In this document: positions 1 to 35,687 of the stretch, in pieces | Layout: every line of letters begins with the position of its first letter | Position numbering within the stretch: position 1 is the first letter of the stretch | Virus record (IMG/VR): IMGVR_UViG_2690315992_000010 | DNA from: a virus | Taxonomy: Duplodnaviria; Heunggongvirae; Uroviricota; Caudoviricetes | Direction: 5' to 3' (one strand) | DNA length: 35,687 nt | The notes under the pieces: generated by a model | What the model was told of the DNA's origin: nothing | Seen by the model: the letters and a program-made list of their open reading frames with translations, nothing else | Database searches by the model: none | Position numbers and translations under genes: made by a program

Positions 1-273
1 ATGAACATCGGTAAAGCAATCATCAACTACGCAGCGCGTCGCAACATGGACATTACCTTGATTGGGGATGAGACCGTGGCGTTCTGGGAAGCGGATAACG
101 ATTGTGAATGGATGTTCTCCTACATGATTGGTAATGATGGTTTCCTCCACTTTAAAGGCAATGTGTATCTGCCGCAGGATATTAAAGAAGAATTACCAGC
201 GTGCATCGATACAGACAAGAAGCTGAAAGAAGTAATCAACTTTATCGCTAAAGAGTTTATCAGCAAGAAGTAA
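1..273 (+). CDS. hypothetical protein (begins at window edge, possibly 5'-partial)
   Basis: Open frame 1-273 ending TAA at 271-273, followed by stem-loop at 284-302. No domain recognised. Confidence 0.4.
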   Translation: MNIGKAIINYAARRNMDITLIGDETVAFWEADNDCEWMFSYMIGNDGFLHFKGNVYLPQDIKEELPACIDTDKKLKEVINFIAKEFISKK

Positions 274-283
274 TGTCTAATTT

Positions 284-302
284 GGCGGGTACTATTCCCG
301 CC
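284..302 (+). promoter_or_regulatory. intercistronic stem-loop, copy A of a repeated hairpin-plus-RBS module
   Basis: GGCGGG-tactatt-CCCGCC. The surrounding ~40 bp (TCTAATTTGG.GGGT...ATTCCC.CCG.TTT..AAA.GGA.AAT) recurs at 715-765 with compensatory stem changes. Confidence 0.4.
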
Positions 303-323
303 GATTTAAACGGAATACAGACA

Positions 324-710
324 ATGTTCAATATTATGACTCGTAAATTTGGTGAGATGACTTTCGAGAAAGCTGGTGTTGCTCGTACCGAAGAAGAAGC
401 AATGGCCTTAGTTCTGGTAGCACTGAGATCATCAACTGAGATTATCGACGCTGAATATGTAGCCGCAGAAGGTGAGATTAACGAGATTAAAGCGGTGGCT
501 AAGGAATTAGGTGTTAAAGGTTTCCGTAAGCTGAGACTATCCCGCGAGTCATATGTAATTGGTAAGCAAGGACAATACCTAGATGAGAATACCGTGATTA
601 TTCTACTGAATAAGATCACCCGCTACGGTTGGAAGATTGAGCAATATAAAACATGTTTCGAATTATACGAAAAAGGTTTGCTGGATACTCTGACCATCGT
701 TCGCGCTTAA
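324..710 (+). CDS. hypothetical protein
   Basis: ORF track gives 273-710. ATG 324 preferred because 273-323 overlaps the stem-loop and the paralogous module at 725-766 places the start codon after the hairpin. Stop TAA 708-710. No domain recognised. Confidence 0.4.
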   Translation: MFNIMTRKFGEMTFEKAGVARTEEEAMALVLVALRSSTEIIDAEYVAAEGEINEIKAVAKELGVKGFRKLRLSRESYVIGKQGQYLDENTVIILLNKITRYGWKIEQYKTCFELYEKGLLDTLTIVRA

Positions 711-724
711 TTAATTTCTAATTT

Positions 725-750
725 GGTGGGTGTAATTCCCACCGCTTTTT
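725..750 (+). terminator. intrinsic terminator-like hairpin, copy B of the module
   Basis: GGTGGG-tgtaatt-CCCACC followed by GCTTTTT, then GGAGAA RBS and ATG at 767. Confidence 0.5.
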
Positions 751-766
751 AAATGGAGAATCAAAC

Positions 767-847
767 ATGTTAGCTTTTATCTCATTCGTGGGAGGTAGTC
801 TCACAACCATGATTAGTCTTTCTTATATTGTCGTTAGTATGGGGTGA
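767..847 (+). CDS. small hydrophobic peptide, 26 aa (MLAFISFVGGSLTTMISLSYIVVSMG)
   Basis: GGAGAA RBS 8 nt upstream of ATG; not in ORF track (too short); hydrophobic composition. Confidence 0.2.
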   Translation: MLAFISFVGGSLTTMISLSYIVVSMG

Positions 848-850
848 GCA

Positions 851-973
851 ATGAAACAATTTCATGATGGCATTTCATCTAAGACATTCAAGAAAGAATA
901 TTCGCTGTGTATTAACTGGATTGATTTGATTGGTGCGGTTGTGTTTGGTCTGATTATTAGCATTAACTTTTAA
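851..973 (+). CDS. small membrane peptide, 40 aa with hydrophobic C-terminal segment (IDLIGAVVFGLIISI)
   Basis: ATG 851 preceded by GGGGTGAG; stop TAA 971-973; not in ORF track. Confidence 0.25.
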   Translation: MKQFHDGISSKTFKKEYSLCINWIDLIGAVVFGLIISINF

Positions 974-1018
974 TGATATAAATATATCGTAATTCAAACA
1001 ACAAGAGGAAATTCTACT

Positions 1019-1432
1019 ATGAAAAAGATTATCGCTGGTGTTGTTCTTGCTCTGGGTTTGGTTGGTGCTGCAAATGCTAATACCTATTATGTGTGTAATT
1101 CCTACTTCGAACATAAAGGAGATGATACACAATATCTTCGTGATGGCGACCGTTATTATCATGCACCGTCTGGAAAATATCGTGGTTTTATCGGTGTGAA
1201 AGTTCGCGTGAATGATGATAATAGTCAATTTGCTTTCAACGATCCGGTATATGATAAGACAATCAAAAGCCCTAAATTGAAAGAAGATAAGAACGAGAAA
1301 GAAGAATATTATGGTTCCGAAGATGGTAAATCCTACATCAAGTATCTGCATTCTGTTGATGGCGCGCCTATATTTGATGTTAAAAAAGGTGATACGTCTT
1401 ATTCCCTGATTAGCTGCCGTGAAATTCTTTAA
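1019..1432 (+). CDS. secreted/periplasmic protein of unknown function (Sec signal peptide)
   Basis: Strong RBS AGAGGAAA before ATG 1019. N-terminus MKKIIAGVVLALGLVGAANA is a canonical signal peptide with AxA cleavage motif. Two Cys (positions 26 and 134) could form a disulfide. Confidence 0.6.
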   Translation: MKKIIAGVVLALGLVGAANANTYYVCNSYFEHKGDDTQYLRDGDRYYHAPSGKYRGFIGVKVRVNDDNSQFAFNDPVYDKTIKSPKLKEDKNEKEEYYGSEDGKSYIKYLHSVDGAPIFDVKKGDTSYSLISCREIL

Positions 1433-1446
1433 TCTTTAATCACCTA

Positions 1447-1486
1447 GCCCCTATCGTTATAATACGCGGTAGGGGCGTTTTTGTTT
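1447..1486 (+). terminator. hairpin with T-tract between secreted-protein gene and recombinase gene
   Basis: GCCCCTA...TAGGGGC stem around a TTATAATA centre, followed by GTTTTTGTTT. Could be a terminator/attenuator or a recombinase-associated palindrome. Confidence 0.4.
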
Positions 1487-1495
1487 GGAAATGGT

Positions 1496-3175
1496 ATGAA
1501 AACTAAACTGTATTCGTATATTCGTTTCTCGTCTATGCGTCAGAATGATGGTTCGAGTTATGAACGACAAATCAGGATGGCTAGAGAGATTGCGGTAAAG
1601 TATGACCTTGAACTGGTAAATGATTATCAGGATCTGGGTGTATCTGCGTTTAAGGGTGCTAACTCCAAAACAGGGGCGCTATCTCGTTTCCTTGATGCAA
1701 TAGGTAGATCCGTTCCTGTTGGTAGCTGGCTATTCATCGAAAACTTGGACCGTTTATCCCGTGCCGATATTGTCAGTGCGCAGGAGTTATTCCTTTCAAT
1801 CATCCGTAGGGGGATAACCATTGTTACTGGCATGGATAACAAGATCTACTCGCTGGATACTGTTACCGCTAACCCGATGGACCTGATGTTCTCCATCCTT
1901 TTATTCATCCGTGGTAATGAGGAAAGCCAGACTAAGCGCAATCGTACTAACTCAAGCGCACTGATTAAGATTAAAGCTCATCAAGAAAATCCACAAAATC
2001 CGGCTGTTGCAATCGAGGAAATTGGAAAGAATATGTGGTGGACTGATACCACATCTGGTTATGTGCTTCCTCATCCGGTCTTCTTCCCTATTGTTCAGGA
2101 AGTTGTGGAATTACGCAGGAATGGACGGTCAACCGCCGAGATACTGGATCACCTTAACGCGACATACACACCACCACCAGCCGCAAGTCACAAGAGGCAT
2201 TCAAACTGGTCACGGGCAATGATTGAAAGGTTGTTCCATACCCGCGCTTTGATTGGTATCAAGGAAATCTCTGTAGATGGCGTTAAGTATGAGTTAAAGG
2301 ATTATTATCCTCGTGTGCTAGATGACGCTGAGTTTTATCACCTTAAGAAAAGCATTGGTGTTAGAGCATGTAACTTTGGAGACAAAGAAGAAGTTAAACC
2401 TATTCCCTTGCTTAGTGGTGTTGGTCTATTGAAATGTGAACATTGCGGTTCCGCTATGGTTAAGGTGAAAGGAACAAACAGACGGCCTAACCAATATCGT
2501 TATTCATGCGATGCAATGCGCTCTAGTCGTATTGAATGTGTGCATACAAACTGGAGTTTTCGCGGCGACCAATTAGAGAAAGCTGTATTGCAATTGCTGG
2601 CTGATAAAATCTGGATTGCTGAAGATAAGGCTAATCCGGTTCCGGCTTTGAAAGTACAGATTGATGAAATATCACGCAAGATTGATAACCTGATTACCCT
2701 TTCTGCTATGACAGGAGCAACGAAGGAGCTAGCCGATCAGATTACTACCCTCAATAGCGAGCGTGAAACACTCTACAATCAAATTAAGATGGCAGAAGAG
2801 GAAATGTATTCTGTTGACTCTCAAGGCTGGGAGAAGCTCGCAGAATTTGATTTAGAAGATGTTTACAACGAGGATCGCATTAAGGTCCGGTTTAAGATTA
2901 AGCAAGCTCTAAAACGGATCGGGTGTAGCAGGATTGACAAGTACAAAAACTTGTTTGTACTGGAATACATCGATGGCAAGACCCAGAGAGTTGTAATAGA
3001 AAATTCAAGAGGACCGAGGAAAGGCCGGATCTTCGTTGATTTGAAGACTATCAATGATAGGCAGATTCTGGAGAGTAACGGGCTTGTTCTGCATCCATGT
3101 TTAGACATGCTGACAGATAAGAACTGGAAACCAGAAGAAGAAATACCAGGTCCATTACAGGAATTTGGAATTTAA
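1496..3175 (+). CDS. large serine recombinase (putative serine integrase)
   Basis: N-terminal resolvase-type catalytic domain (YIRFSSMRQ...SYERQ, GVSAFKG, ENLDRLSRA), then recombinase domain, Cys-rich zinc-ribbon (CEHCGS...YRYSCD...CVH) and coiled-coil; 559 aa from ATG 1496. Track start 1481 is TTG; ATG 1496 is in frame. Confidence 0.8.
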   Translation: MKTKLYSYIRFSSMRQNDGSSYERQIRMAREIAVKYDLELVNDYQDLGVSAFKGANSKTGALSRFLDAIGRSVPVGSWLFIENLDRLSRADIVSAQELFLSIIRRGITIVTGMDNKIYSLDTVTANPMDLMFSILLFIRGNEESQTKRNRTNSSALIKIKAHQENPQNPAVAIEEIGKNMWWTDTTSGYVLPHPVFFPIVQEVVELRRNGRSTAEILDHLNATYTPPPAASHKRHSNWSRAMIERLFHTRALIGIKEISVDGVKYELKDYYPRVLDDAEFYHLKKSIGVRACNFGDKEEVKPIPLLSGVGLLKCEHCGSAMVKVKGTNRRPNQYRYSCDAMRSSRIECVHTNWSFRGDQLEKAVLQLLADKIWIAEDKANPVPALKVQIDEISRKIDNLITLSAMTGATKELADQITTLNSERETLYNQIKMAEEEMYSVDSQGWEKLAEFDLEDVYNEDRIKVRFKIKQALKRIGCSRIDKYKNLFVLEYIDGKTQRVVIENSRGPRKGRIFVDLKTINDRQILESNGLVLHPCLDMLTDKNWKPEEEIPGPLQEFGI

Positions 3176-3179
3176 GCTA

Positions 3180-3437
3180 ATGAAGATGATTAAGATTTTA
3201 GGTTTGATTTTATCTATGAATTCTTGCCTGGCATTGGCAACCGTTGACCAAGAAATGCGTAGACCGCTAACCTATAGAGAAGATGCTTTCATTGATGGAG
3301 CACATAAGACATTGAAATTGCTATGTCAAAAGACCACCAGTAATTACGATGAATACAGAAAATGTTATGAGGAATCACTAGACATTTATTCTGATGAGGT
3401 GAGAAAGATTTTCATAGAACAAGAAAATAAATCATAG
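3180..3437 (+). CDS. small secreted or lipoprotein-like protein
   Basis: N-terminus MKMIKILGLILSMNSCLALA is signal-peptide-like (possible atypical lipobox or ALA cleavage site). Track start 3165 is TTG; ATG 3180 is in frame. Confidence 0.4.
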   Translation: MKMIKILGLILSMNSCLALATVDQEMRRPLTYREDAFIDGAHKTLKLLCQKTTSNYDEYRKCYEESLDIYSDEVRKIFIEQENKS

Positions 3438-3475
3438 GCGGCCTAAATCGCCGTATAACGAACCAAACGCTTTAA

Positions 3476-3498
3476 GGGGTACATTTGTACCCCTTTTT
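3476..3498 (+). terminator. intrinsic terminator at convergence of plus-strand operon and minus-strand late operon
   Basis: GGGGTAC-attt-GTACCCC followed by TTTTT. Confidence 0.6.
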
Positions 3499-3519
3499 AA
3501 TTTAATTGCGTTAGAGAGT

Positions 3520-3717
3520 CTATAATTGGCTTAAATCAAGCTCTAGGTCTTCCGGTTCTTTCATTACTTCAACCAGAGACGGATCTACTTCGTCAAAAAC
3601 GACTTTATCGTCTGCGGTATATTTGTCTATAATGAAAAAATGGTCAGAAATATAGCTAACGTCGCCAGCATATTCTAACAAAAAAGCGCCCACCAGAGGC
3701 GCTTTTGTTTTATCCAT
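3520..3717 (-). CDS. hypothetical small acidic protein
   Basis: 65-aa ORF, last gene of minus-strand operon before terminator; no domain recognised. Confidence 0.4.
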   Translation of the reverse strand: MDKTKAPLVGAFLLEYAGDVSYISDHFFIIDKYTADDKVVFDEVDPSLVEVMKEPEDLELDLSQL

Positions 3718-4063
3718 TCCACCGTGATTTTTTTGATCTGGAATCGATATGCGTAAATGTTTTATATTTTCCTAAGCCGTATTGAGTAGGATATTTCCCA
3801 TCAAGATAAGCATGAACAATATCAGGTGAGACACCCTTGATAACAATGTCAGCCGCGCGGCCTCGAACGTGATAGCTATTGGCTGCCCCGCCTACATTCT
3901 TGTTATGAGTCGGGCAACGGTTGCCACTGTTAATAATCACTGGTTTACCGAAGTGCTCTCGTACATCCTCAAGAATTACCAGTAATTCAGCGTCGATTGT
4001 ATCATAATCACATTTTCCGCATTTACATTTAAATTCCTTGCGAGAAAAATGTTTGCTTAACAT
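3710..4063 (-). CDS. peptidase M15-family zinc peptidoglycan peptidase (putative endolysin)
   Basis: FSRKEF...CKCGKC, SGNRCPTHN, SYHVRGRAAD and TFTHID motifs match the small M15A/YcbK-like zinc peptidase architecture. Family assignment from memory of motifs, not a search. Confidence 0.6.
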   Translation of the reverse strand: MLSKHFSRKEFKCKCGKCDYDTIDAELLVILEDVREHFGKPVIINSGNRCPTHNKNVGGAANSYHVRGRAADIVIKGVSPDIVHAYLDGKYPTQYGLGKYKTFTHIDSRSKKSRWNG

Positions 4064-4072
4064 ATTACCCCC

Positions 4073-4420
4073 TTAGATCATTTCGAAGATATAACCAATA
4101 AAGCGCATACCCTTGATATAATAAGGAGCAGTGCCTACACACACCGCGCGTGCATCGCCCAGACAATTAAAGCTATAAGGATTAACTACATCGACTTCTT
4201 GCCCGACACGAAAACGATACTTAGGACGTTTAGCCAATGTAGCGACACAAAACACGGTCCCTTTTTCATGATCGCGGATACATTCTTTATATTGTTTATG
4301 TTTAACTCTCTTCGCCTCAAAATCATAGGTCATTGATTCTGGGCTAATGCCATTAATAAAAATACCGGAAAGCTGATCGACCGGATAAGTAGGAAATTCA
4401 GTGAAAATATTTTTAGCCAT
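4073..4420 (-). CDS. hypothetical protein
   Basis: 115-aa ORF, no TM segment or motif recognised. Confidence 0.45.
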   Translation of the reverse strand: MAKNIFTEFPTYPVDQLSGIFINGISPESMTYDFEAKRVKHKQYKECIRDHEKGTVFCVATLAKRPKYRFRVGQEVDVVNPYSFNCLGDARAVCVGTAPYYIKGMRFIGYIFEMI

Positions 4421-4458
4421 GTTATACCCCCATAAGATTCTATGAGGGTATTTATGGA

Positions 4459-5142
4459 TTAAACATATCTCATGCGCGATTTAATGTGCTTATTAATGTT
4501 CTTAAGCATCATTTCCTCGTTGCTTTCCCACGATCCTAGCGTCGAATAACGAGTAGAAATTTTATCCGACTTAACGGCAACAATTCGCTTACTCTGTTTC
4601 TGGATGCGTTTCTCTAAGCGACGTTTTGCCACCGCCGATCCATTCCTAGCGCGTTTGGTTCGGGATTTCTTAGGCTTGTACTTCTTCATGATAAAAGTCC
4701 CTTCCTTGTTCTCTACCTTGATGAAGTTGCCGTTTTCGAGGTTACGCATCATCCTCCCGCCTTTGATGGCCTTAATGTTCCCGTGGGCGTCTAAGACCTT
4801 ACCGTTGGCAATTGGCACTAGCTTATTGATTTTGCCACCATCGAAATAGTGTTTCAGATAGTCGTCCTGACTGCCGATCTTCTTGTCCTTATCCCTTGCG
4901 CCCTTAATGAAGATTTGGTGTCTCGTCCCTGATCGGTTCTTGTAGTTGGTATTACCTACAGCTTGCTGAGTCCAGCGAGTAGGTCTATCAACATTCTTGT
5001 TAATCTTCTTCTGGAGTGCTCTGGAAGCAAAGATCGCCCCTTCCCCTATCGCCCTTTCGAATGTATCAGTTGCCTTTTCAGACCATTGCCGCAACGCTTT
5101 CTTAGTCCTTAGAGCGTTTCGTTTATTGGTACTGATTGCCAT
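4459..5142 (-). CDS. hypothetical highly basic protein
   Basis: 227-aa ORF rich in Lys/Arg (KKYKPKKSRTKRARNG..KRRLEKRIQKQSKR); function unknown. Confidence 0.45.
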   Translation of the reverse strand: MAISTNKRNALRTKKALRQWSEKATDTFERAIGEGAIFASRALQKKINKNVDRPTRWTQQAVGNTNYKNRSGTRHQIFIKGARDKDKKIGSQDDYLKHYFDGGKINKLVPIANGKVLDAHGNIKAIKGGRMMRNLENGNFIKVENKEGTFIMKKYKPKKSRTKRARNGSAVAKRRLEKRIQKQSKRIVAVKSDKISTRYSTLGSWESNEEMMLKNINKHIKSRMRYV

Positions 5143-5143
5143 G

Positions 5144-5314
5144 TTAGCCCCCTAATAACGAAAAGACCCCCGCCAGTGTCCTTAGCAATTGTTCATCCAC
5201 GGTCATAGCCGGGAGTTCAAGCCCAAAGGACGTTAGCAGAGGTCTAATAGCTACGTTATAAGTGAGGGCGACAATCAAGAGATAACCAAAATATTTCTTA
5301 AGTTTATTCTTCAT
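5144..5314 (-). CDS. small membrane protein, 56 aa (one predicted TM helix)
   Basis: Internal ATG at 5314 preceded by GGGGTGA RBS; hydrophobic stretch YFGYLLIVALTYNVAI. Track ORF 5144-5386 starts further upstream and overlaps the preceding gene. Confidence 0.35.
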   Translation of the reverse strand: MKNKLKKYFGYLLIVALTYNVAIRPLLTSFGLELPAMTVDEQLLRTLAGVFSLLGG

Positions 5315-5333
5315 ATATTCACCCCTTTTATTA

Positions 5334-5612
5334 TTATTTTTGTCTGAGTAAATCGATAACTTGGTCAAATTTAGCGTCCATCGCAACCACTTTCTTCTCT
5401 ATACCGTGTAGTGTTTGTTCCATTTGGTAAACACGTTCAGCAATCTGAGTATGGTTATTCTGCATCGTCTCAAACTTCTGGTTTAACAATGCGTCGCTGG
5501 ATTCCAATTTAGATAACCTATTTTCTGTTGCTAATTGATTTCGGTGGAGTCTCCAAAGCCCACCGCAAATTAAGGCGATAACACCGATACCGCCATATAT
5601 AATTTCAGTCAT
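5334..5612 (-). CDS. membrane-anchored coiled-coil protein (N-terminal TM, spanin-like topology)
   Basis: N-terminal hydrophobic IIYGGIGVIALICGGLW followed by heptad-like helical region; sits immediately downstream of J-like gene. Confidence 0.45.
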   Translation of the reverse strand: MTEIIYGGIGVIALICGGLWRLHRNQLATENRLSKLESSDALLNQKFETMQNNHTQIAERVYQMEQTLHGIEKKVVAMDAKFDQVIDLLRQK

Positions 5613-5717
5613 TACGCCCCCGATATTTTTATATAGTTTAATGGCAAAATTATTTAGATAAAAATAATCCCGCCTAACTCAAAAGAATTAAGCGGGATTA
5701 ATTATTAGAATTAAATT

Positions 5718-8700
5718 TTAAGAAACAGAAATACCAGTAGCGGCTTTCTTAGTTACCATTACCGTTAGATCGCTGATATATGCACTTGGGGTATAGTTGT
5801 TAACGCCCTTACAGTAAACTTCAAAAGTCATTGTTACTGCCCCGTGTCCGGCTGGCATGTCAATAACTCCACTGTACATACAGCCAGAAGTTGCAGTGCG
5901 ATCATATAGAACACCACCATTTTTCTTAACGATTAGTCGGCAAGTATCCCAATGATCGCTACTTTCGCCACGACGAACAGACCCGTTATGATGAATCGCT
6001 GGAATCACTATTTGGCGATCGAATGGATGATCATCTTCGACCCTTACAGTGATTGCACCATCAGGCCAGTTTGGTTGGCGATGCGGGAAACTCCTACCAA
6101 CCACTTTCACGAAGTCACCACGCACCTGATTAGCATCAAGCATACCCAAAATGCGGCAACTTGAATTAATCGTTACGTTGTTCATTTCGCCGGAATCAGC
6201 CACCAAATGACCACGAATATTAGCGTATCTAAAATGGCAAGTGCCATCTTTGCCAATATACCATCCATCGTTACCATTCCAGTTATAAGACTGGATATAG
6301 TTACCAATTTTAGCATTATCGATAGAGCCATCAATAATATGACCTGTTCCGATCTGTGCGTGCTGGATGTGAGCACCGTTAATCTGGGCTGTGCCGATCT
6401 TAGCCGTAGTGATACTAGCATCACTAATCTGGGCGGTTCCGATCGCTGCATTACGAATCATTGCATTATCGAGATAAACCTTGTTATCTTCGATACCAAA
6501 CGGACAAACTTCTGATCCGTCTTGTGGAGCTACCGCGATTTTATCAGCCGTAAAGATGATTCTCGTCGGTTGTGCTGGATCGTTGGTTGCGCTCATATGA
6601 ATACCAGCCACGCGACCATCTGCATTAACTGCCAGATTATATTTGCTGTTAATGGTTCCCTTCAAAGCATCGATTTTTACATCTGCTTCCTGATTCACAC
6701 CAGCAATCTTACCATCCATTTCTACCCGAACTTGATCAATCTTGCTTGCGCTTGCTGCCTCACTGGTAGCAATTGCTTGTTTCAGGGTAGTAGCGGATGC
6801 GCTAACTTCTTTGGTGATATCGCCTTTCAGTTCAGCTTTAACCTGATCAATCTTAGTTGCGCTGGCTTGCTCACTGGTAGCAATCAGACTCTTGAGAGTA
6901 TCGGCTGAGGCTTGGACCGTCTGCCCTGTCTCGGTAGTAATCTGTTTATGCATTGCATCAATCTTAGCATCGGCATTAGCGCCAGCTTGAGCAATAGCAT
7001 CCGCGATGGTTTCATCTAAGCGATCTTGTAAACCGATCAGGTCTTCCAGTGCTTCTTTGTCCTGATCGTCCCAACTAATGGTAGATTTCATTTGCATGAA
7101 ATACGGTTCGGACCAAACAGCATCATCCATACCGAAAATATCGTAGTGAGCACCACGGATATAATAATCACCGTCAGCAATATCAAAGGAAGTATGGCTA
7201 ACACTATTCGTGCTTACTGCCCTTGCATCTGAGAAAGTGTTATCGGTTGCATACTGGATGATTGACCCTGCATAGTCATGTTCTACGTCATCCGCCCAGC
7301 TAACAAACGCAGTATTAAAGCCACCACGCGCACTAAAACCTTTCATTGGCTTATGCTGTGGGTTAATAGCCACTAAACGCGCTGGGGCGCTTACAGAGTT
7401 GTTATAACCCTTAGCGGATACTTCTACCGTCAATTCACGGGAAAGGCCGTTAAACTGGTTCATATCGAGCGTATAGGTCCATGATTCAGGATCGCGGGTA
7501 CGGTACTGAATAGACTTACCAGCCTTGTTAGTTACCTTGATAATGTAGGCTTCAAACAGGTCACTAAACTTGTTAGTTTCACCGTTGATAACCACATCTA
7601 AGGCTTGCTGATTGTCCCATTCAATAATCAGATCGTTGCCTTCGAAAGTACCAGGTGAACTACCCTGATTTTTGATGCGGATCGCTGGCGTAGGCAGTTC
7701 ATAGGTAACTTCTGGATTCTGGTTAACCAATTCCACCCATTCGGAACGAGCAATAATACCGAAAGCACAAACGCGGTAATCGTAGGAACGATCTTTAGCC
7801 AGTGCATTGATATTGAAAATTTGCTGTGAAGTCTGTCCCAGCTTAATCCAGTTAGGTGATCCACTCACTTTGTAATCAATCTGGAAACCGTAGCGGTTGA
7901 AATCTTCCGGTGCATCCCATGTCAAAGTTACGTTTTTACCGTGGATTGTCTCACCAGTTGCCTTAATTCTGAAATTAGTCGGTTTCTGTACTGTCATTGA
8001 ATCCGGTAAACCAGTAGGTCTATTGTCTGGATTCGCCGCATAGTTCAGGTCAGTATAAACCTGAGAATTATATTCTGTGGCGGTGATAGTCATCATCCCA
8101 GCAATACCAGAATCAATAGAGCGATCAATTGCAGTAATACGCCAAAGTGAATTATTCAGTTTTAATTCATCATAGGTTACGCTAATAACATCCCAAACTT
8201 CGGCAGTGAATGCGTCAGTAGTCATAAAGCTGATAACCTGAGTGATACGAGATTTATTTCGTTCTACACTCGCGAGTTTATCAATCTGGGCTTTAGACTT
8301 AACAAAACGATATTCAATATCTTTAGCGATAATTCGACCATCTTGACGAATAGTAGCATCGTTTTCAGCATCAGCCGGATAACGTAGCATTTGCTCGGAA
8401 TAGTCGATTGATGGTTCTTGATACATCGCGTTAATGGTATTGAAATAACCGTTAGTGCCACCTGTTTTCAGTGATACCTTACCCATCATGATATTGTCTT
8501 CATTGAAGGTATGCTTAACAATATCAGGAGCATCCAGTTTCAGGGTAATTCTTCCGAAGGATTCGAACATCACCCCGCCGAAAGTCTGCATGAGATTAGT
8601 TAAGTTCTCTTTAAAGCTGGCGTTCGGATCACATGCACCGTTTGAATGCAAATCCATCTGGCGTACTTGTTTACGTACTTTCAGGAATGAATCAACGTTG

Positions 8701-18800: not shown

Positions 18801-19229
18801 ATTTTTATTAGCGTTGATGGTATCCGACAATTCAGCTTTAACACCAGCAAGATCGGAAGCAGCTTTATTTTTATTGGCCTCGATTGTCGCGTCGGTTTCG
18901 CGTTTAATTACATCAACTTTATTGTTAATTTCTGCGTGATTTGCTGCGATGGTTGCATCAGTAGTTTGTTTAATTTCATCTACTTTAGCGTGAATATTGC
19001 GGTCGTTTGCTGCAATTGTGCTATCTAATTCTTTCTTGTTAGCATCAACTTTAGATTCTAGTGCCGCGTGAGTTTCAGGAGAAACAGAGATTTGAACTAC
19101 TTCATGATCTCGGTCTTTGGTAAAAATAACATGGTCTTTAAGGTTGATTGCTACCTCACCGACCTGTAATTGTTCCGGCGTTGGTTTTTTGCCAGAAACA
19201 TTAGTTCGTTTAAATTGGATTGATTGCAT
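15804..19229 (-). CDS. long (side) tail fibre with C-terminal intramolecular chaperone / S74 autoproteolytic domain
   Basis: 1141 aa; N-terminal ~33-aa repeat units (DxTIAAN...KVDxIKxxTD); C-terminus ...GRELGVIAQDVEKVMPEAVHV...TISVSSINALFVKAFQEL matches the chaperone domain of endosialidase/L-shaped-fibre type proteins. Confidence 0.8.
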   Translation of the reverse strand: MQSIQFKRTNVSGKKPTPEQLQVGEVAINLKDHVIFTKDRDHEVVQISVSPETHAALESKVDANKKELDSTIAANDRNIHAKVDEIKQTTDATIAANHAEINNKVDVIKRETDATIEANKNKAASDLAGVKAELSDTINANKNAAAVATQELDTRINKKVDDIKSRTDATIASNHKAINDKVDLIKAETDRTIAANQAYAENQLTDTYNNLTGVIAANKQEAADSVAALTRDVEAKNTAIHSKIDNNKVYTDSELARLESRIDAADGSADGKYIKKHVNTYTDGYLLSKTANYFDDPNARNLDYFGAFRMNDLAGHIAMILHVPHPSGVNHARGFEFTYGSNPHATVRTYGYDELGNLSYSHRMYHEGDKPTPAEIGAYSKAEIDRLFQKTLNFGIEGGWFKLGSLTLPQQHGRSAKIRLVGGNGYNVGMNGQANIIELVIRCGNNSPKGVVFNAYYSIWYHEQHFCAIPTDGDNYDLYAYYGAHTGFVLAEYQVSSGGVSLNLLDTPEYLGGEKPVADEIFDALNISSFNNVSNRGTLNFAGNHQGQYDIEHMNEQQTNSKKMLRRFRSSAPATIWHESVDDQNYRLATGYDDVNQQLLLSAATGLHVKRLTLDGGVGNAGIDIRRGPNESSHFNFMDYRTGQDVRNGWFGFGDLTTKDFIWWNDNGQNSINLIEDGELHITGGKGQKIVMNSEVALSENARLAVKGGNYGLMLRNDGSSFHILTTDLKDSFGSWNNRRPFSYDFADGGLYLGGTATARCLHLGIDGSTRLEDNLFFKAGSRQSMDYMELVHWGASNTGRNNVLSLRDSKGFLAEFERLWDNTTKNTFFGKMKINRGSDAIIMNAESGDSSVYLLGTCADNNNWYIGKGGGDNGLAFYSYATNAAINLTNAGDIALSPKGVEMVHVNNARLYVHGERWTASQPGDWGNQWRVEAPIFVDHGYVGQDCYYPIVKARSLITNQGYTTAVDFGMRRIPNNWGQAIIRVGSAENSPDNGHPQAVFEFHHDGFFYTPGNGSFNDVHIRSDERLKINKEELEEGALDKLNSLTVYSYDKVKSLSDDTVVGRELGVIAQDVEKVMPEAVHVCSDGDTENPGEIKTISVSSINALFVKAFQELTTKYDAMNEELKAVKAELAAIKSCK

Positions 19230-19302
19230 CTAATCACCTCACTATAAAACAGGAATAAGGGAGGCGTTAACCTCCCGCGTCATGTTTTATTTAGAGAAGC
19301 AA

Positions 19303-20136
19303 TCAGTATTCCCCGAAGTCGATCCGGTCATGGATAGAAACGGCTTCAATCTCGGCTGGTGTCGGTTTTTCTTCTGTGGAATACACTTTCACCCATCCCG
19401 AATTACCGTCTTTCTGGACTGTGCGAACTCGTAAACGTGGTGCGCCGGAAGCGGTGCAAGTTAATTGCCATCCACCATCTTCATTAGGTTGAGCGTGAAT
19501 TAGTGAAGTATCAGCACTAAATGGATTAGATGCGCTCGATCCCTGATAGGTCACAAAACGGTTTCCGGTTAATGCTTCGCTATCAATCGGACCAGTGAAT
19601 GGATTTACACCAGCACCCAGACCAAAATCACCCTGACGTAAGATCCGACCTTCGGTTGCAATACCACGATCCAGAATCCCGCCATCAGGTTCTAATTTAA
19701 ACTCGATTGTAGTAACTTTGTTATCGCCGGATTTTGTTTTATGTGACGAGACGAAAGCGTCAAAGATGACGTAGTAACCTGTGTTAGCAGCACTGTAACC
19801 AGAGTTCACAACATAGAACATACGAAAGCGTAAAGGAGTTTTATCATTCACCGCTTTCATCAACATGTCTTGATGTTCGTCATCCAGAACACGGTTTACT
19901 ACTAACGTAGTTGATTCAAGTTTACGATAACCAGAAAGTTTCCCCGTAGCGTCCTGGTCATACTCTTCTAACGTCTGTATCTCTGTAGATTCGGTTATCG
20001 TCGGGAATGCTGCGATGTTCTCGATAGGACTAAATGCAGGATCGAAAAAGTCCGGCTGGTTATCGACCATAGTAGAAACGGAGACTTCAACATGCGACCC
20101 CGTGAAAATGTCTAAGTTATCTTGTGTAATATTCAT
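19303..20136 (-). CDS. virion structural protein (neck/tail; possible tube-like fold with extra C-terminal domain)
   Basis: 277 aa; position between head-tail connector genes and fibre gene; moderate codon bias; shares KPTPAEI motif with the fibre protein. Function uncertain. Confidence 0.35.
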   Translation of the reverse strand: MNITQDNLDIFTGSHVEVSVSTMVDNQPDFFDPAFSPIENIAAFPTITESTEIQTLEEYDQDATGKLSGYRKLESTTLVVNRVLDDEHQDMLMKAVNDKTPLRFRMFYVVNSGYSAANTGYYVIFDAFVSSHKTKSGDNKVTTIEFKLEPDGGILDRGIATEGRILRQGDFGLGAGVNPFTGPIDSEALTGNRFVTYQGSSASNPFSADTSLIHAQPNEDGGWQLTCTASGAPRLRVRTVQKDGNSGWVKVYSTEEKPTPAEIEAVSIHDRIDFGEY

Positions 20137-20145
20137 TATTACCCC

Positions 20146-20568
20146 TTAAAAACGCGCTACATAAGAAAATTTAAGGCTAAGTGTCCCAACGATACCCCCA
20201 TCACTAGAATCATCGTCATAATCGGTATTAGAAGCAACTGGAGTGATATCTGAAATAGAGAAGCCCAAATCTTTAAATCGTGGGTTATCCGGCTGAATCT
20301 GGATTATCTGGCAAATACCCTCATGAATTTTGGTTTCATGATTCTGAGAATACAACTGCATTTCGATAACGCATTCAGCTTGCATTGCATTACCACCACG
20401 AACACGCGTATAAGTCTCATTCATTCCAGTAATCCAACAAACCACGTCATCACTAAAGCCTTGCTGAGTTTGTTCTACGTTTAAAGCCAGACCTAAATCT
20501 TGTTCGATAATATCCTGCAAGGCGCGTTTGATTTTCAGTCTAGGCATATTATTAACGGTAGCGAGCAT
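20146..20568 (-). CDS. head-tail joining / tail terminator-like protein
   Basis: Synteny only. ATG 20568 preceded by GGGGGT RBS; track start 20649 is GTG further upstream. Confidence 0.35.
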   Translation of the reverse strand: MLATVNNMPRLKIKRALQDIIEQDLGLALNVEQTQQGFSDDVVCWITGMNETYTRVRGGNAMQAECVIEMQLYSQNHETKIHEGICQIIQIQPDNPRFKDLGFSISDITPVASNTDYDDDSSDGGIVGTLSLKFSYVARF

Positions 20569-20842
20569 GTGTACCCCCTGCACGAGCAATAAAGCAATCA
20601 GAAGTATTATCACCATTGCGCTTAACGTATTGAACTTTGAAGCGTTCACCGTCTACAATGACAACATCACCCTGATTTAAGTTTCCCTCACGACAAAATA
20701 GAAATTCTGATTCTGTAATTACCCCCTGTTCGTCGGTAGTAGTAATTTCATGGTAAGCACGAATTGATTTACCACCTTCCACCGAAAATACAGGAGCACT
20801 TTTAAACATTCTTGATAATTGTGATTCTGATAATTTGAACAT
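20552..20842 (-). CDS. head-tail connector / head completion protein
   Basis: 96-aa ORF immediately after capsid gene terminator; synteny only. Confidence 0.35.
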   Translation of the reverse strand: MFKLSESQLSRMFKSAPVFSVEGGKSIRAYHEITTTDEQGVITESEFLFCREGNLNQGDVVIVDGERFKVQYVKRNGDNTSDCFIARAGGTHARYR

Positions 20843-20872
20843 AGTTACCCCCTTTATGGAGTATTTACATAC

Positions 20873-20899
20873 AAAAAAGCCCCACCGTTAGGCAGGGCT
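20873..20899 (-). terminator. terminator/attenuator downstream of major capsid gene
   Basis: Minus-strand AGCCC...GGGCT hairpin followed by TTTTTT. Confidence 0.45.
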
Positions 20900-21036
20900 A
20901 ATTATTATTTTGCTTTAGTCTTACGTTCTTTTTTAACTGTGGCTTTCGCCGTAACCGTCTGGGAATCTTCTTCCGGTTCAGGAATCAGATTATCTTCCCC
21001 CAAATCGGGGGAAGGAACAGAAGGTTCTACGTTAGT

Positions 21037-23046
21037 TCATTCAGAGATATGAAGAACTTTCAGAGCTTCCGGCTGGGTTACAACGTAATCCAGATCTACC
21101 CAGATACGCGGAACAATTGCGGACTGTGCACGGTAGGTGGTGTCGTCCATATCCAGTTCCAGACCGCCCCACTCACCGATAGTAATACCGGAGAAGTCAC
21201 CCAGAACGATGTGGTCTGCCGGAATAACACCAGAAGTAACTACTTCGTAACCAGCAATTTTGCCGTTTTCCAGAATGAAGCCTTGAGCGTCACCACGATC
21301 AGATTTCGGGGTAGATTCCAGTTCAGCAGCAGTTGCACCGCTCATTGCAAACTTGATCGCCTGAGCAGGAACGCCAGCGTCGGTCAGTTTAGCAATTTCT
21401 TTCAGGAAGTCTTTGTAGGTGAAAGCAGCTTTCTTCTCAACGCGGCTAGCGTCTACCAGTTGTTTAACCAGACCAGCCGGACCACGATCGTTAGCTTTAT
21501 CAGACAGAATCAGTTGTTCCAGTTTGATACGAACAGCCTGGTTGATGTGATCAGTGATCAGGGTAGCGATACCCGGAACGGTTTTAATGCTCTGACGGCT
21601 GATCGGGTTGCCACCAGCAAAAGTCTTAGGAGACAGTTTCACGTTTGCAAATTCAGCTTTGCCTTCCGGTGCAGCACCGTTTTCATCAACGAAGCCGAAA
21701 GCGTCAACGCTGGATTTAGTCATTTTTGGAATAGCGGTCGGAGCAGTCAAGCCACTGTAAACAGTCACACCCAGACGACCCAGAACGGATTCCGGCATCA
21801 GCATTTCGATGTAGGATTCAGTCATCAGTTTTTCATCGGTGATAGCAGTCAGGTCAGCTTTGGTGTTACCAGCAGCAGCAGCACGCATAGCAGCAGCCGG
21901 AACGAATACAGAGCCACCACGAGCAGCACGACCACGCTGCATAGTTGCAGTAGCAGCCATTGCAGAAAACTCGGCTTCGTTAGCACCCAGAGCTTCACCA
22001 TCTACCAGAGAGCGAATTACGTTGTTCAGGTCAAAAGTTTTTTCCATTTTAGAGTCCTTAATTTGTTGTTCGTTATTACGTTGAGCATTGACGAGATTAT
22101 TTAGTGCCTTAGTGCGGAATGCTTCCGGCGTCATGTCTTTAATTGCCAATGCGCGTTTTAATTCTTCGTCGTCAATATTTAGTTCCCGCGCGATCTCGCG
22201 GATTTCTAATTCGTCTTCTTCGGAACGTTCAGCCACTTCCTCGGTTTTTTCTTCTTCAACCGGAACGGCTTCACGTTCTTCTTTTACTTCTTCTGTTTCC
22301 CGAACAGTTGAACTATCATCATCAACACTTTCAGGATGTTCAGCGTCTTTTCCGTCTTCGAGATTTTCATCTTCTTTATTCTCTTCAACTTGGCGCTCTT
22401 GAGTTTCTTCAACTTCCGATTCTTTATTTTCTTCTACCGGAGTTTCTTCAACCTGAGCGGGTTCTTGTTCTTCTTTGATTTCTTCGATTTGTTCTTTAGT
22501 CATATCGCGTTTAGCCTCCAAATTAACTGTGATAGTATTTAGAGAGCGATTTAAACCGACCGAATCGTCCGCCGGGACCGTAACAAAACTTAATTCGAAA
22601 GGAACAAACTTAGTAACAATCAATTGTCCTTTGGCATAATCGATGTGATATTCTTTAATGTCATAACCGACAGAAATTTTTTCCATCGTACCTTCAATGA
22701 CTTTATTACGAATATCATTAGCCAAAGTGCCATGCTTAGAGAATCTAACGGTCGCACGGCCTACTTTATCCGCATCGATTCGAGCGTTACAAACGACACC
22801 TAAATGATTATCGAAATTATGATTAAACAGCAACGGAGCGTTATTATTCAGACGAGACAGATCAACCGCTTCCGGTGTATGTACCAGAATTTCATCTAAT
22901 ACCACCATTTCTTGATTTTGCTCATCCCAGAATTGGCGCTGATAAGGCTGTTCACTGGAGAAAGCAATTTCAAATTCGTATTGATCGTTATGCCCTTCGT
23001 TAATAACTCCACCGTAACCGTTAAGTTCGCGGCGAAATTTAAGCAT
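21037..23046 (-). CDS. prohead protease - acidic scaffold-like linker - major capsid protein (single in-frame ORF)
   Basis: N-terminal ~170 aa has prohead serine protease-like motifs (LLFNHNFDNHLGVV, ISVGYD, FELSFVTVPADD); ~150-aa Glu/Lys-rich linker; C-terminal ~336 aa strongly codon-optimised capsid-like domain. Internal ATG near 22047 with AAGGA RBS. Confidence 0.75.
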   Translation of the reverse strand: MLKFRRELNGYGGVINEGHNDQYEFEIAFSSEQPYQRQFWDEQNQEMVVLDEILVHTPEAVDLSRLNNNAPLLFNHNFDNHLGVVCNARIDADKVGRATVRFSKHGTLANDIRNKVIEGTMEKISVGYDIKEYHIDYAKGQLIVTKFVPFELSFVTVPADDSVGLNRSLNTITVNLEAKRDMTKEQIEEIKEEQEPAQVEETPVEENKESEVEETQERQVEENKEDENLEDGKDAEHPESVDDDSSTVRETEEVKEEREAVPVEEEKTEEVAERSEEDELEIREIARELNIDDEELKRALAIKDMTPEAFRTKALNNLVNAQRNNEQQIKDSKMEKTFDLNNVIRSLVDGEALGANEAEFSAMAATATMQRGRAARGGSVFVPAAAMRAAAAGNTKADLTAITDEKLMTESYIEMLMPESVLGRLGVTVYSGLTAPTAIPKMTKSSVDAFGFVDENGAAPEGKAEFANVKLSPKTFAGGNPISRQSIKTVPGIATLITDHINQAVRIKLEQLILSDKANDRGPAGLVKQLVDASRVEKKAAFTYKDFLKEIAKLTDAGVPAQAIKFAMSGATAAELESTPKSDRGDAQGFILENGKIAGYEVVTSGVIPADHIVLGDFSGITIGEWGGLELDMDDTTYRAQSAIVPRIWVDLDYVVTQPEALKVLHISE

Positions 23047-23092
23047 TTAATCACCTTTAATTAATTGGGGGCATTGCGCCCCCCGTTGGTTA

Positions 23093-24604
23093 TTAGGGAT
23101 CGGCTGGGGAATTTTTTTCTTCACCCTCGCCATCAACGATAATATTTAGTGCGCTTTTTTCGGCTTGAATCTCTGAGAATACTTTTTCAGGATCATCACC
23201 ACGTTCCAATATAACGGCAGTACGTGATTTAAGTCCGTTATCAATTAAAGCAATCTCGGCGCTTACGTCTTTAAATGGATCGACGGATTCAAAACGCGGA
23301 CGAATAATAGTAGTGTTATCGATAATATGCGGAATTGCAGTAATACGAATCGGAACAATACCACGCGCGGAATAATGGCGTAGATATGCTTCAAAAATTG
23401 GCAATACCACTGTTTCAATTAATTTGTTTTGCAGTGCTTTAACTCGTGTGCGTTGAAGCAATTCGCCGTAGCGGGCTGCGCTGTAGTTGATCTGGCTGGT
23501 ATCACCAGTTAAGCCCTGTTTAAACACGCCTAAGCCCATTGATACGCTAGTAAACATCGCATCATTGAAGCTGTTAAAGTCATCGCCACTTTGGGCGCTC
23601 TGAATTGACTTAATCGTTGCCCCTTCCGGCAATTCCTGAATAGTACCCGGTGCAAAGTCCTGTACTACTTCCGGCGCTTGATATTGTTCATCCTCTTCAC
23701 CAGTATCAAAATCGTCACCAGAATCTTTCGGACGTTCGATAAAGCCCATAGAGCTAGCTGCAATGCGTTTCTGGATGATCGCAGTTTCGCGGAATGCATC
23801 TTGATGTGCGATATCCTTAATCACTGGCAGGAAGTCAGTCACACCACGCAGGGATTCGGCGGTAAGCGGTTGATAATAATGGCATACTTGCGAAGCATCG
23901 ACGCGATAGTTATCACCAGTGTAGGTCTGAGTCAGTAGGTTGACTTTACGAAACCAGTATGCCACGGGCTTCATCGTTTCTACGGCATACTCCACACCTT
24001 GATATATCGCACGTTCTTTGCTCACTTCACGGTTGAGAGTCCAGTCGCACTTATCAGCAGACAGGATAGAAACATTTATCTCATTGTTTTCTTTAGTTAA
24101 AACGATGAAACACTCACCACCCATAACGCGCTCACGTTCAGCCATTACCAGCAATTCACGGAAGTTAAAGCGACCGTTACGAGAGAAGCGTTTAGCATTC
24201 TGCGCCCACTTCCAGAAAGCATTCTCGATCTGCTTATTCAGTGCGCTATCAAGTTTGCCATTTGATTTAACGATTGACGGCTTCGGATCTAGGCCAGTAC
24301 CTACCACCATATCGGTGATGTATTGCGTGTATCGACTGCCTACGGAAGTGTTTAAGGCCAGAGTACGCCCCTGATCATAAAGGCGCTTACCGTTCGATTT
24401 GAGAGCCTTATTGAAGGTTCCGGTAATGGTGTCTTGTTGAAGCTGTCCATCAATGCGATCACCAACCAGACCTAAACTACGAGTCGCCAGAGATTTCTGG
24501 AATTTTTCTACTTGTTTGTCGATGAAAATTTTTGGTTGTTGTTGGCGGTGATTAGTTTTAACTGGAGTTTCTACCGCCTTTTTGCGTCGAAAAAGATTAA
24601 ACAT
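23093..24604 (-). CDS. portal protein
   Basis: 503 aa, located between terminase and capsid genes; acidic C-terminus; portal-like QINYSAARYGEL segment. Confidence 0.75.
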   Translation of the reverse strand: MFNLFRRKKAVETPVKTNHRQQQPKIFIDKQVEKFQKSLATRSLGLVGDRIDGQLQQDTITGTFNKALKSNGKRLYDQGRTLALNTSVGSRYTQYITDMVVGTGLDPKPSIVKSNGKLDSALNKQIENAFWKWAQNAKRFSRNGRFNFRELLVMAERERVMGGECFIVLTKENNEINVSILSADKCDWTLNREVSKERAIYQGVEYAVETMKPVAYWFRKVNLLTQTYTGDNYRVDASQVCHYYQPLTAESLRGVTDFLPVIKDIAHQDAFRETAIIQKRIAASSMGFIERPKDSGDDFDTGEEDEQYQAPEVVQDFAPGTIQELPEGATIKSIQSAQSGDDFNSFNDAMFTSVSMGLGVFKQGLTGDTSQINYSAARYGELLQRTRVKALQNKLIETVVLPIFEAYLRHYSARGIVPIRITAIPHIIDNTTIIRPRFESVDPFKDVSAEIALIDNGLKSRTAVILERGDDPEKVFSEIQAEKSALNIIVDGEGEEKNSPADP

Positions 24605-24614
24605 GATTTACCCC

Positions 24615-25109
24615 TTATCGCGTAAGACGTAATTTGATATTTTTAATCGGGCTAATTCCCTGTTTACGTCGTTCGGCTTGAATTAATTTTGATAACTGAC
24701 GTTCATAATCGACTTTTAGAGTCTGGAGAACAGCCAATGACTCATAGGCGAAAGTATTCCCTTTCACTGTCATTGCTGATAATGCGGCTTCGTCCCCAGA
24801 TAAACGGGCGAAAATAACTTGCTCGATTAAGGCGATAGTTTCCCGCAGATAGTCTTTTTTGGAGATTTTGGCGAATACTGGCAAAACAGTTAATTCCTGC
24901 ATTGATACCAGTTCTTCTTCCAAAGTGGTTACGATGGTATATTTACCTTCGGCAAAATCTAAGGTTTTAATCTCGTGATTAGCCGGAGTGTCATCAACCT
25001 GATAAATGATACCTTTACTATTTCCTACCTGAATTGTTACACCCTCTTCATTCGCCAGCGTGATTTTTTCACCTTTACGAATTACTAAGGGAATTAGTTC
25101 TAAACTCAT
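24615..25109 (-). CDS. hypothetical head-assembly protein (between terminase and portal)
   Basis: 164-aa ORF; synteny only. Confidence 0.4.
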   Translation of the reverse strand: MSLELIPLVIRKGEKITLANEEGVTIQVGNSKGIIYQVDDTPANHEIKTLDFAEGKYTIVTTLEEELVSMQELTVLPVFAKISKKDYLRETIALIEQVIFARLSGDEAALSAMTVKGNTFAYESLAVLQTLKVDYERQLSKLIQAERRKQGISPIKNIKLRLTR

Positions 25110-25181
25110 AATTACCCCTTATTTAATTGTTATTGGATTAACAATATTTAGGGGGAGGCCGCCCCGAAGGACGGCGAGTTA

Positions 25182-27086
25182 TTAGAACGATGTTACCCAG
25201 CTACGGCCTCTATTTGGGCGTCTGGCGATGTTTTTACGTTGTGGTCGTGTGATTGGCTTATTTTCTTCGATTTGCTCGTCAGATTGCGATTTAGGAGCTT
25301 CTACGGATTCTTCTGGTTCACGGTTCAAACTATCTTTGATGGCTTCGAGTTTTTCCCATGACATTTTATTGAGTACATGGCGATAACTAGCCACCGCATA
25401 GGTTAGGCAGTCCAAGCCCTCGTTGCGTTGCTGACCAACTTTTACCCAACGTGTGGTATTACCCTGCCGTTTCAACTGTTCAGATAGCAATTGCTCGCAG
25501 TAGTCATCAGGAACGTCACCAATCTGGAAGACCGTATGAGGATCGCTGTCTCTCAAGTTCCGGTTAATCATTTCACGGATCATCGTCTTAAGGTTGTTTA
25601 CGCCCAGAATTTTAAGGGTAAAACCGCCCGTTCTTGTGTCTTTTACCGGAAGGATTGGAGCATCAACATTACTTGCGCCCTTAATGGCGCATAGATTTTG
25701 CCACCTAGTGCAAAAGCGGTAGATCACTTGCGTAGCTCGTCCGTTTGATGAGTCCACGAAAGCGGATAGCATCGGGATTCGTTGACCGGATCGGGTATAG
25801 AATTTTGCTTTCAGGAAGTTGTAAAGCTGGTCATATGCTGGTGATTCGTGGCGTTCGCAGTTCACATCATAGAATGATCGGTGATCAACTACGCATATCC
25901 CTTTACGAGAGATACCCAGCAAGGTAGATTCCAGACGGTCTTTTTGCTGGTCAACTCCACCTACCAGAGCCAAAACATCATCAGGAATATTATCTAAGCT
26001 AATGTCAGTTTTCAGCGTTTCCAGTTCGTCGGCTGTGCGGTCTTCGTTAAGATCATCGAAGGTTTCACCGAGCACCACATTATAGAACGTTGCCAGCGAC
26101 ATATTCGCGTAGCTATCAGCAAAGTCCACCACACACGCACGGATAGAACTAAACGGAGACATAAGGCGGTTAGCATGAAAACCGATTACTTCCGCATTTG
26201 GTTCGGTGGCGACCCATTCTCCCTGAGCAACAGCACGGAGGCGATCTGGTTCTGACCAATCAGTTTCACATGACGGGCAACGGTAAACGGCTGTGTCTGG
26301 ATTCGGCAGTGATTTACCATTGATTACATGCCAATCAAAGAATACTCTACTCCATTCCATTACGTGTTTGTGTCCGCAATGCTGGCAAACGACGTGGTAT
26401 TTTCTTTTATCCGAGAGTTCCCATTGTTGGTTTATCGCCCCATCCCGCGAAGTTGGAGTAGAAGCAATTACGATCCTTGCATCATCACCGAAAGTGGTTG
26501 CGCGTTGTTCCGCTAGCTGGATCGGGTTCCCTTCGTCTGACTCATCAGCCGCATCAACTTCATCAAGAATAATCAAAGGTAGTGTTTTACCGCGAAGATG
26601 TGATGGACTATTCAACGACATGAAATACATGAATGATCCGTTACGAAGCTGAATAATCGATGAGTTGTTAACGGCATTGCGATCTGACTTGTCGGTGATC
26701 ATCGCCTTTAATTCTGGGGTTGCCTCTAATACTGGCTTCACCTTACCCGCGATCCAGCTATTCAACTCGCGGACGTTTGCTTGCAAAACACCTATATTAG
26801 TGGGGTTGCTGGCGATCCTATGAAAGATAATACCGTTTAGCACAAGAGTTTTACCCAACTGCGCCGAGCACTTTAGCACAATTTTTCGCCTATCTTCGGT
26901 GATCGCGTCCATCATCCCACGTTGGAAAGGATGCAATTTAATTAGCGATCCGGCTTTAACACCATCGGTTGCAACTACATTAGCCTCTACCCATTCGCTA
27001 GGTTTCATGGCTTTAGGTGGGCGAATTGCAGCAGAGATATTTCTGAGAATCTTTTTTAATTTTGCCTTATTAGAAATCAGTTTCAT
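25182..27086 (-). CDS. terminase large subunit (GpA family)
   Basis: 634 aa; Walker A-like KCSAQLGKT, IASTPT motif, Cys-rich zinc-finger-like segment (CQHCGH...CPSC), size similar to lambda gpA; GAGGGTAA RBS before ATG 27086. Confidence 0.8.
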   Translation of the reverse strand: MKLISNKAKLKKILRNISAAIRPPKAMKPSEWVEANVVATDGVKAGSLIKLHPFQRGMMDAITEDRRKIVLKCSAQLGKTLVLNGIIFHRIASNPTNIGVLQANVRELNSWIAGKVKPVLEATPELKAMITDKSDRNAVNNSSIIQLRNGSFMYFMSLNSPSHLRGKTLPLIILDEVDAADESDEGNPIQLAEQRATTFGDDARIVIASTPTSRDGAINQQWELSDKRKYHVVCQHCGHKHVMEWSRVFFDWHVINGKSLPNPDTAVYRCPSCETDWSEPDRLRAVAQGEWVATEPNAEVIGFHANRLMSPFSSIRACVVDFADSYANMSLATFYNVVLGETFDDLNEDRTADELETLKTDISLDNIPDDVLALVGGVDQQKDRLESTLLGISRKGICVVDHRSFYDVNCERHESPAYDQLYNFLKAKFYTRSGQRIPMLSAFVDSSNGRATQVIYRFCTRWQNLCAIKGASNVDAPILPVKDTRTGGFTLKILGVNNLKTMIREMINRNLRDSDPHTVFQIGDVPDDYCEQLLSEQLKRQGNTTRWVKVGQQRNEGLDCLTYAVASYRHVLNKMSWEKLEAIKDSLNREPEESVEAPKSQSDEQIEENKPITRPQRKNIARRPNRGRSWVTSF

Positions 27087-27129
27087 GTAATTACCCTCAT
27101 TACGAAATATGAAGGTATTTATTAAATTG

Positions 27130-27158
27130 TTGATATTTTGATAAATACGGGTATTAAG
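27130..27158 (+). promoter_or_regulatory. candidate sigma70 promoter for rightward gene 27175 (divergent from terminase)
   Basis: TTGATA - 16 bp - TATTAA upstream of AAGGGGGGG RBS. Confidence 0.3.
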
Positions 27159-27174
27159 ATTTAAGGGGGGGTGT

Positions 27175-27780
27175 ATGCTAATTAATCAGCAACAAAGAGA
27201 TGCATTAGAATTAGCCTTTTCTTGTTGTACCGATCATGAATATCGTTTGCCAGTTAAGCACCATCACAAGAAGACTGATTACACAACATCTGGCTTTAGT
27301 CGTGAGGAAGCTAAACAGATTTTAATCGAGTTGTATCGCGATCATGGGTATACCGATATTCATAACTTCTTTAAGAAGCATCGTACATCACAGACAGAGT
27401 TTAATAGAGTTCGTGAATGGTTTGATTTTGACATTAAGCGATTCTATCGAGTAGATGACGGTCCTATCTATCGGTTGCAGTGGACACCGATTAGGGAAGT
27501 GCTTAAACAGAAGAGATTGAATCATGCCATTACACGCTATCGTAATGTGGCTTTTAAGAAAGGCTATGGTGATTCAAGGGAATTGTTTGTAGAACTCGCT
27601 AACGTGCGATATAGCCACTATTACAGGAATCCTAAAGAGTTCTTCGAAGTGCTGCGCAAGGTTGATATTAGTCGGGGTACATATTATTCACGGTTGAAGA
27701 AGTACGGGATTAAGGCAGAGTTCTTTATGTCGGTTGACGATGGAGAACTTTTTCCGATAAAATGTAAGTCCTCTAAATAA
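27175..27780 (+). CDS. helix-turn-helix protein of unknown function (paralogue family member 1)
   Basis: 201 aa; contains FSREEAKQILIELYRD and C-terminal ISRGTYYSRLKKYGI segments that recur in the two small proteins at 27810 and 31471. Confidence 0.5.
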   Translation: MLINQQQRDALELAFSCCTDHEYRLPVKHHHKKTDYTTSGFSREEAKQILIELYRDHGYTDIHNFFKKHRTSQTEFNRVREWFDFDIKRFYRVDDGPIYRLQWTPIREVLKQKRLNHAITRYRNVAFKKGYGDSRELFVELANVRYSHYYRNPKEFFEVLRKVDISRGTYYSRLKKYGIKAEFFMSVDDGELFPIKCKSSK

Positions 27781-27809
27781 AGGTGAACATTCACTTTAAT
27801 TTGGAGAAA

Positions 27810-28043
27810 ATGACTATGACTACTAAAGCTACTCGCGGTCGCCCTGCCCGTTTTAACGCTGAACAGATGGCTGATATTGCCTACGCTTATTATACAGCGG
27901 ATCGTGGTAAGGAAGCGAAAGAACAGATTCTTAGTGAACATGGGATCTCAATCGCCCAATTCTATAAGAATATGAAGAAGTTGGACATTAAATTCTATGT
28001 TCAGATCGGTGATGGTCAGATCGTAGAAGCAACAGGTTTTTGA
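27810..28043 (+). CDS. small helix-turn-helix DNA-binding protein (paralogue 2)
   Basis: 77 aa from ATG 27810 (GGAG RBS); RGRPARFNAEQMADIAYAYY...ISIAQFYKNMKKLDI. Track start 27783 is GTG. Confidence 0.5.
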   Translation: MTMTTKATRGRPARFNAEQMADIAYAYYTADRGKEAKEQILSEHGISIAQFYKNMKKLDIKFYVQIGDGQIVEATGF

Positions 28044-28058
28044 GTTTTGATTCTCTTT

Positions 28059-28082
28059 GCCACTCTTCGGAGTGGCTTTTTT
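28059..28082 (+). terminator. intrinsic terminator
   Basis: GCCACTC-ttcg-GAGTGGC followed by TTTTTTG. Confidence 0.7.
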
Positions 28083-28203
28083 GTATGTAAAACAATCGGC
28101 GCAAAACTGCGCTCATTTCTAAGTTGAGTCCAAATCTGGACTGATCTATAGATGCATCCAAATCTGGAGGGATGCGCTTAAAGTTCAGCGCATCTACAGA
28201 TAC

Positions 28204-28228
28204 AAAAAAGCCCCTGAAATTCAGGGGC
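28204..28228 (-). terminator. intrinsic (bidirectional) terminator after Rha operon
   Basis: AAAAAA-GCCCCTGAA-at-TTCAGGGGC-AAAAATT; its right half is the TTCAGGGGCAAAAAT motif that forms the iteron array at 30.7-30.9 kb. Confidence 0.65.
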
Positions 28229-28236
28229 AAAAATTA

Positions 28237-29070
28237 TTACAGTCCGAAGACTTCCAGAGAGCCAGCATTCTGACGAATCAGCAAAGCAGTGTTATTAATG
28301 ATTGCTCGTGAGTTATTCGGCTGTGGCAATTTCAAAGTTGCGGCCTTTTCTTCTTCAAGCAATCCGAGTTTTACGAGATGCGGGATAGCATCAGCAGTGA
28401 ACTCGATCTGACCGTGTGCCGACATACGAGCGAACATATAGCCAGGAGGAAGCAGATCATAGCCTTTAGGCTTACCAGAAGCATCCAGACGACGCTCAAG
28501 AACACCAGCAGCACATAAACCTTTCAGAATCATTTGTACCTTCGTAGAGCCTCGTTTTTCGCCTAATAAGCGGCTAAGACTGTGTGCATCAATAGCTTTA
28601 CGGATATGAAGATCAACTAATTGTTCTTTTTCTTGAATCAGTTGTTCGTTTGCGGCTTCTAATTCCATTGCCTCACGAATCCAATCGAGCTTAGTCATGT
28701 TTGCGTATGGGTTGACTTGCTGAGAACGCAGTTTTTCATTTTCTTCTTTCAGTCGTTTCCATTCCTGAATAACAACCATTCGACGCTTAACATCGTAACC
28801 AGTGACAAGAGTCAGAGTCATTTCTTCGTCTAGTTGATATTCGTTTTGTTCGCGTCCGTATTGGTCAAAATAGATGACGCGAAACTTCGCGTGATCTTCA
28901 TAACCTAGAGCATTCAACATCTTAGTTATATCAACTTTAACTTTGTGGTGTTCTTTTCCGGTAAATTCAGCGATCTGACGAGAAGACATGGTCAGTGGTT
29001 TGGTGTTATCAACAACCAGAGACACGGAAGCAGTTTTAACAGCAGTATTCATAGTAGTAACAGTATTCAT
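28237..29070 (-). CDS. Rha-family phage regulatory protein / antirepressor
   Basis: N-terminal LTMSSRQIAEFTGKEHHKVKVDI matches the Rha-domain signature; ~150-aa C-terminal antirepressor-like domain. Confidence 0.65.
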   Translation of the reverse strand: MNTVTTMNTAVKTASVSLVVDNTKPLTMSSRQIAEFTGKEHHKVKVDITKMLNALGYEDHAKFRVIYFDQYGREQNEYQLDEEMTLTLVTGYDVKRRMVVIQEWKRLKEENEKLRSQQVNPYANMTKLDWIREAMELEAANEQLIQEKEQLVDLHIRKAIDAHSLSRLLGEKRGSTKVQMILKGLCAAGVLERRLDASGKPKGYDLLPPGYMFARMSAHGQIEFTADAIPHLVKLGLLEEEKAATLKLPQPNNSRAIINNTALLIRQNAGSLEVFGL

Positions 29071-29159
29071 AGTAAAAATTCCCCTTAAACGGTTTAGTGA
29101 TTTGGTCCTCCTAGTTCCGGCATCTCAACCGGAACAATTTTATTTATGATAGAAATTTA

Positions 29160-29492
29160 TTACCAATCGATTTCTACTTGGTCTTCTTCATAATAAGGAA
29201 TCGCATATTCATAACGCCAATTTTCGATGATTTCACGTTCTTCATTAGTAAGAAGGTGATTGTTAACTGGAGTCGCATTGTGATTACCAGCTTCGAATTG
29301 CTCGCGAACTTCCAGCATTGCATGAATACCAGTTAAGGTCATCAGATCAAACGGAACATGCATACTACGGGAGATAGTTTCACGGGATACACCCCAATCA
29401 TTTTCTACATGGCTAGGGGTTACAGAAACGGTTTTGCCGGAGATTTTAACAGTCCAGTCATACAGGGATTTAGTGATGGTAAATTCTTTCAT
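29160..29492 (-). CDS. hypothetical protein
   Basis: 110-aa ORF with AGAGGA RBS, first gene downstream of promoter at 29549-29577. Confidence 0.5.
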   Translation of the reverse strand: MKEFTITKSLYDWTVKISGKTVSVTPSHVENDWGVSRETISRSMHVPFDLMTLTGIHAMLEVREQFEAGNHNATPVNNHLLTNEEREIIENWRYEYAIPYYEEDQVEIDW

Positions 29493-29548
29493 GTTACATC
29501 CTCTTTACAAATCTAGGTCAAATAGGTTCAAAGTTGTCAAGCGCGATA

Positions 29549-29577
29549 ATCATAAAAAAGTCAGAAATTTTTGTCAA
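29549..29577 (-). promoter_or_regulatory. candidate sigma70 promoter (leftward) overlapped by palindromic operator
   Basis: Minus-strand -35 TTGACA (29577-29572), 17-bp spacer, -10 TATGAT (29554-29549). Palindrome TTGTCAA-tacccc-TTGACAA at 29571-29590 overlaps the -35. Confidence 0.4.
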
Positions 29578-29612
29578 TACCCCTTGACAAGACGCCAAAG
29601 GGTTGACCTAAC

Positions 29613-30071
29613 TTACAGCATATCTAAGCCTTCATCGTAACCGTAGAAGCCACCGTGAGAAGAGAAAGCGATTGGTGCGTAGTCTTCGTCTTCCTCATCT
29701 TGTTCTGGGGCTTCCTGAGCGGTTTCTTTACCGTAATTAAACATTGCTTCATCCAGTTCACGAAGAGTCAAGAAGCTACCCAGGTCAATGTCACCGGAAC
29801 GGACTTGAAACGGCAGATCATCACGAACAATAATTGCTGGTAGATTCTGGTACTTTAAGCGTTCTTCATCGGTGAAGACGTTAACAACAATGGTCGGCTT
29901 CTTATTACGGCAAAACGCATACCATGCACTAGAGAAATGGGATTCATCAGAGTTGAAAAGGATGTTATAACCACGTTCACGGAACATCTTCATTAACTTG
30001 TCATTGTGGAAGCTATCAGAATCCAGACCCAGAAGGATAAAAGGAGTAGTGGTAGTCATCTTGTGGTTCAT
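29613..30071 (-). CDS. hypothetical protein with acidic C-terminal tail
   Basis: 152 aa, GAGGA RBS; C-terminus EAPEQDEEDEDYAP; no domain recognised. Confidence 0.5.
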   Translation of the reverse strand: MNHKMTTTTPFILLGLDSDSFHNDKLMKMFRERGYNILFNSDESHFSSAWYAFCRNKKPTIVVNVFTDEERLKYQNLPAIIVRDDLPFQVRSGDIDLGSFLTLRELDEAMFNYGKETAQEAPEQDEEDEDYAPIAFSSHGGFYGYDEGLDML

Positions 30072-30713
30072 AGTGGAAATCCTCTAAAAGAAAGTGAATC
30101 AAACAAATTACACTAGTATTTATAACGAGAATTTTTTATCTATTTGGAAGGGATTGGTATTCAGTCGGGCATAGCCCTCCTTCATAGATTTTGATTAAAT
30201 CATCATCAAAACGAAGAAGTATCTTTAGAATATAAGAATCTTTCTTTCGAAGAAAGAATAATCAGGAAGCAATTTCAGCAACCGCAGGTTGCGATCCCGA
30301 AGGGATAACCAATACCTTTCTAGAAAGTGATTGTTACTCACTTCGTTCGTTTACTAGAATCAGTTATCATCTAGTATTAAAATCCCTTTCTAAGAAAATC
30401 CTTTCAAAAGTGATTCTCGATGCCACGCAGTGGCGTCGCAGACGTTTGAGAGTGAGCGAAGCGAGCGAGCAAACTAGTTAATTCCTTCTAAGACCATCTA
30501 GTATCATCTAGTTTAAATTAGTTGTTACTAGAAGTAATTGGTTAGCGCTACGCGCAGTCGGGCAAAGCCCTCCTAATATCTTTTTGGTTATTTTTGGTTT
30601 TACACATGAGCGTAGCGAATGTGTTATATAATATCTATGCACGCCCGATTCCCCGTTTTTACCCCTCACTAAGTTAATGTTTTATAAAGAGTTTTTCTTA
30701 CCAATCCTTTTCG

Positions 30714-30906
30714 GGGGCAAATTTCAGGGGCAAAAATTAGATTTTAAGGGGCAATTATTGGCATTTCAGGGGCAAAAATGAGGGGCAAAATCACTGTTTC
30801 CCAGAATTTCAGGGGCAAAAATAGTGGGTTTCAGGGGCAAAAATGGGATAGTGGAATCTTGGGTATTTTGGTTCGGGGGCAAAATTCAGAATTTCAGGGG
30901 CAATTC
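30714..30906. repeat. array of ~9 direct GGGGCAA(A/T) iterons (5 copies of full TTTCAGGGGCAAAAAT)
   Basis: Core starts near 30715, 30727, 30749, 30770, 30782, 30811, 30832, 30876, 30897; spacings mostly 12 or 21 bp; non-coding. Confidence 0.6.
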
Positions 30907-30993
30907 CCATCAAATATTTTGATAGAAAATTCTTGTATATTATTTAATCAAAAAATCACCAAAAAGTGGCGTAAGTTAATGATTTAAAAAGAA

Positions 30994-31019
30994 TTGTCAA
31001 AAGGTCTCCGTGCTATAAT
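30994..31019 (+). promoter_or_regulatory. candidate extended -10 promoter (rightward)
   Basis: TTGTCAA at 30994-31000 and TGcTATAAT at 31011-31019. Confidence 0.35.
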
Positions 31020-31099
31020 AGGTTATAAAGGTTGATAATCCTGATCTACCATTTTCAAACAAAAATTTTGATAGTCATTTCTCGCTTAGGTCAAGTGTA

Positions 31100-31128
31100 T
31101 TGACAACTGTCAAGGATTATTTTATACT
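31100..31128 (+). promoter_or_regulatory. candidate strong sigma70 promoter (rightward) with palindromic -35 region
   Basis: TTGACA (31100-31105), 17-bp spacer, TATACT (31123-31128); -35 lies in palindrome TTGACAACTGTCAA. Confidence 0.5.
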
Positions 31129-31263
31129 TTTTCTCACTGGTGGGGGTTGAAATTTTCTAAACAGTCCCCATATAGATGATAAGCAAGAATTTCCACGTTA
31201 TAAATACATGTGTGAAATGATTGTTCACTTCTGAAAATCTCCTGATCCACTGCTAATTCATAC

Positions 31264-31291
31264 AGCACTGGTTAGATATACAGTGCTTTTT
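31264..31291 (+). terminator. intrinsic terminator-like hairpin (possible end of a ~160-nt small RNA)
   Basis: AGCACTG-gttagatata-CAGTGCT followed by TTTT. Confidence 0.4.
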
Positions 31292-31415
31292 CGGTTGAAT
31301 ATTGTACGAATTGATTAATAATTAATCTTCTCTTTAGCAATTCGTGCTCCCACTGATCGGATATACAGTGGTTTTACAGGGTTTTCTGAAAATCATTTTA
31401 TAAATACAAGTGTTC

Positions 31416-31436
31416 AGAGCGAAATGCTCTTTTTTA
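31416..31436 (+). terminator. attenuator hairpin immediately upstream of gene 31471
   Basis: AGAGC-gaaat-GCTCT followed by TTTTTT. Confidence 0.45.
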
Positions 31437-31470
31437 AGAAATTATTAATCCACATGTGAGGAATCGACTG

Positions 31471-31650
31471 ATGGCTAGACCTGTTAAGTTCACTCGTGAA
31501 ATGATTGTTGATATTGCTAAACGCTTTTACAGCGACACTGAGCGAGGCGGGGAAAACTTCTTTAAGAAGGAAGGAATTGATAGAAGCGGATTCTACAAGC
31601 TAATGAAGAAATACGAAATTCAGGTAAAGATTAACGTTCAAGTTTGTTAA
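31471..31650 (+). CDS. small helix-turn-helix DNA-binding protein (paralogue 3)
   Basis: 59 aa from ATG 31471 (GAGGA RBS); ARPVKFTREMIVDIAKRFY...IDRSGFYKLMKKYEI parallels the 27810 protein. Track start 31456 is GTG. Confidence 0.5.
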   Translation: MARPVKFTREMIVDIAKRFYSDTERGGENFFKKEGIDRSGFYKLMKKYEIQVKINVQVC

Positions 31651-31765
31651 TCCACTTTCACTGAGAATTATATGATGGCTTTAAAAAAAGAAAAAGCCTC
31701 CCTTGTTGCAGCAAAGGAGGCTTGAAATGAACAATTAAAACTAACTTTCTACAGGAGTATTTATA

Positions 31766-32710
31766 ATGTTATTTTCCGCTAACTTTTTCACTAACGAAGT
31801 AACCAACGCTAAAGCAGTTATCAAATTTGGCACCGAAGCAAACAAGAAGATTCAGCCGAAAGTTGTTGTTCATGTTTCCTTTGCGCAGCAGAAATCCGCT
31901 TTCGCTGGCTTTAAAGCACATCGTGAAGCACTGATCGCGGCTGGCTTTGGTGTTGACGGTAAACTGCCTAACGGCATTCGTAAAGCAATCGACCGCGTTA
32001 AACCTGCTAAAGACGTTGCAGTAGACCACATCGTTACTTTCACCGTTAAGAACTCTTCTGAACTGTTCCACCTAGTGATTGCTGGTGATACTGCTATCGT
32101 TTCCGCTCCTAACATGGATTTTCAGGATACCGCTGATTGCAACATTACCTTTGGTCGTCGTAAAGAAGTTACCGGAAAAGCTAAACTGAACTTCACCAAA
32201 TCCGGCAATCCTTACTTTGCTGTATTCTTTAACAGCCACGCTACTGAGAAAGAAGTAGTAGAACTGGTTGCATATGAAGGTGAAGAAAAAGCACGTATTG
32301 AATCTTGCGACGCTTTCGTAGAACTGGAAGCACAGGTTAATGCTGTTTCTCCGGTTGCTGTTGAAGATCGTTTCTCTGCACTGGAAGCACAGATCGCAGA
32401 ACTGAAAGCTGCGCTGGAAGAAAAAGACCAGATCATCGAAGCACAGAAAGCTGAGATTGAAGAACTGAAAGCTAAAGAAGTTGCTCCGGTGGCAGTAGTT
32501 GAAAATGCGGCTGATGAGGCCGCAAATGATGAAGTAGAAGTGAAAATCGATGTGATGCGTGATCCGATGGCTGCACTGCAATTGCTTCGTTCTTTTAAGG
32601 GCAAATCTCATTTTTCTAGTGATGCGGTAGACGAGGAAGAAGAACAGAAACGCAATGTTGCAATGCTTCATGATGAAATGTACGGTACTAACTTTTCTTA
32701 CTGCCAATAA
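31766..32710 (+). CDS. hypothetical protein, apparently highly expressed (N-terminal globular part, C-terminal Ala/Glu-rich coiled-coil-like region)
   Basis: 314 aa; consensus AGGAG RBS 8 nt before ATG; codon usage strongly skewed to CTG/CGT/GGT/GAA/AAA/GCT; bracketed by terminators. No family recognised. Confidence 0.6.
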   Translation: MLFSANFFTNEVTNAKAVIKFGTEANKKIQPKVVVHVSFAQQKSAFAGFKAHREALIAAGFGVDGKLPNGIRKAIDRVKPAKDVAVDHIVTFTVKNSSELFHLVIAGDTAIVSAPNMDFQDTADCNITFGRRKEVTGKAKLNFTKSGNPYFAVFFNSHATEKEVVELVAYEGEEKARIESCDAFVELEAQVNAVSPVAVEDRFSALEAQIAELKAALEEKDQIIEAQKAEIEELKAKEVAPVAVVENAADEAANDEVEVKIDVMRDPMAALQLLRSFKGKSHFSSDAVDEEEEQKRNVAMLHDEMYGTNFSYCQ

Positions 32711-32714
32711 AAAA

Positions 32715-32732
32715 GGGACTCCGAAGAGTCCC
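32715..32732. terminator. bidirectional intrinsic terminator
   Basis: AAAAAA-GGGACTC-cgaa-GAGTCCC-TAGTAAGTTT; stronger T-tract on minus strand. Confidence 0.55.
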
Positions 32733-32806
32733 TAGTAAGTTTAGGTTAGGTTTGCACAACAAAGATGAACATAATGCTACATTATTCTTTAAAGCCAGAA
32801 AAATAA

Positions 32807-32824
32807 CCGCCTCTTTCGAGGCGG
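32807..32824 (-). terminator. intrinsic terminator (minus strand)
   Basis: CCGCCT-ctttcg-AGGCGG with minus-strand T-tract (TTATTTTTCT). Confidence 0.5.
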
Positions 32825-32981
32825 GAGGATTAATACTCAATCTATACTTGTTATGTTTTTATGTTGTATAGATCCTGACTATGAAAACACTGTACTGGAG
32901 TGTGTTTTATGGCTTTTAATCGGGAATCCTCAAAGAAGATCCCCTGTTAATAACCATAAGGAGAAAAGGCAGATTACACTA

Positions 32982-33155
32982 TTATTTAGTATCCTTTTTA
33001 CAGCAACTAAAAAGAATAAACAAAAAGAAGCATACCCAGCCGTAAGGCGTACCGATTAGAAATTTGAAAAACACCACCAGCGATATAAAAATCAATTTAA
33101 TGCCAGCGACGATAGTCAAAAACAGCAGAGTAGCAAAGTAGACAAAAAGATCCAT
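32982..33155 (-). CDS. small hydrophobic membrane protein, ~57 aa (two predicted TM segments)
   Basis: ATG ~33155 with AGAGGA RBS; MDLFVYFATLLFLTIVAGIKLIFISLVVFFKFLIGTPYGWVCFFLFILF...; not in ORF track. Confidence 0.25.
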   Translation of the reverse strand: MDLFVYFATLLFLTIVAGIKLIFISLVVFFKFLIGTPYGWVCFFLFILFSCCKKDTK

Positions 33156-33208
33156 AGATAATCCTCTTTGAAAACGACCATCATCTATAGTTCAATTCAT
33201 CGATTTAA

Positions 33209-33310
33209 TTAATTATACTTGAAAGCGTTACACAAAGTAGAAATGCCAATATGTGCCAGTGAATATACGATAGTTAATCCTACAGCCAGATAAATCAAAA
33301 ATTCAACCAT
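33209..33310 (-). CDS. small hydrophobic peptide, ~33 aa
   Basis: ATG ~33310 with GAGGA RBS; MVEFLIYLAVGLTIVYSLAHIGISTLCNAFKYN; not in ORF track. Confidence 0.2.
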   Translation of the reverse strand: MVEFLIYLAVGLTIVYSLAHIGISTLCNAFKYN

Positions 33311-33408
33311 AGGTAAATCCTCAAATAAGAAAAAGGTTAGCGGGGGATGTTCTCCCCCGTAGGCGTTGACCCATTCAACACCCTTCACATATATTTAGTA
33401 TCTAATTT

Positions 33409-33966
33409 TTACGACACATCAAATTCATCATCTTCTTCTGGTTCTTGTTCTTCCGGTTCATCCATTAATGGTAATTCTTCTTCCTCGTCTTCTCCCAAAT
33501 CTGCATTTTCGAACAAGTCCCCTACTTCATTTAAACGACGCTCGATGATCTCCCTTAGCTTATTCTTCAATGTTTTCTGGTCAGTTGCAGATTCGAGAAT
33601 TTCTAAAGCGTCGATTGTGGCGATCTGCAAAATAGTCTGTTTCACTTTCCCGCAGTATTCCGCTAGTTGCTGTTCTACATAACCGACAGGAATCAGGAGA
33701 TTCATTTTTTCCTGGTTCTCTCGTTCGGCTGCATCTGCCATTGCTCTTTCTCTGCGGAGACGTTCTTGATCAATCGCTTCTTTGATTGAAGTTTGTTTAA
33801 GTGGGTTAATTACGTTCTTTAGCACCCAATCGCAACCTTCCTTTGCTGGAACACGCCTCTTATTGGTATTGTAAGGTAGTCCCCTTTCTAACCATCGCTT
33901 ACCGCCACCATTCAATGTATAACCATATAAACGGGAAATTTCTGTAAGGGTTAATTCTTCTTTCAT
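33409..33966 (-). CDS. terminase small subunit (Nu1-like) candidate
   Basis: N-terminal HTH segment LTLTEISRLYGYTLNGGGKRWLERGLPY resembles the Nu1 DNA-binding domain pattern; central coiled-coil; strongly acidic C-terminus; GGAGGA RBS; palindromes and GC-rich site just upstream. Confidence 0.5.
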   Translation of the reverse strand: MKEELTLTEISRLYGYTLNGGGKRWLERGLPYNTNKRRVPAKEGCDWVLKNVINPLKQTSIKEAIDQERLRRERAMADAAERENQEKMNLLIPVGYVEQQLAEYCGKVKQTILQIATIDALEILESATDQKTLKNKLREIIERRLNEVGDLFENADLGEDEEEELPLMDEPEEQEPEEDDEFDVS

Positions 33967-33984
33967 TGGTTATCCTCCATTAAA

Positions 33985-34043
33985 TTTGCGTAATTTTATT
34001 TATTGGTTTTACGCAAAATCTAAGCGCCTAAAACGCGTTTTAG
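33985..34043. promoter_or_regulatory. palindromic protein-binding sites upstream of small terminase gene (cosB-like candidates)
   Basis: Inverted repeat TTTGCGTAA-N15-TTACGCAAA (33985-34017) and perfect 16-bp palindrome CTAAAACGCGTTTTAG (34028-34043). Confidence 0.4.
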
Positions 34044-34090
34044 CGAAGGGAAAGATCCAGTAATGGTAAGGGTTAGGAAGGGGGTTAATA

Positions 34091-34109
34091 GTCGCGTAGC
34101 GACCGCGCC
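34091..34109. other. candidate cos nicking region (GC-rich island with dyad symmetry)
   Basis: GTCGCGTAGCGACCGCGCC in AT-rich context ~125-145 bp upstream of the Nu1-like start, the position expected for cosN in lambda-like genomes. Inference only. Confidence 0.25.
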
Positions 34110-34324
34110 ATGAGTGAAGTGATCACGTTTTAAAATCTCACACGCACATCAAATACCGGGGTGCCGAAAACTCCCTTTATTTCATCCGTGGAACAGTACC
34201 TTTTTAATTTGTCAAGCATTAATTTCTTAATTTAATTACTAAATCTCATCCCAATAATTGAAAAAATATCAAAAATCAATAAAGTAAGCATCTAAAAGTC
34301 AGTCCATACCAAAAGAGGTATAAA

Positions 34325-35104
34325 ATGAAAAACATTATCGCTGCTATCGTGCTTTCTGCTACTGCTTTCGGTGCTGATGCTGCGTCCTTTGATTGCACTA
34401 AGGCTACTACCAAATCAGAGAAGTTTATTTGTGCTAACGAGTCTATCTCCGCACTGGATTCGAAACTTCATGAAGTATATGTTAAAGCTGTTAAGATTGA
34501 TCCATCTCTGAAACAAGAGCAACGCAACTGGAATAAAACTGTTCGTGATACAATGATCAATATCGGGCAGATTCAGCCACTGGAGGCTGTATACAACGCT
34601 CAAATCCAAAACTTGATGAATGTATTATCTAAAGAAGAAACCGCGTCAGAGAGCGATTCAGAGACTTCTGCGAAGGTTGAAGAAGAACAACCGAAACAGG
34701 AAGAAGTAAAGAAACTGAATGTTACCGCGATTTACGCATGTACTACAAAATTTACATGGAAAGTTATCGATGGTGAGGAAACAGAAGCTGTAAAAGATAA
34801 ACTCTACGGAAACAAAACTTTTGATAATAACGGCGGTAAACTTAAGATCAAAATGGTAGACGATGTTCCGGTATCTTTTGTGTATTCCGACAAGTATGAT
34901 GTTTATAAATCAAGTCTCAAGCCATCTAAAGAGAATCCAAACGCAATGGAAGGTAAATCCAAACAGGATACTATTGGACGTGTTAACACTTATAACATCT
35001 GGGTAAGCAAAAAAGGTGACATGCGTCTTGAAGTAATTGAACCAAAATTTGATTCTGAATATAAACACACTCAATTTGCATGTGACATGGTAGACGCAGA
35101 GTAA
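34325..35104 (+). CDS. secreted protein with DUF1311 / LprI-like N-terminal domain
   Basis: Signal peptide MKNIIAAIVLSATAFGADA; SFDCTKATTKSEKFICANESISALDSKLHEVY matches the conserved Cys-containing DUF1311 signature; AGAGG RBS. Confidence 0.55.
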   Translation: MKNIIAAIVLSATAFGADAASFDCTKATTKSEKFICANESISALDSKLHEVYVKAVKIDPSLKQEQRNWNKTVRDTMINIGQIQPLEAVYNAQIQNLMNVLSKEETASESDSETSAKVEEEQPKQEEVKKLNVTAIYACTTKFTWKVIDGEETEAVKDKLYGNKTFDNNGGKLKIKMVDDVPVSFVYSDKYDVYKSSLKPSKENPNAMEGKSKQDTIGRVNTYNIWVSKKGDMRLEVIEPKFDSEYKHTQFACDMVDAE

Positions 35105-35336
35105 GAGGTGAAATGATGCAATTCAATAGCATGAAGATTACTCAAAAATGGTGGGATGCGATGAAAGCTAACCACCAGAACGATATTAATTAAGTAACAT
35201 TTTAGATATACAGCACCCAGCTAACAGATCACCTTTTATGGATTTCATTATAACCCCTTTGATCTGGAAACTATGTTAATTAGTTGATTTCTAAGCCTTG
35301 TCCTTGTGATGGGGCTTTTTATTGCAAAATTTTTAG

Positions 35337-35687
35337 TTATTTTGGGTTGACTACATTCGGGTTGCCAATTCGCCAGGCTAACTCTTGCTGAGTGATTTCT
35401 GACTGTAAAAAAGCATTTAACAGCAATACTTTAGAGGCGACGCTCAAAGGTACTTCAATAAAGTGATCATGACTATTTAATGGCGAAGGTAACGGGATAA
35501 GCTCGTTATCTTCAAAATAAAAATCAAATGCGGTCAGTAAAGCATCTTTTGCCGCTTCCATCGCTTCAGCGACAGTTTCGCCCTGCGTCAACGCTTCAGG
35601 GATATCCACAAAAGAAACCATATAACCGCCTTCCGGCGCGGGTGTAAGAGTGACGGGATAACGCATAATTTCGACTGTCTCTCGCAT
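35337..35687 (-). CDS. hicB: HicB-family antitoxin, N-terminal domain only; C-terminal DNA-binding domain apparently truncated at junction with phage-like DNA
   Basis: MRYPVTLTPAPEGGYMVSFVDIPEALTQGETVAEAMEAAKDALLTAF... recognised as HicB N-terminal domain (recalled as near-identical to E. coli HicB; not verified). ORF ends ...ITQQELAWRIGNPNVVNPK* inside what should be the first helix of the HTH. Base composition and codon usage look more host-like here. Confidence 0.55.
   Translation of the reverse strand: MRETVEIMRYPVTLTPAPEGGYMVSFVDIPEALTQGETVAEAMEAAKDALLTAFDFYFEDNELIPLPSPLNSHDHFIEVPLSVASKVLLLNAFLQSEITQQELAWRIGNPNVVNPK

What the first reader, a model, noticed from the sequence alone, without database searches (positions are those of the whole stretch)
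273..976. Repeated hairpin-plus-RBS intercistronic module with compensatory stem mutations, followed by tiny hydrophobic peptide genes
The ~40-bp elements at 278-320 and 715-765 align closely, and their stems differ by paired changes (GGCGGG/CCCGCC versus GGTGGG/CCCACC), implying selection for the structure. The second copy is followed by two RBS-equipped ORFs of 26 and 40 aa encoding hydrophobic peptides, which could be small membrane-active host-interaction peptides.
Basis: seen in the sequence. Interest (0 to 1): 0.45.

Follow-up and report, generated by a model that had tools for sequence, protein, structure and literature searches.

The report
Repeated intergenic hairpin; two tiny genes
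A short terminator-like RNA hairpin marks the joints between swappable small genes next to the integrase of an E. coli prophage, and the two tiny hydrophobic ORFs after it are real, conserved, almost never annotated genes; this is interesting housekeeping rather than a new kind of system.

Summary
Two copies of TCTAATTTGG(C/T)GGG-N7-CCC(G/A)CCG lie at 276-303 and 717-744, with none expected by chance, and they differ by one compensated stem pair.

The window is a whole ~35 kb E. coli prophage inserted in hicB. The finding sits in the accessory region between attL and a large serine integrase.

Across 50 related loci the hairpin's usual position is directly upstream of the 26-aa ORF (43 of 50). 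It follows three different upstream genes there. Copy 1, before gene 2, occurs in only 12 loci and lacks a U-tract. One locus carries a hybrid hairpin, which places a recombination crossover inside the loop.

Stem variants keep pairing: 92% of cells are paired and two of the six core pairs covary. Both single-sided changes that keep pairing are G·U or U·G wobbles on the + strand.

Copy 2 looks like a weak intrinsic terminator followed by a Shine-Dalgarno sequence. A divergent lineage carries a hairpin with the copy-1 stem and a T6 run in the same position.

My reading is that it is an attenuator or insulator stem-loop that also serves as the recombination joint for gene-cassette shuffling. It resembles T4 PeSLs but has no promoter.

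Both tiny ORFs are under purifying selection (pN/pS 0.16 and 0.07). They form a very small family found so far only beside this integrase. Their function is unknown.

The parts
1..273 (+). Gene 1 (90 aa, function unknown). It is a cassette that is present or absent among sister prophages.
   Evidence: It matches phrog_6147 at E 8e-33. It is absent from the codB-integrated relatives L002 and L004.
276..323 (+). Module copy 1. The hairpin spans 283-303 (stem 284-289 / 297-302, loop TACTATT). It is followed by GAUUUAAAC, which is not a real U-tract, and a weak GGA ribosome-binding site before ATG 324.
   Evidence: locate and fold it. It is present in only 12 of 50 related loci. The stem is broken without compensation in DEC5A and in L010 (GGCTGG).
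324..710 (+). Gene 2 (128 aa). The true start is ATG 324, not the annotated 273. Its C-terminal ~75 aa are conserved in distant relatives.
   Evidence: The ATG at 273 is missing in L003 and L019. In the codB-integrated prophages gene 2 is the first gene after attL and is annotated at 387 nt. In L005 and L008 it starts 11-12 nt after the gene 1 stop. It matches phrog_14908 and is 57% identical to the 81-aa homolog in L035.
711..766 (+). Module copy 2. The hairpin spans 724-744 (stem 725-730 / 738-743, loop TGTAATT). A U5 tract lies at 746-750 and the Shine-Dalgarno GGAG at 755-758, 8 nt before ATG 767.
   Evidence: The scan scores it as terminator-like: 7 pairs, 5 of them G-C, then CTTTTT. The hairpin alone folds at -11.3 kcal/mol. 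A hairpin occupies this position in 43 of 50 loci.
767..847 (+). ORF1, a 26-aa uncharged hydrophobic peptide and a real gene.
   Evidence: pN/pS is 0.16 in frame against 1.3 and 1.8 in the other two frames. It is exactly 26 codons long in the distant relatives used for that test (L035, L038, L039), and 25-27 codons in the other variants. Tyr20, Val22 and Val23 are invariant. GRAVY is 1.64 with no charged residue. In the protein collection the exact sequence was called only once, by JGI/IMG, and carries no name.
851..973 (+). ORF2, a 40-aa tail-anchored peptide and a real gene. It has a basic N-terminus, MKQFHDGISSKTFKK, followed by a C-terminal membrane-spanning segment.
   Evidence: pN/pS is 0.07 among the close 41-codon alleles and 0.33 in the 40-codon set that includes distant relatives; the other frames give 0.9-5.1. 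One codon indel is in frame. All differences in the N-terminal 15 codons between the window and L035 are synonymous (sequences). Only 9 representatives exist among 1.84 billion proteins. PGAP annotates it in L008.
975..1018 (+). Second conserved junction: the palindrome (T/C)GATATAAATATATCG plus an AAGAGGA leader, placed ahead of the variable secreted-protein cassette.
   Evidence: The same leader precedes different downstream genes in relatives. L039 carries a compensated palindrome.
1019..1432 (+). Gene 3 (137 aa, N-terminus looks like a signal peptide). This is a variable cassette position.
   Evidence: Relatives carry 77-, 81-, 82-, 113- or 348-aa genes here, or nothing at all.
1447..1476 (+). 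Strong terminator-like hairpin that closes the accessory operon. Its loop holds a perfect TATAAT, just upstream of the integrase gene.
   Evidence: The scan gives 11 pairs, 7 of them G-C, then GTTTTT. It folds at -20.9 kcal/mol. It is conserved in all relatives, with one compensated pair.
1496..3175 (+). Large serine recombinase (integrase).
   Evidence: It matches the Pfam families Resolvase, Recombinase and Zn_ribbon_recom and phrog_95 integrase.

Best explanation
The repeated element is a short stem-loop restricted to one prophage lineage and transcribed on the + strand. It has a 6-7 bp GC-rich stem and a 7-nt loop, and in its full form is followed by a U-tract and a Shine-Dalgarno sequence.

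Its usual position is the gap just upstream of a conserved, translationally coupled pair of tiny membrane-protein genes (ORF1 26 aa, ORF2 40 aa). These lie in the accessory operon between attL and the serine integrase of an uncharacterised family of E. coli prophages.

Inferred mechanism:
- In the RNA, the hairpin acts as a weak intrinsic terminator, or attenuator, and as a 3'-end stabiliser. It would insulate the upstream cassette and throttle read-through into the hydrophobic-peptide genes, which have no recognisable promoter of their own.
- In the DNA, the same conserved ~50 bp is the joint at which neighbouring cassettes (gene 1, gene 2, gene X, ORF1 variants) have been gained, lost and swapped by recombination between related prophages.
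- Copy 1 in this window is a secondary, partly degenerate copy. I infer it arose when the gene 2 cassette was joined behind gene 1.

Shown here: the repeat, the stem covariation, the junction role seen in comparative architectures, the hybrid hairpin, and the coding status of both ORFs. Inferred only: termination or attenuation activity, and what the peptides do.
For: Repeat and structure:
- There are two copies and none expected by chance.
- The centroid fold of copy 2 and the RNAalifold consensus are just the core hairpin; copy 1's centroid adds a few weak flanking pairs.
- Among 11 distinct variants, 92% of cells are paired. Pair 1 is GC/AU/GU and pair 3 is CG/UA/AU/UG. The covariation score is 0.275 against 0.149 for shuffles, reached by 1 of 500 shuffles.
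- The two single-sided changes that keep pairing (L040 G·U, L012 U·G) and the flanking U·G pair work only in + strand RNA.

Terminator likeness:
- Copy 2 is scored as terminator-like.
- In L163 and L164, a lineage whose integrase is about 73% identical (measured on L035), a hairpin with the copy-1 stem sits in the same position upstream of ORF1. There it reads GGCGGG-TTAATT-CCCGCC, then a T6 run, GGAG and a start codon, while the 5' flank has diverged.

Junction role:
- A hairpin sits directly upstream of ORF1 in 43 of 50 loci, after gene 1, gene 2 or gene X.
- Gene 2 presence or absence is bounded by the copies: g1-HP-g2-HP-ORF1 versus g1-HP-ORF1.
- Ten loci have g1-g2 with no hairpin between them.
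- L012 has the 5' arm of one variant and the 3' arm of another, so a crossover fell within the loop.

Restriction:
- The module is in 57 of 5,426 complete E. coli genomes, at 1-2 places each.
- It is absent from species-representative genomes, where the 14 hits fit my own rough chance estimate, and from cultured phages.

Peptides:
- pN/pS is 0.16 for ORF1 and 0.07 for ORF2, against 0.9 or more in the other frames.
- ORF1 is uncharged and hydrophobic. ORF2 has a basic N-terminus and a hydrophobic tail.

Precedent: T4-type PeSL cassettes are stem-loop terminators followed by a Shine-Dalgarno sequence. They mediate indels by recombination, sometimes within the loop (PMC2839356, PMC4122927).
Against: - No transcript data exist, so termination or attenuation is unproven.
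- The stem is short, at about -11 kcal/mol, and the U5 tract starts one base after it. At best this is a weak terminator compared with 1447-1476 (-20.9 kcal/mol).
- Copy 1 and the L040, L044 and L012 variants have no U-tract, so terminator function cannot be general.
- Seven distant loci manage without any hairpin; their genes overlap stop to start.
- Two variants carry uncompensated stem changes: GGCTGG in L001 and L010, and CCCGCA in L019.
- The covariation rests on perhaps three or four independent events among closely related sequences. The shuffle control does not correct for relatedness.
- No promoter was found for the operon or for ORF1.
Confidence: 0.55

Rival explanations
1. It is an mRNA processing and stability element rather than a terminator. 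RNase E would cut in the conserved AU-rich 5' flank (UUUCUAAUUU). The hairpin would then protect the upstream 3' end from exonucleases, and possibly the new 5' end of the ORF1-ORF2 message. This would set different steady-state levels for cistrons of one transcript.
For: The hairpin is kept in variants that lack any U-tract (copy 1, L040, L044, L012). The 5' flank TCTAATTT is conserved in most variants and is AU-rich and single-stranded in the centroid fold of copy 2. It contains AAUUU, which fits the RNase E preference for AU-rich single strands next to a stem; that preference is established knowledge and was not tested here.
Against: The flank is missing in L044 and L163. AU-rich matches are expected by chance in 39% GC DNA. 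The two most divergent lineages that have the element both keep a T-run after the stem, which points to termination. This rival is not exclusive of the main explanation.
Confidence: 0.25
2. It is a neutral relic. The second copy is a by-product of one duplication or recombination event that joined cassettes, and the hairpin has no current function. The paired differences would reflect a few chance or hitch-hiking events.
For: There are only two copies per genome. Within the E. coli group the module is no more conserved (95-100%) than the flanking genes. Uncompensated stem mutations exist. Seven loci lack the element.
Against: Four different stems all stay complementary. The search with N at the variable stem positions returned only matched pairs in all 43 instances. 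Hairpin, T-run and Shine-Dalgarno sequence persist in L163, where synonymous sites are near saturation (pS about 0.5).
Confidence: 0.15
3. It is a PeSL-type composite, that is a promoter plus a terminator, and it drives ORF1 and ORF2 as an independent moron.
For: It has the layout of a PeSL 3' end: stem-loop, then Shine-Dalgarno sequence, then start codon, flanking small orphan genes that come and go. The loops TGTAAT and TACTAT loosely resemble a -10 hexamer.
Against: The consensus scan finds no sigma-70 promoter at either copy. TGTAAT and TGCAAT lack the critical A at position 2. No -35 lies at 16-18 nt in either copy, and the 5' contexts differ between copies (sequence).
Confidence: 0.05
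4. It is a DNA-level binding or recombination site, for example an operator palindrome or a pseudo-att site for the serine integrase.
For: It is an inverted repeat beside an integrase. In codB-integrated relatives attL lies exactly where hairpin 1 sits in this window.
Against: The stem sequence changes while complementarity is kept. G·T and T·G variants break DNA dyad symmetry but keep RNA pairing. It does not resemble the attP reconstructed from attL and attR (GGGTTGACTA-CAT-GTACCCACAA). Crossover points differ between architectures.
Confidence: 0.05

Closest known systems
PeSLs (promoter-early stem-loops) of T4-type phages (Arbiol et al. 2010, PMC2839356; Comeau et al. 2014, PMC4122927)
   Same: Both are short conserved intergenic cassettes holding a G/C stem-loop with terminator or attenuator character, followed by a Shine-Dalgarno sequence and a start codon. 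Both flank small orphan genes. Both sit at insertion, deletion and replacement boundaries between related phages, and in both a crossover has been mapped inside the loop.
   Different: This module has no sigma-70 promoter. It is about 50 bp rather than about 100 bp. It has two copies per genome rather than dozens. It is in a temperate, lambda-like siphovirus prophage rather than a T4-type hyperplastic region. Mini-circle formation was not tested.
Intrinsic (Rho-independent) terminators and intercistronic attenuators at the 3' ends of phage morons
   Same: Both have a GC-rich hairpin a few bases after a stop codon on the coding strand. Copy 2 and the L163 version are followed by a T5-T6 run. 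The flanking genes vary in presence.
   Different: The stem is short and weak. Copy 1 and three other variants lack the U-tract. No moron-type promoter accompanies it.
Small hydrophobic prophage or chromosomal peptides, such as type I toxins (Hok, Ldr, Ibs, TisB) and small inner-membrane regulators
   Same: The sizes (26 and 40 aa) and the single predicted membrane-spanning segment are similar, and they are encoded in a prophage.
   Different: No Pfam, NCBIfam, PHROG or PADLOC model matches either peptide, even at E up to 10 in Pfam and up to 1 in NCBIfam and PADLOC. No convincing antisense promoter was found. The pair lies inside a sense operon with ordinary ribosome-binding sites. The invariant soluble motif M(K/R)QFH(D/E)GISSKTF has no counterpart that I know of.

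Membership tests
Intrinsic (Rho-independent) terminator | GC-rich stem-loop on the transcribed strand downstream of a gene | tested here: met
   Both copies have a 6-bp stem, with 6 of 6 (copy 1) or 5 of 6 (copy 2) G-C pairs, plus a U·G pair. They start 12-14 nt after a stop codon on the + strand.
Intrinsic (Rho-independent) terminator | U-tract immediately 3' of the stem | tested here: inconclusive
   Copy 2 has CUUUUU and passes the scan. L163 has U6. Copy 1 (GAUUUAAAC) and the L040, L044 and L012 variants do not.
Intrinsic (Rho-independent) terminator | Transcripts end at the site, in vivo or in vitro | not testable with these tools
   No transcript data are available. Term-seq, 3'-RACE or a reporter assay is needed.
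PeSL (T4-type promoter-early stem-loop cassette) | Consensus sigma-70 early promoter within the cassette | tested here: not met
   No promoter-like site lies at 255-330 or 695-770. Inspection of the loop hexamers and -35 positions by eye was also negative.
PeSL (T4-type promoter-early stem-loop cassette) | Stem-loop plus Shine-Dalgarno sequence and start codon at the 3' end, flanking orphan genes and bounding indels between related phages | tested here: met
   See the architecture table of 50 loci and the hybrid hairpin in L012.
PeSL (T4-type promoter-early stem-loop cassette) | Many copies clustered in hyperplastic regions of a T4-type genome | tested here: not met
   There are two copies in a 35.7 kb temperate prophage with a lambda-type terminase and portal.
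Moron (independent transcription unit in a prophage) | Own promoter and own terminator, with variable presence among related phages | tested here: inconclusive
   Variable presence is met for genes 1, 2 and 3. A terminator-like hairpin is present. No promoter was found.
Type I toxin-antitoxin | Small hydrophobic toxin belonging to a known family, plus an overlapping antisense RNA | tested here: not met
   No Pfam, NCBIfam or PADLOC hit for either ORF. The only minus-strand promoter-like site (982-953) scores 9 of 12, and the region has fewer such sites (5) than the 9.5 expected by chance. No Rfam family matches.
Any curated RNA family (Rfam 15) or tRNA-like element | Match at or above the gathering score, or an ARAGORN call | tested here: not met
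   The best hit over 263-323 scores 15.3 bits against a gathering score of 37.8. No tRNA or tmRNA was found. The stem-loop GGTGGG-TGCAATT-CCCACC differs by one base from a tRNA T-arm seen in other contigs, but nothing else in the module is tRNA-like.

The most novel reading that the evidence does not exclude
ORF1 and ORF2 may be a previously unrecognised two-peptide membrane module that is functionally tied to the large serine integrase cassette of enterobacterial prophages. It could be a lysogeny-expressed superinfection-exclusion device or a modulator of a membrane protease or transporter. Its dose would be set by the upstream attenuator hairpin. The hairpin junctions would then represent a PeSL-like cassette-shuffling mechanism operating in temperate phages.
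Probability: 0.2. Interest if true: 0.55.

Novelty: new member of a known kind. Interest (0 to 1): 0.3.

Why it matters
- It gives a clean, small example from a temperate E. coli prophage of a conserved regulatory stem-loop that doubles as the seam where accessory genes are exchanged. Until now this has been documented mainly for the PeSLs of T4-type phages.
- It corrects an annotation. Gene 2 starts at 324, not 273.
- It adds two conserved small-protein genes. In the protein collection ORF1's exact sequence has a single unnamed record (JGI/IMG), and ORF2 is annotated only sporadically as hypothetical.
- The ORF2 family is tiny, with 9 representatives among 1.84 billion proteins. In every locus recovered here it sits beside one integrase lineage, and its N-terminal motif is invariant. 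That makes it a tractable target for small-protein functional work.
- None of this overturns current understanding.

Tried and rejected
- **Mosaic breakpoint at position 769 (H77):** this turned out to be an IS1 insertion, not a recombination joint.
- **Hairpin as attP or pseudo-att site:** I considered this because codB-integrated relatives have attL where hairpin 1 lies. I rejected it after reconstructing attP from attL and attR, which showed no similarity.
- **Protein-based search of species-representative genomes with gene 2:** no relatives were found.
- **Pattern scan of the same collection:** it gave 14 hits in unrelated taxa, close to the roughly 17 I estimated by chance.
- **Loose hairpin pattern in IMG/VR:** it returned mostly tRNA T-arms and unrelated GGG-TGAAATT-CCC hairpins. 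Only one uncultured T4-like lineage (L076, L091, L113) carries a look-alike module, between its sliding-clamp and clamp-loader genes. I cannot tell whether it is homologous. blastn of either module against cultured phages gave nothing significant.
- **Rfam and ARAGORN:** nothing.
- **Shine-Dalgarno sequestration by the 5' flank:** it appears in the minimum-free-energy fold of copy 2, but it adds only about 1 kcal/mol and is absent from the centroid fold, so I dropped it.
- **AlphaFold model of gene 2 without an alignment:** it was unusable, with mean pLDDT 41.
- **Literature search for this prophage family:** nothing found.
- **Closest integrase in a cultured phage:** only about 30% identical.
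Full report
**What the window is.** The window is an entire prophage of about 35 kb inserted in the E. coli hicB gene.
- In strain DEC5A a hicB fragment ends 36 bp to the left of window position 1.
- Host hicB sequence resumes at about position 35356.
- The prophage has a lambda-type large terminase and portal, and a large serine recombinase at 1496-3175.
- It is present in 60 of 5,426 complete E. coli genomes.
- It has no close relative among cultured phages. The best integrase match there is about 30% identical.

The finding lies in the + strand accessory region between attL and the integrase. The order is gene 1 (1-273), gene 2, two tiny ORFs, and a gene whose product starts like a signal peptide (1019-1432). 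A strong terminator-like hairpin follows at 1447-1476, and then int.

**Checking the observation.**
- The motif TCTAATTTGG(C/T)GGG-N7-CCC(G/A)CCG occurs at 276-303 and 717-744 and nowhere else in the window, even with three mismatches allowed. Shuffles give no matches.
- The similarity runs from each upstream stop codon to the next ATG, at 81% column identity.
- Both copies fold into a 6-bp G/C stem plus a U·G pair with a 7-nt loop.
- PGAP starts gene 2 at ATG 273, which would bury hairpin 1 in a coding sequence. That ATG is absent in L003 and L019 (TAATTT instead of TAATGT).
- In codB-integrated sister prophages, gene 2 is the first gene after attL and starts at the equivalent of 324. In other relatives it starts 11-12 nt after the gene 1 stop.
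- Hairpin 1 is therefore intergenic.

**Distribution of the module.**
- A scan of IMG/VR with N at the variable stem positions found 26 contigs, all about 19-45 kb and of the same prophage type.
- Counted together with the E. coli loci already fetched, there were 43 instances. Every one has a matched C..G or T..A pair.
- In complete E. coli genomes the module occurs in 57 of 5,426, at one or two places each, always in this prophage family.
- It is absent from species-representative genomes of other taxa. The 14 hits there were all in unrelated taxa and are close to the roughly 17 I estimated by chance.
- It is absent from cultured phages.
- It is therefore not a dispersed repeat.

**The tiny ORFs led to more distant relatives.** Homologs of the 40-aa peptide (54-90% identical) lie in prophages integrated at ycdX. 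Their integrase is about 73% identical to the one here, and the rest of their genome differs.

I classified 50 loci by architecture:

| Architecture | Loci |
|---|---|
| g1-HP-g2-HP-ORF1 (this window's type) | 12 |
| g1-HP-ORF1, no gene 2 | 9 |
| attL-g2-HP-ORF1, no gene 1 | 9 |
| g1-g2-HP-ORF1, no hairpin between g1 and g2 | 7 |
| g1-g2-gX-HP-ORF1' | 3 |
| gX-HP-ORF1 | 2 |
| no hairpin, genes overlap stop to start | 7 |

(The 50th locus, L003, is counted in the first row: it has both hairpins, but an IS1 insertion removed the ORFs.)

- A hairpin sits directly upstream of ORF1 in 43 of 50 loci, behind any of three different genes. That is its usual position.
- The copy in front of gene 2 is the rarer one.
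- L012 carries a hybrid hairpin. Its 5' arm is GGTGGG, as in copy 2, and its 3' arm is CCCGCC. It is followed by the alternative ORF1' gene, so a crossover fell inside the loop.
- The conserved hairpin is thus the seam between exchangeable cassettes.
- A second conserved seam lies at 975-1018. It is a palindrome plus a leader, and it precedes a variable set of secreted-protein genes.

**Is the stem selected?** I found several distinct variants:
- GGCGGG/CCCGCC
- GGTGGG/CCCACC
- AGCGGG/CCCGCT
- GGCGGG/CCCGCT (G·U)
- GGTGGG/CCCGCC (U·G)
- AGAGGG/CCCTCT, in a look-alike module of an uncultured T4-like phage
- Two with uncompensated changes: GGCTGG in DEC5A and one other locus, and CCCGCA in L019

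On 11 distinct sequences, 92% of cells pair and two of the six core pairs covary. The covariation score is 0.275 against 0.149 for shuffles, reached by 1 of 500 shuffles. RNAalifold predicts only this hairpin. Both wobble variants and the flanking U·G pair work only in + strand RNA.

This is moderate support, not strong. The independent events are few, and the shuffle control does not correct for relatedness.

**What it does.**
- Copy 2 passes the terminator scan, with 7 pairs and then CTTTTT.
- In the divergent L163/L164 lineage, a hairpin with the copy-1 stem sits in the same position upstream of ORF1. It reads GGCGGG-TTAATT-CCCGCC, then T6, GGAG and a start codon, even though the 5' flank has diverged.
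- Persistence of the hairpin, U-tract and Shine-Dalgarno sequence, at a divergence where synonymous sites are near saturation, is the best argument for a terminator-type role.
- The element is weak, however: about -11 kcal/mol against -20.9 for the hairpin at 1447-1476.
- Copy 1 and three other variants have no U-tract.
- No promoter is detectable for ORF1 or for the operon.
- I therefore favour a leaky terminator, or attenuator, with 3'-end protection. An RNase E-type processing role is the main alternative, and the two are not exclusive.
- Promoter, operator and att-site readings are disfavoured.
- No Rfam family or tRNA-like gene matches.

**The peptides.**
- ORF1 (26 aa) varies almost only at synonymous sites. 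pN/pS is 0.16, against 1.3 and 1.8 in the other frames.
- ORF1 is exactly 26 codons long in the distant relatives used for that test, and 25-27 codons in the other variants. Tyr20, Val22 and Val23 are invariant.
- ORF2 (40-41 aa) has pN/pS of 0.07 among the close 41-codon alleles and 0.33 in the 40-codon set that includes distant relatives. The other frames give 0.9 to 5.1.
- ORF2 has an in-frame codon indel and a serine codon-family switch (TCG to AGC). All differences in its N-terminal 15 codons between the window and L035 are synonymous.
- ORF1 is uncharged and hydrophobic. ORF2 has a basic N-terminus and a hydrophobic C-terminal segment, like a tail-anchored protein.
- ORF1's stop codon lies 3 nt before ORF2's ATG, or overlaps it in distant relatives, which suggests translational coupling.
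- No Pfam, NCBIfam, PHROG or PADLOC model matches either peptide.
- The ORF2 family has 15 clusters at 90% identity and 9 representatives at 50% identity among 1.84 billion proteins. The motif M(K/R)QFH(D/E)GISSKTF is essentially invariant.
- In every locus recovered, ORF2 lies 60-1,100 bp upstream of the serine integrase.
- In the protein collection ORF1's exact sequence has a single unnamed record (JGI/IMG). ORF2 is annotated sporadically as hypothetical.
- The function of both is unknown. Dosage control of potentially harmful membrane peptides by an upstream attenuator is a reasonable guess but remains untested.

**Comparison with known systems.** The closest described analogue is the PeSL of T4-type phages. 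A PeSL is a conserved intergenic cassette with a sigma-70 promoter, a G/C stem-loop terminator and a Shine-Dalgarno sequence. PeSLs flank orphan genes and mediate indels by recombination, with crossovers mapped in the loop (PMC2839356, PMC4122927).

The present module shares the stem-loop, the Shine-Dalgarno sequence, the junction role and the in-loop crossover. It fails the promoter criterion, has two copies rather than dozens, and sits in a temperate siphovirus. It works like a PeSL but is not one.

The hairpin just upstream of int (1447-1476) is closer to a PeSL in one respect. It has a perfect TATAAT in its loop, and TT at the -35 position with a 17-nt spacer in every variant.

**Verdict.** The hairpin is an ordinary kind of element, a terminator-like intercistronic stem-loop, with a nicely documented role as a cassette seam. 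The two tiny ORFs are real, conserved and essentially unannotated genes of a very small family. I rate interest at 0.3.

Noticed in passing
window 1447-1476 (+), just upstream of int (ATG 1496): This is a strong terminator-like hairpin, GCCCCTATCG-TTATAATA-CGCGGTAGGGGC followed by T5. Its loop holds a perfect TATAAT. All 16 sequence variants in relatives keep TTATAAT, and all have TT at the -35 position with a 17-nt spacer. One stem pair is compensated (A-T to C-G) in L035 and L163. It may be a PeSL-like composite of a terminator and the int promoter.
   Followed up: partly
window 975-1018 (+): The palindrome (T/C)GATATAAATATATCG and a conserved AAGAGGA leader follow the ORF2 stop. In relatives they precede different secreted-protein genes (77 to 348 aa) that share an MKK... 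signal-peptide start. L039 has a compensated version, GCGTTATAAATATAACG. This looks like a second cassette seam, or possibly an operator.
   Followed up: partly
36 bp left of window position 1 (L001 11964-12000) and window 35350-35356: These are the prophage ends inside hicB, with a shared core of CAT. Sister prophages with related integrases sit in ycdX and codB. The hicB and codB target sites look alike (TTGCCTAA(CA)TATCAT). A terminator-like hairpin at 35293-35317 lies just before attP on the + strand.
   Followed up: partly
window 30715-30905 and 28212-28234: At least five direct repeats of TTTCAGGGGCAAAAAT occur, spaced 21-43 bp apart, in a 37% GC intergenic stretch. They look like iterons of a replication origin or a set of operator sites.
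   Followed up: no
window 4425-4455 and 27092-27122: A second repeated hairpin pair, TACCC(C/T)CAT...ATGA(G/A)GGTATTTAT, lies at the edges of the minus-strand lysis and terminase gene blocks.
   Followed up: no
L076 3630-3715 (-), also L091 and L113 (uncultured T4-like contigs): A look-alike module, TTTCTAATTTG-AGAGGG-TGTAATT-CCCTCT-ATCCTTTTTATATTATGGAG, sits between genes that look like the T4 sliding clamp (gp45) and clamp loader (gp44). The 11-nt 5' flank was not part of the search pattern. I could not resolve whether this is homology, transfer or coincidence.
   Followed up: partly
IMG/VR loci L061-L146 (for example L069, L078, L081, L135): Many unrelated viral contigs carry intergenic hairpins of the form (A/T/G)GGGGG-TGAAATT-CCCCC(A/T/C), often more than once per contig, followed by a T-run and GGAG. 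Together with the loops here (TGCAATT, TGTAATT), the recurring loop form is U-GNRA-UU.
   Followed up: no
window 18639-19074 (within the 1,141-aa minus-strand gene 15804-19229): Five diverged copies of a repeat with 66-nt periodicity lie inside a large structural gene.
   Followed up: no
window 9930-10703 (-): RefSeq annotates this gene, which sits among the tail genes, as a NUMOD3-domain DNA-binding protein. It may be a remnant of a homing endonuclease.
   Followed up: no
L012 988-1075: The alternative ORF1' carries a 1-nt deletion relative to L040 and L044. It still reads as a 29-aa hydrophobic peptide that ends on the ATGA overlap with ORF2. This could be a sequencing error or a tolerated frameshift.
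   Followed up: no

What the first reader, a model, noticed from the sequence alone, without database searches (positions are those of the whole stretch)
1019..1432. Secreted 137-aa protein encoded immediately upstream of the serine recombinase
Periplasmic or surface proteins encoded by prophages are often superinfection-exclusion, receptor-masking or host-fitness factors; this one has no recognisable domain.
Basis: inference. Interest (0 to 1): 0.4.

Follow-up and report, generated by a model that had tools for sequence, protein, structure and literature searches.

The report
Exported orphan beta-barrel prophage cargo gene
A real, well-conserved prophage gene makes a small protein predicted to be exported to the periplasm, with a new sequence family and a generic beta-barrel fold; it sits in a swappable "cargo slot" next to the integrase, and its function is still unknown, most likely an accessory protein acting on the cell envelope.

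Summary
Window 1019-1432 (+) is a genuine 137-aa gene (RefSeq WP_000719877.1, "hypothetical protein"). It lies 63 nt upstream of a large serine recombinase, at the left end of a 35-kb E. coli prophage inserted in hicB. It has a textbook Sec signal peptide (MKK / hydrophobic core / ANA|N). The mature part is hydrophilic, 117 aa, with two invariant cysteines. dN/dS is 0.05-0.16.

New finding: the gene is one of several interchangeable cargos. An invariant 45-nt leader and the same signal peptide, closed by an invariant terminator hairpin, carry this barrel in 26 E. coli genomes and an unrelated 81-aa exported protein in 27 others.

Best reading: a moron-type cassette encoding a periplasmic binding or blocking protein. 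Superinfection exclusion is plausible but untested. Cargo type does not track tail alleles. This is a new member of a known kind, of modest interest.

The parts
724..744 (+). Terminator-like hairpin plus T-run after the 145-aa gene. It marks the upstream boundary of the small-ORF/cargo unit.
   Evidence: 7-bp stem, 5 GC pairs, CTTTTT tail. Conserved in L003.
767..847 (+). ORF26, a 26-aa fully hydrophobic peptide (MLAFISFVGGSLTTMISLSYIVVSMG). It is unannotated in RefSeq and conserved upstream of every cargo type.
   Evidence: The diverged Salmonella copy keeps its length and hydrophobic character.
851..973 (+). ORF40, a 40-aa peptide with a basic N-terminus and a C-terminal transmembrane segment (MKQFHDGISSKTFKK...IDLIGAVVFGLIISINF). 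It is unannotated in RefSeq and conserved upstream of every cargo type.
   Evidence: KD 2.19 over residues 24-40.
974..1018 (+). Nearly invariant 45-nt leader. It contains the palindrome GATATAaaTATATC (975-988), which holds a -10-like TATAAA (977-982, preceded by TG in the window), and the SD AGAGGA (1004-1009). It is the putative promoter and 5'UTR of the cargo gene.
   Evidence: The leader is almost invariant across lineages whose cargo proteins are only 31-65% identical or unrelated. Promoter function is inferred, not shown; the consensus scan did not call a promoter here.
1019..1078 (+). Signal-peptide coding part (aa 1-20, MKKIIAGVVLALGLVGAANA). This part is shared at the DNA level with the unrelated 81-aa cargo.
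1079..1432 (+). Mature domain (aa 21-137, 13.6 kDa, pI 5.9) plus stop codon. It is predicted to be an all-beta barrel. Invariant residues are C26 and C133 and, within the core stretch D79-K88 (DKTIKSPKLK, invariant among the six closest sequences), S84, K86 and L87.
1447..1486 (+). Intrinsic terminator: an 11-bp stem (7 GC pairs), an 8-nt loop containing TATAAT (1458-1463), then GTTTTTGTTT. It is invariant in four lineages and insulates the cargo gene from the integrase gene.
   Evidence: MFE -21.9 kcal/mol, z = -2.5.
1496..3175 (+). Large serine recombinase (the prophage integrase), the constant downstream neighbour of the slot.

Best explanation
The gene is an autonomous accessory ('moron'-type) cassette of a temperate enterobacterial phage.

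Proposed sequence of events:
- It is probably transcribed from the conserved leader just upstream, and transcription stops at the hairpin in front of the integrase gene.
- The product is a Sec-exported pre-protein. Signal peptidase I is predicted to cleave after Ala20.
- The 117-residue mature protein is predicted to fold in the periplasm into a small soluble beta-barrel. Cys26 on the first strand and Cys133 on the last strand probably form a disulfide.
- It is inferred to work by binding. The conserved segment around DKTIKSPKL would contact an envelope or incoming-phage component and block it.
- The most likely biological role is protection of the lysogen's envelope against other phages, that is, superinfection exclusion at the periplasmic step of entry.

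How well each step is supported:
- Shown: a real gene under purifying selection, its position, terminator and conserved leader, interchangeable cargo in the slot, and an orphan sequence family.
- Predicted from sequence only: signal-peptide features and the fold.
- Inferred: expression in the lysogen, disulfide formation, binding activity, the target, and the exclusion phenotype.
For: Gene reality and selection.

Export signal and soluble mature part. The fold starts at residue 21.

Confident all-beta model, reproduced with a deeper alignment (five models at pLDDT 83.6-87.6).

BFVD matches are exported proteins and lipoproteins of other phages.

The most distant homologue is a lipoprotein version in the same slot.

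The family occurs only directly upstream of the serine integrase, near the prophage end, in 8 of 8 contexts.

Cassette architecture and cargo swapping:
- Invariant leader and terminator around variable cargo.
- Same signal peptide on an unrelated 81-aa protein.
- 26 versus 27 E. coli genomes carry the two cargos, never both.
- The slot is present in 57 of 5426 complete genomes.

Holin-like and Rz-like ORFs sit beside the endolysin on the other strand, so a lysis cassette is already present.

From established knowledge: int-proximal, terminator-flanked prophage genes for exported proteins are typically lysogenic-conversion or exclusion genes. Examples are P22 gtr/sie, lambda bor/lom, T5 llp, phi80 cor and T4 sp.
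Against: There are no expression data, and the promoter is only a conserved -10-like element. Its TG is not invariant (L015 and L028 have CG), and the consensus scan did not call it.

There is no sequence relationship to any known exclusion or defence protein.

Cargo type is independent of the phage's own tail-tip and tail-fibre alleles (Fisher p = 1.0 and 0.41). So there is no sign of co-evolution with its own entry apparatus.

After excision the gene lies inside the + strand early/accessory arm, so early lytic expression is equally possible.
Confidence: 0.4

Rival explanations
1. It is a host-fitness or virulence conversion factor: a periplasmic barrel that binds a small ligand (lipocalin or YceI-like) or protects against host-derived stress, with no role in phage-phage competition.
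Against: The family is confined to one phage lineage and one slot, and it alternates with unrelated cargo. No ligand-binding family profile matches. No pathotype restriction is visible in the strain list.
Confidence: 0.2
2. It is a periplasmic inhibitor of peptidoglycan hydrolases, analogous to PliC/MliC. It would block lysozyme-type enzymes, either animal lysozyme or the tail lysozymes of incoming phages. It would spare the phage's own M15 peptidase endolysin.
Confidence: 0.1
3. It acts in the phage's own lytic cycle, for example as a periplasmic lysis regulator or outer-membrane disruption accessory, together with the two tiny membrane peptides encoded upstream.
For: ORF26 and ORF40 are conserved membrane peptides immediately upstream. 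In some relatives an extra cargo ORF has a TM segment plus coiled coil and a weak Rz-like spanin hit (phrog_739, E = 0.0024).
Against: Holin-like (56 aa) and Rz-like (92 aa) ORFs already lie beside the endolysin on the opposite strand. An essential lysis component would not be replaced by unrelated proteins or by an endonuclease gene in sister phages. The soluble forms lack the membrane anchor that spanins need.
Confidence: 0.08
4. It interferes with the Ton system by mimicking part of the ExbD periplasmic domain, so blocking TonB-dependent phages and colicins.
For: The family profile's best PDB hit is E. coli ExbD residues 58-89. About 12 of 26 residues are identical over the family's most conserved stretch (VKVRVNDDNSQFAFNDPVYDKT against VYLSVKADNSMFIGNDPVTDET).
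Against: It is not significant (E = 0.15 against the PDB). No Pfam ExbD hit exists. The overall folds differ: all-beta here against the alpha/beta fold of ExbD. The known TonB D-box contact is ExbD 130-134, not this stretch (PMC10907165). Impairing Ton would be costly to the host.
Confidence: 0.03
5. It is an outer-membrane 8-stranded beta-barrel of the Lom/Ail/OmpX/OmpW type.
Against: The mature chain is only 117 aa and strongly hydrophilic (mean KD -1.0). It has no membrane-length hydrophobic surface, ends in ...CREIL rather than an aromatic beta-signal, and has paired cysteines. No OMP family profile matches.
Confidence: 0.03

Closest known systems
Phage 'morons' and int-proximal lysogenic-conversion genes (lambda bor/lom, HK97/HK022 morons, P22 gtrABC/sie region)
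   Same: It is a single accessory ORF with its own terminator and a probable own promoter, placed between conserved phage genes next to the integrase. It is present in some relatives and replaced in others, and it encodes an envelope protein.
   Different: The sequence family is unrelated to any of these. Unusually, unrelated cargos share the leader and the signal-peptide coding sequence, so the exchange breakpoint lies at the signal-peptide cleavage site.
T4 Sp (spackle), the periplasmic superinfection-exclusion protein that inhibits the gp5 tail lysozyme
   Same: It is a small phage-encoded protein with a cleavable Sec signal peptide, predicted to be soluble in the periplasm.
   Different: There is no sequence similarity (tblastn against 50,697 phage records found nothing). 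The model is all-beta, whereas Sp is helical (my knowledge of the published structures). Activity was not tested.
Cor (phi80/N15/HK022) and Llp (T5) exclusion lipoproteins
   Same: They are small exported phage proteins. The most distant family member (P0014) is a lipoprotein with a weak Cor hit (E = 0.0065).
   Different: The Cor matches cover only the signal peptide and lipobox region (residues 1-38 and 1-53). The window protein has no lipobox.
PliC/MliC periplasmic and membrane-bound lysozyme inhibitors (Pfam PF09864), including Brucella PhiA and Neisseria ACP
   Different: No profile similarity, and the lysozyme-binding motifs are absent. The mature chain is about 30 residues longer. Non-inhibitor barrels match at least as well.
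Uncharacterised exported proteins and lipoproteins of jumbo and T4-like phages (Erwinia phages Kwan, Huxley and Joad, Salmonella phage SEGD1, Serratia phage PS2)
   Same: These are the best matches in the viral structure library (Foldseek prob about 1.0, TM about 0.5), so they share a similar small exported beta fold.
   Different: Sequence identity is 11-19%, TM-scores are only about 0.5, and none has a known function.

Membership tests
Sec (signal peptidase I) secretory pre-proteins | Positively charged n-region, a 10-15-residue hydrophobic h-region, small residues at -3 and -1, and no lipobox cysteine | tested here: met
   MKK (+2). IIAGVVLALGLV has KD 2.98. A18-x-A20 precedes N21. There is no [LVI][ASTVI][GAS]C motif. 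These features are conserved in 9 of 10 members; the tenth has the lipobox LTGC. No dedicated predictor was available, and export itself was not tested.
Phage moron / accessory cassette | Own transcription terminator downstream | tested here: met
   Hairpin 1447-1476 plus T-run. MFE -21.9 kcal/mol, z = -2.5. Invariant in four lineages.
Phage moron / accessory cassette | Own promoter active in the lysogen | tested here: inconclusive
   There is an invariant leader with TATAAA at 977-982. The consensus scan did not call a promoter there, and no expression data are available.
Phage moron / accessory cassette | Present in some and absent or replaced in other closely related phage genomes | tested here: met
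   The barrel is in 26 genomes, the 81-aa protein in 27, other cargo in the remainder of the 57 slot-carrying genomes, and an endonuclease in L038.
MliC/PliC lysozyme inhibitors (PF09864) | Match to the family profile | tested here: not met
   No Pfam hit for any of the 10 members at E<=10. hhalign against an E. coli, P. aeruginosa and Brucella MliC/PliC alignment gave probability 0.13%.
MliC/PliC lysozyme inhibitors (PF09864) | Conserved lysozyme-contacting motifs SxSGAxY and YxxxTKG | tested here: not met
   A regular-expression search of all 10 members found neither motif.
MliC/PliC lysozyme inhibitors (PF09864) | Eight-stranded antiparallel beta-barrel closed by a disulfide between terminal strands | tested here: inconclusive
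MliC/PliC lysozyme inhibitors (PF09864) | Inhibition of c-type lysozyme | not testable with these tools
   This needs an enzyme assay.
Cor superinfection-exclusion lipoproteins (phrog_1119) | Profile match over the mature protein, and a lipobox | tested here: not met
   E = 0.19, and the match covers residues 1-38 only, which is the signal peptide. No lipobox.
Known anti-phage defence proteins (PADLOC-DB) | Match to any defence-system model | tested here: not met
   No hit at E<=1 for the window protein, two homologues or the alternative cargo.
Ail/Lom/OmpX-type outer-membrane barrels | Family profile match, about 150 aa or more of amphipathic membrane-spanning strands, and a C-terminal aromatic beta-signal | tested here: not met
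   No Pfam hit. The mature part is 117 aa with mean KD -1.0, and the C-terminus is ...CREIL.

The most novel reading that the evidence does not exclude
The slot between the two tiny membrane-peptide ORFs and the serine integrase may be a dedicated exchange site for periplasmic anti-phage effectors. A fixed promoter, leader and signal-peptide module, closed by a fixed terminator, would be recombined with unrelated mature domains. Under this reading the beta-barrel found here founds a new family of periplasmic superinfection-exclusion proteins that intercept an incoming phage's ejection machinery. The rarer version of this reading is a new class of peptidoglycan-hydrolase inhibitor.
Probability: 0.25. 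Interest if true: 0.6.

Novelty: new member of a known kind. Interest (0 to 1): 0.35.

Why it matters
Few prophage-encoded exported proteins have a known activity, and those that do often decide which phages can infect a lysogen or how the lysogen survives in a host.

This locus offers a compact test case. About 1% of complete E. coli genomes carry the slot. It holds either this barrel or an unrelated protein behind the same signal peptide, so natural near-isogenic cargo swaps already exist for comparison.

If the barrel blocks phage entry or a cell-wall hydrolase, it would add a new periplasmic exclusion family and a confidently predicted fold. If it does nothing measurable, it remains one more orphan moron.

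Tried and rejected
Searches that found nothing:
- Pfam, PHROGs, NCBIfam and PADLOC on the protein, its homologues and the alternative cargo: only signal-peptide-level or non-significant hits.
- tblastn of the protein and of the 81-aa cargo against 50,697 phage records: no match.
- megablast of the locus against phage records: no match.
- Foldseek against the PDB: nothing with E<0.014. The afdb50 library was unavailable.
- Two scans of the species-representative genome collection: nothing.
- Rfam on 600-1700: only sub-threshold chance hits.
- Literature searches for the RefSeq accession, and for hicB + prophage + serine recombinase: nothing relevant.

Ideas tested and rejected:
- MliC/PliC membership: rejected by hhalign (probability 0.13%) and by absence of the motifs.
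- ExbD mimicry: the local similarity is not significant (E = 0.15). The one-pair BLAST E of 5e-5 does not survive database-size correction. The stretch is not the TonB D-box contact site.
- Diversifying selection as the reason the coding region is less conserved than its flanks: rejected, because dN/dS is 0.05-0.16. The pattern reflects old cargo alleles set between recombining conserved flanks.
- Coupling of cargo type to tail-tip or tail-fibre alleles, as expected for self-matched exclusion: no association. Cargo type is also not coupled to the integrase N-terminal allele (L036 against L015).
- The hairpin at 1447-1476 as attP: rejected, because it lies inside the prophage, about 1.5 kb from the hicB junction.
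- Hit P0013 (1456 aa, four repeats matching residues 99-128): judged to be beta-hairpin repeat similarity in a propeller-like protein, not homology.

Full report
**1. The observation**

Window 1019-1432 (+) is an ATG-initiated 137-codon ORF. A Shine-Dalgarno AGAGGA precedes it at 1004-1009, and an intrinsic terminator follows at 1447-1476. The next gene is a large serine recombinase with Resolvase, Recombinase and Zn_ribbon_recom domains. Its ATG is at 1496, the RefSeq start.

The window is 100% identical to the chromosome of E. coli O55:H7 DEC5A. There the ORF is annotated as WP_000719877.1, hypothetical protein. The window spans a whole 35.3-kb prophage. A C-terminal fragment of the antitoxin gene hicB lies just left of position 1. 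The N-terminal part of hicB, followed by an intact hicA, lies at the right end.

**2. It is a real gene**

A search of 5.8 billion protein clusters found six relatives. A profile search of 1.84 billion representatives found nine. Full-length members are 130-139 aa and 31-96% identical.

Eleven columns are invariant across the ten aligned members: M1, K2, G13, G16, C26, V64, F71, S84, K86, L87 and C133. The stretch DKTIKSPKLK is invariant among the six closest sequences.

Nei-Gojobori dN/dS between close alleles is 0.05-0.16. It is 0.12-0.39 between distant alleles, where dS is saturated. This is purifying selection on this frame. The 158-aa antisense ORF is not kept in relatives.

**3. Export**

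- The N-terminus has a +2 n-region (MKK).
- The hydrophobic core IIAGVVLALGLV has Kyte-Doolittle 2.98.
- An Ala-x-Ala site (A18-N19-A20) ends the signal peptide.
- There is no lipobox.
- The remaining 117 residues are hydrophilic: mean KD -1.0, no window above 0.13, 13.6 kDa, pI 5.9.

AlphaFold leaves residues 1-18 unstructured and starts the first strand at residue 21. I could not run a dedicated signal-peptide predictor, and export itself is untested. The prediction is a soluble periplasmic protein, not a surface protein.

**4. Fold**

Two AlphaFold runs, with 6 and 10 sequences, gave the same all-beta model (mean pLDDT 87.5 and 87.6, pTM 0.78). The mature part is mostly above pLDDT 90, and the second run gave five concordant models.

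Cys26 and Cys133 lie on the first and last strands, so a disulfide between them is likely.

**5. Family tests**

No Pfam, PHROG, NCBIfam or PADLOC model matches beyond the signal peptide.

The profile's best PDB sequence hit is a 26-residue stretch of E. coli ExbD (E = 0.15). It is not significant, and it does not coincide with the known TonB D-box contact site.

**6. Context: a cargo slot**

Every relative with readable context lies in the same place. The order is two tiny conserved ORFs (26 aa, fully hydrophobic; 40 aa with a C-terminal TM segment), a 45-nt leader, the exported ORF, a terminator, then the serine integrase. This slot lies close to the prophage-host junction. It is seen in E. 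coli, Salmonella and unnamed enterobacterial assemblies.

The leader and the terminator hairpin are nearly invariant, even between lineages whose proteins are 31-65% identical. Sliding-window identity shows that the mature-domain coding region and part of the integrase gene are old, diverged alleles set between conserved, recombining flanks.

In 13 of 23 IMG/VR relatives the same leader and the same signal peptide are fused to a completely unrelated 61-residue mature domain, giving an 81-aa ORF. Some relatives carry an additional 113-aa ORF with a TM segment and coiled coil, behind a duplicated leader. One relative carries an endonuclease gene instead. The most distant barrel homologue is a lipoprotein (LTGC) in the same slot.

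Counts among 5426 complete E. coli genomes:

| Feature | Genomes |
|---|---|
| Slot present | 57 |
| Barrel cargo | 26 |
| 81-aa cargo | 27 |
| Both cargos | 0 |

**7. What the cargo does not track**

Cargo type is independent of the prophage's tail-tip allele (Fisher p = 1.0 and 0.26) and of its tail-fibre allele (p = 0.41). It is also independent of the integrase N-terminal allele (L036 against L015). So there is no sign that the protein co-evolves with the phage's own entry apparatus.

Holin-like and Rz-like ORFs sit next to the M15 endolysin on the other strand. A core lysis role for the slot is therefore unlikely.

**8. Interpretation**

- Shown: a real gene under purifying selection, an orphan family, and a fixed slot with interchangeable cargo bounded by a conserved leader and terminator.
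- Predicted from sequence only: the Sec signal and the soluble beta-barrel.
- Inferred: the gene is a moron-type accessory cassette, and its product acts by binding something in the periplasm.

By analogy with other int-proximal exported prophage proteins, I favour protection of the lysogen against other phages at the periplasmic step of entry (about 0.4 for the whole package). The rivals, in order, are a host-fitness or ligand-binding factor (0.2), a peptidoglycan-hydrolase inhibitor (0.1), a lytic-cycle accessory (0.08), Ton interference (0.03) and an outer-membrane barrel (0.03).

**9. Verdict**

Its interpretation is plausible but unproven, and 'surface' or 'receptor-masking' is unlikely for a soluble periplasmic protein. 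This is a new sequence family within a known kind of element. The shared leader and signal-peptide cassette structure is a useful handle for experiments, but it is not a surprise to specialists. Interest 0.35.

Noticed in passing
window 767-847 and 851-973 (+): Two tiny ORFs (26 aa, fully hydrophobic; 40 aa with a basic N-terminus and C-terminal TM segment) are conserved upstream of every cargo type. This holds even in the diverged Salmonella relative, where they overlap by ATGA. They are not annotated in RefSeq, and their function is unknown.
   Followed up: partly
L015 700-945; L014 981-1322; L036 981-1599; L038 578-1624: Alternative contents of the same slot: an unrelated 81-aa exported protein using the identical signal peptide; an extra 113-aa TM plus coiled-coil ORF (weak Rz-like spanin hit, E = 0.0024) behind a duplicated leader; and in one contig a 348-aa endonuclease (phrog_681) replacing the cargo.
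   Followed up: partly
window 1447-1476: The terminator between the cargo gene and the integrase gene is invariant in four diverged lineages, including its 8-nt loop, which contains a perfect TATAAT (1458-1463). A loop has no reason to be conserved for termination alone, so this may be an embedded integrase promoter or a regulator site. L028 uses a different hairpin preceded by TGATATAAT.
   Followed up: partly
window 3165/3180-3437 (+): An unannotated 85-90-aa ORF lies directly after the integrase gene. Its N-terminus looks like a signal peptide (MKMIKILGLILSMNSCLALA|TVDQ), and it has no family match. In L002 and L003 other genes occupy this position.
   Followed up: partly
window 34325-35104 (+): The right prophage end encodes a 259-aa protein with a signal peptide and an LprI/DUF1311 domain (Pfam E = 1.2e-5; phrog_14799). 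RefSeq names it 'lysozyme inhibitor LprI family protein'. So both prophage ends carry genes for exported proteins.
   Followed up: partly
window 35337-35687 (-) and DNA just left of window position 1 (L001 19146-19265): The prophage is inserted inside the antitoxin gene hicB, while the toxin gene hicA stays intact. The junction leaves a 116-aa ORF made of the HicB N-terminal part plus a short phage-derived tail. Whether it still neutralises HicA was not examined.
   Followed up: no
window 16063-18366 (within tail-fibre gene 15804-19229, - strand): The tail-fibre gene of this temperate phage is 82-86% identical at the DNA level to the long-tail-fibre distal subunit (gp37) genes of virulent T-even-like phages (MIZ4, KFS-EC and others). 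This indicates recent exchange of receptor-binding modules.
   Followed up: no
window 1496-3175 compared with L015, L003 and L036: The serine integrase gene is mosaic. The first roughly 150 codons (catalytic domain) occur as two diverged alleles joined to nearly identical downstream parts, and these alleles assort independently of the cargo type.
   Followed up: partly
window 9930-10703 (-): A NUMOD3-domain (homing-endonuclease-type) gene sits inside the tail gene cluster. Related phages carry T5orf172/endonuclease genes at other positions (L015 2762-3901).
   Followed up: no
window 1196-1273 (aa 60-85): The family's most conserved stretch is locally similar to E. coli ExbD residues 64-87 (about 12 of 26 identical; E = 0.15 against the PDB). 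It is not significant, and it is not the TonB D-box contact site.
   Followed up: yes

What the first reader, a model, noticed from the sequence alone, without database searches (positions are those of the whole stretch)
1496..3175. Large serine recombinase embedded next to the tail/lysis end of the late operon, flanked by secreted-protein genes
A clear serine-integrase-type recombinase lies at the 3' end of a plus-strand operon converging on the late operon, at least 1.5 kb from the left window edge and about 32 kb from the apparent junction at the right edge. Serine integrases usually sit beside attP, so either the attachment site or prophage end is just left of this gene, or this recombinase has another role (excision, inversion, resolution). 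The palindrome at 1447-1476 centred on TTATAATA is a candidate recombinase site.
Basis: partly seen in the sequence, partly recalled or inferred. Interest (0 to 1): 0.6.

Follow-up and report, generated by a model that had tools for sequence, protein, structure and literature searches.

The report
Prophage serine integrase targeting hicB
The gene is the integrase of a 35-kb E. coli prophage inserted in the antitoxin gene hicB; this is an ordinary role, but sister phages show that swapping its DNA-binding part changes the insertion gene.

Summary
Window 1496-3175(+) encodes a 559-aa large serine recombinase (LSR): resolvase, recombinase and zinc-ribbon domains, a predicted coiled coil, and intact catalytic residues. 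The window is an E. coli prophage trimmed at gene boundaries. In complete genomes it interrupts hicB.

One junction (attR) lies at window 35336-35366. The other (attL) lies 39 nt beyond the left edge, about 1.5 kb from the gene. Joining the ends gives a 54-bp attP with 18/26 dyad symmetry around a TT crossover. Polymorphic lysogens narrow the exchange to those two bases.

No other recombinase is found in the element. Sister prophages sit in hicB, ycdX or codB. In 22 of 22 loci with a known junction, the site follows the allele of residues 160-370 (the DNA-binding domains), not the catalytic-domain allele.

The palindrome at 1447-1476 is the intrinsic terminator of the upstream gene, not a recombination site.

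This is a new member of a known kind. Modest extra interest comes from the natural domain swap, from a nearly identical attP paired with unrelated attBs, and from the cut through the HicB helix-turn-helix. Activity, excision and the recombination directionality factor (RDF) are untested.

The parts
1496..3175 (+). Large serine recombinase (serine integrase) gene, 559 aa. Predicted layout: catalytic domain 1-136, helix E 138-164, recombinase domain about 196-292, zinc ribbon 312-372, coiled coil 382-438, extra C-terminal beta-rich region 472-533.
   Evidence: Pfam and PHROG hits. R10, D85, R86, R89, C314, C317, C338 and C348 are invariant in 45 homologues, and S12 is at least 90% conserved. AlphaFold2 model has pLDDT 82.6. 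Best Foldseek matches are serine integrase-att complexes 9dxd, 9dxf, 9dxh, 9tep, 9rah and 4kis. dN/dS is 0.14-0.19.
1447..1486 (+). Intrinsic terminator of ORF 1019-1432: hairpin 1447-1476 with loop TTATAATA, then tail GTTTTTGTTT.
   Evidence: The terminator scan reports 11 pairs, 7 of them G-C. The RNA fold is -21.9 kcal/mol, z = -3.3. The hairpin is essentially identical (one loop-edge G/A difference) in hicB-, ycdX- and codB-type phages, and an unrelated hairpin with a T-run replaces it in L006 and L039.
35336..35361 (+). P arm of attP as retained in attR: GTTATTTTGGGTTGACTACATTCGGG. It also supplies the last 8 codons and the stop codon of the truncated hicB.
   Evidence: Junction mapped against intact K-12 hicB. 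Coordinates. The same arm abuts hicB or ycdX in IMG/VR prophages.
35362..35366 (+). Overlap TTGCC shared by attB, attP, attL and attR. The inferred crossover dinucleotide is TT at 35362-35363.
   Evidence: Searches show the 5-bp overlap and the attP dyad axis on TT. Lysogens L048 and L053 have TT-CCC in attL, and ycdX-type lysogens share only TT, which restricts the exchange to TT.
35367..35389 (+). Host B' arm of attB, inside hicB (AATTCGCCAGGCTAACTCTTGCT).
   Evidence: One mismatch to K-12 hicB across the arm, with identity continuing rightwards from the crossover.
35337..35666 (-). Truncated hicB'. It keeps HicB residues 1-101 (K-12 numbering) and adds the phage-encoded residues NPNVVNPK. 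The helix-turn-helix is cut between helix 2 and the recognition helix.
   Evidence: ORF. K-12 HicB has Pfam HicB_lk_antitox at 3-67 and HTH_3 at 88-134. The truncated product keeps only the N-terminal domain hit. RefSeq annotates two hicB fragments flanking the prophage.
1..710 (+). The two leftmost prophage genes (1-273 and 273-710), function unknown. They lie between attL and the integrase, and this content varies among relatives.
   Evidence: They match PHROG 6147 and PHROG 14908, both of unknown function. ORF 1-273 is absent from PE15-type prophages.
1019..1432 (+). Gene for a secreted protein of unknown function (moron-like), immediately upstream of the terminator.
   Evidence: A signal peptide is visible in the translation. 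No Pfam or PHROG hit.
3180..3437 (+). Small secreted-protein ORF in a variable slot downstream of the integrase.
   Evidence: Signal peptide. In relatives the slot holds a 999-nt gene, a GIY-YIG nuclease gene, or a hypothetical gene followed by a DEAD/DEAH helicase gene.
3474..3495 (.). Hairpin terminator between the convergent integrase block and the late (lysis and tail) genes.

Best explanation
The gene encodes the integrase of a temperate phage of about 35.4 kb found in Escherichia and Shigella. The enzyme is a large serine recombinase.

Inferred mechanism, following established LSR biochemistry: dimers bind the phage site attP and the bacterial site attB. attP is about 54 bp, GTTATTTTGGGTTGACTACATTCGGG-TT-GCCTAATATCATGTACCCACAATAAC. 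attB lies inside hicB, ...CCTGTTTAGGT-TT-GCCAATTCGCC.... All four strands are cut with 2-nt staggers at the TT dinucleotide, half-sites rotate, and the ends are religated. Nothing is duplicated or lost.

The prophage therefore sits inside codon 102 of hicB. attR is at window 35336-35389 and attL lies just beyond the left window edge. The recombinase and zinc-ribbon domains (residues about 160-370) determine which host gene is targeted.

Shown here: the domain architecture and conserved catalytic residues, the junction positions, the 2-bp exchange region, the attP dyad symmetry, that this is the only recombinase in the element, and that the site co-varies with the DNA-binding allele.

Inferred, not shown: catalysis, directionality, excision with an unidentified RDF, and how the gene is expressed.
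For: 1. Architecture. Pfam finds Resolvase, Recombinase and Zn_ribbon_recom. R10, D85, R86, R89 and four Cys are invariant, and S12 is nearly so. The predicted coiled coil is 382-438. The best structural matches are serine integrase-att complexes.

2. Location. The window matches E. coli O55:H7 DEC5A, 100% over the first 4 kb. There hicB is split into a 3' fragment 36 nt left of window position 1 and a 5' fragment at the right end. Comparison with intact K-12 hicB gives a 5-bp overlap, TTGCC.

3. attP. The reconstructed site has 18/26 matching arm positions around TT. Only 2 of 35,633 positions in the window reach that score.

4. Crossover. ycdX-type lysogens have attB GGGA-TT-TCC, attL GGGA-TT-CCC and attR CGGG-TT-TCC. 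hicB lysogens L048 and L053 carry TT-CCC in attL. Both limit the exchange to TT.

5. Sole recombinase. RefSeq annotation of three related prophages lists no other integrase, excisionase or transposase apart from IS insertions. Pfam and PHROG scans of this window's early region find none.

6. Natural domain swap. Two catalytic-domain alleles (79% identical) combine with three DNA-binding alleles. The insertion site (hicB, ycdX or codB) follows the DNA-binding allele in 22/22 loci.

7. Purifying selection. dN/dS is 0.14-0.19 in every domain.
Against: No circular or free phage genome carrying the predicted attP junction was found in IMG/VR or in metagenome contigs. The four metagenome hits to a degenerate pattern have unrelated flanks and are chance matches.

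The window itself lacks attL, so attP is reconstructed from other lysogens. No RDF or excisionase is recognisable. A strong terminator lies directly upstream, and no promoter passes the consensus scan, so expression is unexplained.

One paper described a related mcr-1-carrying copy as an incomplete, probably non-functional phage-like region (PMC7700713). No enzyme of this clade has been tested; the closest solved or studied integrases align at only 14-16% identity.
Confidence: 0.9

Rival explanations
1. The recombinase is an accessory enzyme (DNA invertase, resolvase, or a YbcK-like protein as in lambdoid phages), and another function integrates the phage.
For: The closest annotated phage proteins include YbcK-like recombinases of lambdoid E. 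coli phages, about 30% identical. From my own knowledge, those phages also carry a tyrosine integrase. PHROG 125 'DNA invertase' gives a weak second hit, E 7e-11.
Against: No other integrase, transposase or excisionase is present in the element. The window holds no inverted pair of att-like sites; only one half-site match exists, at 35336. The full LSR architecture is present, not that of a small invertase. The junctions share only 2 bp, which is the LSR signature. Insertion site follows this protein's DNA-binding allele in 22/22 loci.
Confidence: 0.03
2. The palindrome at 1447-1476 is a site on which the recombinase acts.
For: It lies 20 nt upstream of the recombinase start codon and is a good inverted repeat.
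Against: It has a G+C-rich stem and a T-run, and begins 15 nt after the stop codon of ORF 1019-1432, which is the anatomy of an intrinsic terminator. It is essentially unchanged across enzymes with three different specificities. In L006 and L039 a different hairpin with a T-run occupies the position. It does not resemble the att arms. Its arms are separated by 8 nt rather than flanking a 2-nt crossover.
Confidence: 0.02
3. The element is a stranded, decaying prophage. The gene once acted as the integrase but no longer mediates integration or excision.
For: The early region has almost no recognisable replication or repressor genes. A related copy was described as incomplete (PMC7700713). No free attP junction was found. 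Some copies carry IS elements or a truncated recombinase gene (H109 and H163).
Against: The gene is full length in 56 of 57 complete E. coli genomes that carry it (one of them, H109, interrupted by IS1), and is under purifying selection. The family is highly mosaic. It occupies the same TT in unrelated strains from humans, pigs, cattle and chickens and in Shigella, and has switched among three targets, which implies repeated recent integrations. A full set of packaging, head, tail and lysis genes is present.
Confidence: 0.1

Closest known systems
Characterised phage serine integrases: PhiC31 Int, Bxb1 gp35, the Listeria A118/LI integrase (PDB 4kis) and SPbeta SprA
   Same: They share the domain order: catalytic domain, helix E, recombinase domain, and a zinc ribbon with an embedded coiled coil. 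They share a 2-bp non-palindromic crossover, an attP of about 50 bp with imperfect dyad symmetry, and an attB that differs from attP. They often insert inside a host gene, for example comK for A118-like phages, groEL1 for Bxb1 and spsM for SPbeta (my own knowledge; SprA in PMC5499854).
   Different: Identity is only 14-16% in structural alignments, and sequence search finds no solved LSR beyond a catalytic-domain hit. The host is an enterobacterium. There is an extra beta-rich region of about 100 aa after the coiled coil. The RDF is unknown and no biochemistry exists.
Serine recombinases of Burkholderia phages Bcep176 (gp53), Bcep22 and JC1
   Same: These are the closest phage-annotated proteins: 28-31% identity over 85% of the length, with the same architecture.
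   Different: They are distant and come from a different phage type and host. Their att sites were not compared here.
YbcK-like 'recombinase family protein' of lambdoid E. coli phages and the DLP12 prophage
   Same: About 30% identity over 80% of the length, in the same host species.
   Different: From my own knowledge, those phages carry a separate tyrosine integrase, and YbcK lies inside the genome with no known role. Here the LSR is the only recombinase, lies next to the att site, and co-varies with the target.
Computationally predicted LSR and attachment-site catalogue of Durrant et al. 2022 (PMC10083194)
   Same: The inference is the same: attB and attP are deduced from prophage boundaries, targets are often inside genes, and a core dinucleotide is identified.
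   Different: I could not check whether this protein is in that catalogue; the accession is absent from the searchable text. Window and GN4741 enzymes are 92% identical overall yet use different genes. A 90% clustering rule would pool them, whereas here the difference traces to exchange of the DNA-binding module.
'Phage-like region between lysN (ydcR) and hicB' carrying Tn6330/mcr-1 (PMC7700713)
   Same: It is the same prophage family at the same locus. PE15 and HeN100 carry ISApl1-mcr-1 inside it.
   Different: The passages of that paper retrieved here describe an insertion between two genes and call the element incomplete. They do not mention a split hicB or att sites, and a term search of the paper for 'serine recombinase' was not run.

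Membership tests
Large serine recombinase (serine integrase) | N-terminal resolvase-type catalytic domain with the serine nucleophile and conserved Arg/Asp residues | tested here: met
   PF00239 matches residues 6-153 at 54 bits against a cutoff of 23. The motifs are YIRFSS (R10, S12) and DRLSR (D85, R86, R89). R10, D85, R86 and R89 are invariant and S12 is at least 90% conserved in 45 homologues.
Large serine recombinase (serine integrase) | Recombinase domain (PF07508) following a long helix E | tested here: met
   PF07508 matches 198-286 at 32 bits against a cutoff of 21. The model has a helix at 138-164.
Large serine recombinase (serine integrase) | Zinc-ribbon domain with four cysteine ligands | tested here: met
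   PF13408 matches 310-368 at 40 bits against a cutoff of 25. C314, C317, C338 and C348 are invariant.
Large serine recombinase (serine integrase) | Coiled-coil motif emerging from the zinc-ribbon domain | tested here: met
   The AlphaFold2 model has two helices, 382-406 and 410-438, directly after the zinc ribbon, with block pLDDT mostly 80-88. This is a prediction, not a solved structure. Their antiparallel packing was not inspected.
Large serine recombinase (serine integrase) | Overall fold resembles solved LSR-DNA complexes | tested here: met
   Foldseek top hits are 9dxd, 9dxf and 9dxh (E about 1e-16 to 1e-14), PhiC31 complexes 9tep and 9rah, and 4kis. TM-scores are low (0.2-0.37), as expected for flexible multi-domain chains.
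Large serine recombinase (serine integrase) | Conservative exchange at a 2-bp crossover, with no target duplication and no long shared core | tested here: met
   The ycdX-type attB, attL and attR share only TT. hicB lysogens with TT-CCC in attL confirm this. The overlap is at most 5 bp at hicB and codB.
Large serine recombinase (serine integrase) | attP of about 50 bp with imperfect inverted arms centred on the crossover, and an attB different from attP | tested here: met
   attP arms match at 18/26 for both the hicB and ycdX types, centred exactly on TT. attB arms match at only 8-9/26. In the window, 18/26 is reached at 2 of 35,633 positions.
Large serine recombinase (serine integrase) | Catalyses attP x attB recombination without cofactors; excision needs an RDF | not testable with these tools
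   This needs a recombination assay. No RDF is recognisable by Pfam or PHROG.
Prophage integrase (functional role in this element) | It is the only site-specific recombinase in the element and is encoded next to the attachment site | tested here: met
   RefSeq annotation of the DEC5A, GN4741 and 39EVA prophages, and scans of this window, show no other integrase. The gene starts about 1.0-2.1 kb from attL in every locus examined.
Prophage integrase (functional role in this element) | Target site changes when the enzyme's DNA-binding domains change | tested here: met
   The site follows the allele of residues 160-370 in 22/22 loci, independently of the catalytic-domain allele.
Prophage integrase (functional role in this element) | An excised circular form carrying the predicted attP is observed | tested here: not met
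   No true attP junction was found in IMG/VR or metagenome contigs. Those collections hold mostly trimmed prophage calls, so absence is weak evidence.
Intrinsic (rho-independent) terminator, for the palindrome at 1447-1476 | G+C-rich hairpin followed by a T-run, just downstream of a stop codon | tested here: met
   11 pairs (7 G-C) and tail GTTTTTGTTT, starting 15 nt after the stop at 1430-1432. The fold is -21.9 kcal/mol, z = -3.3. A hairpin of different sequence occupies the position in L006 and L039.

The most novel reading that the evidence does not exclude
The hicB-type and ycdX-type enzymes would act on almost the same attP (50/54 identical) but on unrelated attB sites (23/54 identical). 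They differ at only 26 fixed positions: 13 in the recombinase domain, 9 in the zinc ribbon, 1 in the coiled coil and 3 in the C-terminal region. If those substitutions alone retarget attB while leaving attP recognition intact, the family is a natural retargeting series. It also has freely exchangeable catalytic modules. It could show how attB and attP recognition are separated in LSRs and guide reprogramming of integrases.

A second reading is not excluded. Insertion removes the recognition helix of HicB, so the prophage may deregulate the host hicAB toxin-antitoxin operon, reversibly on excision.
Probability: 0.4. Interest if true: 0.5.

Novelty: new member of a known kind. Interest (0 to 1): 0.3.

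Why it matters
The finding resolves an apparent oddity: an integrase seemingly far from the visible junction is explained by how the window was cut.

It defines testable att sites with a TT core for an uncharacterised enterobacterial LSR clade. Three natural specificities exist (hicB, ycdX, codB), and the modules swap in nature. That may interest people who engineer serine integrases.

It shows that a 'phage-like region between lysN and hicB', which carries mcr-1 in some strains, is an LSR prophage that splits hicB.

It also predicts a phenotype. Lysogens make a HicB that keeps its toxin-binding domain but lacks its DNA-recognition helix.

None of this changes how serine integrases are understood.

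Tried and rejected
1. I searched for the predicted attP junction as evidence of an excised phage. Three patterns in IMG/VR and one in metagenomes found nothing. A more degenerate pattern gave four metagenome contigs, but their flanks do not match the phage, so they are chance hits.

2. I looked for the window's exact source. DEC5A and FDAARGOS_946 are identical over the first 4 kb but diverge in the early region. No complete RefSeq E. coli genome holds the whole window. It resembles IMG/VR prophage calls trimmed at gene starts; L013 has the gene at the same coordinates.

3. An apparent attB dyad centred 6 nt left of the overlap scored 14/26. I rejected it as the crossover because attL and attR keep host and phage bases that place the exchange inside TTGCC.

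4. Literature searches for hicB, ycdX or the protein accession together with prophage or serine recombinase found only the mcr-1 paper.

5. Rfam found nothing in the window.

6. A sequence search of PDB gave only one catalytic-domain hit. Fold search was needed to reach the solved LSR structures.

7. No sigma-70 promoter for the integrase passed the scan. TTAATC-17-TATAAT overlaps the terminator loop (1436-1464), but it is weak and is not conserved in L006 and L039. I do not rely on it.
Full report
**Observation**

The ORF at 1496-3175 (+) is real and encodes 559 aa. Pfam finds Resolvase (6-153), Recombinase (198-286) and Zn_ribbon_recom (310-368), all above their gathering scores. PHROG 95 'integrase' matches at E 3e-58.

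In an alignment of 45 homologues, R10, D85, R86, R89 and the four zinc ligands C314, C317, C338 and C348 are invariant. The nucleophile S12 is at least 90% conserved.

An AlphaFold2 model (pLDDT 82.6) shows these parts:
- a catalytic domain;
- a long helix E (138-164);
- a helical recombinase domain;
- a zinc ribbon (312-372);
- two helices (382-406 and 410-438) that read as the coiled coil;
- a further beta-rich region (472-533).

Its best matches among solved structures are full-length serine integrases bound to att sites: 9dxd, 9dxf, 9dxh, PhiC31 9tep and 9rah, and LI integrase 4kis.

The neighbouring ORFs 1019-1432 and 3180-3437 have clear signal peptides. The + strand block converges on the - strand lysis and tail genes across a hairpin at 3474-3495.

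**Where the window comes from**

No isolated phage in the GenBank phage collection resembles it at the DNA level. Its first 4 kb are 100% identical to a chromosomal region of E. coli O55:H7 DEC5A and of FDAARGOS_946. Related copies occur in 57-60 of 5,426 complete E. coli genomes.

In DEC5A the element lies between ydcR and hicA. RefSeq annotates two hicB fragments there. The 3' fragment ends 36 nt left of the base that corresponds to window position 1, and the 5' fragment lies at the far end.

The window is not DEC5A itself, because the early region is mosaic. It begins at the first phage gene's ATG and ends at an ATG upstream of hicB. IMG/VR prophage calls are cut in the same way. So the window contains attR but stops 39 nt short of the crossover in attL.

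**The attachment sites**

I aligned the junctions with intact K-12 hicB. All sequences below are in window orientation.

| Site | Sequence |
|---|---|
| attB | ...CCTGTTTAGGT TTGCC AATTCGCC... |
| attL | ...TTTAGGT TTGCC TAATATCATGTACCCACAATAAC... |
| attR | GTTATTTTGGGTTGACTACATTCGGG TTGCC AATTCGCC... |

The P arm in attR is at 35336-35361 and the overlap TTGCC at 35362-35366.

Joining the phage arms gives an attP whose arms match at 18 of 26 positions when centred on the first two bases, TT. No other centre within 16 offsets exceeds 11. Only 2 of 35,633 positions in the whole window reach 18. All four half-sites carry GG at positions -3 and -2 from the TT.

Polymorphism narrows the exchange further. 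Lysogens L048 and L053 have ...AGGT-TT-CCCTAAT... in attL, while the host site reads TT-GCC. In the ycdX-type phages:

| Site | Sequence |
|---|---|
| attB | GGGA-TT-TCCGGG |
| attL | GGGA-TT-CCCTAA |
| attR | CGGG-TT-TCCGGG |

Only TT is common to all of these. A 2-bp non-palindromic crossover, with no longer shared core, is what serine integrases produce.

**Is this protein the integrase?**

Three lines of evidence say yes.

First, nothing else in the element could do the job. PGAP annotation of three related prophages lists no other integrase, excisionase or transposase apart from IS insertions. Pfam and PHROG scans of this window's own early region find only a Rha/Ant-like regulator, a small-terminase-like protein and an LprI-like secreted protein.

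Second, the gene lies about 1.0-2.1 kb from attL in every locus examined.

Third, there is a natural experiment. Related prophages are inserted in hicB, in ycdX or in codB, each time splitting the gene. The recombinases are mosaics:
- two catalytic-domain alleles, 79% identical to each other;
- three alleles of residues 160-370, where the hicB type is 85% identical to the ycdX type and 61% to the codB type;
- for hicB and ycdX, both catalytic alleles occur with each DNA-binding allele.

In all 22 loci whose junction I could read, the insertion site follows the 160-370 allele and ignores the catalytic allele. Those loci are 15 chromosomal loci (DEC5A plus 14 fetched junction loci) and 7 IMG/VR contigs. 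That region is where LSRs hold their two DNA-binding domains (established from the LI integrase-attP structure, 4kis).

dN/dS is 0.14-0.19 in each part of the gene, so it is maintained by selection.

**The palindrome**

The sequence at 1447-1476 is a hairpin of 11 pairs (7 G-C) with an 8-nt loop, followed by GTTTTTGTTT. It starts 15 nt after the stop codon of ORF 1019-1432. Its fold energy is -21.9 kcal/mol, z = -3.3.

It is essentially the same (one loop-edge G/A difference) in phages of all three specificities. In L006 and L039 an unrelated G+C-rich hairpin with a T-run takes its place. It does not resemble the att arms, and the only att-like half-site in the window is at 35336. It is an intrinsic terminator, not a recombination site.

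**Consequences of integration**

The crossover falls in codon 102 of hicB. K-12 HicB has the HicA-binding domain at 3-67 and an HTH_3 domain at 88-134.

The lysogen's gene encodes residues 1-101 plus NPNVVNPK, read from the P arm. This product keeps only the N-terminal domain hit. The cut lies between helix 2 and the recognition helix.

I infer, without a test, that DNA binding and hence autorepression of hicAB is lost while toxin neutralisation is kept. Excision would restore the gene exactly.

**Comparison with what is known**

This is a typical serine-integrase arrangement, with the gene next to attP and an attB inside a host gene. The protein itself is remote from studied enzymes: 14-16% identity in structural alignments.

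Close relatives (at least 58% identical) are confined to Escherichia, Shigella, Salmonella, E. fergusonii and Edwardsiella. All are named only 'recombinase family protein'. The next relatives are at or below 40% local identity. The nearest annotated phage proteins are the Burkholderia Bcep176, Bcep22 and JC1 recombinases and the YbcK-like proteins of lambdoid phages, at about 30%.

The only literature trace I found is a report of a 'phage-like region between lysN and hicB' carrying mcr-1, judged incomplete (PMC7700713). Durrant et al. (PMC10083194) established the comparative method and the general picture of targets inside genes and core dinucleotides. I could not check whether this enzyme is in their catalogue.

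**What remains open**

I found no sequence of the excised form and no RDF. I cannot say how the gene is transcribed, since it lies behind a strong terminator. These gaps limit the claim to 'integrase by strong comparative inference'.

The most interesting residue is that the hicB- and ycdX-type attP sites are 50/54 identical while the attB sites are only 23/54 identical. The two enzyme types differ at 26 fixed positions, 22 of them in the recombinase and zinc-ribbon domains. This offers a compact natural series for studying how attB choice is encoded.

**Verdict**

The thing is a new member of a known kind. Interest is about 0.3.

Noticed in passing
window 30071-31456, repeats at 30709-30905: An ORF-poor stretch of about 1.4 kb in the early region holds about 9-10 copies of TTTCAGGGGCAA, mostly spaced 21-22 nt apart. 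This looks like an iteron array, perhaps a replication origin or a regulator-binding array. Rfam finds no RNA family in the window.
   Followed up: partly
window 27000-35100: The early region has almost no recognisable replication, repressor or excision genes. Only three are recognisable: a Rha/Ant-like regulator (28237-29070, -), a small-terminase-like gene far from the large terminase (33409-33966, -), and a secreted LprI-like protein (34325-35104, +). How this phage replicates and maintains lysogeny is unclear.
   Followed up: partly
related prophages in E. coli PE15 (NZ_CP041628.1) and HeN100 (NZ_CP044443.1): Copies of this prophage family carry ISApl1-mcr-1 (colistin resistance) in their early region (H77 and H80). 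This matches the chromosomal mcr-1 pattern 'between lysN and hicB' reported in PMC7700713.
   Followed up: partly
window 3176-3520 and the equivalent slot in L004-L008 and L048-L055: The slot just downstream of the integrase is hypervariable. Here it holds a small secreted-protein ORF. Elsewhere it holds a 999-nt gene, a GIY-YIG nuclease gene, or a hypothetical gene followed by a DEAD/DEAH helicase gene, and sometimes IS1 or IS3. It may be an accessory or defence-gene hotspot.
   Followed up: no
window 3550-3620: About 70 nt inside the small - strand ORF 3520-3717 are about 90% identical to the 'inh' (prohead protease inhibitor) gene of RB49/Phi1-like T4-type phages. This is a short patch of exchange with unrelated lytic phages.
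   Followed up: no
window 9930-10703 (-): RefSeq annotates a gene inside the tail module as a 'NUMOD3 domain-containing DNA-binding protein', which suggests a homing-endonuclease-like insertion. It is absent from the equivalent position in strain 39EVA.
   Followed up: no
E. coli loci L004/L011 (ycdX), L007/L012 and L008 (codB): Sister prophages split ycdX (zinc phosphatase) or codB (cytosine permease) rather than hicB, always at a TT with GG two bases to its left in the phage arm.
   Followed up: yes
window 1436-1464: A perfect -10 hexamer, TATAAT (1459-1464), sits in the terminator loop, 17 nt after TTAATC. It could be a weak promoter for the integrase, but it fails the scan's criteria and is not conserved in L006 and L039.
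   Followed up: partly

What the first reader, a model, noticed from the sequence alone, without database searches (positions are those of the whole stretch)
3520..5612. Post-J cassette: M15 peptidase plus membrane proteins without a clear holin/spanin set
Downstream of the J-like gene lie a TM/coiled-coil protein, a 56-aa TM protein, a basic 227-aa protein, a 115-aa protein, an M15-type peptidase and a small acidic protein. This may be the lysis cassette in an unusual location and composition, or the peptidase and membrane proteins may serve another role such as superinfection exclusion.
Basis: inference. Interest (0 to 1): 0.4.

Follow-up and report, generated by a model that had tools for sequence, protein, structure and literature searches.

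The report
Tail-completion genes plus endolysin after J
The genes after the tail-tip gene of this E. coli prophage are a mixed end-of-operon block, not a pure lysis cassette: two unclassified membrane proteins, a tail-completion protein, an unknown partner and the phage's only cell-wall-cutting enzyme, with no outer-membrane (spanin) gene anywhere in the phage.

Summary
The window is a complete ~35.6 kb E. coli prophage inserted in hicB.

**What is confirmed.** All six ORFs exist at the stated coordinates on the minus strand. Five are conserved genes.

**Acidic ORF (3520-3717).** Its first codons are an intrinsic terminator. It is frameshifted, stopped or deleted in close relatives, so it is probably not a gene.

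**M15 peptidase (3710-4063).**
- It is the only muralytic gene in the prophage.
- It is 60-64% identical to the endolysins of SP6-like podophages.
- It has no signal sequence.
- Relatives carry a T4-type lysozyme in the same slot, or nothing there.

**Basic 227-aa protein.** This is a tail-completion protein of the lambda gpZ / HK97 gp10 / 80alpha gp51 type, with a basic insertion. It is not a lysis protein.

**Conserved block.** The order p92, p56, tail-completion protein, p115 holds in about 22 divergent enterobacterial prophages. In many of them the block lies inside the tail operon.

**Membrane proteins p92 and p56.** They match no known holin family, but they are the only conserved candidates for the holin that a cytoplasmic endolysin needs.

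**Spanins.** No spanin (lipoprotein) gene exists anywhere in the prophage.

**Verdict.** This is an ordinary endolysin in a composite tail-completion and lysis module. The holin is unidentified and the lysis system is spanin-less. Interest is modest.

The parts
5718..9464 (-). J-like tail-tip / central fibre gene (1248 aa). It is the upstream neighbour that defines the block.
   Evidence: PHROG tail-fibre families. RefSeq calls it 'phage tail tip protein'. Homologues carry PF09327 Phage_Tail_Tip.
5665..5700 (-). Intrinsic terminator between J and p92: 16-bp stem followed by a U-run.
   Evidence: Terminator scan. RNA fold gives -24.2 kcal/mol, z = -7.7. It is conserved, with compensatory changes, in the 57-75% identity relatives L026 and L028. 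Weaker or no hairpins are found in more distant relatives.
5334..5612 (-). p92: N-terminal transmembrane segment plus a ~70-aa coiled coil. No known family. It follows the J-like gene wherever that gene lies on the fetched DNA. It is a candidate holin or lysis-timing protein; function not shown.
   Evidence: Hydrophobicity. Only coiled-coil noise in Pfam, PHROG and NCBIfam. Profile hits in all 15 distant viral loci. Flanking charges favour N-out/C-in in most members.
5144..5314 (-). p56: small hydrophobic membrane protein. Basic N-terminus, invariant Asn and Pro in the hydrophobic core, acidic amphipathic tail. It always lies directly upstream of the tail-completion gene. It is a candidate holin; function not shown.
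   Evidence: Alignments. Weak repeated hits to phrog_2024, unknown function. Its stop codon is 1 nt from the p227 start. Present in 15 of 15 distant loci.
4459..5142 (-). p227: tail-completion protein of the lambda gpZ / HK97 gp10 / SPP1 gp16.1 / 80alpha gp51 type. It carries a lineage-specific basic insertion at about residues 104-197.
4073..4420 (-). p115: soluble protein of unknown family that always follows the tail-completion gene. Probably a tail or neck partner; not shown.
   Evidence: Homologues occur only in Enterobacterales prophages and have no Pfam domain. Conserved after the tail-completion gene in all loci examined. No similarity to lambda gpU or to any PDB sequence.
3710..4063 (-). 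Soluble Zn-peptidase of Pfam family Peptidase_M15_3. It is the prophage's only endolysin candidate.
   Evidence: PF08291, E = 8.8e-28. phrog_894 endolysin, E = 1.7e-45. 60-64% identity to endolysins of SP6-like podophages. The H-x6-D zinc motif aligns with 1LBU. No hydrophobic N-terminus.
3682..3706 (-). Terminator hairpin directly after the peptidase stop codon. It ends the operon.
   Evidence: Sequence read. Scan. Fold gives -14.7 kcal/mol followed by UUUUUUGUU. This piece is retained in relatives that have deleted the rest of the acidic ORF.
3520..3717 (-). 65-aa acidic ORF. Probably non-coding or a decaying remnant, and not part of the module.
   Evidence: It overlaps the terminator. It is frameshifted, stopped or deleted in close relatives and absent in distant ones. 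PGAP does annotate it.
32982..33155 (-). 57-aa ORF with 2-3 hydrophobic segments and a basic C-terminus (KKDTK). It has a good ribosome-binding site and lies downstream of the TerS terminator. It is an alternative holin candidate at a variable locus.
   Evidence: Intact in 15 of 23 close relatives. The other 8 lack it; the four of those inspected carry an unrelated 94-aa multi-TM protein instead. No equivalent in the distant relative L082. Not annotated by PGAP.
33209..33310 (-). Possible 33-aa single-TM peptide, taken from the internal ATG of the 59-aa ORF. The upstream part of that ORF is the TerS terminator.
   Evidence: Sequence read. Fold of the TerS terminator. Conservation pattern.

Best explanation
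The segment 3710-5612 (minus strand) is the distal end of the prophage's late morphogenesis operon. It is a composite module, not a dedicated lysis cassette.

A conserved four-gene block follows the tail-tip gene J:
1. p92, a membrane-anchored coiled-coil protein.
2. p56, a small hydrophobic membrane protein.
3. A gpZ/HK97-gp10-type tail-completion protein. By analogy with 80alpha gp51 it would sit inside the neck end of the tail, contacting the tape-measure protein and the DNA end. Here it carries an extra basic insertion.
4. p115, an unknown partner.

The phage's single endolysin is appended at the 3' end in a slot that is exchangeable between relatives. It is a signal-less Zn peptidase of the M15_3 family. 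Intrinsic terminators bracket the unit.

Proposed sequence of events late in infection:
- Transcripts that read through the J terminator make these proteins at lower levels than the tail proteins.
- The tail-completion protein, and probably p115, finish the tails.
- The peptidase accumulates in the cytoplasm and cannot reach the wall by itself.
- p56 and/or p92 act as the holin (inferred).
- The outer membrane is breached without a spanin (inferred).

Shown: gene content, conservation, the identity of the endolysin family and of the tail-completion protein, and the absence of spanins. Inferred: the holin role of p56/p92, the role of p115, and read-through expression.
For: - **Whole prophage in the window.** It is flanked by the two halves of hicB.
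- **One muralytic gene only.** All ORFs of 70 aa or more, and the small membrane ORFs, were scanned.
- **Peptidase identity.** PF08291 at 8.8e-28 and phrog_894 endolysin at 1.7e-45. It is 60-64% identical to SP6-like podophage endolysins, has the zinc motif and has no hydrophobic N-terminus.
- **Exchangeable slot.** The same position holds a GH24 T4-type lysozyme in DCP80, Serratia, L079, L082 and L085. This non-orthologous replacement marks the position as the endolysin slot.
- **Conserved block.** The order p92, p56, tail-completion protein, p115 holds in about 22 loci down to 27-34% identity.
- **Tight packing.** Spacers of 1-38 nt with Shine-Dalgarno sequences.
- **Terminators at both ends**.
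- **No lipobox ORF anywhere**.
- **Only conserved membrane proteins.** p92 and p56 are the only membrane proteins conserved across the lineage. The other small membrane ORFs are variable.
Against: - Nothing shows that p92 or p56 forms holes. Neither matches a holin family; the best matches are noise-level coiled-coil hits.
- p56 lacks the charged C-terminal tail typical of holins.
- In many relatives the block lies between J and the chaperone/tape-measure genes with no endolysin next to it. In Klebsiella and Kluyvera prophages no endolysin follows p115. The block is therefore linked to tail genes at least as strongly as to lysis.
- Two tail-related genes between a holin and its endolysin would be unusual.
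- A strong terminator before p92, with no recognisable promoter after it, leaves expression unproven.
Confidence: 0.6

Rival explanations
1. The holin is not in this block. p92 and p56 serve the tail or DNA entry: p92 with the tail-tip protein J, and p56 with the tail-completion protein, for example as assembly factors or proteins delivered to the host membrane. The real holin would be one of the small multi-TM ORFs downstream of TerS (32982-33155, perhaps with 33209-33310).
For: - p92 follows J and p56 precedes the tail-completion gene even where the block is split. In L082 and L085, p92 stays behind J while p56, the tail-completion gene, p115 and the lysozyme form a converging operon.
- In many relatives the block is embedded between J and the G/T/tape-measure genes.
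- The 57-aa ORF has holin-like features: 2-3 hydrophobic segments, a basic C-terminal tail and a good ribosome-binding site.
- Its locus shows non-orthologous replacement by a 94-aa 3-4-TM protein, as holin loci often do.
- SPP1 gp16.1, a tail-completion protein, is needed to route DNA into the cytoplasm (abstract of PMC11099176).
Against: - The TerS-downstream ORFs lie behind a terminator and are not annotated by PGAP.
- They have no family match.
- They have no counterpart downstream of TerS in the distant relative L082, which still needs a holin for its soluble lysozyme.
- Membrane proteins are not known components of siphophage tail assembly (my own knowledge).
Confidence: 0.25
2. p92 and p56 are superinfection-exclusion or immunity proteins (morons) placed next to the receptor-binding gene, as cor, llp or HK97 gp15 are. 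They would be expressed from the prophage.
For: - Position directly after the tail-tip gene.
- A strong terminator separates them from J.
- They are inner-membrane proteins.
Against: - They are conserved in every relative examined and diverge along with the structural genes, unlike morons.
- No sigma-70-like promoter was found between the terminator and p92.
- p56 stops 1 nt before the structural gene p227 starts.
- G+C content does not differ from that of the neighbours.
Confidence: 0.07
3. The M15 peptidase is not the lysis enzyme. It would be a virion-associated wall-piercing enzyme or a host-cell-wall remodelling moron, in a prophage that is lysis-defective or relies on something else.
For: - RefSeq names it only 'D-Ala-D-Ala carboxypeptidase family metallohydrolase'.
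- It sits beside tail genes.
- No known holin or spanin accompanies it.
- I recognised no replication genes or CI-type repressor in the prophage, so it may be defective.
Against: - It is 60-64% identical to the sole endolysin of lytic SP6-like podophages.
- At 117 aa it is a bare catalytic domain with no signal peptide and no fusion to a tail protein.
- T4-type lysozymes replace it in the same slot.
- No other muralytic gene exists in the prophage.
Confidence: 0.05

Closest known systems
Endolysins of SP6-like podophages (Autographiviridae, Molineuxvirinae: Proteus PM85/PM93, Pectobacterium PP1, Klebsiella K1-ULIP33, UAB_Phi78); Pfam Peptidase_M15_3
   Same: 117-aa single-domain Zn peptidase, full-length alignment at 60-64% identity, no signal sequence.
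   Different: In those phages a tiny gene annotated 'putative holin' directly follows the endolysin, near the terminase gene. Here the endolysin ends a siphophage tail operon, is preceded by tail-completion genes, and has a terminator directly downstream.
Tail-completion proteins: lambda gpZ (PF06763), HK97 gp10, SPP1 gp16.1, 80alpha gp51 (PDB 9mu2)
   Same: Predicted fold: a long bent N-terminal helix, a beta-hairpin, a short helix and a C-terminal helix. Profile links to gpZ. Like gpZ it has an extra domain inserted at the apex.
   Different: The gene lies after J, not between the head-closure and tail-tube genes. The inserted domain is highly basic and lineage-specific. The window protein gives no direct Pfam match. 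A small membrane-protein gene always precedes it, ending 1 nt before its start.
Lysis region of temperate Gram-positive siphophages and PBSX-like elements: tail fibre, XhlA-type membrane/coiled-coil protein, holin, endolysin, then integrase on the opposite strand (my own knowledge)
   Same: The order tail tip, membrane coiled-coil protein, small membrane protein, endolysin, then a large serine recombinase nearby on the other strand.
   Different: No sequence relationship was found. XhlA has its TM segment at the C-terminus, whereas p92 has it at the N-terminus. Two tail-related genes are intercalated here. The host is Gram-negative, so outer-membrane disruption is also needed.
Spanin-less lysis systems such as coliphage phiKT gp27-gp28-gp29, with the disruptin gp28 (bioRxiv 10.1101/515445)
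   Same: No two-component or unimolecular spanin can be found in the complete phage genome. That paper puts about 15% of phages in this class.
   Different: phiKT gp28 is a 56-aa cationic amphipathic peptide. p56 is also 56 aa, but it is hydrophobic, and its net charge is not conserved (0 to about +4 across relatives). No disruptin-like gene is evident here.
Phage P2 late region, where the lysis genes Y, K, lysA, lysB and lysC lie next to the tail-completion genes R and S (my own knowledge)
   Same: Lysis genes embedded in a morphogenesis operon, beside tail-completion genes.
   Different: P2 has a recognisable holin and spanins (LysB/LysC). The proteins are unrelated.

Membership tests
Peptidase_M15_3 phage endolysin | Pfam PF08291 domain above the gathering score | tested here: met
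   97 bits against a cut-off of 23.2, E = 8.8e-28, covering the full profile. phrog_894 endolysin, E = 1.7e-45.
Peptidase_M15_3 phage endolysin | Zinc-binding H-x6-D motif plus a distal His | tested here: met
   SYHVRGRAAD aligns with SRHMYGHAAD of the Streptomyces albus Zn D-Ala-D-Ala carboxypeptidase 1LBU. The distal His in 'FTHID' was read from the sequence; its role rests on my own knowledge of the family.
Peptidase_M15_3 phage endolysin | Muralytic activity, and a requirement for this gene in lysis | not testable with these tools
   Needs a zymogram or turbidity assay and a deletion mutant.
Tail-completion protein (lambda gpZ / HK97 gp10 / SPP1 gp16.1 / 80alpha gp51) | Characteristic fold: long bent N-terminal helix, beta-hairpin, short helix, C-terminal helix | tested here: met
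Tail-completion protein (lambda gpZ / HK97 gp10 / SPP1 gp16.1 / 80alpha gp51) | Sequence-profile membership (PF06763 Minor_tail_Z or PF04883 HK97-gp10_like) | tested here: inconclusive
   The window protein gives no Pfam hit. The link is indirect: 13 of 80 remote homologues from the profile search hit PF06763, best E = 2.4e-7. hhalign of the family against gpZ gives E = 2e-4, probability 45%. p227-family members hit phrog_1924 at 1e-6 to 4e-4, and gpZ hits the same family at 2e-4.
Tail-completion protein (lambda gpZ / HK97 gp10 / SPP1 gp16.1 / 80alpha gp51) | Gene position between the head-closure and tail-terminator/tube genes | tested here: not met
   The gene lies after J. In relatives it lies after J and before the chaperone genes, or before TerS as in RcCronus gp44. 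Position is a habit of the family, not a requirement.
Tail-completion protein (lambda gpZ / HK97 gp10 / SPP1 gp16.1 / 80alpha gp51) | Present in the virion tail and needed for infectivity | not testable with these tools
   Needs virion mass spectrometry and a deletion mutant.
Holin (any class) | Small protein with at least one TM segment and a charged hydrophilic C-terminal domain, encoded near the endolysin | tested here: inconclusive
   p92 has one TM segment plus a charged C-terminal coiled coil. p56 has a TM core but no charged C-terminus; its N-terminus is basic instead. Both lie in the endolysin's operon in this window but not in all relatives.
Holin (any class) | Membership of a described holin family | tested here: not met
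   No Pfam, NCBIfam or PHROG holin match for the window proteins. One relative of p92 hits phrog_1296 holin at 1e-4, among many coiled-coil hits.
Holin (any class) | Lethal, energy-poison-triggerable hole formation that releases endolysin | not testable with these tools
   Needs inducible expression and complementation of a lambda S-null.
Two-component spanin (Rz/Rz1 type) | o-spanin: a small outer-membrane lipoprotein with a lipobox, embedded in, overlapping or adjacent to the i-spanin gene | tested here: not met
   Strict and relaxed lipobox scans of all ORFs of 25 aa or more, from every start codon in six frames, found no credible candidate in the whole window. p56 contains no Cys.
Two-component spanin (Rz/Rz1 type) | i-spanin: N-in TM anchor with a periplasmic coiled coil | tested here: inconclusive
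   p92 has a TM segment and a coiled coil, with weak hits to Rz-like PHROGs at E = 0.001-0.03. The family's charge bias is an acidic or neutral N-flank in 14 of 15 members and a net-positive C-flank in 11 of 15. That predicts N-out/C-in, which puts the coiled coil in the cytoplasm.
Unimolecular spanin (T1 gp11 type) | N-terminal lipoprotein signal plus a C-terminal TM segment in one protein | tested here: not met
   No lipobox ORF.
Disruptin (phiKT gp28 type) | Small (<80 aa) strongly cationic amphipathic helical peptide in the lysis cassette | tested here: not met
   p56 is hydrophobic rather than amphipathic, and its net charge is not conserved across relatives. Criteria taken from 10.1101/515445.
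Moron / superinfection-exclusion gene | Own promoter and terminator, patchy presence among related phages, expression from the prophage | tested here: not met
   p92 and p56 are present in all relatives examined. No promoter-like site was found upstream on their strand. p56 stops 1 nt before p227 starts. Expression in the lysogen was not testable.

The most novel reading that the evidence does not exclude
p92 and p56 are a new, unclassified holin system, either holin plus partner or holin plus antiholin. It would be conserved across a lineage of enterobacterial serine-integrase siphophages and would release a cytoplasmic endolysin and achieve lysis without any spanin. Its genes would be interleaved with the tail-completion gene, so that tail completion and lysis are expressed from one attenuated transcript. 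A more exotic variant is not excluded: p56 could be a partner of the tail-completion protein that is carried in the tail and inserted into the host inner membrane during DNA entry.
Probability: 0.35. Interest if true: 0.45.

Novelty: new variant of a known kind. Interest (0 to 1): 0.3.

Why it matters
**Annotation.** The result corrects how this prophage group should be annotated. The group occurs in about 1% of complete E. coli genomes (56 of 5426) and in Salmonella, Klebsiella, Serratia, Kluyvera, Providencia and Enterobacter.
- The 'hypothetical' basic protein is a tail-completion protein.
- The annotated acidic ORF is probably spurious.
- The 'D-Ala-D-Ala carboxypeptidase family' gene is the endolysin.

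**Testable question.** The lineage has a soluble endolysin, no spanin and no recognisable holin. That leaves only two conserved membrane-protein candidates. It is a compact system for finding a new holin type, and for asking how a spanin-less coliphage breaches the outer membrane.

**Endolysin slot.** The swap between M15 and GH24 enzymes is a clean example of non-orthologous replacement.

None of this overturns current understanding, so the interest is modest.

Tried and rejected
**Searches that gave nothing useful**
- Megablast of 3400-9500 against GenBank phages: no match.
- tblastn against phages of p227, p92, p115, a p56 homologue and a p92 homologue: nothing usable, apart from the weak DCP80 hit of p115 that led to a distant relative.
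- Profile searches of the p227 and p115 families against PDB sequences: chance hits only.
- Rfam and tRNA scans of the window: nothing.
- Literature search for a hicB-integrated serine-recombinase prophage: nothing relevant.

**Runs that failed or were unavailable**
- The first AF2 run of p227, with 7 sequences, was unusable at pLDDT 45. The second run with 27 sequences worked.
- The structure-prediction cap left no job for p115.
- The afdb50 fold library was unavailable.

**Leads that went nowhere**
- Enterobacter phage Arya shares only head genes. It is a myophage with a canonical lysis cassette, so it is uninformative here.

**Ideas rejected**
- p115 as a lambda gpU-type tail terminator, suggested by the Z-U gene order. 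hhalign gives probability 0.1%. This is unsupported rather than disproved, because tail terminators are very diverse.
- p92 as an i-spanin. There is no lipoprotein partner and the charge bias is opposite.
- p56 as a disruptin. It is hydrophobic and its charge is not conserved.
- The basic insertion of p227 as an outer-membrane disruptor. It is absent from most relatives.
- The 90-aa ORF at 3165-3437 as an o-spanin. Its lipobox is poor (MNSC), it lies on the opposite strand behind the integrase, and it looks like a secreted helical protein.


Full report
**What the window is.** The segment 3400-5720 is 100% identical to a stretch of E. coli O55:H7 DEC5A and of FDAARGOS_946. Related copies occur in 56 of 5426 complete E. 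coli genomes. In DEC5A the element lies between two fragments of hicB. One fragment lacks its N-terminus and the other its C-terminus, and ordinary chromosomal genes flank both. The window therefore holds the whole ~35.6 kb prophage. It appears to have integrated into hicB through the large serine recombinase at 1481-3175. So the question of a second lysis cassette elsewhere can be answered inside the window.

**Gene inventory.** The minus strand carries a lambda-like late region:
- TerS (33409-33966), separated by about 6 kb of mixed-orientation genes from TerL (25182-27086).
- A W-position head-tail joining gene, the portal gene, and a fused protease/capsid-type major head gene.
- An FII-like gene, two unknown genes, and a 1141-aa fibre gene.
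- The tube gene (V-like), G- and T-like chaperone genes, and the tape-measure gene.
- Distal tail protein, hub, an HNH/NUMOD3 homing endonuclease, and DUF6950.
- The J-like tip gene (5718-9464).

The finding's genes follow J.

**Checking the observation.** All six ORFs exist as described.
- The gene spacing is tight: p92 to p56 19 nt, p56 to p227 1 nt, p227 to p115 38 nt, p115 to the peptidase 9 nt. Shine-Dalgarno sequences precede the starts with room for one.
- A 16-bp terminator hairpin (-24.2 kcal/mol, z = -7.7) with a U-run lies between J and p92. A second terminator follows the peptidase stop codon directly.
- The acidic ORF starts inside that second terminator.
- In prophages otherwise 93-98% identical, the acidic ORF is frameshifted or stopped (L019, L020, L009, L022). 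In others it is deleted except for the two hairpins (L002, L003, L005, L006, L008, L012, L021). More distant relatives lack it.
- I conclude the acidic ORF is not a functional gene, although PGAP annotates it.

**The peptidase.** The 117-aa protein is a complete Peptidase_M15_3 domain (E = 8.8e-28) and a member of phrog_894 'endolysin'.
- Its closest phage relatives, at 60-64% identity over the full length, are the endolysins of lytic SP6-like podophages of Proteus, Pectobacterium, Klebsiella, Citrobacter and Salmonella. In those phages a tiny gene annotated 'putative holin' follows it.
- The H-x6-D zinc motif aligns with the Streptomyces albus Zn carboxypeptidase 1LBU.
- It has no hydrophobic N-terminus. 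It should therefore accumulate in the cytoplasm and need a hole-forming holin.
- No other protein in the prophage has a muralytic domain.

**Relatives and the endolysin slot.** The order p92, p56, p227, p115, M15 is kept in an E. coli prophage whose p227 homologue is 57% identical and in a Salmonella prophage at 75%.
- A distant relative is the first 26 kb of GenBank record PQ671644, 'phage DCP80'. That record otherwise looks T4-like and is probably chimeric.
- DCP80 has J, then a 153-aa TM/coiled-coil protein, an endonuclease VII, a 57-aa hydrophobic protein, a p227 homologue (32% identity) and a p115 homologue (31%). A GH24 T4-type lysozyme follows, and then TerS.
- A GH24 lysozyme directly follows p115 in Serratia and in viral contigs L079, L082 and L085.
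- Klebsiella and Kluyvera prophages have no endolysin at that position.
- The 3' position is thus an exchangeable endolysin slot, while the four upstream genes form the stable unit.

**The basic 227-aa protein.** Direct Pfam and PDB-sequence searches were empty.
- A two-step homologue search gave 27 family members. A profile search of 1.84 billion representatives gave 225 hits at E <= 1e-3.
- Of 80 of those hits scanned, 13 match Pfam Minor_tail_Z (lambda gpZ), best E = 2.4e-7.
- With the 27-sequence alignment, AlphaFold gives a model that is confident in its core: residues 10-100 and 200-224 at about 70-90, mean 63.
- The model shows a long bent N-terminal helix, a beta-hairpin, a short helix and a C-terminal helix.
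- The best BFVD matches are HK97-gp10 proteins, at weak E-values.
- The paper on that structure describes gp51 in the same terms. It equates gp51 with lambda gpZ, SPP1 gp16.1 and HK97 gp10, and notes that the lambda tail-completion protein has an extra beta domain at the apex (PMC11661146).
- Three of the four p227-family members scanned (the window protein and two distant relatives; the DCP80 homologue gave no hit) match phrog_1924 'minor tail protein'. Rhodobacter phage RcCronus gp44 belongs to that family, and lambda gpZ itself hits it.
- hhalign of the family against gpZ aligns the N-terminal 72 residues in register (E = 2e-4).
- I conclude that p227 is a tail-completion protein.
- Its basic stretch, at about residues 104-197, is an insertion missing from the ~180-aa relatives. 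It could contact the DNA end, as gp51 does, but that is inference.

**p115.** It always follows the tail-completion gene. Homologues occur only in Enterobacterales prophages and have no domain assignment. It shows no similarity to lambda gpU or to any PDB sequence. Its role is unknown. A tail or neck partner of the tail-completion protein is the simplest guess.

**Where the block sits in other genomes.** Mapping the window's structural proteins onto 19 distant loci shows three patterns.
- In L081, L087, L088, L090-L093 and Kluyvera L034 the order is V, DUF6950, J, p92, (endonuclease VII), p56, tail-completion gene, p115, G, T, tape measure; the shorter contig L089 shows the same order as far as the G-like gene. 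There the block lies inside the tail operon with no endolysin beside it.
- In L082 and L085, p92 stays behind J on one strand. p56, the tail-completion gene, p115 and the lysozyme form a converging operon on the other strand.
- So p92 follows J wherever J lies on the fetched DNA, p56 precedes the tail-completion gene in every locus, and the endolysin comes and goes.

This weakens the idea of a dedicated lysis cassette. It does not exclude a lysis role for the membrane proteins: phage P2 also embeds its lysis genes next to tail-completion genes (my own knowledge).

**The two membrane proteins.**
- p92 has one N-terminal hydrophobic segment and a charged coiled coil. Across 15 family members the N-flank is acidic or neutral in 14 and the C-flank is net positive in 11. 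That predicts N-out/C-in, the opposite of Rz-type i-spanins.
- p56 has a basic N-terminus, a hydrophobic core with invariant Asn and Pro, and a short acidic amphipathic tail.
- Neither matches any holin, spanin or other named family. The hits are weak and typical of coiled coils, or go to PHROGs of unknown function.
- They are the only membrane proteins conserved across the lineage. Both the M15 enzymes and the T4-type lysozymes found here lack export signals. By elimination, one or both are the best holin candidates.

**Other membrane ORFs.** Two small hydrophobic ORFs lie just after a terminator downstream of TerS (33209-33310 and 32982-33155).
- The 57-aa ORF has a holin-like layout.
- The locus is variable. 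The 57-aa ORF is intact in 15 of 23 close relatives. The other 8 lack it, and the four of those I inspected carry an unrelated 94-aa protein with 3-4 TM segments instead.
- The distant relative L082 has nothing comparable after TerS.
- PGAP does not annotate these ORFs.
- They remain a real alternative for the holin.

**Spanins.** I scanned every ORF of 25 aa or more, from every start codon in six frames, for a lipobox preceded by a hydrophobic segment. I used both strict and relaxed rules. No credible lipoprotein appeared. There is therefore no o-spanin and no unimolecular spanin. The prophage belongs to the spanin-less class, which the phiKT study puts at about 15% of phages (10.1101/515445). 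No disruptin-like cationic peptide is evident.

**Conclusion.** The composition is explained differently:
- One of the 'odd' proteins is a displaced tail-completion protein.
- One ORF is spurious.
- The endolysin is a swappable add-on at the end of the tail operon.

What stays open is which membrane protein is the holin and how the outer membrane is breached.

Noticed in passing
window 1-35687 (ends); 35337-35687: The window is a complete prophage inserted inside the antitoxin gene hicB. The ORF at 35337-35687 is the N-terminal part of HicB. In strain DEC5A the C-terminal fragment lies just left of the element and hicA just right of it. Integration therefore splits the antitoxin gene of a toxin-antitoxin pair and leaves hicA intact.
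   Followed up: partly
window 9930-10703 (-); L029 22959-23426; L030 6365-6847: Homing-type endonucleases sit inside the tail region. In the window an HNH/NUMOD3 gene lies between the hub and DUF6950 genes. In many relatives an endonuclease VII gene lies between p92 and p56.
   Followed up: no
window 27087-33408: TerS (33409-33966) is separated from TerL (25182-27086) by about 6.3 kb of mixed-orientation genes, including an anti-repressor-like protein, several unknowns and an ORF-poor stretch at 30071-31456. I recognised no replication gene and no CI-type repressor anywhere in the prophage, so it may be defective or may use unrecognised functions.
   Followed up: partly
window 34325-35104 (+); 3165-3437 (+); 1019-1432 (+): Three secreted proteins are encoded on the plus strand near the prophage ends. 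One is an LprI/DUF1311 'lysozyme inhibitor' family protein (PF07007, E = 1.2e-5). By eye, the 90-aa protein behind the integrase has a similar Cys-spaced helical motif. They are probably morons. An inhibitor-type protein in a phage whose relatives use lysozymes is curious.
   Followed up: no
L081, L087-L093, L034 versus window 5718-15715; L031 and L086: The tail gene order is rearranged among relatives. The block DUF6950, J, p92, p56, tail-completion gene, p115 lies between the tube gene and the G/T/tape-measure genes in many contigs. In L031 and L086 the distal-tail and hub genes are inverted next to the serine recombinase gene.
   Followed up: partly
L029 (PQ671644.1, 1-34000): GenBank record 'Escherichia phage DCP80' (141 kb, classified as a T4-like Gaprivervirus) begins with about 26 kb of a siphophage related to this prophage and then continues with T4-type genes (motA, ndd). 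The record looks like a chimeric assembly.
   Followed up: no
window 9321-9464 (-), residues 1-48 of the J-like protein: The J-like tail-tip protein starts with a ~48-residue Ala/Gly-rich hydrophobic region predicted as membrane-like. The same feature is present in the DCP80 homologue.
   Followed up: no
window 27783-28043 (+), 31456-31650 (+), C-terminus of 27175-27780 (+): By eye, two small basic proteins and the C-terminus of a third share a motif (R-P-x-K/R-F ... G-I/S ... F/Y-Y-K/R-x-M/L-K-K). They appear to be paralogous small DNA-binding-type proteins in the putative early region.
   Followed up: no
window 15804-20136 (-): A 1141-aa tail-fibre gene lies between two tube-like genes. The 277-aa protein (19303-20136) and the 156-aa protein (15245-15715) both hit phrog_158 'major tail protein'.
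   Followed up: no
window 32982-33388 (-); L057 3150-3434: Just after the TerS terminator is a variable locus encoding small hydrophobic proteins: 33 aa plus 57 aa in the window, and an unrelated 94-aa 3-4-TM protein in other close relatives. None is annotated by PGAP. They could be holins, toxins or exclusion proteins.
   Followed up: partly

What the first reader, a model, noticed from the sequence alone, without database searches (positions are those of the whole stretch)
21037..23046. Protease-scaffold-capsid fusion ORF with an internal RBS/start and a sharp codon-bias shift
One uninterrupted frame encodes a prohead protease-like domain, an acidic scaffold-like linker and the capsid protein. 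An AAGGA RBS plus ATG (about 22047; residue 334, MEKTFDLNN...) precedes the capsid domain, and codon optimisation is much stronger in the capsid part. This suggests nested expression: a minor full-length protease-scaffold-capsid product and an abundant capsid-only product from internal initiation.
Basis: partly seen in the sequence, partly recalled or inferred. Interest (0 to 1): 0.6.

Follow-up and report, generated by a model that had tools for sequence, protein, structure and literature searches.

The report
Nested starts inside fused capsid gene
An E. coli prophage encodes its head protease, scaffold and coat protein as one 669-codon gene, and sequence evidence indicates that ribosomes also start inside it to make most coat protein without the protease, which is a new variant of a known viral trick for setting protein ratios.

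Summary
The ORF 21037-23046 (minus strand, 669 aa) holds an S78 prohead protease, a disordered acidic linker, a helical segment and an HK97-fold capsid protein. An in-frame ATG at 22047 (Met334) follows AAGGA plus 7 nt.

Codon adaptation steps from CAI 0.34 to 0.76 at codon 331. None of 2000 synonymous shuffles came near this step.

- The ATG, AAGGA and spacing are invariant in 13 E. coli alleles, even where the peptide between them differs.
- The same AAGGA-ATG "ME(x)FSL" start recurs in a wide clade only about 30% identical.
- A split relative has a real capsid gene start at this junction.
- The initiation region is almost structure-free.

I therefore judge nested expression likely (about 0.72) but unproven: a minor full-length protease-scaffold-capsid product and a major 36-kDa capsid precursor.

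- The short product still carries a roughly 64-aa propeptide, probably cleaved near residue 398.
- Met334 lies inside a predicted helical domain.
- A second internal start (Met182, GGAGG) exists, and it is the family-wide one (12 of 12 phages).

The fusion and the protease/scaffold nesting are both known. Nesting that reaches the capsid module appears undescribed.

The parts
21037..23046 (-). Full ORF of 669 aa (74.0 kDa) encoding S78 protease, acidic linker, helical segment, propeptide and HK97-fold capsid protein. The stop codon is at 21037-21039.
23051..23055 (-). SD-like GGTGA, 4 nt upstream of the ORF's first ATG (23046-23044). Its pairing energy of -4.3 kcal/mol is the weakest among the head genes of the window.
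22543..22986 (-). Prohead protease domain, residues about 21-168 (Peptidase_S78). AF2 pLDDT is above 90. His76 and Ser125 are nearly invariant in 97 family representatives. CAI is about 0.31.
22501..22519 (-). First internal start signal: GGAGG (22519-22515), an 11-nt spacer and ATG (22503-22501), which is Met182. The predicted product is a 488-aa (53.3 kDa) linker-capsid protein. It is positionally equivalent to the internal SD+ATG found in all 12 fused genes of named phages.
22222..22503 (-). Acidic linker, residues 182-275. It is 43% Asp+Glu, is predicted disordered (pLDDT below 50) and is almost invariant among the E. coli alleles.
22048..22221 (-). Helical scaffold-like segment, residues 276-333 (helices 276-288, 293-301 and 307-336). 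It carries the family-conserved E..R..EI..I motif. Its CAI of about 0.2 is the poorest of the ORF, and it is A-rich just upstream of the internal start.
22045..22059 (-). Second internal start signal, the one in the finding: AAGGA (22059-22055), the 7-nt spacer CTCTAAA and ATG (22047-22045), which is Met334. The predicted product is 336 aa (35.6 kDa).
21856..22047 (-). Conserved N-terminal propeptide of the short product, residues 334-397 (helices 340-349 and 355-370, strand 380-382, helix 384-391). It is probably removed at maturation.
21040..21855 (-). Mature HK97-fold capsid protein, about residues 398-669 (272 aa, 29.1 kDa). The N-terminus is placed by homology to the 268-aa chain of PDB 8GTA and by the low-pLDDT stretch 399-407. 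CAI is about 0.76.
23067..23083 (-). Conserved G+C hairpin (GGGGGCGCAATGCCCCC) between the portal stop codon and the ORF start. It is kept in all 13 alleles. Its function is unknown.
20878..20899 (-). Terminator-like hairpin followed by a T-run in the roughly 190-nt spacer downstream of the ORF.

Best explanation
One mRNA and one reading frame give nested products that share a C-terminus.

Initiation at the weak first start (GGTGA-ATG, 23046) makes a low-abundance 74-kDa protease-linker-scaffold-capsid polyprotein. Initiation at the internal AAGGA-N7-ATG (22047, Met334) makes the bulk of the coat subunits as a 36-kDa precursor. That precursor is a 64-aa helical propeptide followed by the HK97-fold domain. 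A third product from GGAGG-N11-ATG (22503, Met182; 53 kDa) is possible.

All the products co-assemble through the common capsid domain. The few full-length subunits therefore carry the protease and the acidic scaffold into the procapsid interior, tethered to the shell. The relative strength of the start sites sets the protease:coat ratio. After assembly the S78 protease removes everything N-terminal of about residue 398 from every subunit, leaving a roughly 29-kDa mature coat protein.

Shown: the ORF, the domains, the start signals, the codon-usage step, their conservation, and homology to a capsid protein that is deposited in processed form.

Inferred: that the internal sites are used, the relative abundances, co-assembly, and the cleavage site.
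For: Codon usage:
- CAI rises from 0.34 to 0.76 with the change point at codon 331.
- 0 of 2000 synonymous shuffles reach the observed step.
- A host-free segmentation gives the same point, z=10.7.
- Leu CTG is 4 of 22 before and 24 of 26 after. Asn AAC is 6 of 25 before and 10 of 10 after.
- Change points lie within a few codons of the MEKTF Met in 9 of 13 alleles, and at 320-356 in 3 more.
- The only other highly adapted structural gene is the major tail protein (0.637). Portal, terminase and the protease part score 0.27-0.37.

Conservation of the start signal:
- ATG, AAGGA and the 7-nt spacing are invariant in 13 alleles, although the peptide between them is KDSK in some and KEQI in others.
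- In 79 related ORFs, SD+ATG occurs in the 27 codons before the capsid module in 36. The background elsewhere is 0.0014 per codon.
- In the clade 29-36% identical (hosts include Leclercia, Rouxiella, Phytobacter, Mangrovibacter and Escherichia sp.), 16 distinct initiation regions all carry AAGGA + 7-13 nt + ATG 'ME(x)FSL'. The Lys codon there is always AAG, although AAG makes up only 27% of Lys codons in those ORFs.
- About 20 of 97 representatives clustered at 50% identity show 'K[DE]x3-5M' at this junction.
- CAI steps next to that Met in Leclercia (308 against 303), L041 (296 against 301) and L047 (303 against 309).

Relatives with other architectures:
- In the split relative L144, the protease gene ends in a TAA that is part of a TAAGGAGA SD. 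Seven nt later, in the same frame, comes the ATG of a 345-aa capsid gene.
- Stand-alone homologues of 320-350 aa begin at or near this position.

Initiation region:
- The -25..+25 MFE is -0.9 kcal/mol, placing it in the least structured 2.4% of windows in this mRNA.
- SD pairing is -5.8 kcal/mol, equal to that of the major tail gene. The ORF's own start scores -4.3.
- No internal sigma-70 promoter was found.

Precedent for nesting in this family:
- All 12 fused genes of named phages have an SD+ATG just after the protease domain.
- CAI steps exactly there in DCP80 and its relatives and near there in Jilinvirus.
- Nested protease/scaffold translation was shown by Ribo-seq in HFTV1, and that paper cites lambda and HSV-1 as further cases.

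Processing:
- The PDB 8GTA chain equals residues 362-629 of the 629-aa R4C fused precursor.
- AF2 shows a low-confidence stretch at 399-407.
Against: - There are no direct expression data of any kind.
- AAGGA is only a moderate SD. It ranks 13th of 180 internal ATGs in the window.
- Met334 lies at the C-terminal end of the predicted helix 307-336, inside a confidently predicted helical domain (276-391). The short product would therefore lack helices 276-333, which carry the family-conserved scaffold motif.
- In most of the family the internal start is at the protease/linker boundary, and Met182 has the stronger SD.
- The ORF is visibly mosaic. The protease module is swapped at about residue 185 and the acidic linker is nearly invariant. 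Different segment histories could therefore contribute to the codon-usage contrast.
- In several type-B relatives the single best CAI change point falls near the protease end rather than at the capsid-module Met.
The host-free test agrees with them.
Confidence: 0.72

Rival explanations
1. Two-product nesting of the ordinary family type. The only functional internal start is Met182 (GGAGG) at the protease/linker boundary. It gives an abundant linker-scaffold-capsid protein with an HK97 gp5-like delta domain, plus the minor full-length protease fusion. On this view Met334 is not used.
For: - An SD+ATG 10-30 codons after the protease domain is present in all 12 fused genes of named phages.
- The codon-usage step is exactly there in DCP80 and in L033, L035, L036 and L040, and close to it in Jilinvirus and Persinger.
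- Met182 has the strongest internal SD of any true internal ATG in the window, at -9.3 kcal/mol, and a weakly structured initiation region.
- The product would retain the whole predicted helical domain.
Against: - In this lineage the codon-usage step is at 331, not 182. Codons 271-333 are the worst adapted of the ORF (CAI about 0.2), and a two-change-point fit finds no rise at 182.
- GGAGG is 11 nt from the ATG, which is long. It is GGGGG in 3 alleles and is replaced by a GTG context in alleles with the other protease module.
- This view does not explain the invariance of AAGGA-N7-ATG or its recurrence in a clade that lacks a zone-A start.
Confidence: 0.1
2. There is no internal initiation and only the 74-kDa polyprotein is made. 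The codon-usage contrast is historical: a capsid module from a phage with a separate, highly expressed coat gene was joined to a poorly adapted protease-linker module. The SD and ATG are relics or chance.
For: - The ORF is mosaic. The protease module is exchanged at about residue 185 in some alleles, and the linker shows almost no diversity.
- Split relatives exist, so a fusion event is plausible.
- SD+ATG of this strength occurs by chance about once per ORF of this size.
Against: - A relic should decay. Instead AAGGA, the spacing and the ATG are invariant across alleles up to 12-14% divergent, across two peptide haplotypes, and across a clade about 30% identical that uses the minority AAG codon in 16 of 16 cases.
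- The high capsid-part CAI is maintained in all 13 alleles, at 0.61-0.76.
- The low-protease/high-capsid pattern recurs in independent lineages.
- My own rough estimate, not computed with the tools: 415 copies of a 45-kDa internal moiety come to about 18 MDa. That would fill most of a T=7 procapsid cavity, several times the scaffold load of HK97 or P22.
Confidence: 0.12
3. AAGGA is an internal SD-like pause site, or the A-rich rare-codon stretch is a slow-translation zone. It would let the protease and scaffold part fold before the capsid domain emerges. It would not be a start site.
For: - A cluster of rare codons (CTA, AAT x4, CTC, GTC, CAA x4) lies at codons 315-330, immediately before AAGGA.
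- The position is near a domain transition.
Against: - A pause site does not explain a permanent step in codon adaptation over the following 336 codons.
- It does not explain the invariant ATG at fixed spacing.
- It does not explain that stand-alone and split capsid genes start here.
Confidence: 0.04

Closest known systems
[quoted passage not shown] 2010, Virology 402:355). The reference is seen, but the paper itself is not held.
   Same: A lambdoid head module in which protease, a central scaffold-like region and the HK97-fold coat protein form one ORF placed after a lambda-type terminase and portal.
   Different: From my memory of the abstract, the Gifsy-2 protease is ClpP-like, whereas this one is Peptidase_S78. 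I could not check whether internal initiation was considered there.
Fused 'major capsid protein' genes of Cronusvirus (R4C, RcCronus), Jilinvirus (ep3, Arya, PT1), Hapunavirus (VP882, phiHAP-1), Mano, Persinger, FoX and DCP80, together with the actinophage 'capsid and protease fusion' genes
   Same: These genes share the S78-linker-HK97 architecture and are 27-43% identical. The fusion is described in the literature. The R4C capsid structure 8GTA contains only the last 268 residues.
   Different: Those genes have one internal SD+ATG, at the protease/linker boundary. The window's lineage adds, and by codon usage mainly uses, a start at the capsid-module boundary. None of the papers I could read discusses internal initiation in these genes.
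Nested in-frame protease/scaffold genes: lambda C/Nu3, HSV-1 UL26/UL26.5 and HFTV1 gp17/gp17.5
   Same: A long product carries the protease. A more abundant N-terminally truncated product comes from an in-frame internal start and shares the C-terminus that targets it to the shell. This was shown by Ribo-seq and MS for HFTV1.
   Different: In those systems the shared C-terminal part is a scaffold and the coat protein is a separate gene. Here the shared part is the coat protein itself, so the protease would be delivered as a covalent extension of a shell subunit. In HSV-1 the short product comes from an internal promoter (from my own knowledge), and none is seen here.
HK97 gp4 protease with the gp5 delta-domain coat protein
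   Same: The system has an S78 protease, an HK97 fold and an N-terminal assembly domain on the coat protein that is removed by the protease.
   Different: HK97 has two genes, and its protease is recruited non-covalently. Here there is one ORF. The abundant product would have only a 64-aa propeptide, against a 103-aa delta domain in HK97.
Gag / Gag-Pol of retroviruses and totiviruses (an analogy only)
   Same: A minority of shell subunits carry the enzyme as a fusion, and a translational choice sets the ratio.
   Different: In those viruses the enzyme is at the C-terminus and the ratio is set by frameshifting or readthrough. Here the enzyme is at the N-terminus and the ratio would be set by alternative initiation. 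There is no homology.

Membership tests
HK97-fold major capsid proteins (Pfam PF05065) | Sequence match to the Phage_capsid profile above the gathering score | tested here: met
   The match scores 85.6 bits against a cut-off of 24.2, over residues 410-666.
HK97-fold major capsid proteins (Pfam PF05065) | HK97 fold of the C-terminal domain | tested here: met
   The AF2 model has pLDDT above 90 over 408-669. Foldseek's best hits are 8GTA (E=9e-19, TMt 0.72), GTA, D3 and HK97 capsids.
Caudovirus prohead serine protease (Peptidase_S78, HK97 gp4-like) | Profile match above the gathering score | tested here: met
   The match scores 41.5 bits against a cut-off of 21, over residues 40-162.
Caudovirus prohead serine protease (Peptidase_S78, HK97 gp4-like) | Conserved catalytic His and Ser | tested here: inconclusive
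   His76 and Ser125 are at least 90% conserved in 97 family representatives. That these are the catalytic residues is my inference from HK97 gp4 and was not tested.
Single-ORF protease-scaffold-capsid fusions (Gifsy-2 type, PHROG 617/4523, actinophage fusions) | Protease, linker or scaffold, and coat protein in one uninterrupted frame | tested here: met
   The ORF has no stop codon here, in 44 complete E. coli genomes or in 13 alleles. PHROG 617 matches end to end.
Single-ORF protease-scaffold-capsid fusions (Gifsy-2 type, PHROG 617/4523, actinophage fusions) | Mature virion coat protein is only the C-terminal part | not testable with these tools
   This is inferred from the relative R4C, whose PDB 8GTA chain equals residues 362-629 of 629.
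Nested in-frame capsid-maturation genes (lambda C/Nu3, HSV UL26/UL26.5, HFTV1 gp17/17.5) | In-frame internal start codon with initiation signals inside the protease ORF | tested here: met
   Met334 has AAGGA-N7-ATG and Met182 has GGAGG-N11-ATG. Both have weakly structured initiation regions, and both are conserved.
Nested in-frame capsid-maturation genes (lambda C/Nu3, HSV UL26/UL26.5, HFTV1 gp17/17.5) | The shorter product is made and is more abundant than the full-length one | not testable with these tools
   Only a proxy is available: the codon-adaptation step at codon 331.
Nested in-frame capsid-maturation genes (lambda C/Nu3, HSV UL26/UL26.5, HFTV1 gp17/17.5) | The nested product is the scaffold, and the coat protein is a separate gene | tested here: not met
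   The shared C-terminal part here is the coat protein itself. The window therefore works like this family but is a different arrangement.

The most novel reading that the evidence does not exclude
A single gene would supply the whole procapsid interior and shell in graded amounts through three nested in-frame starts. Met1 gives protease-scaffold-coat (few copies), Met182 gives scaffold-coat (intermediate) and Met334 gives propeptide-coat (most copies). Start-site strength alone would then set the protease:scaffold:coat stoichiometry, and the protease and scaffold would be delivered as covalent extensions of shell subunits. Across the family, lineages have moved the main internal start between the two domain boundaries, and they interconvert with split-gene forms by gain or loss of a single stop codon.
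Probability: 0.3. Interest if true: 0.7.

Novelty: new variant of a known kind. Interest (0 to 1): 0.58.

Why it matters
How a fused protease-scaffold-coat gene can build a shell has been an open point since such genes were noticed. If every subunit carried a 45-kDa internal moiety, the procapsid would probably be overfilled and would hold hundreds of proteases.

Internal initiation would resolve this. It would extend the lambda, herpesvirus and HFTV1 nested scheme to the coat protein itself, in a family with thousands of members (2152 homologues at E<=1e-20; 3033 cluster representatives).

Two practical consequences follow:
- These genes are annotated as one 'major capsid protein', so the real main product and its start are missing from databases.
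- Expression constructs for capsid or nanocage work should start at the internal Met.

The hypothesis is directly testable in inducible E. coli lysogens.

Tried and rejected
- A near-identity DNA search of phage genomes found nothing. The element is an E. coli prophage.
- A sliding-window analysis of synonymous diversity among 13 alleles, looking for a dip at the internal starts, was uninformative because mosaic recombination dominates the pattern.
- I scanned for an internal sigma-70 promoter as an alternative source of a short product. No site lies upstream of Met334, and the overall count is at the shuffle expectation.
- Rfam found no match at E<=1 in 20700-23300.
- A PDB sequence search with residues 1-333 found nothing.
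- The Gifsy-2 paper is not held. The R4C structure paper does not mention the protease or cleavage. The actinophage capsid dendrogram preprint does not mention fusions. Four literature searches found no report of internal initiation in a fused protease-capsid gene. This is absence of evidence within an incomplete library.
- The single-change-point CAI scan on type-B relatives gave mixed positions. Some fall at the capsid-module Met and some at the protease end, so it counts as partial support only.
- The host-free segmentation was not significant for the high-GC or marine phages R4C, Mano, Alexa, phiHAP-1 and FoX5.
Full report
**1. What is there**

The finding's coordinates hold one uninterrupted ORF on the minus strand, 23046 to 21037, of 669 aa. 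Pfam places a Caudovirus prohead serine protease (Peptidase_S78) at residues 40-162 and the Phage_capsid (HK97) family at 410-666. PHROG 617 'major head protein' matches end to end, and PHROG 4523 is named 'major head and protease protein'.

The neighbouring genes are lambda-type: terminase gpA (25182-27086), a head-tail joining protein, a lambda-family portal (23093-24604), then this ORF, then a Phage_attach-like protein. The ORF therefore sits where lambda has C, Nu3, D and E.

The window is an E. coli prophage. An identical protein occurs on 49 contigs and is named 'phage major capsid protein [Escherichia coli]'. The ORF is present at 86-95% nucleotide identity in 49 of 5426 complete E. coli genomes, always on the chromosome.

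An AlphaFold2 model built on 97 diverse family representatives has mean pLDDT 82. It gives the following anatomy:

| Residues | Feature |
|---|---|
| 21-168 | Protease domain, pLDDT above 90 |
| 170-270 | Disordered; residues 182-275 are 43% Asp+Glu |
| 276-391 | Confidently predicted helical domain (helices 276-288, 293-301, 307-336, 340-349, 355-370, 384-391) |
| 399-407 | Short low-confidence stretch |
| 408-669 | HK97 fold |

The best structural match of the HK97-fold part is the capsid of roseophage R4C, PDB 8GTA.

**2.

The internal ATG is at 22047-22045 and encodes Met334 (MEKTFDLNN). It is preceded by AAGGA (22059-22055) and a 7-nt spacer.

Using E. coli CAI weights, codons 1-333 score 0.344 and codons 334-669 score 0.755. 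Codons with w<0.1 make up 20.8% of the first part and 1.5% of the second. The least-squares change point is codon 331, which lies inside the AAGGA.

Shuffling synonymous codons within amino acids 2000 times never came near the observed step. The observed gain is 103.8 and the largest shuffled gain is 39.3. A segmentation that uses no host reference gives the same breakpoint, with z=10.7.

The pattern is the classic one of highly expressed E. coli genes. Leu CTG is 4 of 22 before and 24 of 26 after. Asn AAC is 6 of 25 before and 10 of 10 after. There is no GGA or GGG after the step, and Ala is GCT in 36 of 47 cases after it.

The SD+ATG alone is not remarkable, ranking 13th of 180 internal in-frame ATGs in the window. 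The significance lies in its coincidence with the codon-usage step and in its conservation.

**3. Does codon adaptation track expression in this element?**

It does. The only other structural gene with high CAI is 15245-15715 (0.637). This is the major tail (tube) protein by Pfam and PHROG, and it is the other high-copy virion component. Portal, terminase, tail fibre and the protease part all score 0.27-0.37.

If every ribosome read the whole ORF, both halves would be under equal translational selection. A step of this size therefore argues that most ribosomes translate only the 3' half.

**4. Conservation of the internal start**

I fetched 12 further E. coli alleles. In all 13 the ATG, the AAGGA and the 7-nt spacing are invariant. 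This holds although two haplotypes differ in the codons between them (AAG GAC TCT AAA ATG against AAG GAA CAA ATC ATG).

The CAI change point lies within a few codons of this Met in 9 of 13 alleles and at 320-356 in three more. The capsid part keeps CAI 0.61-0.76 in all of them.

Scans of viral and genome collections gave 117 further loci. Among 79 complete related ORFs, an in-frame ATG with an SD (pairing energy of -4.5 kcal/mol or stronger) occurs in the 27 codons before the capsid module in 36. The background elsewhere is 0.0014 per codon, so about 0.04 would be expected per ORF.

One clade is only 29-36% identical to the window protein. Its hosts include Leclercia, Rouxiella, Phytobacter, Mangrovibacter and an Escherichia species. 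It has AAGGA + 7-13 nt + ATG GAA (x) TTT TCT, which reads 'ME(x)FSL', in 16 distinct versions. The Lys codon of the SD is always AAG, although AAG makes up only 27% of Lys codons in those ORFs.

In the alignment of representatives clustered at 50% identity, about 20 of 97 clusters show 'K[DE]x3-5M' at this junction. The rest have a 'G[LM][ST]xxE' linker.

In several of the enterobacterial relatives the CAI step falls next to this Met: Leclercia 308 against 303, L041 296 against 301, and L047 303 against 309. In others the single best change point is at the protease end.

**5. The junction is a real gene boundary elsewhere**

A profile-free search of 1.84 billion cluster representatives with residues 334-669 returned three size classes:
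- about 600-700 aa, the fused form;
- about 400-445 aa, a delta/scaffold-coat form;
- about 320-350 aa, stand-alone coat proteins.

In many hits homology starts at query residue 1-5. P0255 (320 aa) begins exactly at the aligned position. P0151 and P0235 contain an internal 'MEK[KR]FSL'.

On contig L144 an S78 protease gene with a Pro/Glu-rich tail ends in a TAA that is part of the SD TAAGGAGA. Seven nt later, in the same reading frame, a 345-aa coat gene begins. The fused and split forms thus differ essentially by one stop codon. The internal SD+ATG of the window corresponds in position to a genuine gene start.

**6. Quality of the initiation region**

The -25..+25 region around Met334 has an MFE of -0.9 kcal/mol, which places it in the least structured 2.4% of all 50-nt windows of this mRNA. 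The values are -3.1 for Met182 and -5.3 for Met1.

SD pairing is -5.8 kcal/mol at Met334, the same as for the major tail gene. It is -9.3 at Met182 and -4.3 at Met1, and the last value is the weakest among the head genes.

No promoter-like site lies upstream of Met334, and no Rfam element is present. Alternative initiation on one mRNA is therefore the simplest mechanism.

**7. A second internal start, and the family rule**

All 12 fused genes I examined from named phages have an SD+ATG 10-30 codons after the protease domain. These are the window, DCP80, ep3, Arya, R4C, Mano, Alexa, RcCronus, Persinger, phiHAP-1, FoX5 and VP882.

In DCP80 the CAI step (0.30 to 0.66) is at codon 181, next to its Met180. 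In DCP80-like loci the steps fall at 180, 193, 192 and 202, against Mets at 183, 192, 191 and 204. In Jilinvirus the step is at 218-233, near Met215-217.

The family norm is therefore a lambda C/Nu3-like nesting that yields scaffold-coat. The window's lineage keeps that signal, but its codon-usage step is at Met334. A two-change-point fit finds no rise at 182, and codons 271-333 are the least adapted of the ORF. Whether Met182 is used at an intermediate level cannot be decided from sequence.

**8. Fate of the products**

The deposited chain of 8GTA (268 aa) is exactly residues 362-629 of the 629-aa fused R4C precursor. The segment homologous to the window's residues 334-397 is therefore absent from the deposited mature coat protein.

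By alignment the mature N-terminus here is near residue 398, and this coincides with the low-confidence stretch 399-407. The predicted masses are as follows:

| Product | Mass |
|---|---|
| Full-length (Met1) | 74.0 kDa |
| From Met182 | 53.3 kDa |
| From Met334 | 35.6 kDa |
| Mature coat protein | about 29.1 kDa |

The Met334 product is thus a precursor with a 64-aa helical propeptide, not a bare coat protein.

One caveat applies. Met334 sits at the end of helix 307-336, so the short product lacks helices 276-333, which carry a motif conserved across the family. The split relative L144 has no such helices between the protease and the coat protein. This suggests that the propeptide alone can suffice, but that is an inference.

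**9. Mechanism proposed**

One mRNA would give a weak start producing a few full-length subunits and a good internal start producing many coat precursors. The products co-assemble through the shared HK97 domain, so the protease and the acidic scaffold are delivered as covalent inward extensions of a minority of subunits. The protease then trims all subunits at about residue 398.

A rough estimate of my own, not computed with the tools, supports the need for short products. Four hundred and fifteen copies of a 45-kDa internal moiety would be about 18 MDa. That is several times the scaffold load of HK97 or P22 procapsids and would fill most of a T=7 cavity.

**10. Comparison with what is known**

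Fusion of protease, scaffold and coat protein in one gene is documented, for Gifsy-2 (reference seen) and for Microbacterium, Arthrobacter and Gordonia phages.

Nested in-frame protease/scaffold expression is documented for lambda and HSV-1, and by Ribo-seq for HFTV1.

I found no report of internal initiation within a fused protease-coat gene. The library is incomplete and the Gifsy-2 paper could not be read. I therefore class this as a new variant of a known kind.

**11. Verdict**

Direct proof needs initiation profiling or analysis of protease-dead procapsids.

Noticed in passing
window 21049-22104 (+): A 351-aa antisense ORF lies in phase with the capsid codons. It exists only because the sense codons TTA, CTA and TCA (the reverse complements of stop codons) are absent from codon 316 to 669. 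The last such codon is CTA at codon 315. It is a by-product of the codon bias, not a gene, and it marks the same boundary independently.
   Followed up: yes
window 23067-23083: A G+C hairpin (GGGGGCGCAATGCCCCC) lies between the portal stop codon and the capsid ORF start. It is conserved in all 13 E. coli alleles, including those whose downstream protease module and RBS differ. It has no T-run in the window's version. Its function is unknown; it could be an RNA processing or stability element, or an attenuator.
   Followed up: partly
window 20843-21036, hairpin 20899-20878 (-): An unusually long (about 190 nt) non-coding spacer follows the capsid ORF and contains a terminator-like hairpin with a T-run. 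It might attenuate transcription into the head-tail joining genes.
   Followed up: no
window about 22490-22500 (ORF nt ~553, residue ~185); loci L002, L003, L005: Some E. coli alleles carry a different protease module. The recombination junction is right at the protease/linker boundary, next to Met182. There the internal signal becomes GGAGAAAAAAAC-GTG.
   Followed up: partly
window 22236-22491 (residues 185-270): The acidic linker is almost invariant among the 13 alleles. Its synonymous diversity is 0-0.03, against 0.1-0.3 in the flanks. This suggests a recent sweep or gene conversion of this segment, or a nucleotide-level constraint.
   Followed up: no
window 15245-15715, 15804-19229, 19303-20136 (all -): Two homologues of PHROG 158 'major tail protein' (156 aa and 277 aa) are separated by a 1141-aa tail-fibre gene with a T4 gp34 trimerisation domain and an S74 chaperone domain. 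In other alleles a GIY-YIG nuclease gene follows the 277-aa gene instead.
   Followed up: no
L001 (PQ671644.1, Escherichia phage DCP80): This 141-kb record is filed under Tevenvirinae (Gaprivervirus), yet it begins with a lambda-type terminase, portal and fused protease-capsid module. It may be a chimeric assembly of two phages.
   Followed up: no
window 20146-20649 and 9464-9967 (-): The longest-ORF calls for these two genes probably start too early. Internal ATGs at residue 28 (GGGGG SD) and residue 29 (GGAGG SD) have the strongest SDs of all 'internal' ATGs in the window and are likely the true starts.
   Followed up: partly

What the first reader, a model, noticed from the sequence alone, without database searches (positions are those of the whole stretch)
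27087..33408. Small and large terminase genes split by a ~6.3 kb regulatory/accessory island
The GpA-type large terminase (25182-27086) and the Nu1-like small terminase candidate (33409-33966) are both minus-strand but lie in separate transcription units. Intrinsic terminators sit at 32715-32824 and 28204-28228, and plus-strand genes run divergently from the large terminase start. In lambda-like phages the two terminase genes are normally adjacent and co-transcribed, so this island looks like an insertion or a lineage-specific arrangement.
Basis: partly seen in the sequence, partly recalled or inferred. Interest (0 to 1): 0.7.

Follow-up and report, generated by a model that had tools for sequence, protein, structure and literature searches.

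The report
Phage terminase genes kept apart
In this E. coli prophage and a whole clade of its relatives, the two genes of the DNA-packaging enzyme, which are normally side by side, lie 4-8 kb apart with the phage's regulatory and probable replication-origin region between them; this is a real, inherited and moderately unusual gene order, not a new kind of system.

Summary

- **Element:** the window is one complete ~35.3 kb prophage inserted in hicB.
- **Large terminase:** 25182-27086(-) is a GpA-type large terminase.
- **Small terminase:** 33409-33966(-) is a divergent full-length homologue of lambda gpNu1 (hhalign 99.2%, 145 columns). It is the only Nu1-like ORF in the prophage.
- **Separation:** 6.3 kb lie between the two genes, holding at least five transcription units on both strands and five canonical intrinsic terminators.
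- **Conservation:** 38 relatives with both genes in view (TerS down to 37% identity, TerL down to 45%) all show a 4.3-8.5 kb split. They form one clade in the TerL tree, which includes 32 of them. The sister clade (13 loci) and lambda have terS abutting terL. The split is therefore old and lineage-specific, not a recent insertion.
- **Nature of the island:** it is mainly the phage's early region, with HTH regulators, a Rha protein and an iteron array. The iteron type co-varies perfectly with the unlinked 314-aa gene, so this is probably an origin with its initiator. The island also tolerates cargo: mcr-1 Tn6330 in one strain and a reverse transcriptase in another.
- **Unresolved:** the cos site was not located, and how the two terminase genes are co-regulated is inferred only.

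This is a new variant of a known kind, of modest interest.

The parts
25182..27086 (-). Large terminase subunit (TerL), lambda gpA type; first gene of the long minus-strand structural operon (head-tail joining protein 24615-25109, lambda-family portal 23093-24604, protease-capsid fusion 21037-23046, and onward)
   Evidence: Pfam GpA_ATPase 1.4e-59 and GpA_nuclease 8.6e-45. Portal Phage_portal_2 1.1e-61 and capsid Phage_capsid plus Peptidase_S78. phrog_5774 head-tail joining for 24615-25109.
27087..27174 (.). 88-bp divergent intergenic region between terL and the 201-aa gene; the presumed late-operon control region (inferred)
   Evidence: 93-100% conserved in 22 close relatives, even where TerL itself is only 55-59% identical. 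No consensus sigma-70 promoter was found there.
27175..28043 (+). Two-gene plus-strand unit divergent from terL: a 201-aa protein (27175-27780) and an 86-aa HTH-like protein (27783-28043; the true start may be 27810 or 27816)
   Evidence: ORFs; annotated in RefSeq relatives; conserved at protein level in 24 loci. The 86-aa protein, the 64-aa protein and the C-terminus of the 201-aa protein are paralogous. No family hit.
28059..28086 (+). Intrinsic terminator ending the 201/86-aa unit
   Evidence: -13.0 kcal/mol, z -4.8.
28200..28228 (-). Intrinsic terminator ending the Rha unit, 1.1 kb upstream of terL; its stem is a palindromic copy of the iteron core TTCAGGGGC
   Evidence: -15.2 kcal/mol, z -4.4.
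28237..30071 (-). Minus-strand early genes: 152 aa (29613-30071), 110 aa (29160-29492) and a Rha-family regulator or anti-repressor (28237-29070); a promoter-like site at 29577-29549 matches 11 of 12 consensus positions
   Evidence: Pfam Phage_pRha 2.8e-11; PHROG anti-repressor families at 1e-14 to 3e-17; promoter scan.
30072..31455 (.). 1.4-kb non-coding divergent region. It holds 8 in-phase copies of TTYMRGGGGCAAW at 30709-30904 (13/21/22/42/43-bp spacing), a 24% GC block at 30900-30999, and a strong promoter-like site at 31100-31128(+) over the palindrome TTGACAACTGTCAA. Probable replication origin plus early promoters (inferred).
   Evidence: (11 matches in the window against 0.5 expected; 8 lie here). 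Mosaic segment structure in relatives. The iteron type co-varies with the 314-aa gene.
31456..32710 (+). Plus-strand unit: a 64-aa HTH-like protein (31456-31650) and a 314-aa protein (31766-32710). The latter has an N-terminal domain, a coiled coil and an acidic tail, and is the candidate iteron-binding initiator.
   Evidence: ORFs. No family. The 314-aa gene is present in all 10 related loci with type-A iterons, as in the window, and absent from all 11 type-B loci.
31685..31723 (-). Strong minus-strand intrinsic terminator inside the plus-strand unit; it blocks antisense transcription coming from the terS side
   Evidence: -19.0 kcal/mol, z -4.0.
32704..32824 (-). Two tandem minus-strand intrinsic terminators (32824-32807 and 32733-32714) that end the terS unit
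   Evidence: -14.6 and -14.1 kcal/mol.
32982..33310 (-). Two small hydrophobic ORFs downstream of terS in the same unit (33310-33209, 33 aa; 33155-32982, 57 aa). Function unknown. This position is variable in relatives, which carry a 94-aa ORF there instead.
33409..33966 (-). Small terminase subunit (TerS), a divergent gpNu1 homologue. It has an N-terminal winged HTH, long helices and a conserved acidic C-terminal tail ending EEDDEFDVS.
   Evidence: phrog_57 at 6.9e-11. hhalign to lambda Nu1 at 94% and at 99.2% over 145 columns with the deeper profile. Weak PDB profile hits to TerS DNA-binding domains 6hn7, 1j9i and 7lw0. Homologues hit Phage_Nu1. It is the only such ORF in the window. AF2 secondary structure.
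33967..34216 (-). About 250 bp of conserved non-coding block immediately upstream of terS. It contains an invariant GC-rich dyad GCGCGGTCGCTACGCGAC and a conserved TGCGTA-N17-TACGCA palindrome. It is a candidate terS control region and/or cos site (unproven).
   Evidence: 81-98% identical in 19 relatives whatever lies further upstream (LprI gene, ycdX, other). The palindrome is kept in L028, where TerS is 52% identical.

Best explanation
**What it is.** The window is a complete temperate phage of about 35.3 kb, integrated in hicB by a large serine recombinase. Its packaging enzyme is lambda-like: a gpNu1-type small subunit (33409-33966) and a gpA-type large subunit (25182-27086). The two genes are unlinked.

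**Layout.**
- terS is the outermost phage gene next to the attachment site. It forms a short transcription unit of its own: a conserved 250-bp upstream block, terS, two small ORFs and two tandem terminators.
- terL heads the ~23-kb structural and lysis operon. That operon starts from an 88-bp control region shared with a divergent regulator-like gene.
- The 6.3 kb between them is the phage's early region. It holds small HTH regulators, a Rha-type protein and a non-coding region with an iteron array. The iteron sequence type is inherited together with the 314-aa protein, so this is most probably the replication origin and its initiator.

**How it most likely works.** TerS and TerL are made from separate transcripts and assemble in trans. 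Assembly presumably uses the conserved acidic C-terminal tail of TerS, as Nu1 and gpA do.

**History.** The arrangement arose once in an ancestor of a clade of Enterobacterales phages and has been kept since. One consequence is that terL alleles can be exchanged independently of terS.

**Shown:** gene identities, the layout, the terminators, conservation across the clade, and the iteron-protein co-variation.

**Inferred:** separate promoters and their timing, assembly in trans, the origin function, and the position of cos.
For: - **Element boundaries and recombinase:**
- **TerL family:**
- **TerS homology:**
- **Single Nu1-like ORF per genome:**
- **Split conserved.** The gap is 4.3-8.5 kb in all 38 related loci that show both genes (L006-L030, L033-L040, L042, L044-L046). 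TerS abuts or overlaps terL in all 13 loci of the sister group (L047-L059).
- **Single origin.** In an NJ tree of TerL rooted on lambda gpA, the 33 split genomes with near-full-length TerL (the window plus 32 loci) form one clade.
- **Two integration sites.** The same layout occurs at hicB and ycdX. It is present in 63 of 5426 complete E. coli genomes.
- **Separate transcription units.** The three on the minus strand between terS and the origin region would stop a terS transcript.
- **Origin and initiator.** There are 8 in-phase iterons against 0.5 motif matches expected in the whole window, next to a 24% GC block. Type-A iterons occur with the 314-aa gene in all 10 related loci that have them, as in the window. 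Type-B iterons occur with an unrelated 328-341-aa gene in all 11 loci that have them. TerS identity does not track iteron type.
- **Independent assortment of terL.** Two TerL alleles (93-98% and 55-59% identical to the window's) occur with the same TerS tail ...EEDDEFDVS.
Against: - The window protein itself does not reach any Pfam or NCBIfam model. Its assignment rests on PHROG and profile-profile matches.
- Its AF2 model is only moderate (pLDDT 70, pTM 0.32), and the fold search gave no significant hit.
- No consensus sigma-70 promoter was found upstream of either terS or terL, so separate promoters are inferred from layout, not seen.
- The cos site was not located.
- No replication protein of a known family is present, and the 314-aa protein could not be modelled (pLDDT 43).
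- No cultured, characterised phage of this clade exists in the phage collection. The best TerL match is 43% identical, in a record that looks chimeric. Activity of the element is therefore unproven.
Confidence: 0.8

Rival explanations
1. Terminator read-through. terS and terL are still co-transcribed. A late transcript starts in the conserved block upstream of terS and, with an antiterminator, reads through the tandem terminators and the whole island (antisense to the plus-strand early genes) into terL, as lambda's Q-modified pR' transcript reads through terminators.
For: - Both genes are on the same strand.
- No consensus promoter is seen in the 88 bp upstream of terL.
- The block upstream of terS starts with a conserved TTGACA.
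- Tandem terminators are typical targets of antitermination (established knowledge of lambda Q and N).
Against: - A transcript would have to pass four strong minus-strand terminators (32824, 32733, 31723, 28228).
- It would also collide with two convergent plus-strand units.
- No Q-, N- or put-like element was detected.
- In relative L034 most of the gap is filled by opposite-strand genes, including a reverse transcriptase.
- The terL-proximal 88 bp are conserved as a unit with a divergent regulator-like gene, which is the usual signature of a local promoter.
Confidence: 0.1
2. The 185-aa protein is a Nu1-like DNA-binding protein with another job, such as a directionality factor for the neighbouring serine recombinase or a transcription regulator. 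The real small terminase would then be an unrecognised gene next to terL, such as the 86-aa or 201-aa HTH protein.
For: - The gene lies next to the attachment site, across from the recombinase.
- The Nu1 N-terminal fold is shared with MerR regulators and excisionases: 20 of 61 homologues also touch phrog_66 'excisionase and transcriptional regulator', and fold-search hits include Xis and RdfS.
- The HTH genes 27175-28043 are the nearest neighbours of terL.
Against: - Homology to gpNu1 covers 145 columns. It includes the helical region behind the HTH, not only the DNA-binding domain.
- All 61 homologues hit the TerS PHROG.
- In the sister clade the homologue overlaps terL in the canonical position, up to 7 kb from the recombinase.
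- There is exactly one such gene per genome.
- The conserved acidic C-terminal tail is kept across both TerL alleles.
- The 201/86-aa genes are on the opposite strand and are replaced by unrelated genes in more distant split-clade members.
Confidence: 0.07
3. Recent insertion or a degenerate prophage. A mobile or accessory island landed inside a canonical terS-terL operon in this strain, or the element is a rearranged, dead remnant.
For: - The island has lower GC (35-42%) than terL (47%).
- It does accept mobile DNA: Tn6330 with mcr-1 in strain PE15 and IS elements in other strains.
Against: - The split is present in all 38 related loci examined, down to 37% TerS and 45% TerL identity, in several genera and at different integration sites.
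- All ORFs are intact.
- The island carries the only regulatory and origin-like functions of the element, so it cannot be dispensable cargo.
Confidence: 0.03

Closest known systems
Bacteriophage lambda terminase (nu1-A operon with cos immediately upstream)
   Same: - The same two protein families. TerL has both gpA domains, and TerS is a full-length gpNu1 homologue.
- The portal is of the lambda family, and a head-tail joining gene sits between terL and the portal gene.
- A conserved non-coding block of ~250 bp precedes terS, similar in size to the 190 bp between cosN and nu1 in lambda.
   Different: - In lambda nu1 overlaps A and the two are co-transcribed. Here they are 6.3 kb apart, in separate terminator-bounded units, with the early region between them.
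- TerS is too divergent to reach Pfam Phage_Nu1 on its own.
- cos is not identified.
- Integration uses a large serine recombinase, not a tyrosine integrase.
P2-like phages (terminase genes M and P in divergent late operons; my own knowledge, not tested here)
   Same: A precedent for small and large terminase genes that are not adjacent and not co-transcribed, yet are co-regulated and assemble in trans.
   Different: - In P2 the two genes are about 2 kb apart, both inside the late structural cluster, with only capsid and scaffold genes between them.
- Here the whole early, regulatory and origin region lies between them, and both genes point the same way.
- No homology with P2 was tested.
Sister clade of uncultured Enterobacterales phages (IMG/VR loci L047-L059)
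   Same: Homologous TerS (28-34% identity), TerL (36-42%) and portal; at least one locus has a serine recombinase.
   Different: terS abuts or overlaps terL in all 13 loci. The early region lies upstream of terS instead of between the two genes.
Iteron-type replication origins with cognate initiator (lambda O/ori, iteron plasmids; established knowledge)
   Same: - Eight direct repeats in helical phase (about 21-22 bp), flanked by an AT-rich block.
- The repeat type is exchanged among relatives together with one protein-coding gene, as with O/ori specificity types in lambdoid phages.
   Different: - The candidate initiator (314 aa) belongs to no known Rep, O or DnaA-like family.
- Its gene lies ~860 bp from the iterons, with another gene and a recombining segment in between.
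- Function is untested. A partition site or an operator array is not excluded.

Membership tests
gpNu1-type terminase small subunit (Pfam PF07471 Phage_Nu1 / PHROG 57) | Sequence membership in the curated family model | tested here: not met
   The window protein has no Pfam or NCBIfam hit at E <= 0.1. It does match phrog_57 at 6.9e-11, and 29 of 61 of its profile-detected homologues hit PF07471, best 9e-28. It is therefore a divergent relative at superfamily level, not a member by Pfam's own threshold.
gpNu1-type terminase small subunit (Pfam PF07471 Phage_Nu1 / PHROG 57) | Homology to gpNu1 beyond the HTH (N-terminal winged HTH plus helical self-association region) | tested here: met
   hhalign of the 61-sequence profile against lambda Nu1 gives 99.2% probability and E 1.9e-19, with residues 4-151 aligned to Nu1 2-165. 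PDB profile hits to the Nu1 DNA-binding domain 1j9i and to TerS 6hn7 and 7lw0 are weak, E 0.08-0.6. The AF2 model has HTH-like helices at 7-13 and 21-27, then long helices at 41-153.
gpNu1-type terminase small subunit (Pfam PF07471 Phage_Nu1 / PHROG 57) | Gene immediately upstream of, and co-oriented with, a gpA-type terL | tested here: not met
   The gene is 6.3 kb from terL here and 4.3-8.5 kb away in 38 relatives. This feature is met only by the homologues in the sister clade, 13 of 13.
gpNu1-type terminase small subunit (Pfam PF07471 Phage_Nu1 / PHROG 57) | Binds cosB and recruits TerL through its C-terminal segment | not testable with these tools
   Only indirect evidence: a conserved acidic tail ...EEDDEFDVS, and conserved repeats and a palindrome upstream of the gene.
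gpA-type terminase large subunit (PF05876 + PF20454) | N-terminal GpA ATPase domain and C-terminal GpA endonuclease domain above the gathering scores | tested here: met
   202.2 bits against a cut-off of 25.6, and 153.6 bits against 22.5. RefSeq names the orthologues 'terminase gpA endonuclease subunit'.
Large serine recombinase prophage | Resolvase, Recombinase and Zn_ribbon_recom domains; the element is bounded by the two halves of one host gene | tested here: met
   Pfam on 1481-3175. hicB fragments are annotated at both ends of the element in strain PD23. A ycdX fragment is annotated at the terS end of the prophage in another strain.
Iteron-type replication origin | Clustered direct repeats in helical phase next to an AT-rich stretch | tested here: met
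   Eight copies on one strand in 196 bp, against 0.5 motif matches expected in the whole window. GC is 24% at 30900-30999.
Iteron-type replication origin | Cognate initiator of a known Rep/O family that binds the iterons and drives replication | tested here: inconclusive
   Co-inheritance of iteron type and the 314-aa gene is perfect: all 10 type-A loci carry it, as the window does, and none of the 11 type-B loci do. The protein has no known family, and the structure prediction failed. Binding and replication were not testable.

The most novel reading that the evidence does not exclude
In this clade the DNA-recognition half of the packaging system (terS plus a cos site in the conserved block just upstream of it) has been moved next to attP, to the far side of the early region from terL.

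- Virion and prophage maps would then be almost collinear.
- TerS would be made from its own, possibly early or separately controlled, transcript, so that TerS supply rather than late-operon transcription sets when and on which DNA packaging starts.
- terL would be free to be swapped between lineages, as the two 55-59%-identical alleles paired with one TerS suggest.
Probability: 0.2. Interest if true: 0.55.

Novelty: new variant of a known kind. Interest (0 to 1): 0.4.

Why it matters
- **Annotation.** Small terminase genes are usually found by looking next to the large one. This clade shows that the rule fails for a whole lineage of lambda-like Enterobacterales prophages. The gene is labelled 'hypothetical protein' in all the RefSeq E. 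coli matches listed, so automatic annotation, cos/pac prediction and transduction-risk assessment will miss it.
- **A natural experiment.** One TerS works with two TerL alleles that are only 55-59% identical, which could help define the TerS-TerL interface.
- **Cargo.** The gap between the two genes is a permissive site. It carries mcr-1 in one pig isolate and defence genes in relatives. If these prophages are inducible, they are vehicles for such genes.

None of this changes the understanding of how terminases work.

Tried and rejected
- **Iterons as TerS binding sites (cosB).** Rejected. Iteron type does not follow TerS identity but follows the 314-aa gene perfectly.
- **A second, hidden Nu1-like gene near terL.** None was found in any frame at E <= 1.
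- **Fold search with the TerS model.** No significant hit (best E 1.9). The elongated helical model has pTM 0.32. MerR, BldC and Xis-type HTH proteins appear, but only at noise level.
- **Single-sequence AF2 of the 314-aa protein.** Unusable, pLDDT 43. Its homologue search returned only near-identical 'hypothetical' proteins.
- **Rfam and tRNA scans of the island.** Nothing near threshold and no tRNA.
- **Genome-contig scan for TerS relatives.** Nothing confirmed.
- **Locating cos.**
  - Conservation analysis gives two candidate blocks, upstream of terS and upstream of terL, but cannot choose between them.
  - A 35,485-bp Logan contig ends 388 bp upstream of terS. That is about the distance of the prophage end in the ycdX-integrated relative (~365 bp), so I read the contig end as the attachment site, not cos.
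- **Escherichia phage DCP80 (PQ671644).** It holds the closest TerL in the phage collection (43%). Its TerS-like gene lies 22 kb downstream, after the lysis genes. The record joins a 26-kb module of this phage type to T4-like genes and looks chimeric, so I did not use it as synteny evidence.
- **Shared late-promoter motif upstream of terS and terL.** The search was abandoned after start codons in distant loci could not be fixed reliably.
- **Literature searches.** No description of this prophage group or of this gene order was found.

Full report
**What the window is.** The window is essentially one whole prophage. Close relatives in complete E. coli genomes are bounded by the two halves of hicB. 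The 5' part of hicB is the ORF at 35337-35687(-). From the RefSeq annotation of the hicB fragment, the junction lies at about 35,36x. In strain PD23 the first prophage ORF, which corresponds to the first ORF of the window, lies ~40 bp from the other hicB fragment.

From left to right the element carries:
- a large serine recombinase at 1481-3175(+), with Resolvase, Recombinase and Zn_ribbon_recom domains;
- an M15 endolysin;
- a long minus-strand tail and head operon;
- a protease-capsid fusion;
- a lambda-family portal;
- a head-tail joining protein;
- at the head of that operon, a GpA-type large terminase at 25182-27086.

Everything that is not structure, lysis or integration lies between 27087 and about 35.3 kb.

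**The observation.**
- Two plus-strand genes (201 aa and 86 aa) start 88 bp from the terL start and end at a plus-strand terminator.
- A convergent minus-strand terminator at 28228-28210 closes a minus-strand unit of three genes (152 aa, 110 aa, Rha-family).
- A 1.4-kb non-coding region follows.
- Next is a plus-strand unit (64 aa, 314 aa) with a strong minus-strand terminator inside it.
- Two tandem minus-strand terminators lie at 32824-32807 and 32733-32714.
- Two small hydrophobic ORFs come next, then the 185-aa ORF at 33409-33966(-).

Terminator-like sites are enriched (18 against 7.0 +/- 2.5). The five main hairpins fold at -13 to -19 kcal/mol with z-scores of -3.2 to -4.8.

**Is the 185-aa protein the small terminase?**
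- It has no Pfam or NCBIfam hit of its own, but it matches PHROG 57 'terminase small subunit' almost end to end (6.9e-11).
- Its close family is confined to E. coli, Salmonella and Proteus and is mostly unnamed.
- An exhaustive profile search reached 198 proteins. Of 61 that I aligned, all hit PHROG 57, 29 hit Pfam Phage_Nu1 and 7 hit DUF1441.
- The 61-sequence profile, headed by the window protein, aligns to lambda gpNu1 over 145 columns (residues 4-151 against 2-165) at 99.2% probability. A shallower profile gave 94%.
- The predicted secondary structure fits Nu1 architecture: short HTH helices, a small strand, long helices and a disordered acidic tail. The fold search itself was uninformative.
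- A family HMM run against every ORF of 40 aa or more, in six frames, finds exactly one hit in the window and one hit in 53 of the 54 related loci. In L026 the single gene is split in two.

**Comparison with relatives, the decisive test.** A scan of IMG/VR with the family alignment gave 54 loci. I located TerL, portal and the island genes in them by tblastn.
- In every locus with TerS at 37% identity or more that shows both genes (38 loci), terL starts 4.3-8.5 kb downstream of terS on the same strand.
- In the 13 loci with TerS at 28-34% identity, terS abuts or overlaps terL, as in lambda.
- In a neighbour-joining tree of TerL rooted on lambda gpA, the 33 split genomes with near-full-length TerL (the window plus 32 loci) form one clade. 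The adjacent ones form its sister group.
- The same split is seen in E. coli prophages inserted in ycdX instead of hicB. The terS block is present in 63 of 5426 complete E. coli genomes.
- Relatives occur in Hafnia, Citrobacter, Rahnella, Serratia, Pantoea, Proteus and Salmonella.

The split is therefore a single, old, stably inherited rearrangement. The adjacency of homologues in the sister clade independently confirms that this protein family is the partner of gpA-type TerL.

**What the island is.** It is not a foreign insertion. It is the only place where the element has regulatory functions.
- It holds a Rha-family or anti-repressor-like protein.
- It holds three paralogous small HTH-like domains, in the 86-aa protein, the 64-aa protein and the C-terminus of the 201-aa protein.
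- It holds the two best sigma-70-like promoters of the region. One of them (31100-31128, +) lies over the perfect palindrome TTGACAACTGTCAA.

The non-coding region carries eight in-phase copies of TTYMRGGGGCAAW within 196 bp, where 0.5 matches are expected in the whole window. A 24% GC block follows.

Among close relatives the array comes in at least three sequence types at the same position. All 10 related loci with type A carry the 314-aa gene, as the window does. All 11 loci with type B carry an unrelated 328-341-aa gene plus an 80-aa gene instead. Type C comes with yet other genes. This linkage holds although the iteron segment and the gene are separated by a segment that recombines independently.

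TerS identity does not follow iteron type. The iterons are therefore not terminase sites. They are most probably an origin with its specificity-matched initiator, as with O/ori types in lambdoid phages. More distant split-clade loci also have repeat arrays inside the gap (L028, L036, L042).

The gap also accepts cargo. A reverse transcriptase lies in the gap of L034, and a TIR-domain gene lies just upstream of its terS. The mcr-1 transposon Tn6330 lies between the 314-aa gene and terS in strain PE15.

**How it most likely works.** terS has its own ribosome-binding site and a 250-bp upstream block. This block is 81-98% conserved whatever lies beyond it, and its TGCGTA-N17-TACGCA palindrome survives at 52% TerS identity. 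The unit ends at two tandem terminators.

terL has a separately conserved 88-bp upstream region shared with a divergent gene. That region stays 93-100% identical even where TerL is replaced by an allele only 55-59% identical.

I infer two independently initiated transcripts and assembly of the holoenzyme in trans. The TerS C-terminal tail (...EEDDEFDVS) is identical across both TerL alleles, which fits a conserved docking motif. No consensus promoter was found at either site, so activator dependence is likely, but the activator is unidentified. Read-through by antitermination is the main alternative, and I rate it at about 0.1.

The cos site could not be located. The conserved block upstream of terS is the best candidate by analogy with lambda.

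**Comparison with known systems and novelty.** The proteins are ordinary lambda-type terminase subunits. Unlinked terminase genes have a precedent in P2-like phages (my own knowledge). There, however, the genes are about 2 kb apart within the late cluster. Here the entire early and origin region separates them.

No cultured phage of this clade is in the phage collection. The best TerL match is 43%, in a record that appears chimeric. I found no paper describing the arrangement.

I classify it as a new variant of a known kind. It is useful for annotation and as a natural TerS/TerL mix-and-match system, but not surprising at the level of mechanism.

Noticed in passing
window 30709-30904 and 31766-32710; loci L006-L029: The iteron array exists in at least three sequence types (TTCAGGGGCAAA, CCTACACTA, GATGTACAAG) at the same position in relatives. 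Each type is strictly co-inherited with a different, mutually unrelated ~310-370-aa gene about 0.9 kb away. The 314-aa protein has no known family and may be a new type of iteron-binding initiator.
   Followed up: yes
window 25182-27086; loci L006-L029: TerL occurs as two alleles (93-98% and 55-59% identical to the window's) on otherwise ~90-95% identical backbones. The recombination boundaries are the conserved 94 bp upstream and the last ~35 codons of terL. TerS and its C-terminal tail are the same with both alleles.
   Followed up: partly
window 34319-34705 (5' part of the LprI-family gene 34325-35104): About 385 nt are 95-97% identical to a hypothetical gene of virulent RB49-like T-even phages (Krischvirus and relatives; 59 phage records). 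This is the only near-identical match of the 24000-35687 stretch to any sequenced phage. It indicates recent exchange of this moron between a temperate prophage and lytic phages. Some relatives lack the gene.
   Followed up: partly
window 35337-35687 and the left end of the window: The prophage splits hicB, the antitoxin gene of the hicAB toxin-antitoxin pair. hicA and the N-terminal ~100 codons of hicB stay intact next to the prophage, so the antitoxin loses its C-terminal part. A relative integrates in ycdX instead. The fragment of the disrupted host gene next to terS (hicB here, ycdX there) reads toward terS.
   Followed up: partly
L063 (E. coli PE15, NZ_CP041628) 8590-13243, equivalent to window ~32.8-33.3 kb: The composite transposon ISApl1-mcr-1-pap2-ISApl1 (Tn6330, colistin resistance) is inserted between the 314-aa gene and terS of a closely related prophage. 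Strain HeN100 also has mcr-1 and IS elements in this region.
   Followed up: partly
L034 4925-5821 and 7187-8956: A more distant split-clade relative carries a TIR-domain (CAP12/Pycsar effector type) gene just upstream of terS and a reverse transcriptase gene between terS and terL. These are likely anti-phage defence cargo.
   Followed up: partly
L003 (Escherichia phage DCP80, PQ671644) 1-26300: This record is classified as a T4-like Gaprivervirus (141 kb). It begins with a 26-kb module of this prophage type (TerL 43% identical, portal, capsid, tail, endolysin, then a TerS-like gene), directly joined to T4-like genes. It is probably a chimeric assembly. Its first 1.3 kb is non-coding and shares short motifs with window 30336-30621.
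   Followed up: partly
window 28210-28228: The stem of the terminator hairpin after the Rha gene, GCCCCTGAAATTCAGGGGC, is an inverted pair of the iteron core TTCAGGGGC. It could double as a binding site for the iteron-binding protein.
   Followed up: no
window 27565-27780, 27783-28043, 31456-31650: Three paralogous HTH-like domains occur in the C-terminus of the 201-aa protein, the 86-aa protein and the 64-aa protein (for example F/YYK.MKK..I). The 64-aa and 86-aa genes each occur as several alleles among relatives. These may be the repressor and Cro-like pair of the phage. No classical CI-type repressor was found.
   Followed up: partly
window 31100-31113 and 29514-29541: The best promoter-like site of the region overlaps a perfect palindrome, TTGACAACTGTCAA. 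A related 28-bp element sits next to the other strong promoter-like site upstream of the 110-aa gene. They look like operators of one regulator.
   Followed up: no
window 30150-30650: The conserved left part of the non-coding region is rich in short GC hairpins with tetraloop-like loops, and has a duplicated CAGTCGGGCAWAGCCCTCCT element. No Rfam family matched (best E 0.18). It could be a structured leader or a small RNA.
   Followed up: partly
window 32982-33310: Two very hydrophobic small ORFs (33 and 57 aa) are co-oriented with terS and lie between it and its terminators. Relatives have an unrelated 94-aa ORF there.
   Followed up: no

What the first reader, a model, noticed from the sequence alone, without database searches (positions are those of the whole stretch)
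27175..31650. Three paralogous helix-turn-helix proteins flanking the repeat hub
Proteins at 27175-27780 (201 aa), 27810-28043 (77 aa) and 31471-31650 (59 aa) share an N-terminal (R)GRP..F..E.....IA..Y segment and a C-terminal I(S/D)..(Y/F)Y..(L/M)KK(Y/L)(G/D/E)I helix. Triplicated small DNA-binding proteins next to an iteron array and divergent from the late operon start are candidates for late-gene activators, iteron-binding proteins or a terminase-associated recognition factor.
Basis: seen in the sequence. Interest (0 to 1): 0.5.

Follow-up and report, generated by a model that had tools for sequence, protein, structure and literature searches.

The report
Orphan HTH regulator trio in prophage
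Three small genes in an E. coli prophage are true paralogues encoding an unannotated type of helix-turn-helix DNA-binding domain, but comparison of 36 related prophages shows they do not read the nearby repeat array; a different, unknown protein does.

Summary
The window is a ~35-kb E. coli prophage inserted in hicB. ORF2 (27816-28043) and ORF3 (31471-31650) are clear paralogues (BLASTP E 7e-10). The shared domain forms the C-terminal half of ORF1 (profile-profile E 4e-8). A weaker second copy lies in the N-terminal half of ORF1, giving four domains in three genes. All three genes are under purifying selection and syntenic in 53 related loci.

AlphaFold2 predicts three helices plus a beta-hairpin. 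Pfam, PHROGs, NCBIfam and PADLOC give no hit. Remote hits lead to the transposase/resolvase HTH families.

The iteron-binding idea fails. Across 36 relatives there are five unrelated iteron sequences. They track perfectly with the gene after ORF3 (p314) and not with ORF1, ORF2, ORF3, TerL or TerS. A terminase role is unlikely, because a separate Nu1-like small terminase exists.

ORF3 travels with iterons, a predicted antisense RNA and a p314-like gene, even inside a T4-like phage. This layout resembles plasmid CopG/CopB copy-control circuits.

The most likely reading is a set of phage-specific transcription regulators: ORF3 for the iteron/p314 operon, and ORF1-ORF2 at the back-to-back ORF1/terminase control region. 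The DNA targets remain untested.

The parts
27175..27780 (+). ORF1, 201 aa: N-terminal helix plus two tandem copies of the HTH-plus-hairpin module. Copy 1 is about nt 27295-27474 and copy 2 about nt 27544-27756.
   Evidence: dN/dS 0.14. 32 homologues in E. coli, Salmonella and Proteus, all annotated hypothetical.
27816..28043 (+). ORF2, 75 aa (77 aa if started at 27810): RGRP arm, three helices, beta-hairpin.
   Evidence: dN/dS 0.20.
31471..31650 (+). ORF3, 59 aa: ARP arm, three helices and a short C-terminal strand. It is the first gene of the ORF3-p314 pair.
   Evidence: dN/dS 0.13. Homologue next to a p314-like gene in a T4-like phage.
27115..27148 (.). Back-to-back ATAAATAC elements (27115-27122 minus strand, 27141-27148 plus strand) in the 88-bp TerL/ORF1 intergenic region. 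This is the candidate divergent control region for the late operon and ORF1-ORF2.
   Evidence: Nearly invariant in 38 of 40 loci. In L033 and L038 the two elements abut.
28059..28082 (+). Intrinsic terminator ending the ORF1-ORF2 unit.
   Evidence: Conserved in relatives.
30709..30908 (+). Array of nine direct GGGGCAA(A) iterons, mostly 21-22 bp apart. It is not read specifically by the three paralogues.
31100..31128 (+). Near-consensus sigma-70-type promoter-like site (TTGACA-17-TATACT) facing ORF3, with the palindrome TTGACAACTGTCAA over the first hexamer.
   Evidence: Conserved in window-type loci and L002.
31250..31368 (.). Three CTG-N10-CAG boxes (starting at 31250, 31268 and 31353), LexA-box-like, in the leader upstream of ORF3.
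   Evidence: The cassette occurs with ORF3 types 0, 1 and 2. L002 has a perfect TACTGTATGAATATACAGTA.
31400..31437 (+). TATAAATAC element followed by a conserved hairpin (31416-31430) and a T run, directly upstream of the ORF3 ribosome-binding site.
   Evidence: The hairpin keeps pairing through sequence changes in six loci.
31684..31764 (-). Predicted antisense transcription unit of about 70 nt between ORF3 and p314. It comprises TATAAATAC (31757-31764, overlapping the p314 start codon), a 12-bp GC-rich hairpin (31694-31723) and a T run.
   Evidence: 7 of 12 stem pairs show compensatory changes. Present in L041 and in the T4-like phage L042.
31766..32710 (+). p314: protein of unknown family with a central coiled coil, the iteron-cognate partner of the array and the conserved downstream neighbour of ORF3.
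   Evidence: (within-type identity at least 51.5%, between-type at most 23.4%).

Best explanation
The three genes encode a lineage-specific family of small DNA-binding proteins. Each module is a tri-helical (homeodomain-like, transposase/resolvase-type) helix-turn-helix followed by a beta-hairpin. ORF2 and ORF3 also carry an N-terminal R-G/A-R-P arm of the kind that lies in an adjacent AT-rich minor groove in Hin-type domains.

The proteins are regulators of the phage's own transcription units. They are not readers of the iterons and not terminase subunits.

ORF3 is the leader gene of a portable cassette: iterons, promoter, ORF3, antisense RNA, then the iteron-cognate protein p314. Most likely ORF3 binds the control region of its own operon and sets how much p314 is made, together with the antisense RNA. 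This is how CopG in pMV158 and CopB in R1 control rep. In about half of the relatives the operon also carries LexA-like boxes, so ORF3 would be an early, damage-induced product.

ORF1 (two modules) and ORF2 (one module) form a separate operon. Its ATAAATAC element sits back to back with the identical element in front of the large terminase gene. They most likely act at this conserved 88-bp region, and possibly at the same element in front of the lysis cassette, to switch between their own expression and late-operon expression.

Shown here: paralogy, coding status, predicted fold, synteny, lack of covariation with the iterons, the ORF3-p314 linkage, and the conserved antisense unit.

Inferred: DNA binding itself, the targets, the sign of regulation, and the replication role of p314.
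For: Paralogy and fold.

Remote link to HTH_Tnp_1, HTH_23, HTH_28 and HTH_7 through tandem-HTH proteins. Weak structural neighbours are almost all tri-helical DNA binders, including homeodomains, sigma region 4, CENP-B, Myb, Tc3 and Mu C.

Gene status and synteny in 53 loci from E. coli, Salmonella and Proteus.

Iterons track p314 only.

The ORF3-p314 pair is conserved across five p314 specificity types, in the distant relative L041, and in a T4-like phage where it again follows an iteron array.

The antisense promoter-like element plus terminator between ORF3 and p314 is conserved with compensatory changes.

The CopG/CopB architecture (a small repressor gene cotranscribed with rep) is described in PMC5717011 and PMC4485353.

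The TerL/ORF1 intergenic region is nearly invariant even where the flanking genes are 50-60% identical.

ATAAATAC occurs 7 times against 2.1 expected, and 0 of 100 shuffles reach 7. Of the nine ATAAATAY sites, seven lie 27-65 nt upstream of a start codon in the sense orientation. These include TerL and the lysis cassette, which share a leader hairpin.

The ORF2 recognition helix (GISIAQFYK) is invariant from E. coli to Proteus, which fits a conserved DNA target.
Against: No experiment or direct computation shows DNA binding or identifies any target.

I found no DNA element that covaries with the ORF3 allelic types:
- the TTGACAACTGTCAA palindrome is shared by loci with different ORF3 recognition helices;
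- the CTG-N10-CAG cassette occurs with three ORF3 types.

CopG is a ribbon-helix-helix protein, so the comparison is with the circuit layout only.

p314 has no detectable similarity to any replication initiator, and nothing related is found on plasmids. 'Rep operon' is therefore itself an inference.

In L041 the ORF1/ORF2 homologues are not next to TerL. This weakens the late-switch idea.
Confidence: 0.4

Rival explanations
1. One or more of the paralogues is the prophage maintenance (immunity) repressor or its Cro-like antagonist. It would act on the two near-consensus sigma-70-type promoters at 31100-31128 (+) and 29577-29549 (-), which carry TTGACA/TGTCAA inverted repeats. The Rha/Ant-like protein would serve as antirepressor.
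For: No CI-type repressor (HTH plus S24 peptidase) was found among the ORFs scanned. A Rha/anti-repressor-like gene is present. ORF3 is Cro-sized and is the first gene after a strong promoter. ORF1-ORF2 run opposite to the lytic-direction genes.
Against: The TTGACAACTGTCAA palindrome does not covary with the ORF3 type. ORF3 lies behind LexA-like boxes in half of the loci, which fits an induced gene rather than a maintenance gene. An ORF3 homologue functions in a virulent T4-like phage, which has no lysogeny.
Confidence: 0.17
2. The paralogues, ORF1 above all, are promoter-specificity factors. They would be sigma-like or obligate activators that let RNA polymerase use the phage's TATAAATAC promoters. 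These promoters lack a -35 element and resemble T4 late promoters.
Confidence: 0.1
3. They are DNA-recognition accessories of the packaging machinery, such as cos- or pac-site binders working with the gpA-type terminase. This was one of the first reader's suggestions.
For: ORF1-ORF2 abut the TerL gene in 53 loci. The arm-plus-HTH layout resembles the N-terminal DNA-binding domains of some small terminases, and tandem-HTH relatives cross-hit Pfam Sf6_terminase.
Against: A complete Nu1-like TerS is present (Phage_Nu1 hit on the L041 orthologue). The paralogues lack an oligomerisation core. They are transcribed divergently from TerL. In L041 they are distant from TerL. ORF3 belongs to a cassette that also sits in a T4-like phage with its own terminase. 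They do not covary with TerL or TerS.
Confidence: 0.06
4. They are the iteron-binding (origin-recognition) proteins. This was another of the first reader's suggestions.
For: They lie close to the array, and tandem HTH modules could read tandem repeats. A non-significant PDB hit, 2lvs_A, is a two-HTH protein (E 0.32).
Against: Five iteron types against the paralogue types give AUC values of 0.56-0.70. Many pairs are at least 95% identical across different iteron types, and L003 and L004 have 100% identical ORF1 and ORF2 but different iterons. p314 associates perfectly.
Confidence: 0.04
5. One of them is the recombination directionality factor (excisionase) for the large serine integrase at 1481-3175.
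For: Known directionality factors for serine integrases include very small proteins (my own knowledge). No other candidate was recognised.
Against: The genes lie 24-30 kb from the integrase. ORF3 is tied to p314 and also occurs in a non-integrating T4-like phage. Three paralogues are not needed for this role.
Confidence: 0.04

Closest known systems
Transposase/resolvase-type tri-helical HTH domains (Pfam HTH_Tnp_1, HTH_23, HTH_28, HTH_7; Hin-type arm plus HTH)
   Same: Three short helices are predicted, with the third as the likely recognition helix. ORF2 and ORF3 carry an N-terminal basic G/A-R-P arm. The profile reaches tandem-HTH proteins that score strongly for these families.
   Different: No direct match at E up to 0.1. 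The proteins stand alone, with no catalytic domain. They carry an extra C-terminal beta-hairpin, and ORF1 lacks the arm.
Plasmid copy-control circuits: CopG-RNAII-RepB (pMV158) and CopB-CopA-RepA (R1)
   Same: A small DNA-binding protein gene lies immediately upstream of, and in the same orientation as, the gene for the iteron-cognate protein. A short antisense RNA unit sits between them, and iterons lie nearby (PMC5717011, PMC4485353).
   Different: CopG is ribbon-helix-helix, not HTH. p314 is unrelated to RepB or RepA and is not proven to be an initiator. The cassette is in phages, and no plasmid relative exists. The antisense RNA is predicted only.
Phage Mu Mor and C (paralogous small HTH activators of middle and late promoters that lack good -35 elements)
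   Different: No Pfam Mor hit. There is no evidence of a dimerisation domain, and the target sites are unknown.
Lambda Nu1 / Sf6 gp1 small-terminase N-terminal DNA-binding domains
   Same: An N-terminal HTH that recognises phage DNA, with a gene next to the large terminase gene.
   Different: The paralogues lack the oligomerisation and TerL-binding parts. A separate Nu1-like TerS is present.
T4 oriE with its 12-nt iterons and the repEA/repEB genes
   Same: An iteron cluster with small adjacent genes in a T4-type genome (PMC3016281). The ORF3/p314-like cassette in L042 is likewise an iteron cluster with small genes in a T4-like phage.
   Different: There is no detectable sequence similarity: tblastn against 50,697 phage records finds nothing. 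The genomic position also differs (between gp3 and gp2).

Membership tests
Pfam HTH_7 / HTH_23 / HTH_28 / HTH_Tnp_1 (resolvase/transposase HTH) | Score at or above the family gathering threshold | tested here: not met
   No hit to these families at E up to 0.1 for ORF1, ORF2 or ORF3. The only link is indirect, through tandem-HTH proteins found with the domain profile.
Pfam HTH_7 / HTH_23 / HTH_28 / HTH_Tnp_1 (resolvase/transposase HTH) | Tri-helical helix-turn-helix fold | tested here: met
   AlphaFold2 predicts H17-29, H34-43 and H48-55 in ORF2 (pLDDT 80). ORF1 has two such modules. This is a prediction only, and fold-search scores are weak.
Pfam HTH_7 / HTH_23 / HTH_28 / HTH_Tnp_1 (resolvase/transposase HTH) | Attached to a recombinase or transposase catalytic domain | tested here: not met
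   The proteins are stand-alone, at 59, 75 and 201 aa.
Hin-type HTH with minor-groove arm | N-terminal G-R-P arm preceding helix 1 | tested here: inconclusive
   R and P are invariant in 28 ORF2/ORF3 homologues, but absent from both ORF1 modules. Minor-groove contact cannot be tested with these tools.
Small terminase subunit (Nu1 / Sf6 gp1 type) | Match to TerS profiles, and an oligomerisation core after the HTH | tested here: not met
   No TerS hit in PHROGs or Pfam, and the proteins are too short. The TerS profile hit (phrog_57, E 6.9e-11) belongs to 33409-33966.
Small terminase subunit (Nu1 / Sf6 gp1 type) | Stable adjacency and co-orientation with TerL | tested here: not met
   ORF1-ORF2 are adjacent to TerL but divergent in 53 loci. 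They are not adjacent in L041.
Iteron-binding initiator or origin-recognition protein | Protein specificity type changes together with the iteron sequence | tested here: not met
   AUC is 0.59, 0.56 and 0.70 for ORF1, ORF2 and ORF3, against 1.000 for p314. ORF1 and ORF2 are identical in L003 and L004, which have different iterons.
CopG/CopB-type copy-control repressor | Small DNA-binding protein gene directly upstream of and co-oriented with the iteron-cognate gene | tested here: met
   ORF3 precedes p314 in every locus with both genes, across five p314 types, in L041 and in the T4-like L042.
CopG/CopB-type copy-control repressor | Antisense RNA gene between the repressor gene and the rep gene | tested here: inconclusive
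   A promoter-like element plus an oriented terminator is conserved with compensatory changes. No expression data are available.
CopG/CopB-type copy-control repressor | Binds and represses its own operon promoter; the downstream gene is a replication initiator | not testable with these tools
   This needs EMSA or reporter assays and a replication assay. p314 has no family match.
CopG/CopB-type copy-control repressor | Ribbon-helix-helix fold (CopG) | tested here: not met
   The predicted fold is helical HTH plus hairpin.
Mu Mor/C late activators | Match to Pfam Mor (PF08765) | tested here: not met
Sigma factors / T4 gp55 | Sigma region 2 or gp55 homology | tested here: not met

The most novel reading that the evidence does not exclude
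Iterons, ORF3, the antisense RNA and p314 form a self-contained, horizontally mobile origin and copy-control cassette of a kind not yet described. It would exchange its DNA-specificity module (five iteron/p314 types) and move between temperate enterobacterial prophages and T4-like virulent phages. The HTH family would be its dedicated regulator. This prophage lineage would have duplicated that regulator (ORF1, ORF2) to drive its T4-late-like TATAAATAC promoters, including the terminase and lysis promoters.
Probability: 0.2. Interest if true: 0.7.

Novelty: new variant of a known kind. Interest (0 to 1): 0.45.

Why it matters
The three proteins define an unannotated HTH subfamily. Only 31 hits appear among 1.8 billion representative proteins, and no curated family matches. 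Together with a Rha-like protein, they are the only recognisable regulators of a widespread but unstudied E. coli, Salmonella and Proteus prophage lineage. That lineage is present in 58 of 5,426 complete E. coli genomes, and one copy carries mcr-1.

Assigning the regulators would explain how a prophage with no CI-type repressor and no known replication genes is controlled.

The negative result matters as much. It moves the iteron-reading role to p314, a protein of unknown family with five swappable specificities. It also exposes a cassette shared with a T4-like phage. Both are directly testable.

Tried and rejected
- Pfam, PHROGs, NCBIfam and PADLOC scans of the three proteins gave nothing below E 0.05.
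- PDB sequence searches with the family profiles gave nothing significant. The best hit was 2lvs_A, a two-HTH protein, at E 0.32.
- Rfam and tRNA scans of the window found nothing.
- Blastn of the region against phage genomes found no relative except an ~80-nt segment shared with Krischvirus.
- Tblastn of p314, ORF3, the T4-like ORF3 homologue and its 204-aa neighbour against phage and plasmid collections found no match.
- Two scans of species-representative genomes found no relative.
- Further viral and metagenome scans returned only the same prophage family.
- I looked for a DNA element covarying with ORF3 alleles: the promoter palindrome, the CTG-N10-CAG boxes and the sequence next to TATAAATAC. 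None fitted.
- I considered TerL as the iteron partner after the first six loci. With 36 loci this was rejected (AUC 0.58).
- I considered GCGNAGC mini-hairpins as an origin signature. They are not enriched in the window as a whole: 14 found against 10.5 expected.
- A de novo search for a second repeat family in 30072-30700 gave several short recurring words (GAAAGTGAWT, CATCTAGT, TCCYTTC) but no crisp motif.
- A literature search for this prophage family found nothing relevant.

Full report
**Context**

The window is a ~35-kb prophage.
- A large serine integrase lies at 1481-3175.
- A 23-kb minus-strand lysis, tail and head block ends with a lambda gpA-type large terminase at 25182-27086.
- The right end is a truncated hicB.
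- Closely related DNA is present in 58 of 5,426 complete E. coli genomes, always on the chromosome.
- No cultured phage is related at the DNA level. The best TerL match is 43% identical.

The region of the finding sits in a 6.3-kb regulatory block. That block separates the TerL gene from a Nu1-like small terminase gene at 33409-33966 (phrog_57, E 6.9e-11; the L041 orthologue has a faint Phage_Nu1 hit).

**The observation**

The three ORFs exist.
- ORF2 vs ORF3: BLASTP E 7e-10, 35% identity over 57 residues.
- ORF1 residues 134-187 vs ORF3: E 1e-6.
- ORF1 residues 41-88 vs ORF3: E 0.004.
- ORF2+ORF3 family alignment vs ORF1 family alignment: hhalign 95% probability, E 4e-8, over ORF1 120-194.
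- An HMM of the ORF2/ORF3 families scores the ORF1 C-half at 21.8 bits (0 of 2000 shuffles reach it) and the N-half at 6.1 bits (8 of 2000).

ORF1 therefore contains two copies of the domain, the second one degenerate, giving four copies in three genes.

In ORF1 it sits in the C-terminal half and lacks the GRP arm.

Median dN/dS is 0.14, 0.20 and 0.13 for ORF1, ORF2 and ORF3, against 0.11 for TerL. All three have Shine-Dalgarno sequences. RefSeq relatives start ORF2 at the second ATG.

**Fold and family**

AlphaFold2 with family alignments gives the following.
- ORF2: three helices (17-29, 34-43, 48-55) and a beta-hairpin (63-66, 70-73), pLDDT 80.
- ORF1: two such modules (43-100 and 135-194), with block pLDDT 85-92 and 77-90, joined by low-confidence linkers.

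Pfam, PHROGs, NCBIfam and PADLOC give nothing.

An exhaustive HMM search of 1.84 billion representatives with the four-copy alignment gave only 31 hits. Beyond the orthologues, these are proteins with 4-7 tandem repeats of the domain. Those proteins score strongly as HTH_Tnp_1, HTH_23, HTH_28 and HTH_7.

'Helix-turn-helix' is therefore a supported prediction. Membership of a named family is not established.

**Conservation of the arrangement**

The following order is kept in 40 loci from E. coli, Salmonella and Proteus and in 13 further metagenome loci:

TerL(-) | ORF1 ORF2(+) | Rha, p110, p152(-) | ~1.3 kb non-coding with iterons | ORF3 p314(+) | small ORF, TerS(-)

The family is highly mosaic. 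Modules recombine independently.

**Test of iteron binding**

The repeat array is not the same in all relatives.
- GGGGCAA: 19 loci, including the window.
- AGTGTAGG: 13 loci.
- CGGGGAY: 2 loci.
- CTAGGGAT: 1 locus.
- TTGTACAT: 1 locus.

For each gene I asked whether pairs of loci with the same iteron type are more similar than pairs with different types.

| Gene | AUC | Note |
|---|---|---|
| p314 | 1.000 | within-type identity at least 51.5%, between-type at most 23.4% |
| ORF1 | 0.59 | 36 of 380 between-type pairs at least 95% identical |
| ORF2 | 0.56 | 94 of 380 |
| ORF3 | 0.70 | 46 of 380 |
| TerL | 0.58 | |
| TerS | 0.63 | |

L003 and L004 have 100% identical ORF1 and ORF2 but different iterons. 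The window and L004 have 98% identical ORF3 but different iterons.

The paralogues are therefore not the specificity determinants for the iterons. p314 is. p314 has a central coiled coil and no match to any library.

**What ORF3 is linked to**

ORF3 always precedes p314, whatever the p314 type.

In the more distant prophage L041, the ORF1-like gene (frameshifted), ORF2-like, ORF3-like and p314-like genes all lie together on one strand, just after an array of TTCAAATGCTAC repeats. TerL is elsewhere in that locus.

An ORF3 homologue (64 aa, 44-46% identical) lies in a 168-kb T4-like phage contig and in an independent short contig. It sits between the gp3 and gp2 genes.
- It is preceded by at least 10 AGCGATTAC repeats and a promoter-like site.
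- It is followed by a 204-aa protein homologous to the N-terminal ~110 residues of p314 proteins (38% identity, E 1.6e-14).
- An 80-aa coiled-coil protein comes next.

Between ORF3 and p314, on the opposite strand, every G- and T-type locus, L041 and the T4-like phage carry (T/C)ATAAATAC overlapping the p314 start codon. About 40 nt later comes a 12-14-bp GC-rich hairpin and a T run. Seven of 12 stem pairs show compensatory changes. On the coding strand the hairpin is not followed by a T run, so it is oriented for an antisense RNA of about 70 nt.

This layout is a small DNA-binding protein gene, an antisense RNA, a gene for the iteron-cognate protein, and iterons nearby. It matches the layout of the CopG-RNAII-RepB and CopB-CopA-RepA copy-control circuits (PMC5717011, PMC4485353).

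The analogy concerns architecture only. CopG has a different fold, p314 is not shown to be an initiator, and no plasmid carries a relative.

**Control signals around ORF3**

- A near-consensus promoter-like site (TTGACA-17-TATACT) at 31100-31128 faces ORF3.
- Three CTG-N10-CAG boxes follow at 31250, 31268 and 31353.
- This cassette is present in about half of the loci, with ORF3 types 0, 1 and 2. Its first box is a perfect CTGT-N8-ACAG in many loci.
- L002 instead has a canonical TACTGTATGAATATACAGTA.

The boxes fit the host LexA consensus (established knowledge) and do not follow the ORF3 type. ORF3-p314 is therefore probably SOS-inducible in those phages. LexA binding was not tested.

A conserved hairpin plus T run lies directly upstream of the ORF3 ribosome-binding site in all loci examined.

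**What ORF1-ORF2 are linked to**

The 88-bp TerL/ORF1 spacer is nearly invariant in 38 of 40 loci, although the flanking genes vary down to 47-57% identity.

It holds two ATAAATAC elements in opposite orientation, 18 bp apart. Each lies 27-29 nt from a start codon.

- ATAAATAC occurs 7 times in the window against 2.1 expected, and 0 of 100 shuffles reach 7.
- Of the nine ATAAATAY sites, seven lie 27-65 nt upstream of a start codon in the sense orientation.
- The TerL and lysis-cassette copies share the leader ATAAATAC-CYTCAT-N8-ATGRGGGTA-N4-ATG.
- The sigma-70 scan reports none of them. No register of the motif offers both A-11 and T-7, which is my own reading of the sequence.
- The core equals the T4 late TATA box, which works without a -35 element (PMC2988020).
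- In L033 and L038 the TerL half of the spacer is replaced. A TCTAAATAC then abuts the ORF1 element. L041 keeps TCTAAATAC plus a hairpin before TerL.

I infer that ORF1-ORF2 act at this back-to-back control region. No computation links the proteins to the motif, and in L041 they are not adjacent to TerL.

**Verdict**

The paralogy is real and extends to a fourth copy. The HTH assignment is a reasonable prediction.

The iteron-binding reading is contradicted. The terminase-accessory reading is unlikely. The late-activator reading stays open for ORF1/ORF2.

The best-supported statement is that these are phage-specific DNA-binding regulators, with ORF3 tied to the iteron/p314 cassette.

The family itself is a new, narrow variant of a very common kind of protein. 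The more unusual items emerged in passing: p314 with its swappable specificity, the cassette shared with a T4-like phage, and the T4-late-like promoter elements.

Noticed in passing
window 31766-32710 and 30709-30908; L004, L005, L026, L033, L038: p314 belongs to no known family and has a central coiled coil. It exists in five very divergent types (at most 23% identity between types), each paired with its own iteron sequence. The association is perfect across 36 loci. It is a candidate new initiator or iteron-binding family.
   Followed up: partly
window 31684-31764 (minus strand); L041 about 9340-9441; L042 about 5620-5710: A predicted ~70-nt antisense RNA lies between ORF3 and p314. A TATAAATAC element overlaps the p314 start codon, and an oriented terminator with compensatory stem changes follows.
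   Followed up: partly
L042 4894-6625 and L043 (T4-like phage contigs): A cassette is inserted between the gp3 and gp2 genes of a T4-like phage. It holds at least 10 AGCGATTAC iterons, an ORF3 homologue, a p314-N-terminal homologue (204 aa) and an 80-aa coiled-coil protein. It was seen in two independent samples and is absent from 50,697 deposited phage genomes.
   Followed up: partly
window 978, 4448, 10738, 27115, 27141, 30116, 31200, 31400, 31757: ATAAATAY elements, whose core matches the T4 late promoter box, lie upstream of seven genes in the sense orientation and lack recognisable -35 hexamers. The TerL and lysis-cassette copies share a leader hairpin that pairs with the Shine-Dalgarno sequence.
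   Followed up: partly
window 31250-31368; L002 13816-13835: LexA-box-like CTG-N10-CAG triplets lie upstream of ORF3 in about half of the family, and L002 has a perfect LexA box. This suggests direct SOS control of the ORF3-p314 operon in a prophage with no CI-type repressor.
   Followed up: partly
window 30184-30265: An ~80-nt non-coding segment is 77-81% identical to a segment between tail-fibre genes of Krischvirus (RB49/JSE-like) phages. It is conserved in most relatives of this prophage.
   Followed up: partly
window 28085-28236: The ORF2/Rha intergenic region is a string of small hairpins. Their stems differ between relatives while their loops (AAANT) and spacers (ATCTA) are kept. The last hairpin is the Rha terminator and contains one GGGGCAAAAAT iteron copy, even in loci with other iteron types.
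   Followed up: no
window 30072-30520: A ~450-bp non-coding block left of the iterons is conserved in at least 85% of 35 loci, whatever the iteron type. It holds several short recurring words (GAAAGTGAWT, CATCTAGT, TCCYTTCTA) and small GC-rich hairpins. These are possible binding sites for the conserved paralogues or origin elements.
   Followed up: partly
window 25182-27086 and 33409-33966: The gpA-type large terminase gene and the Nu1-like small terminase gene are separated by the 6.3-kb regulatory block. In lambda-like phages they are adjacent.
   Followed up: no
window 29549-29588 and 31100-31114: Two near-consensus sigma-70-type promoter-like sites face outward, toward p110-Rha and toward ORF3. 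Both carry TTGACA/TGTCAA inverted repeats and are possible operators of an unidentified repressor.
   Followed up: no
L001 26090-30743 (E. coli PE15): A relative of this prophage carries ISApl1-mcr-1-pap2-ISApl1 inserted between the p314 gene and TerS.
   Followed up: no
L041 7614-8354: In the distant relative the ORF1 homologue is split by a frameshift into 121-aa and 117-aa ORFs. This could be a pseudogene, a sequencing error or a programmed shift.
   Followed up: no
window 29613-30071 (p152); L041 5877-6494: A conserved protein next to the iteron region has a strongly acidic C-terminal tail ending in hydrophobic residues (…DEGLDML and …APYEFF). This recalls the tails of single-strand-binding or clamp-binding proteins. 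It has no family match.
   Followed up: no
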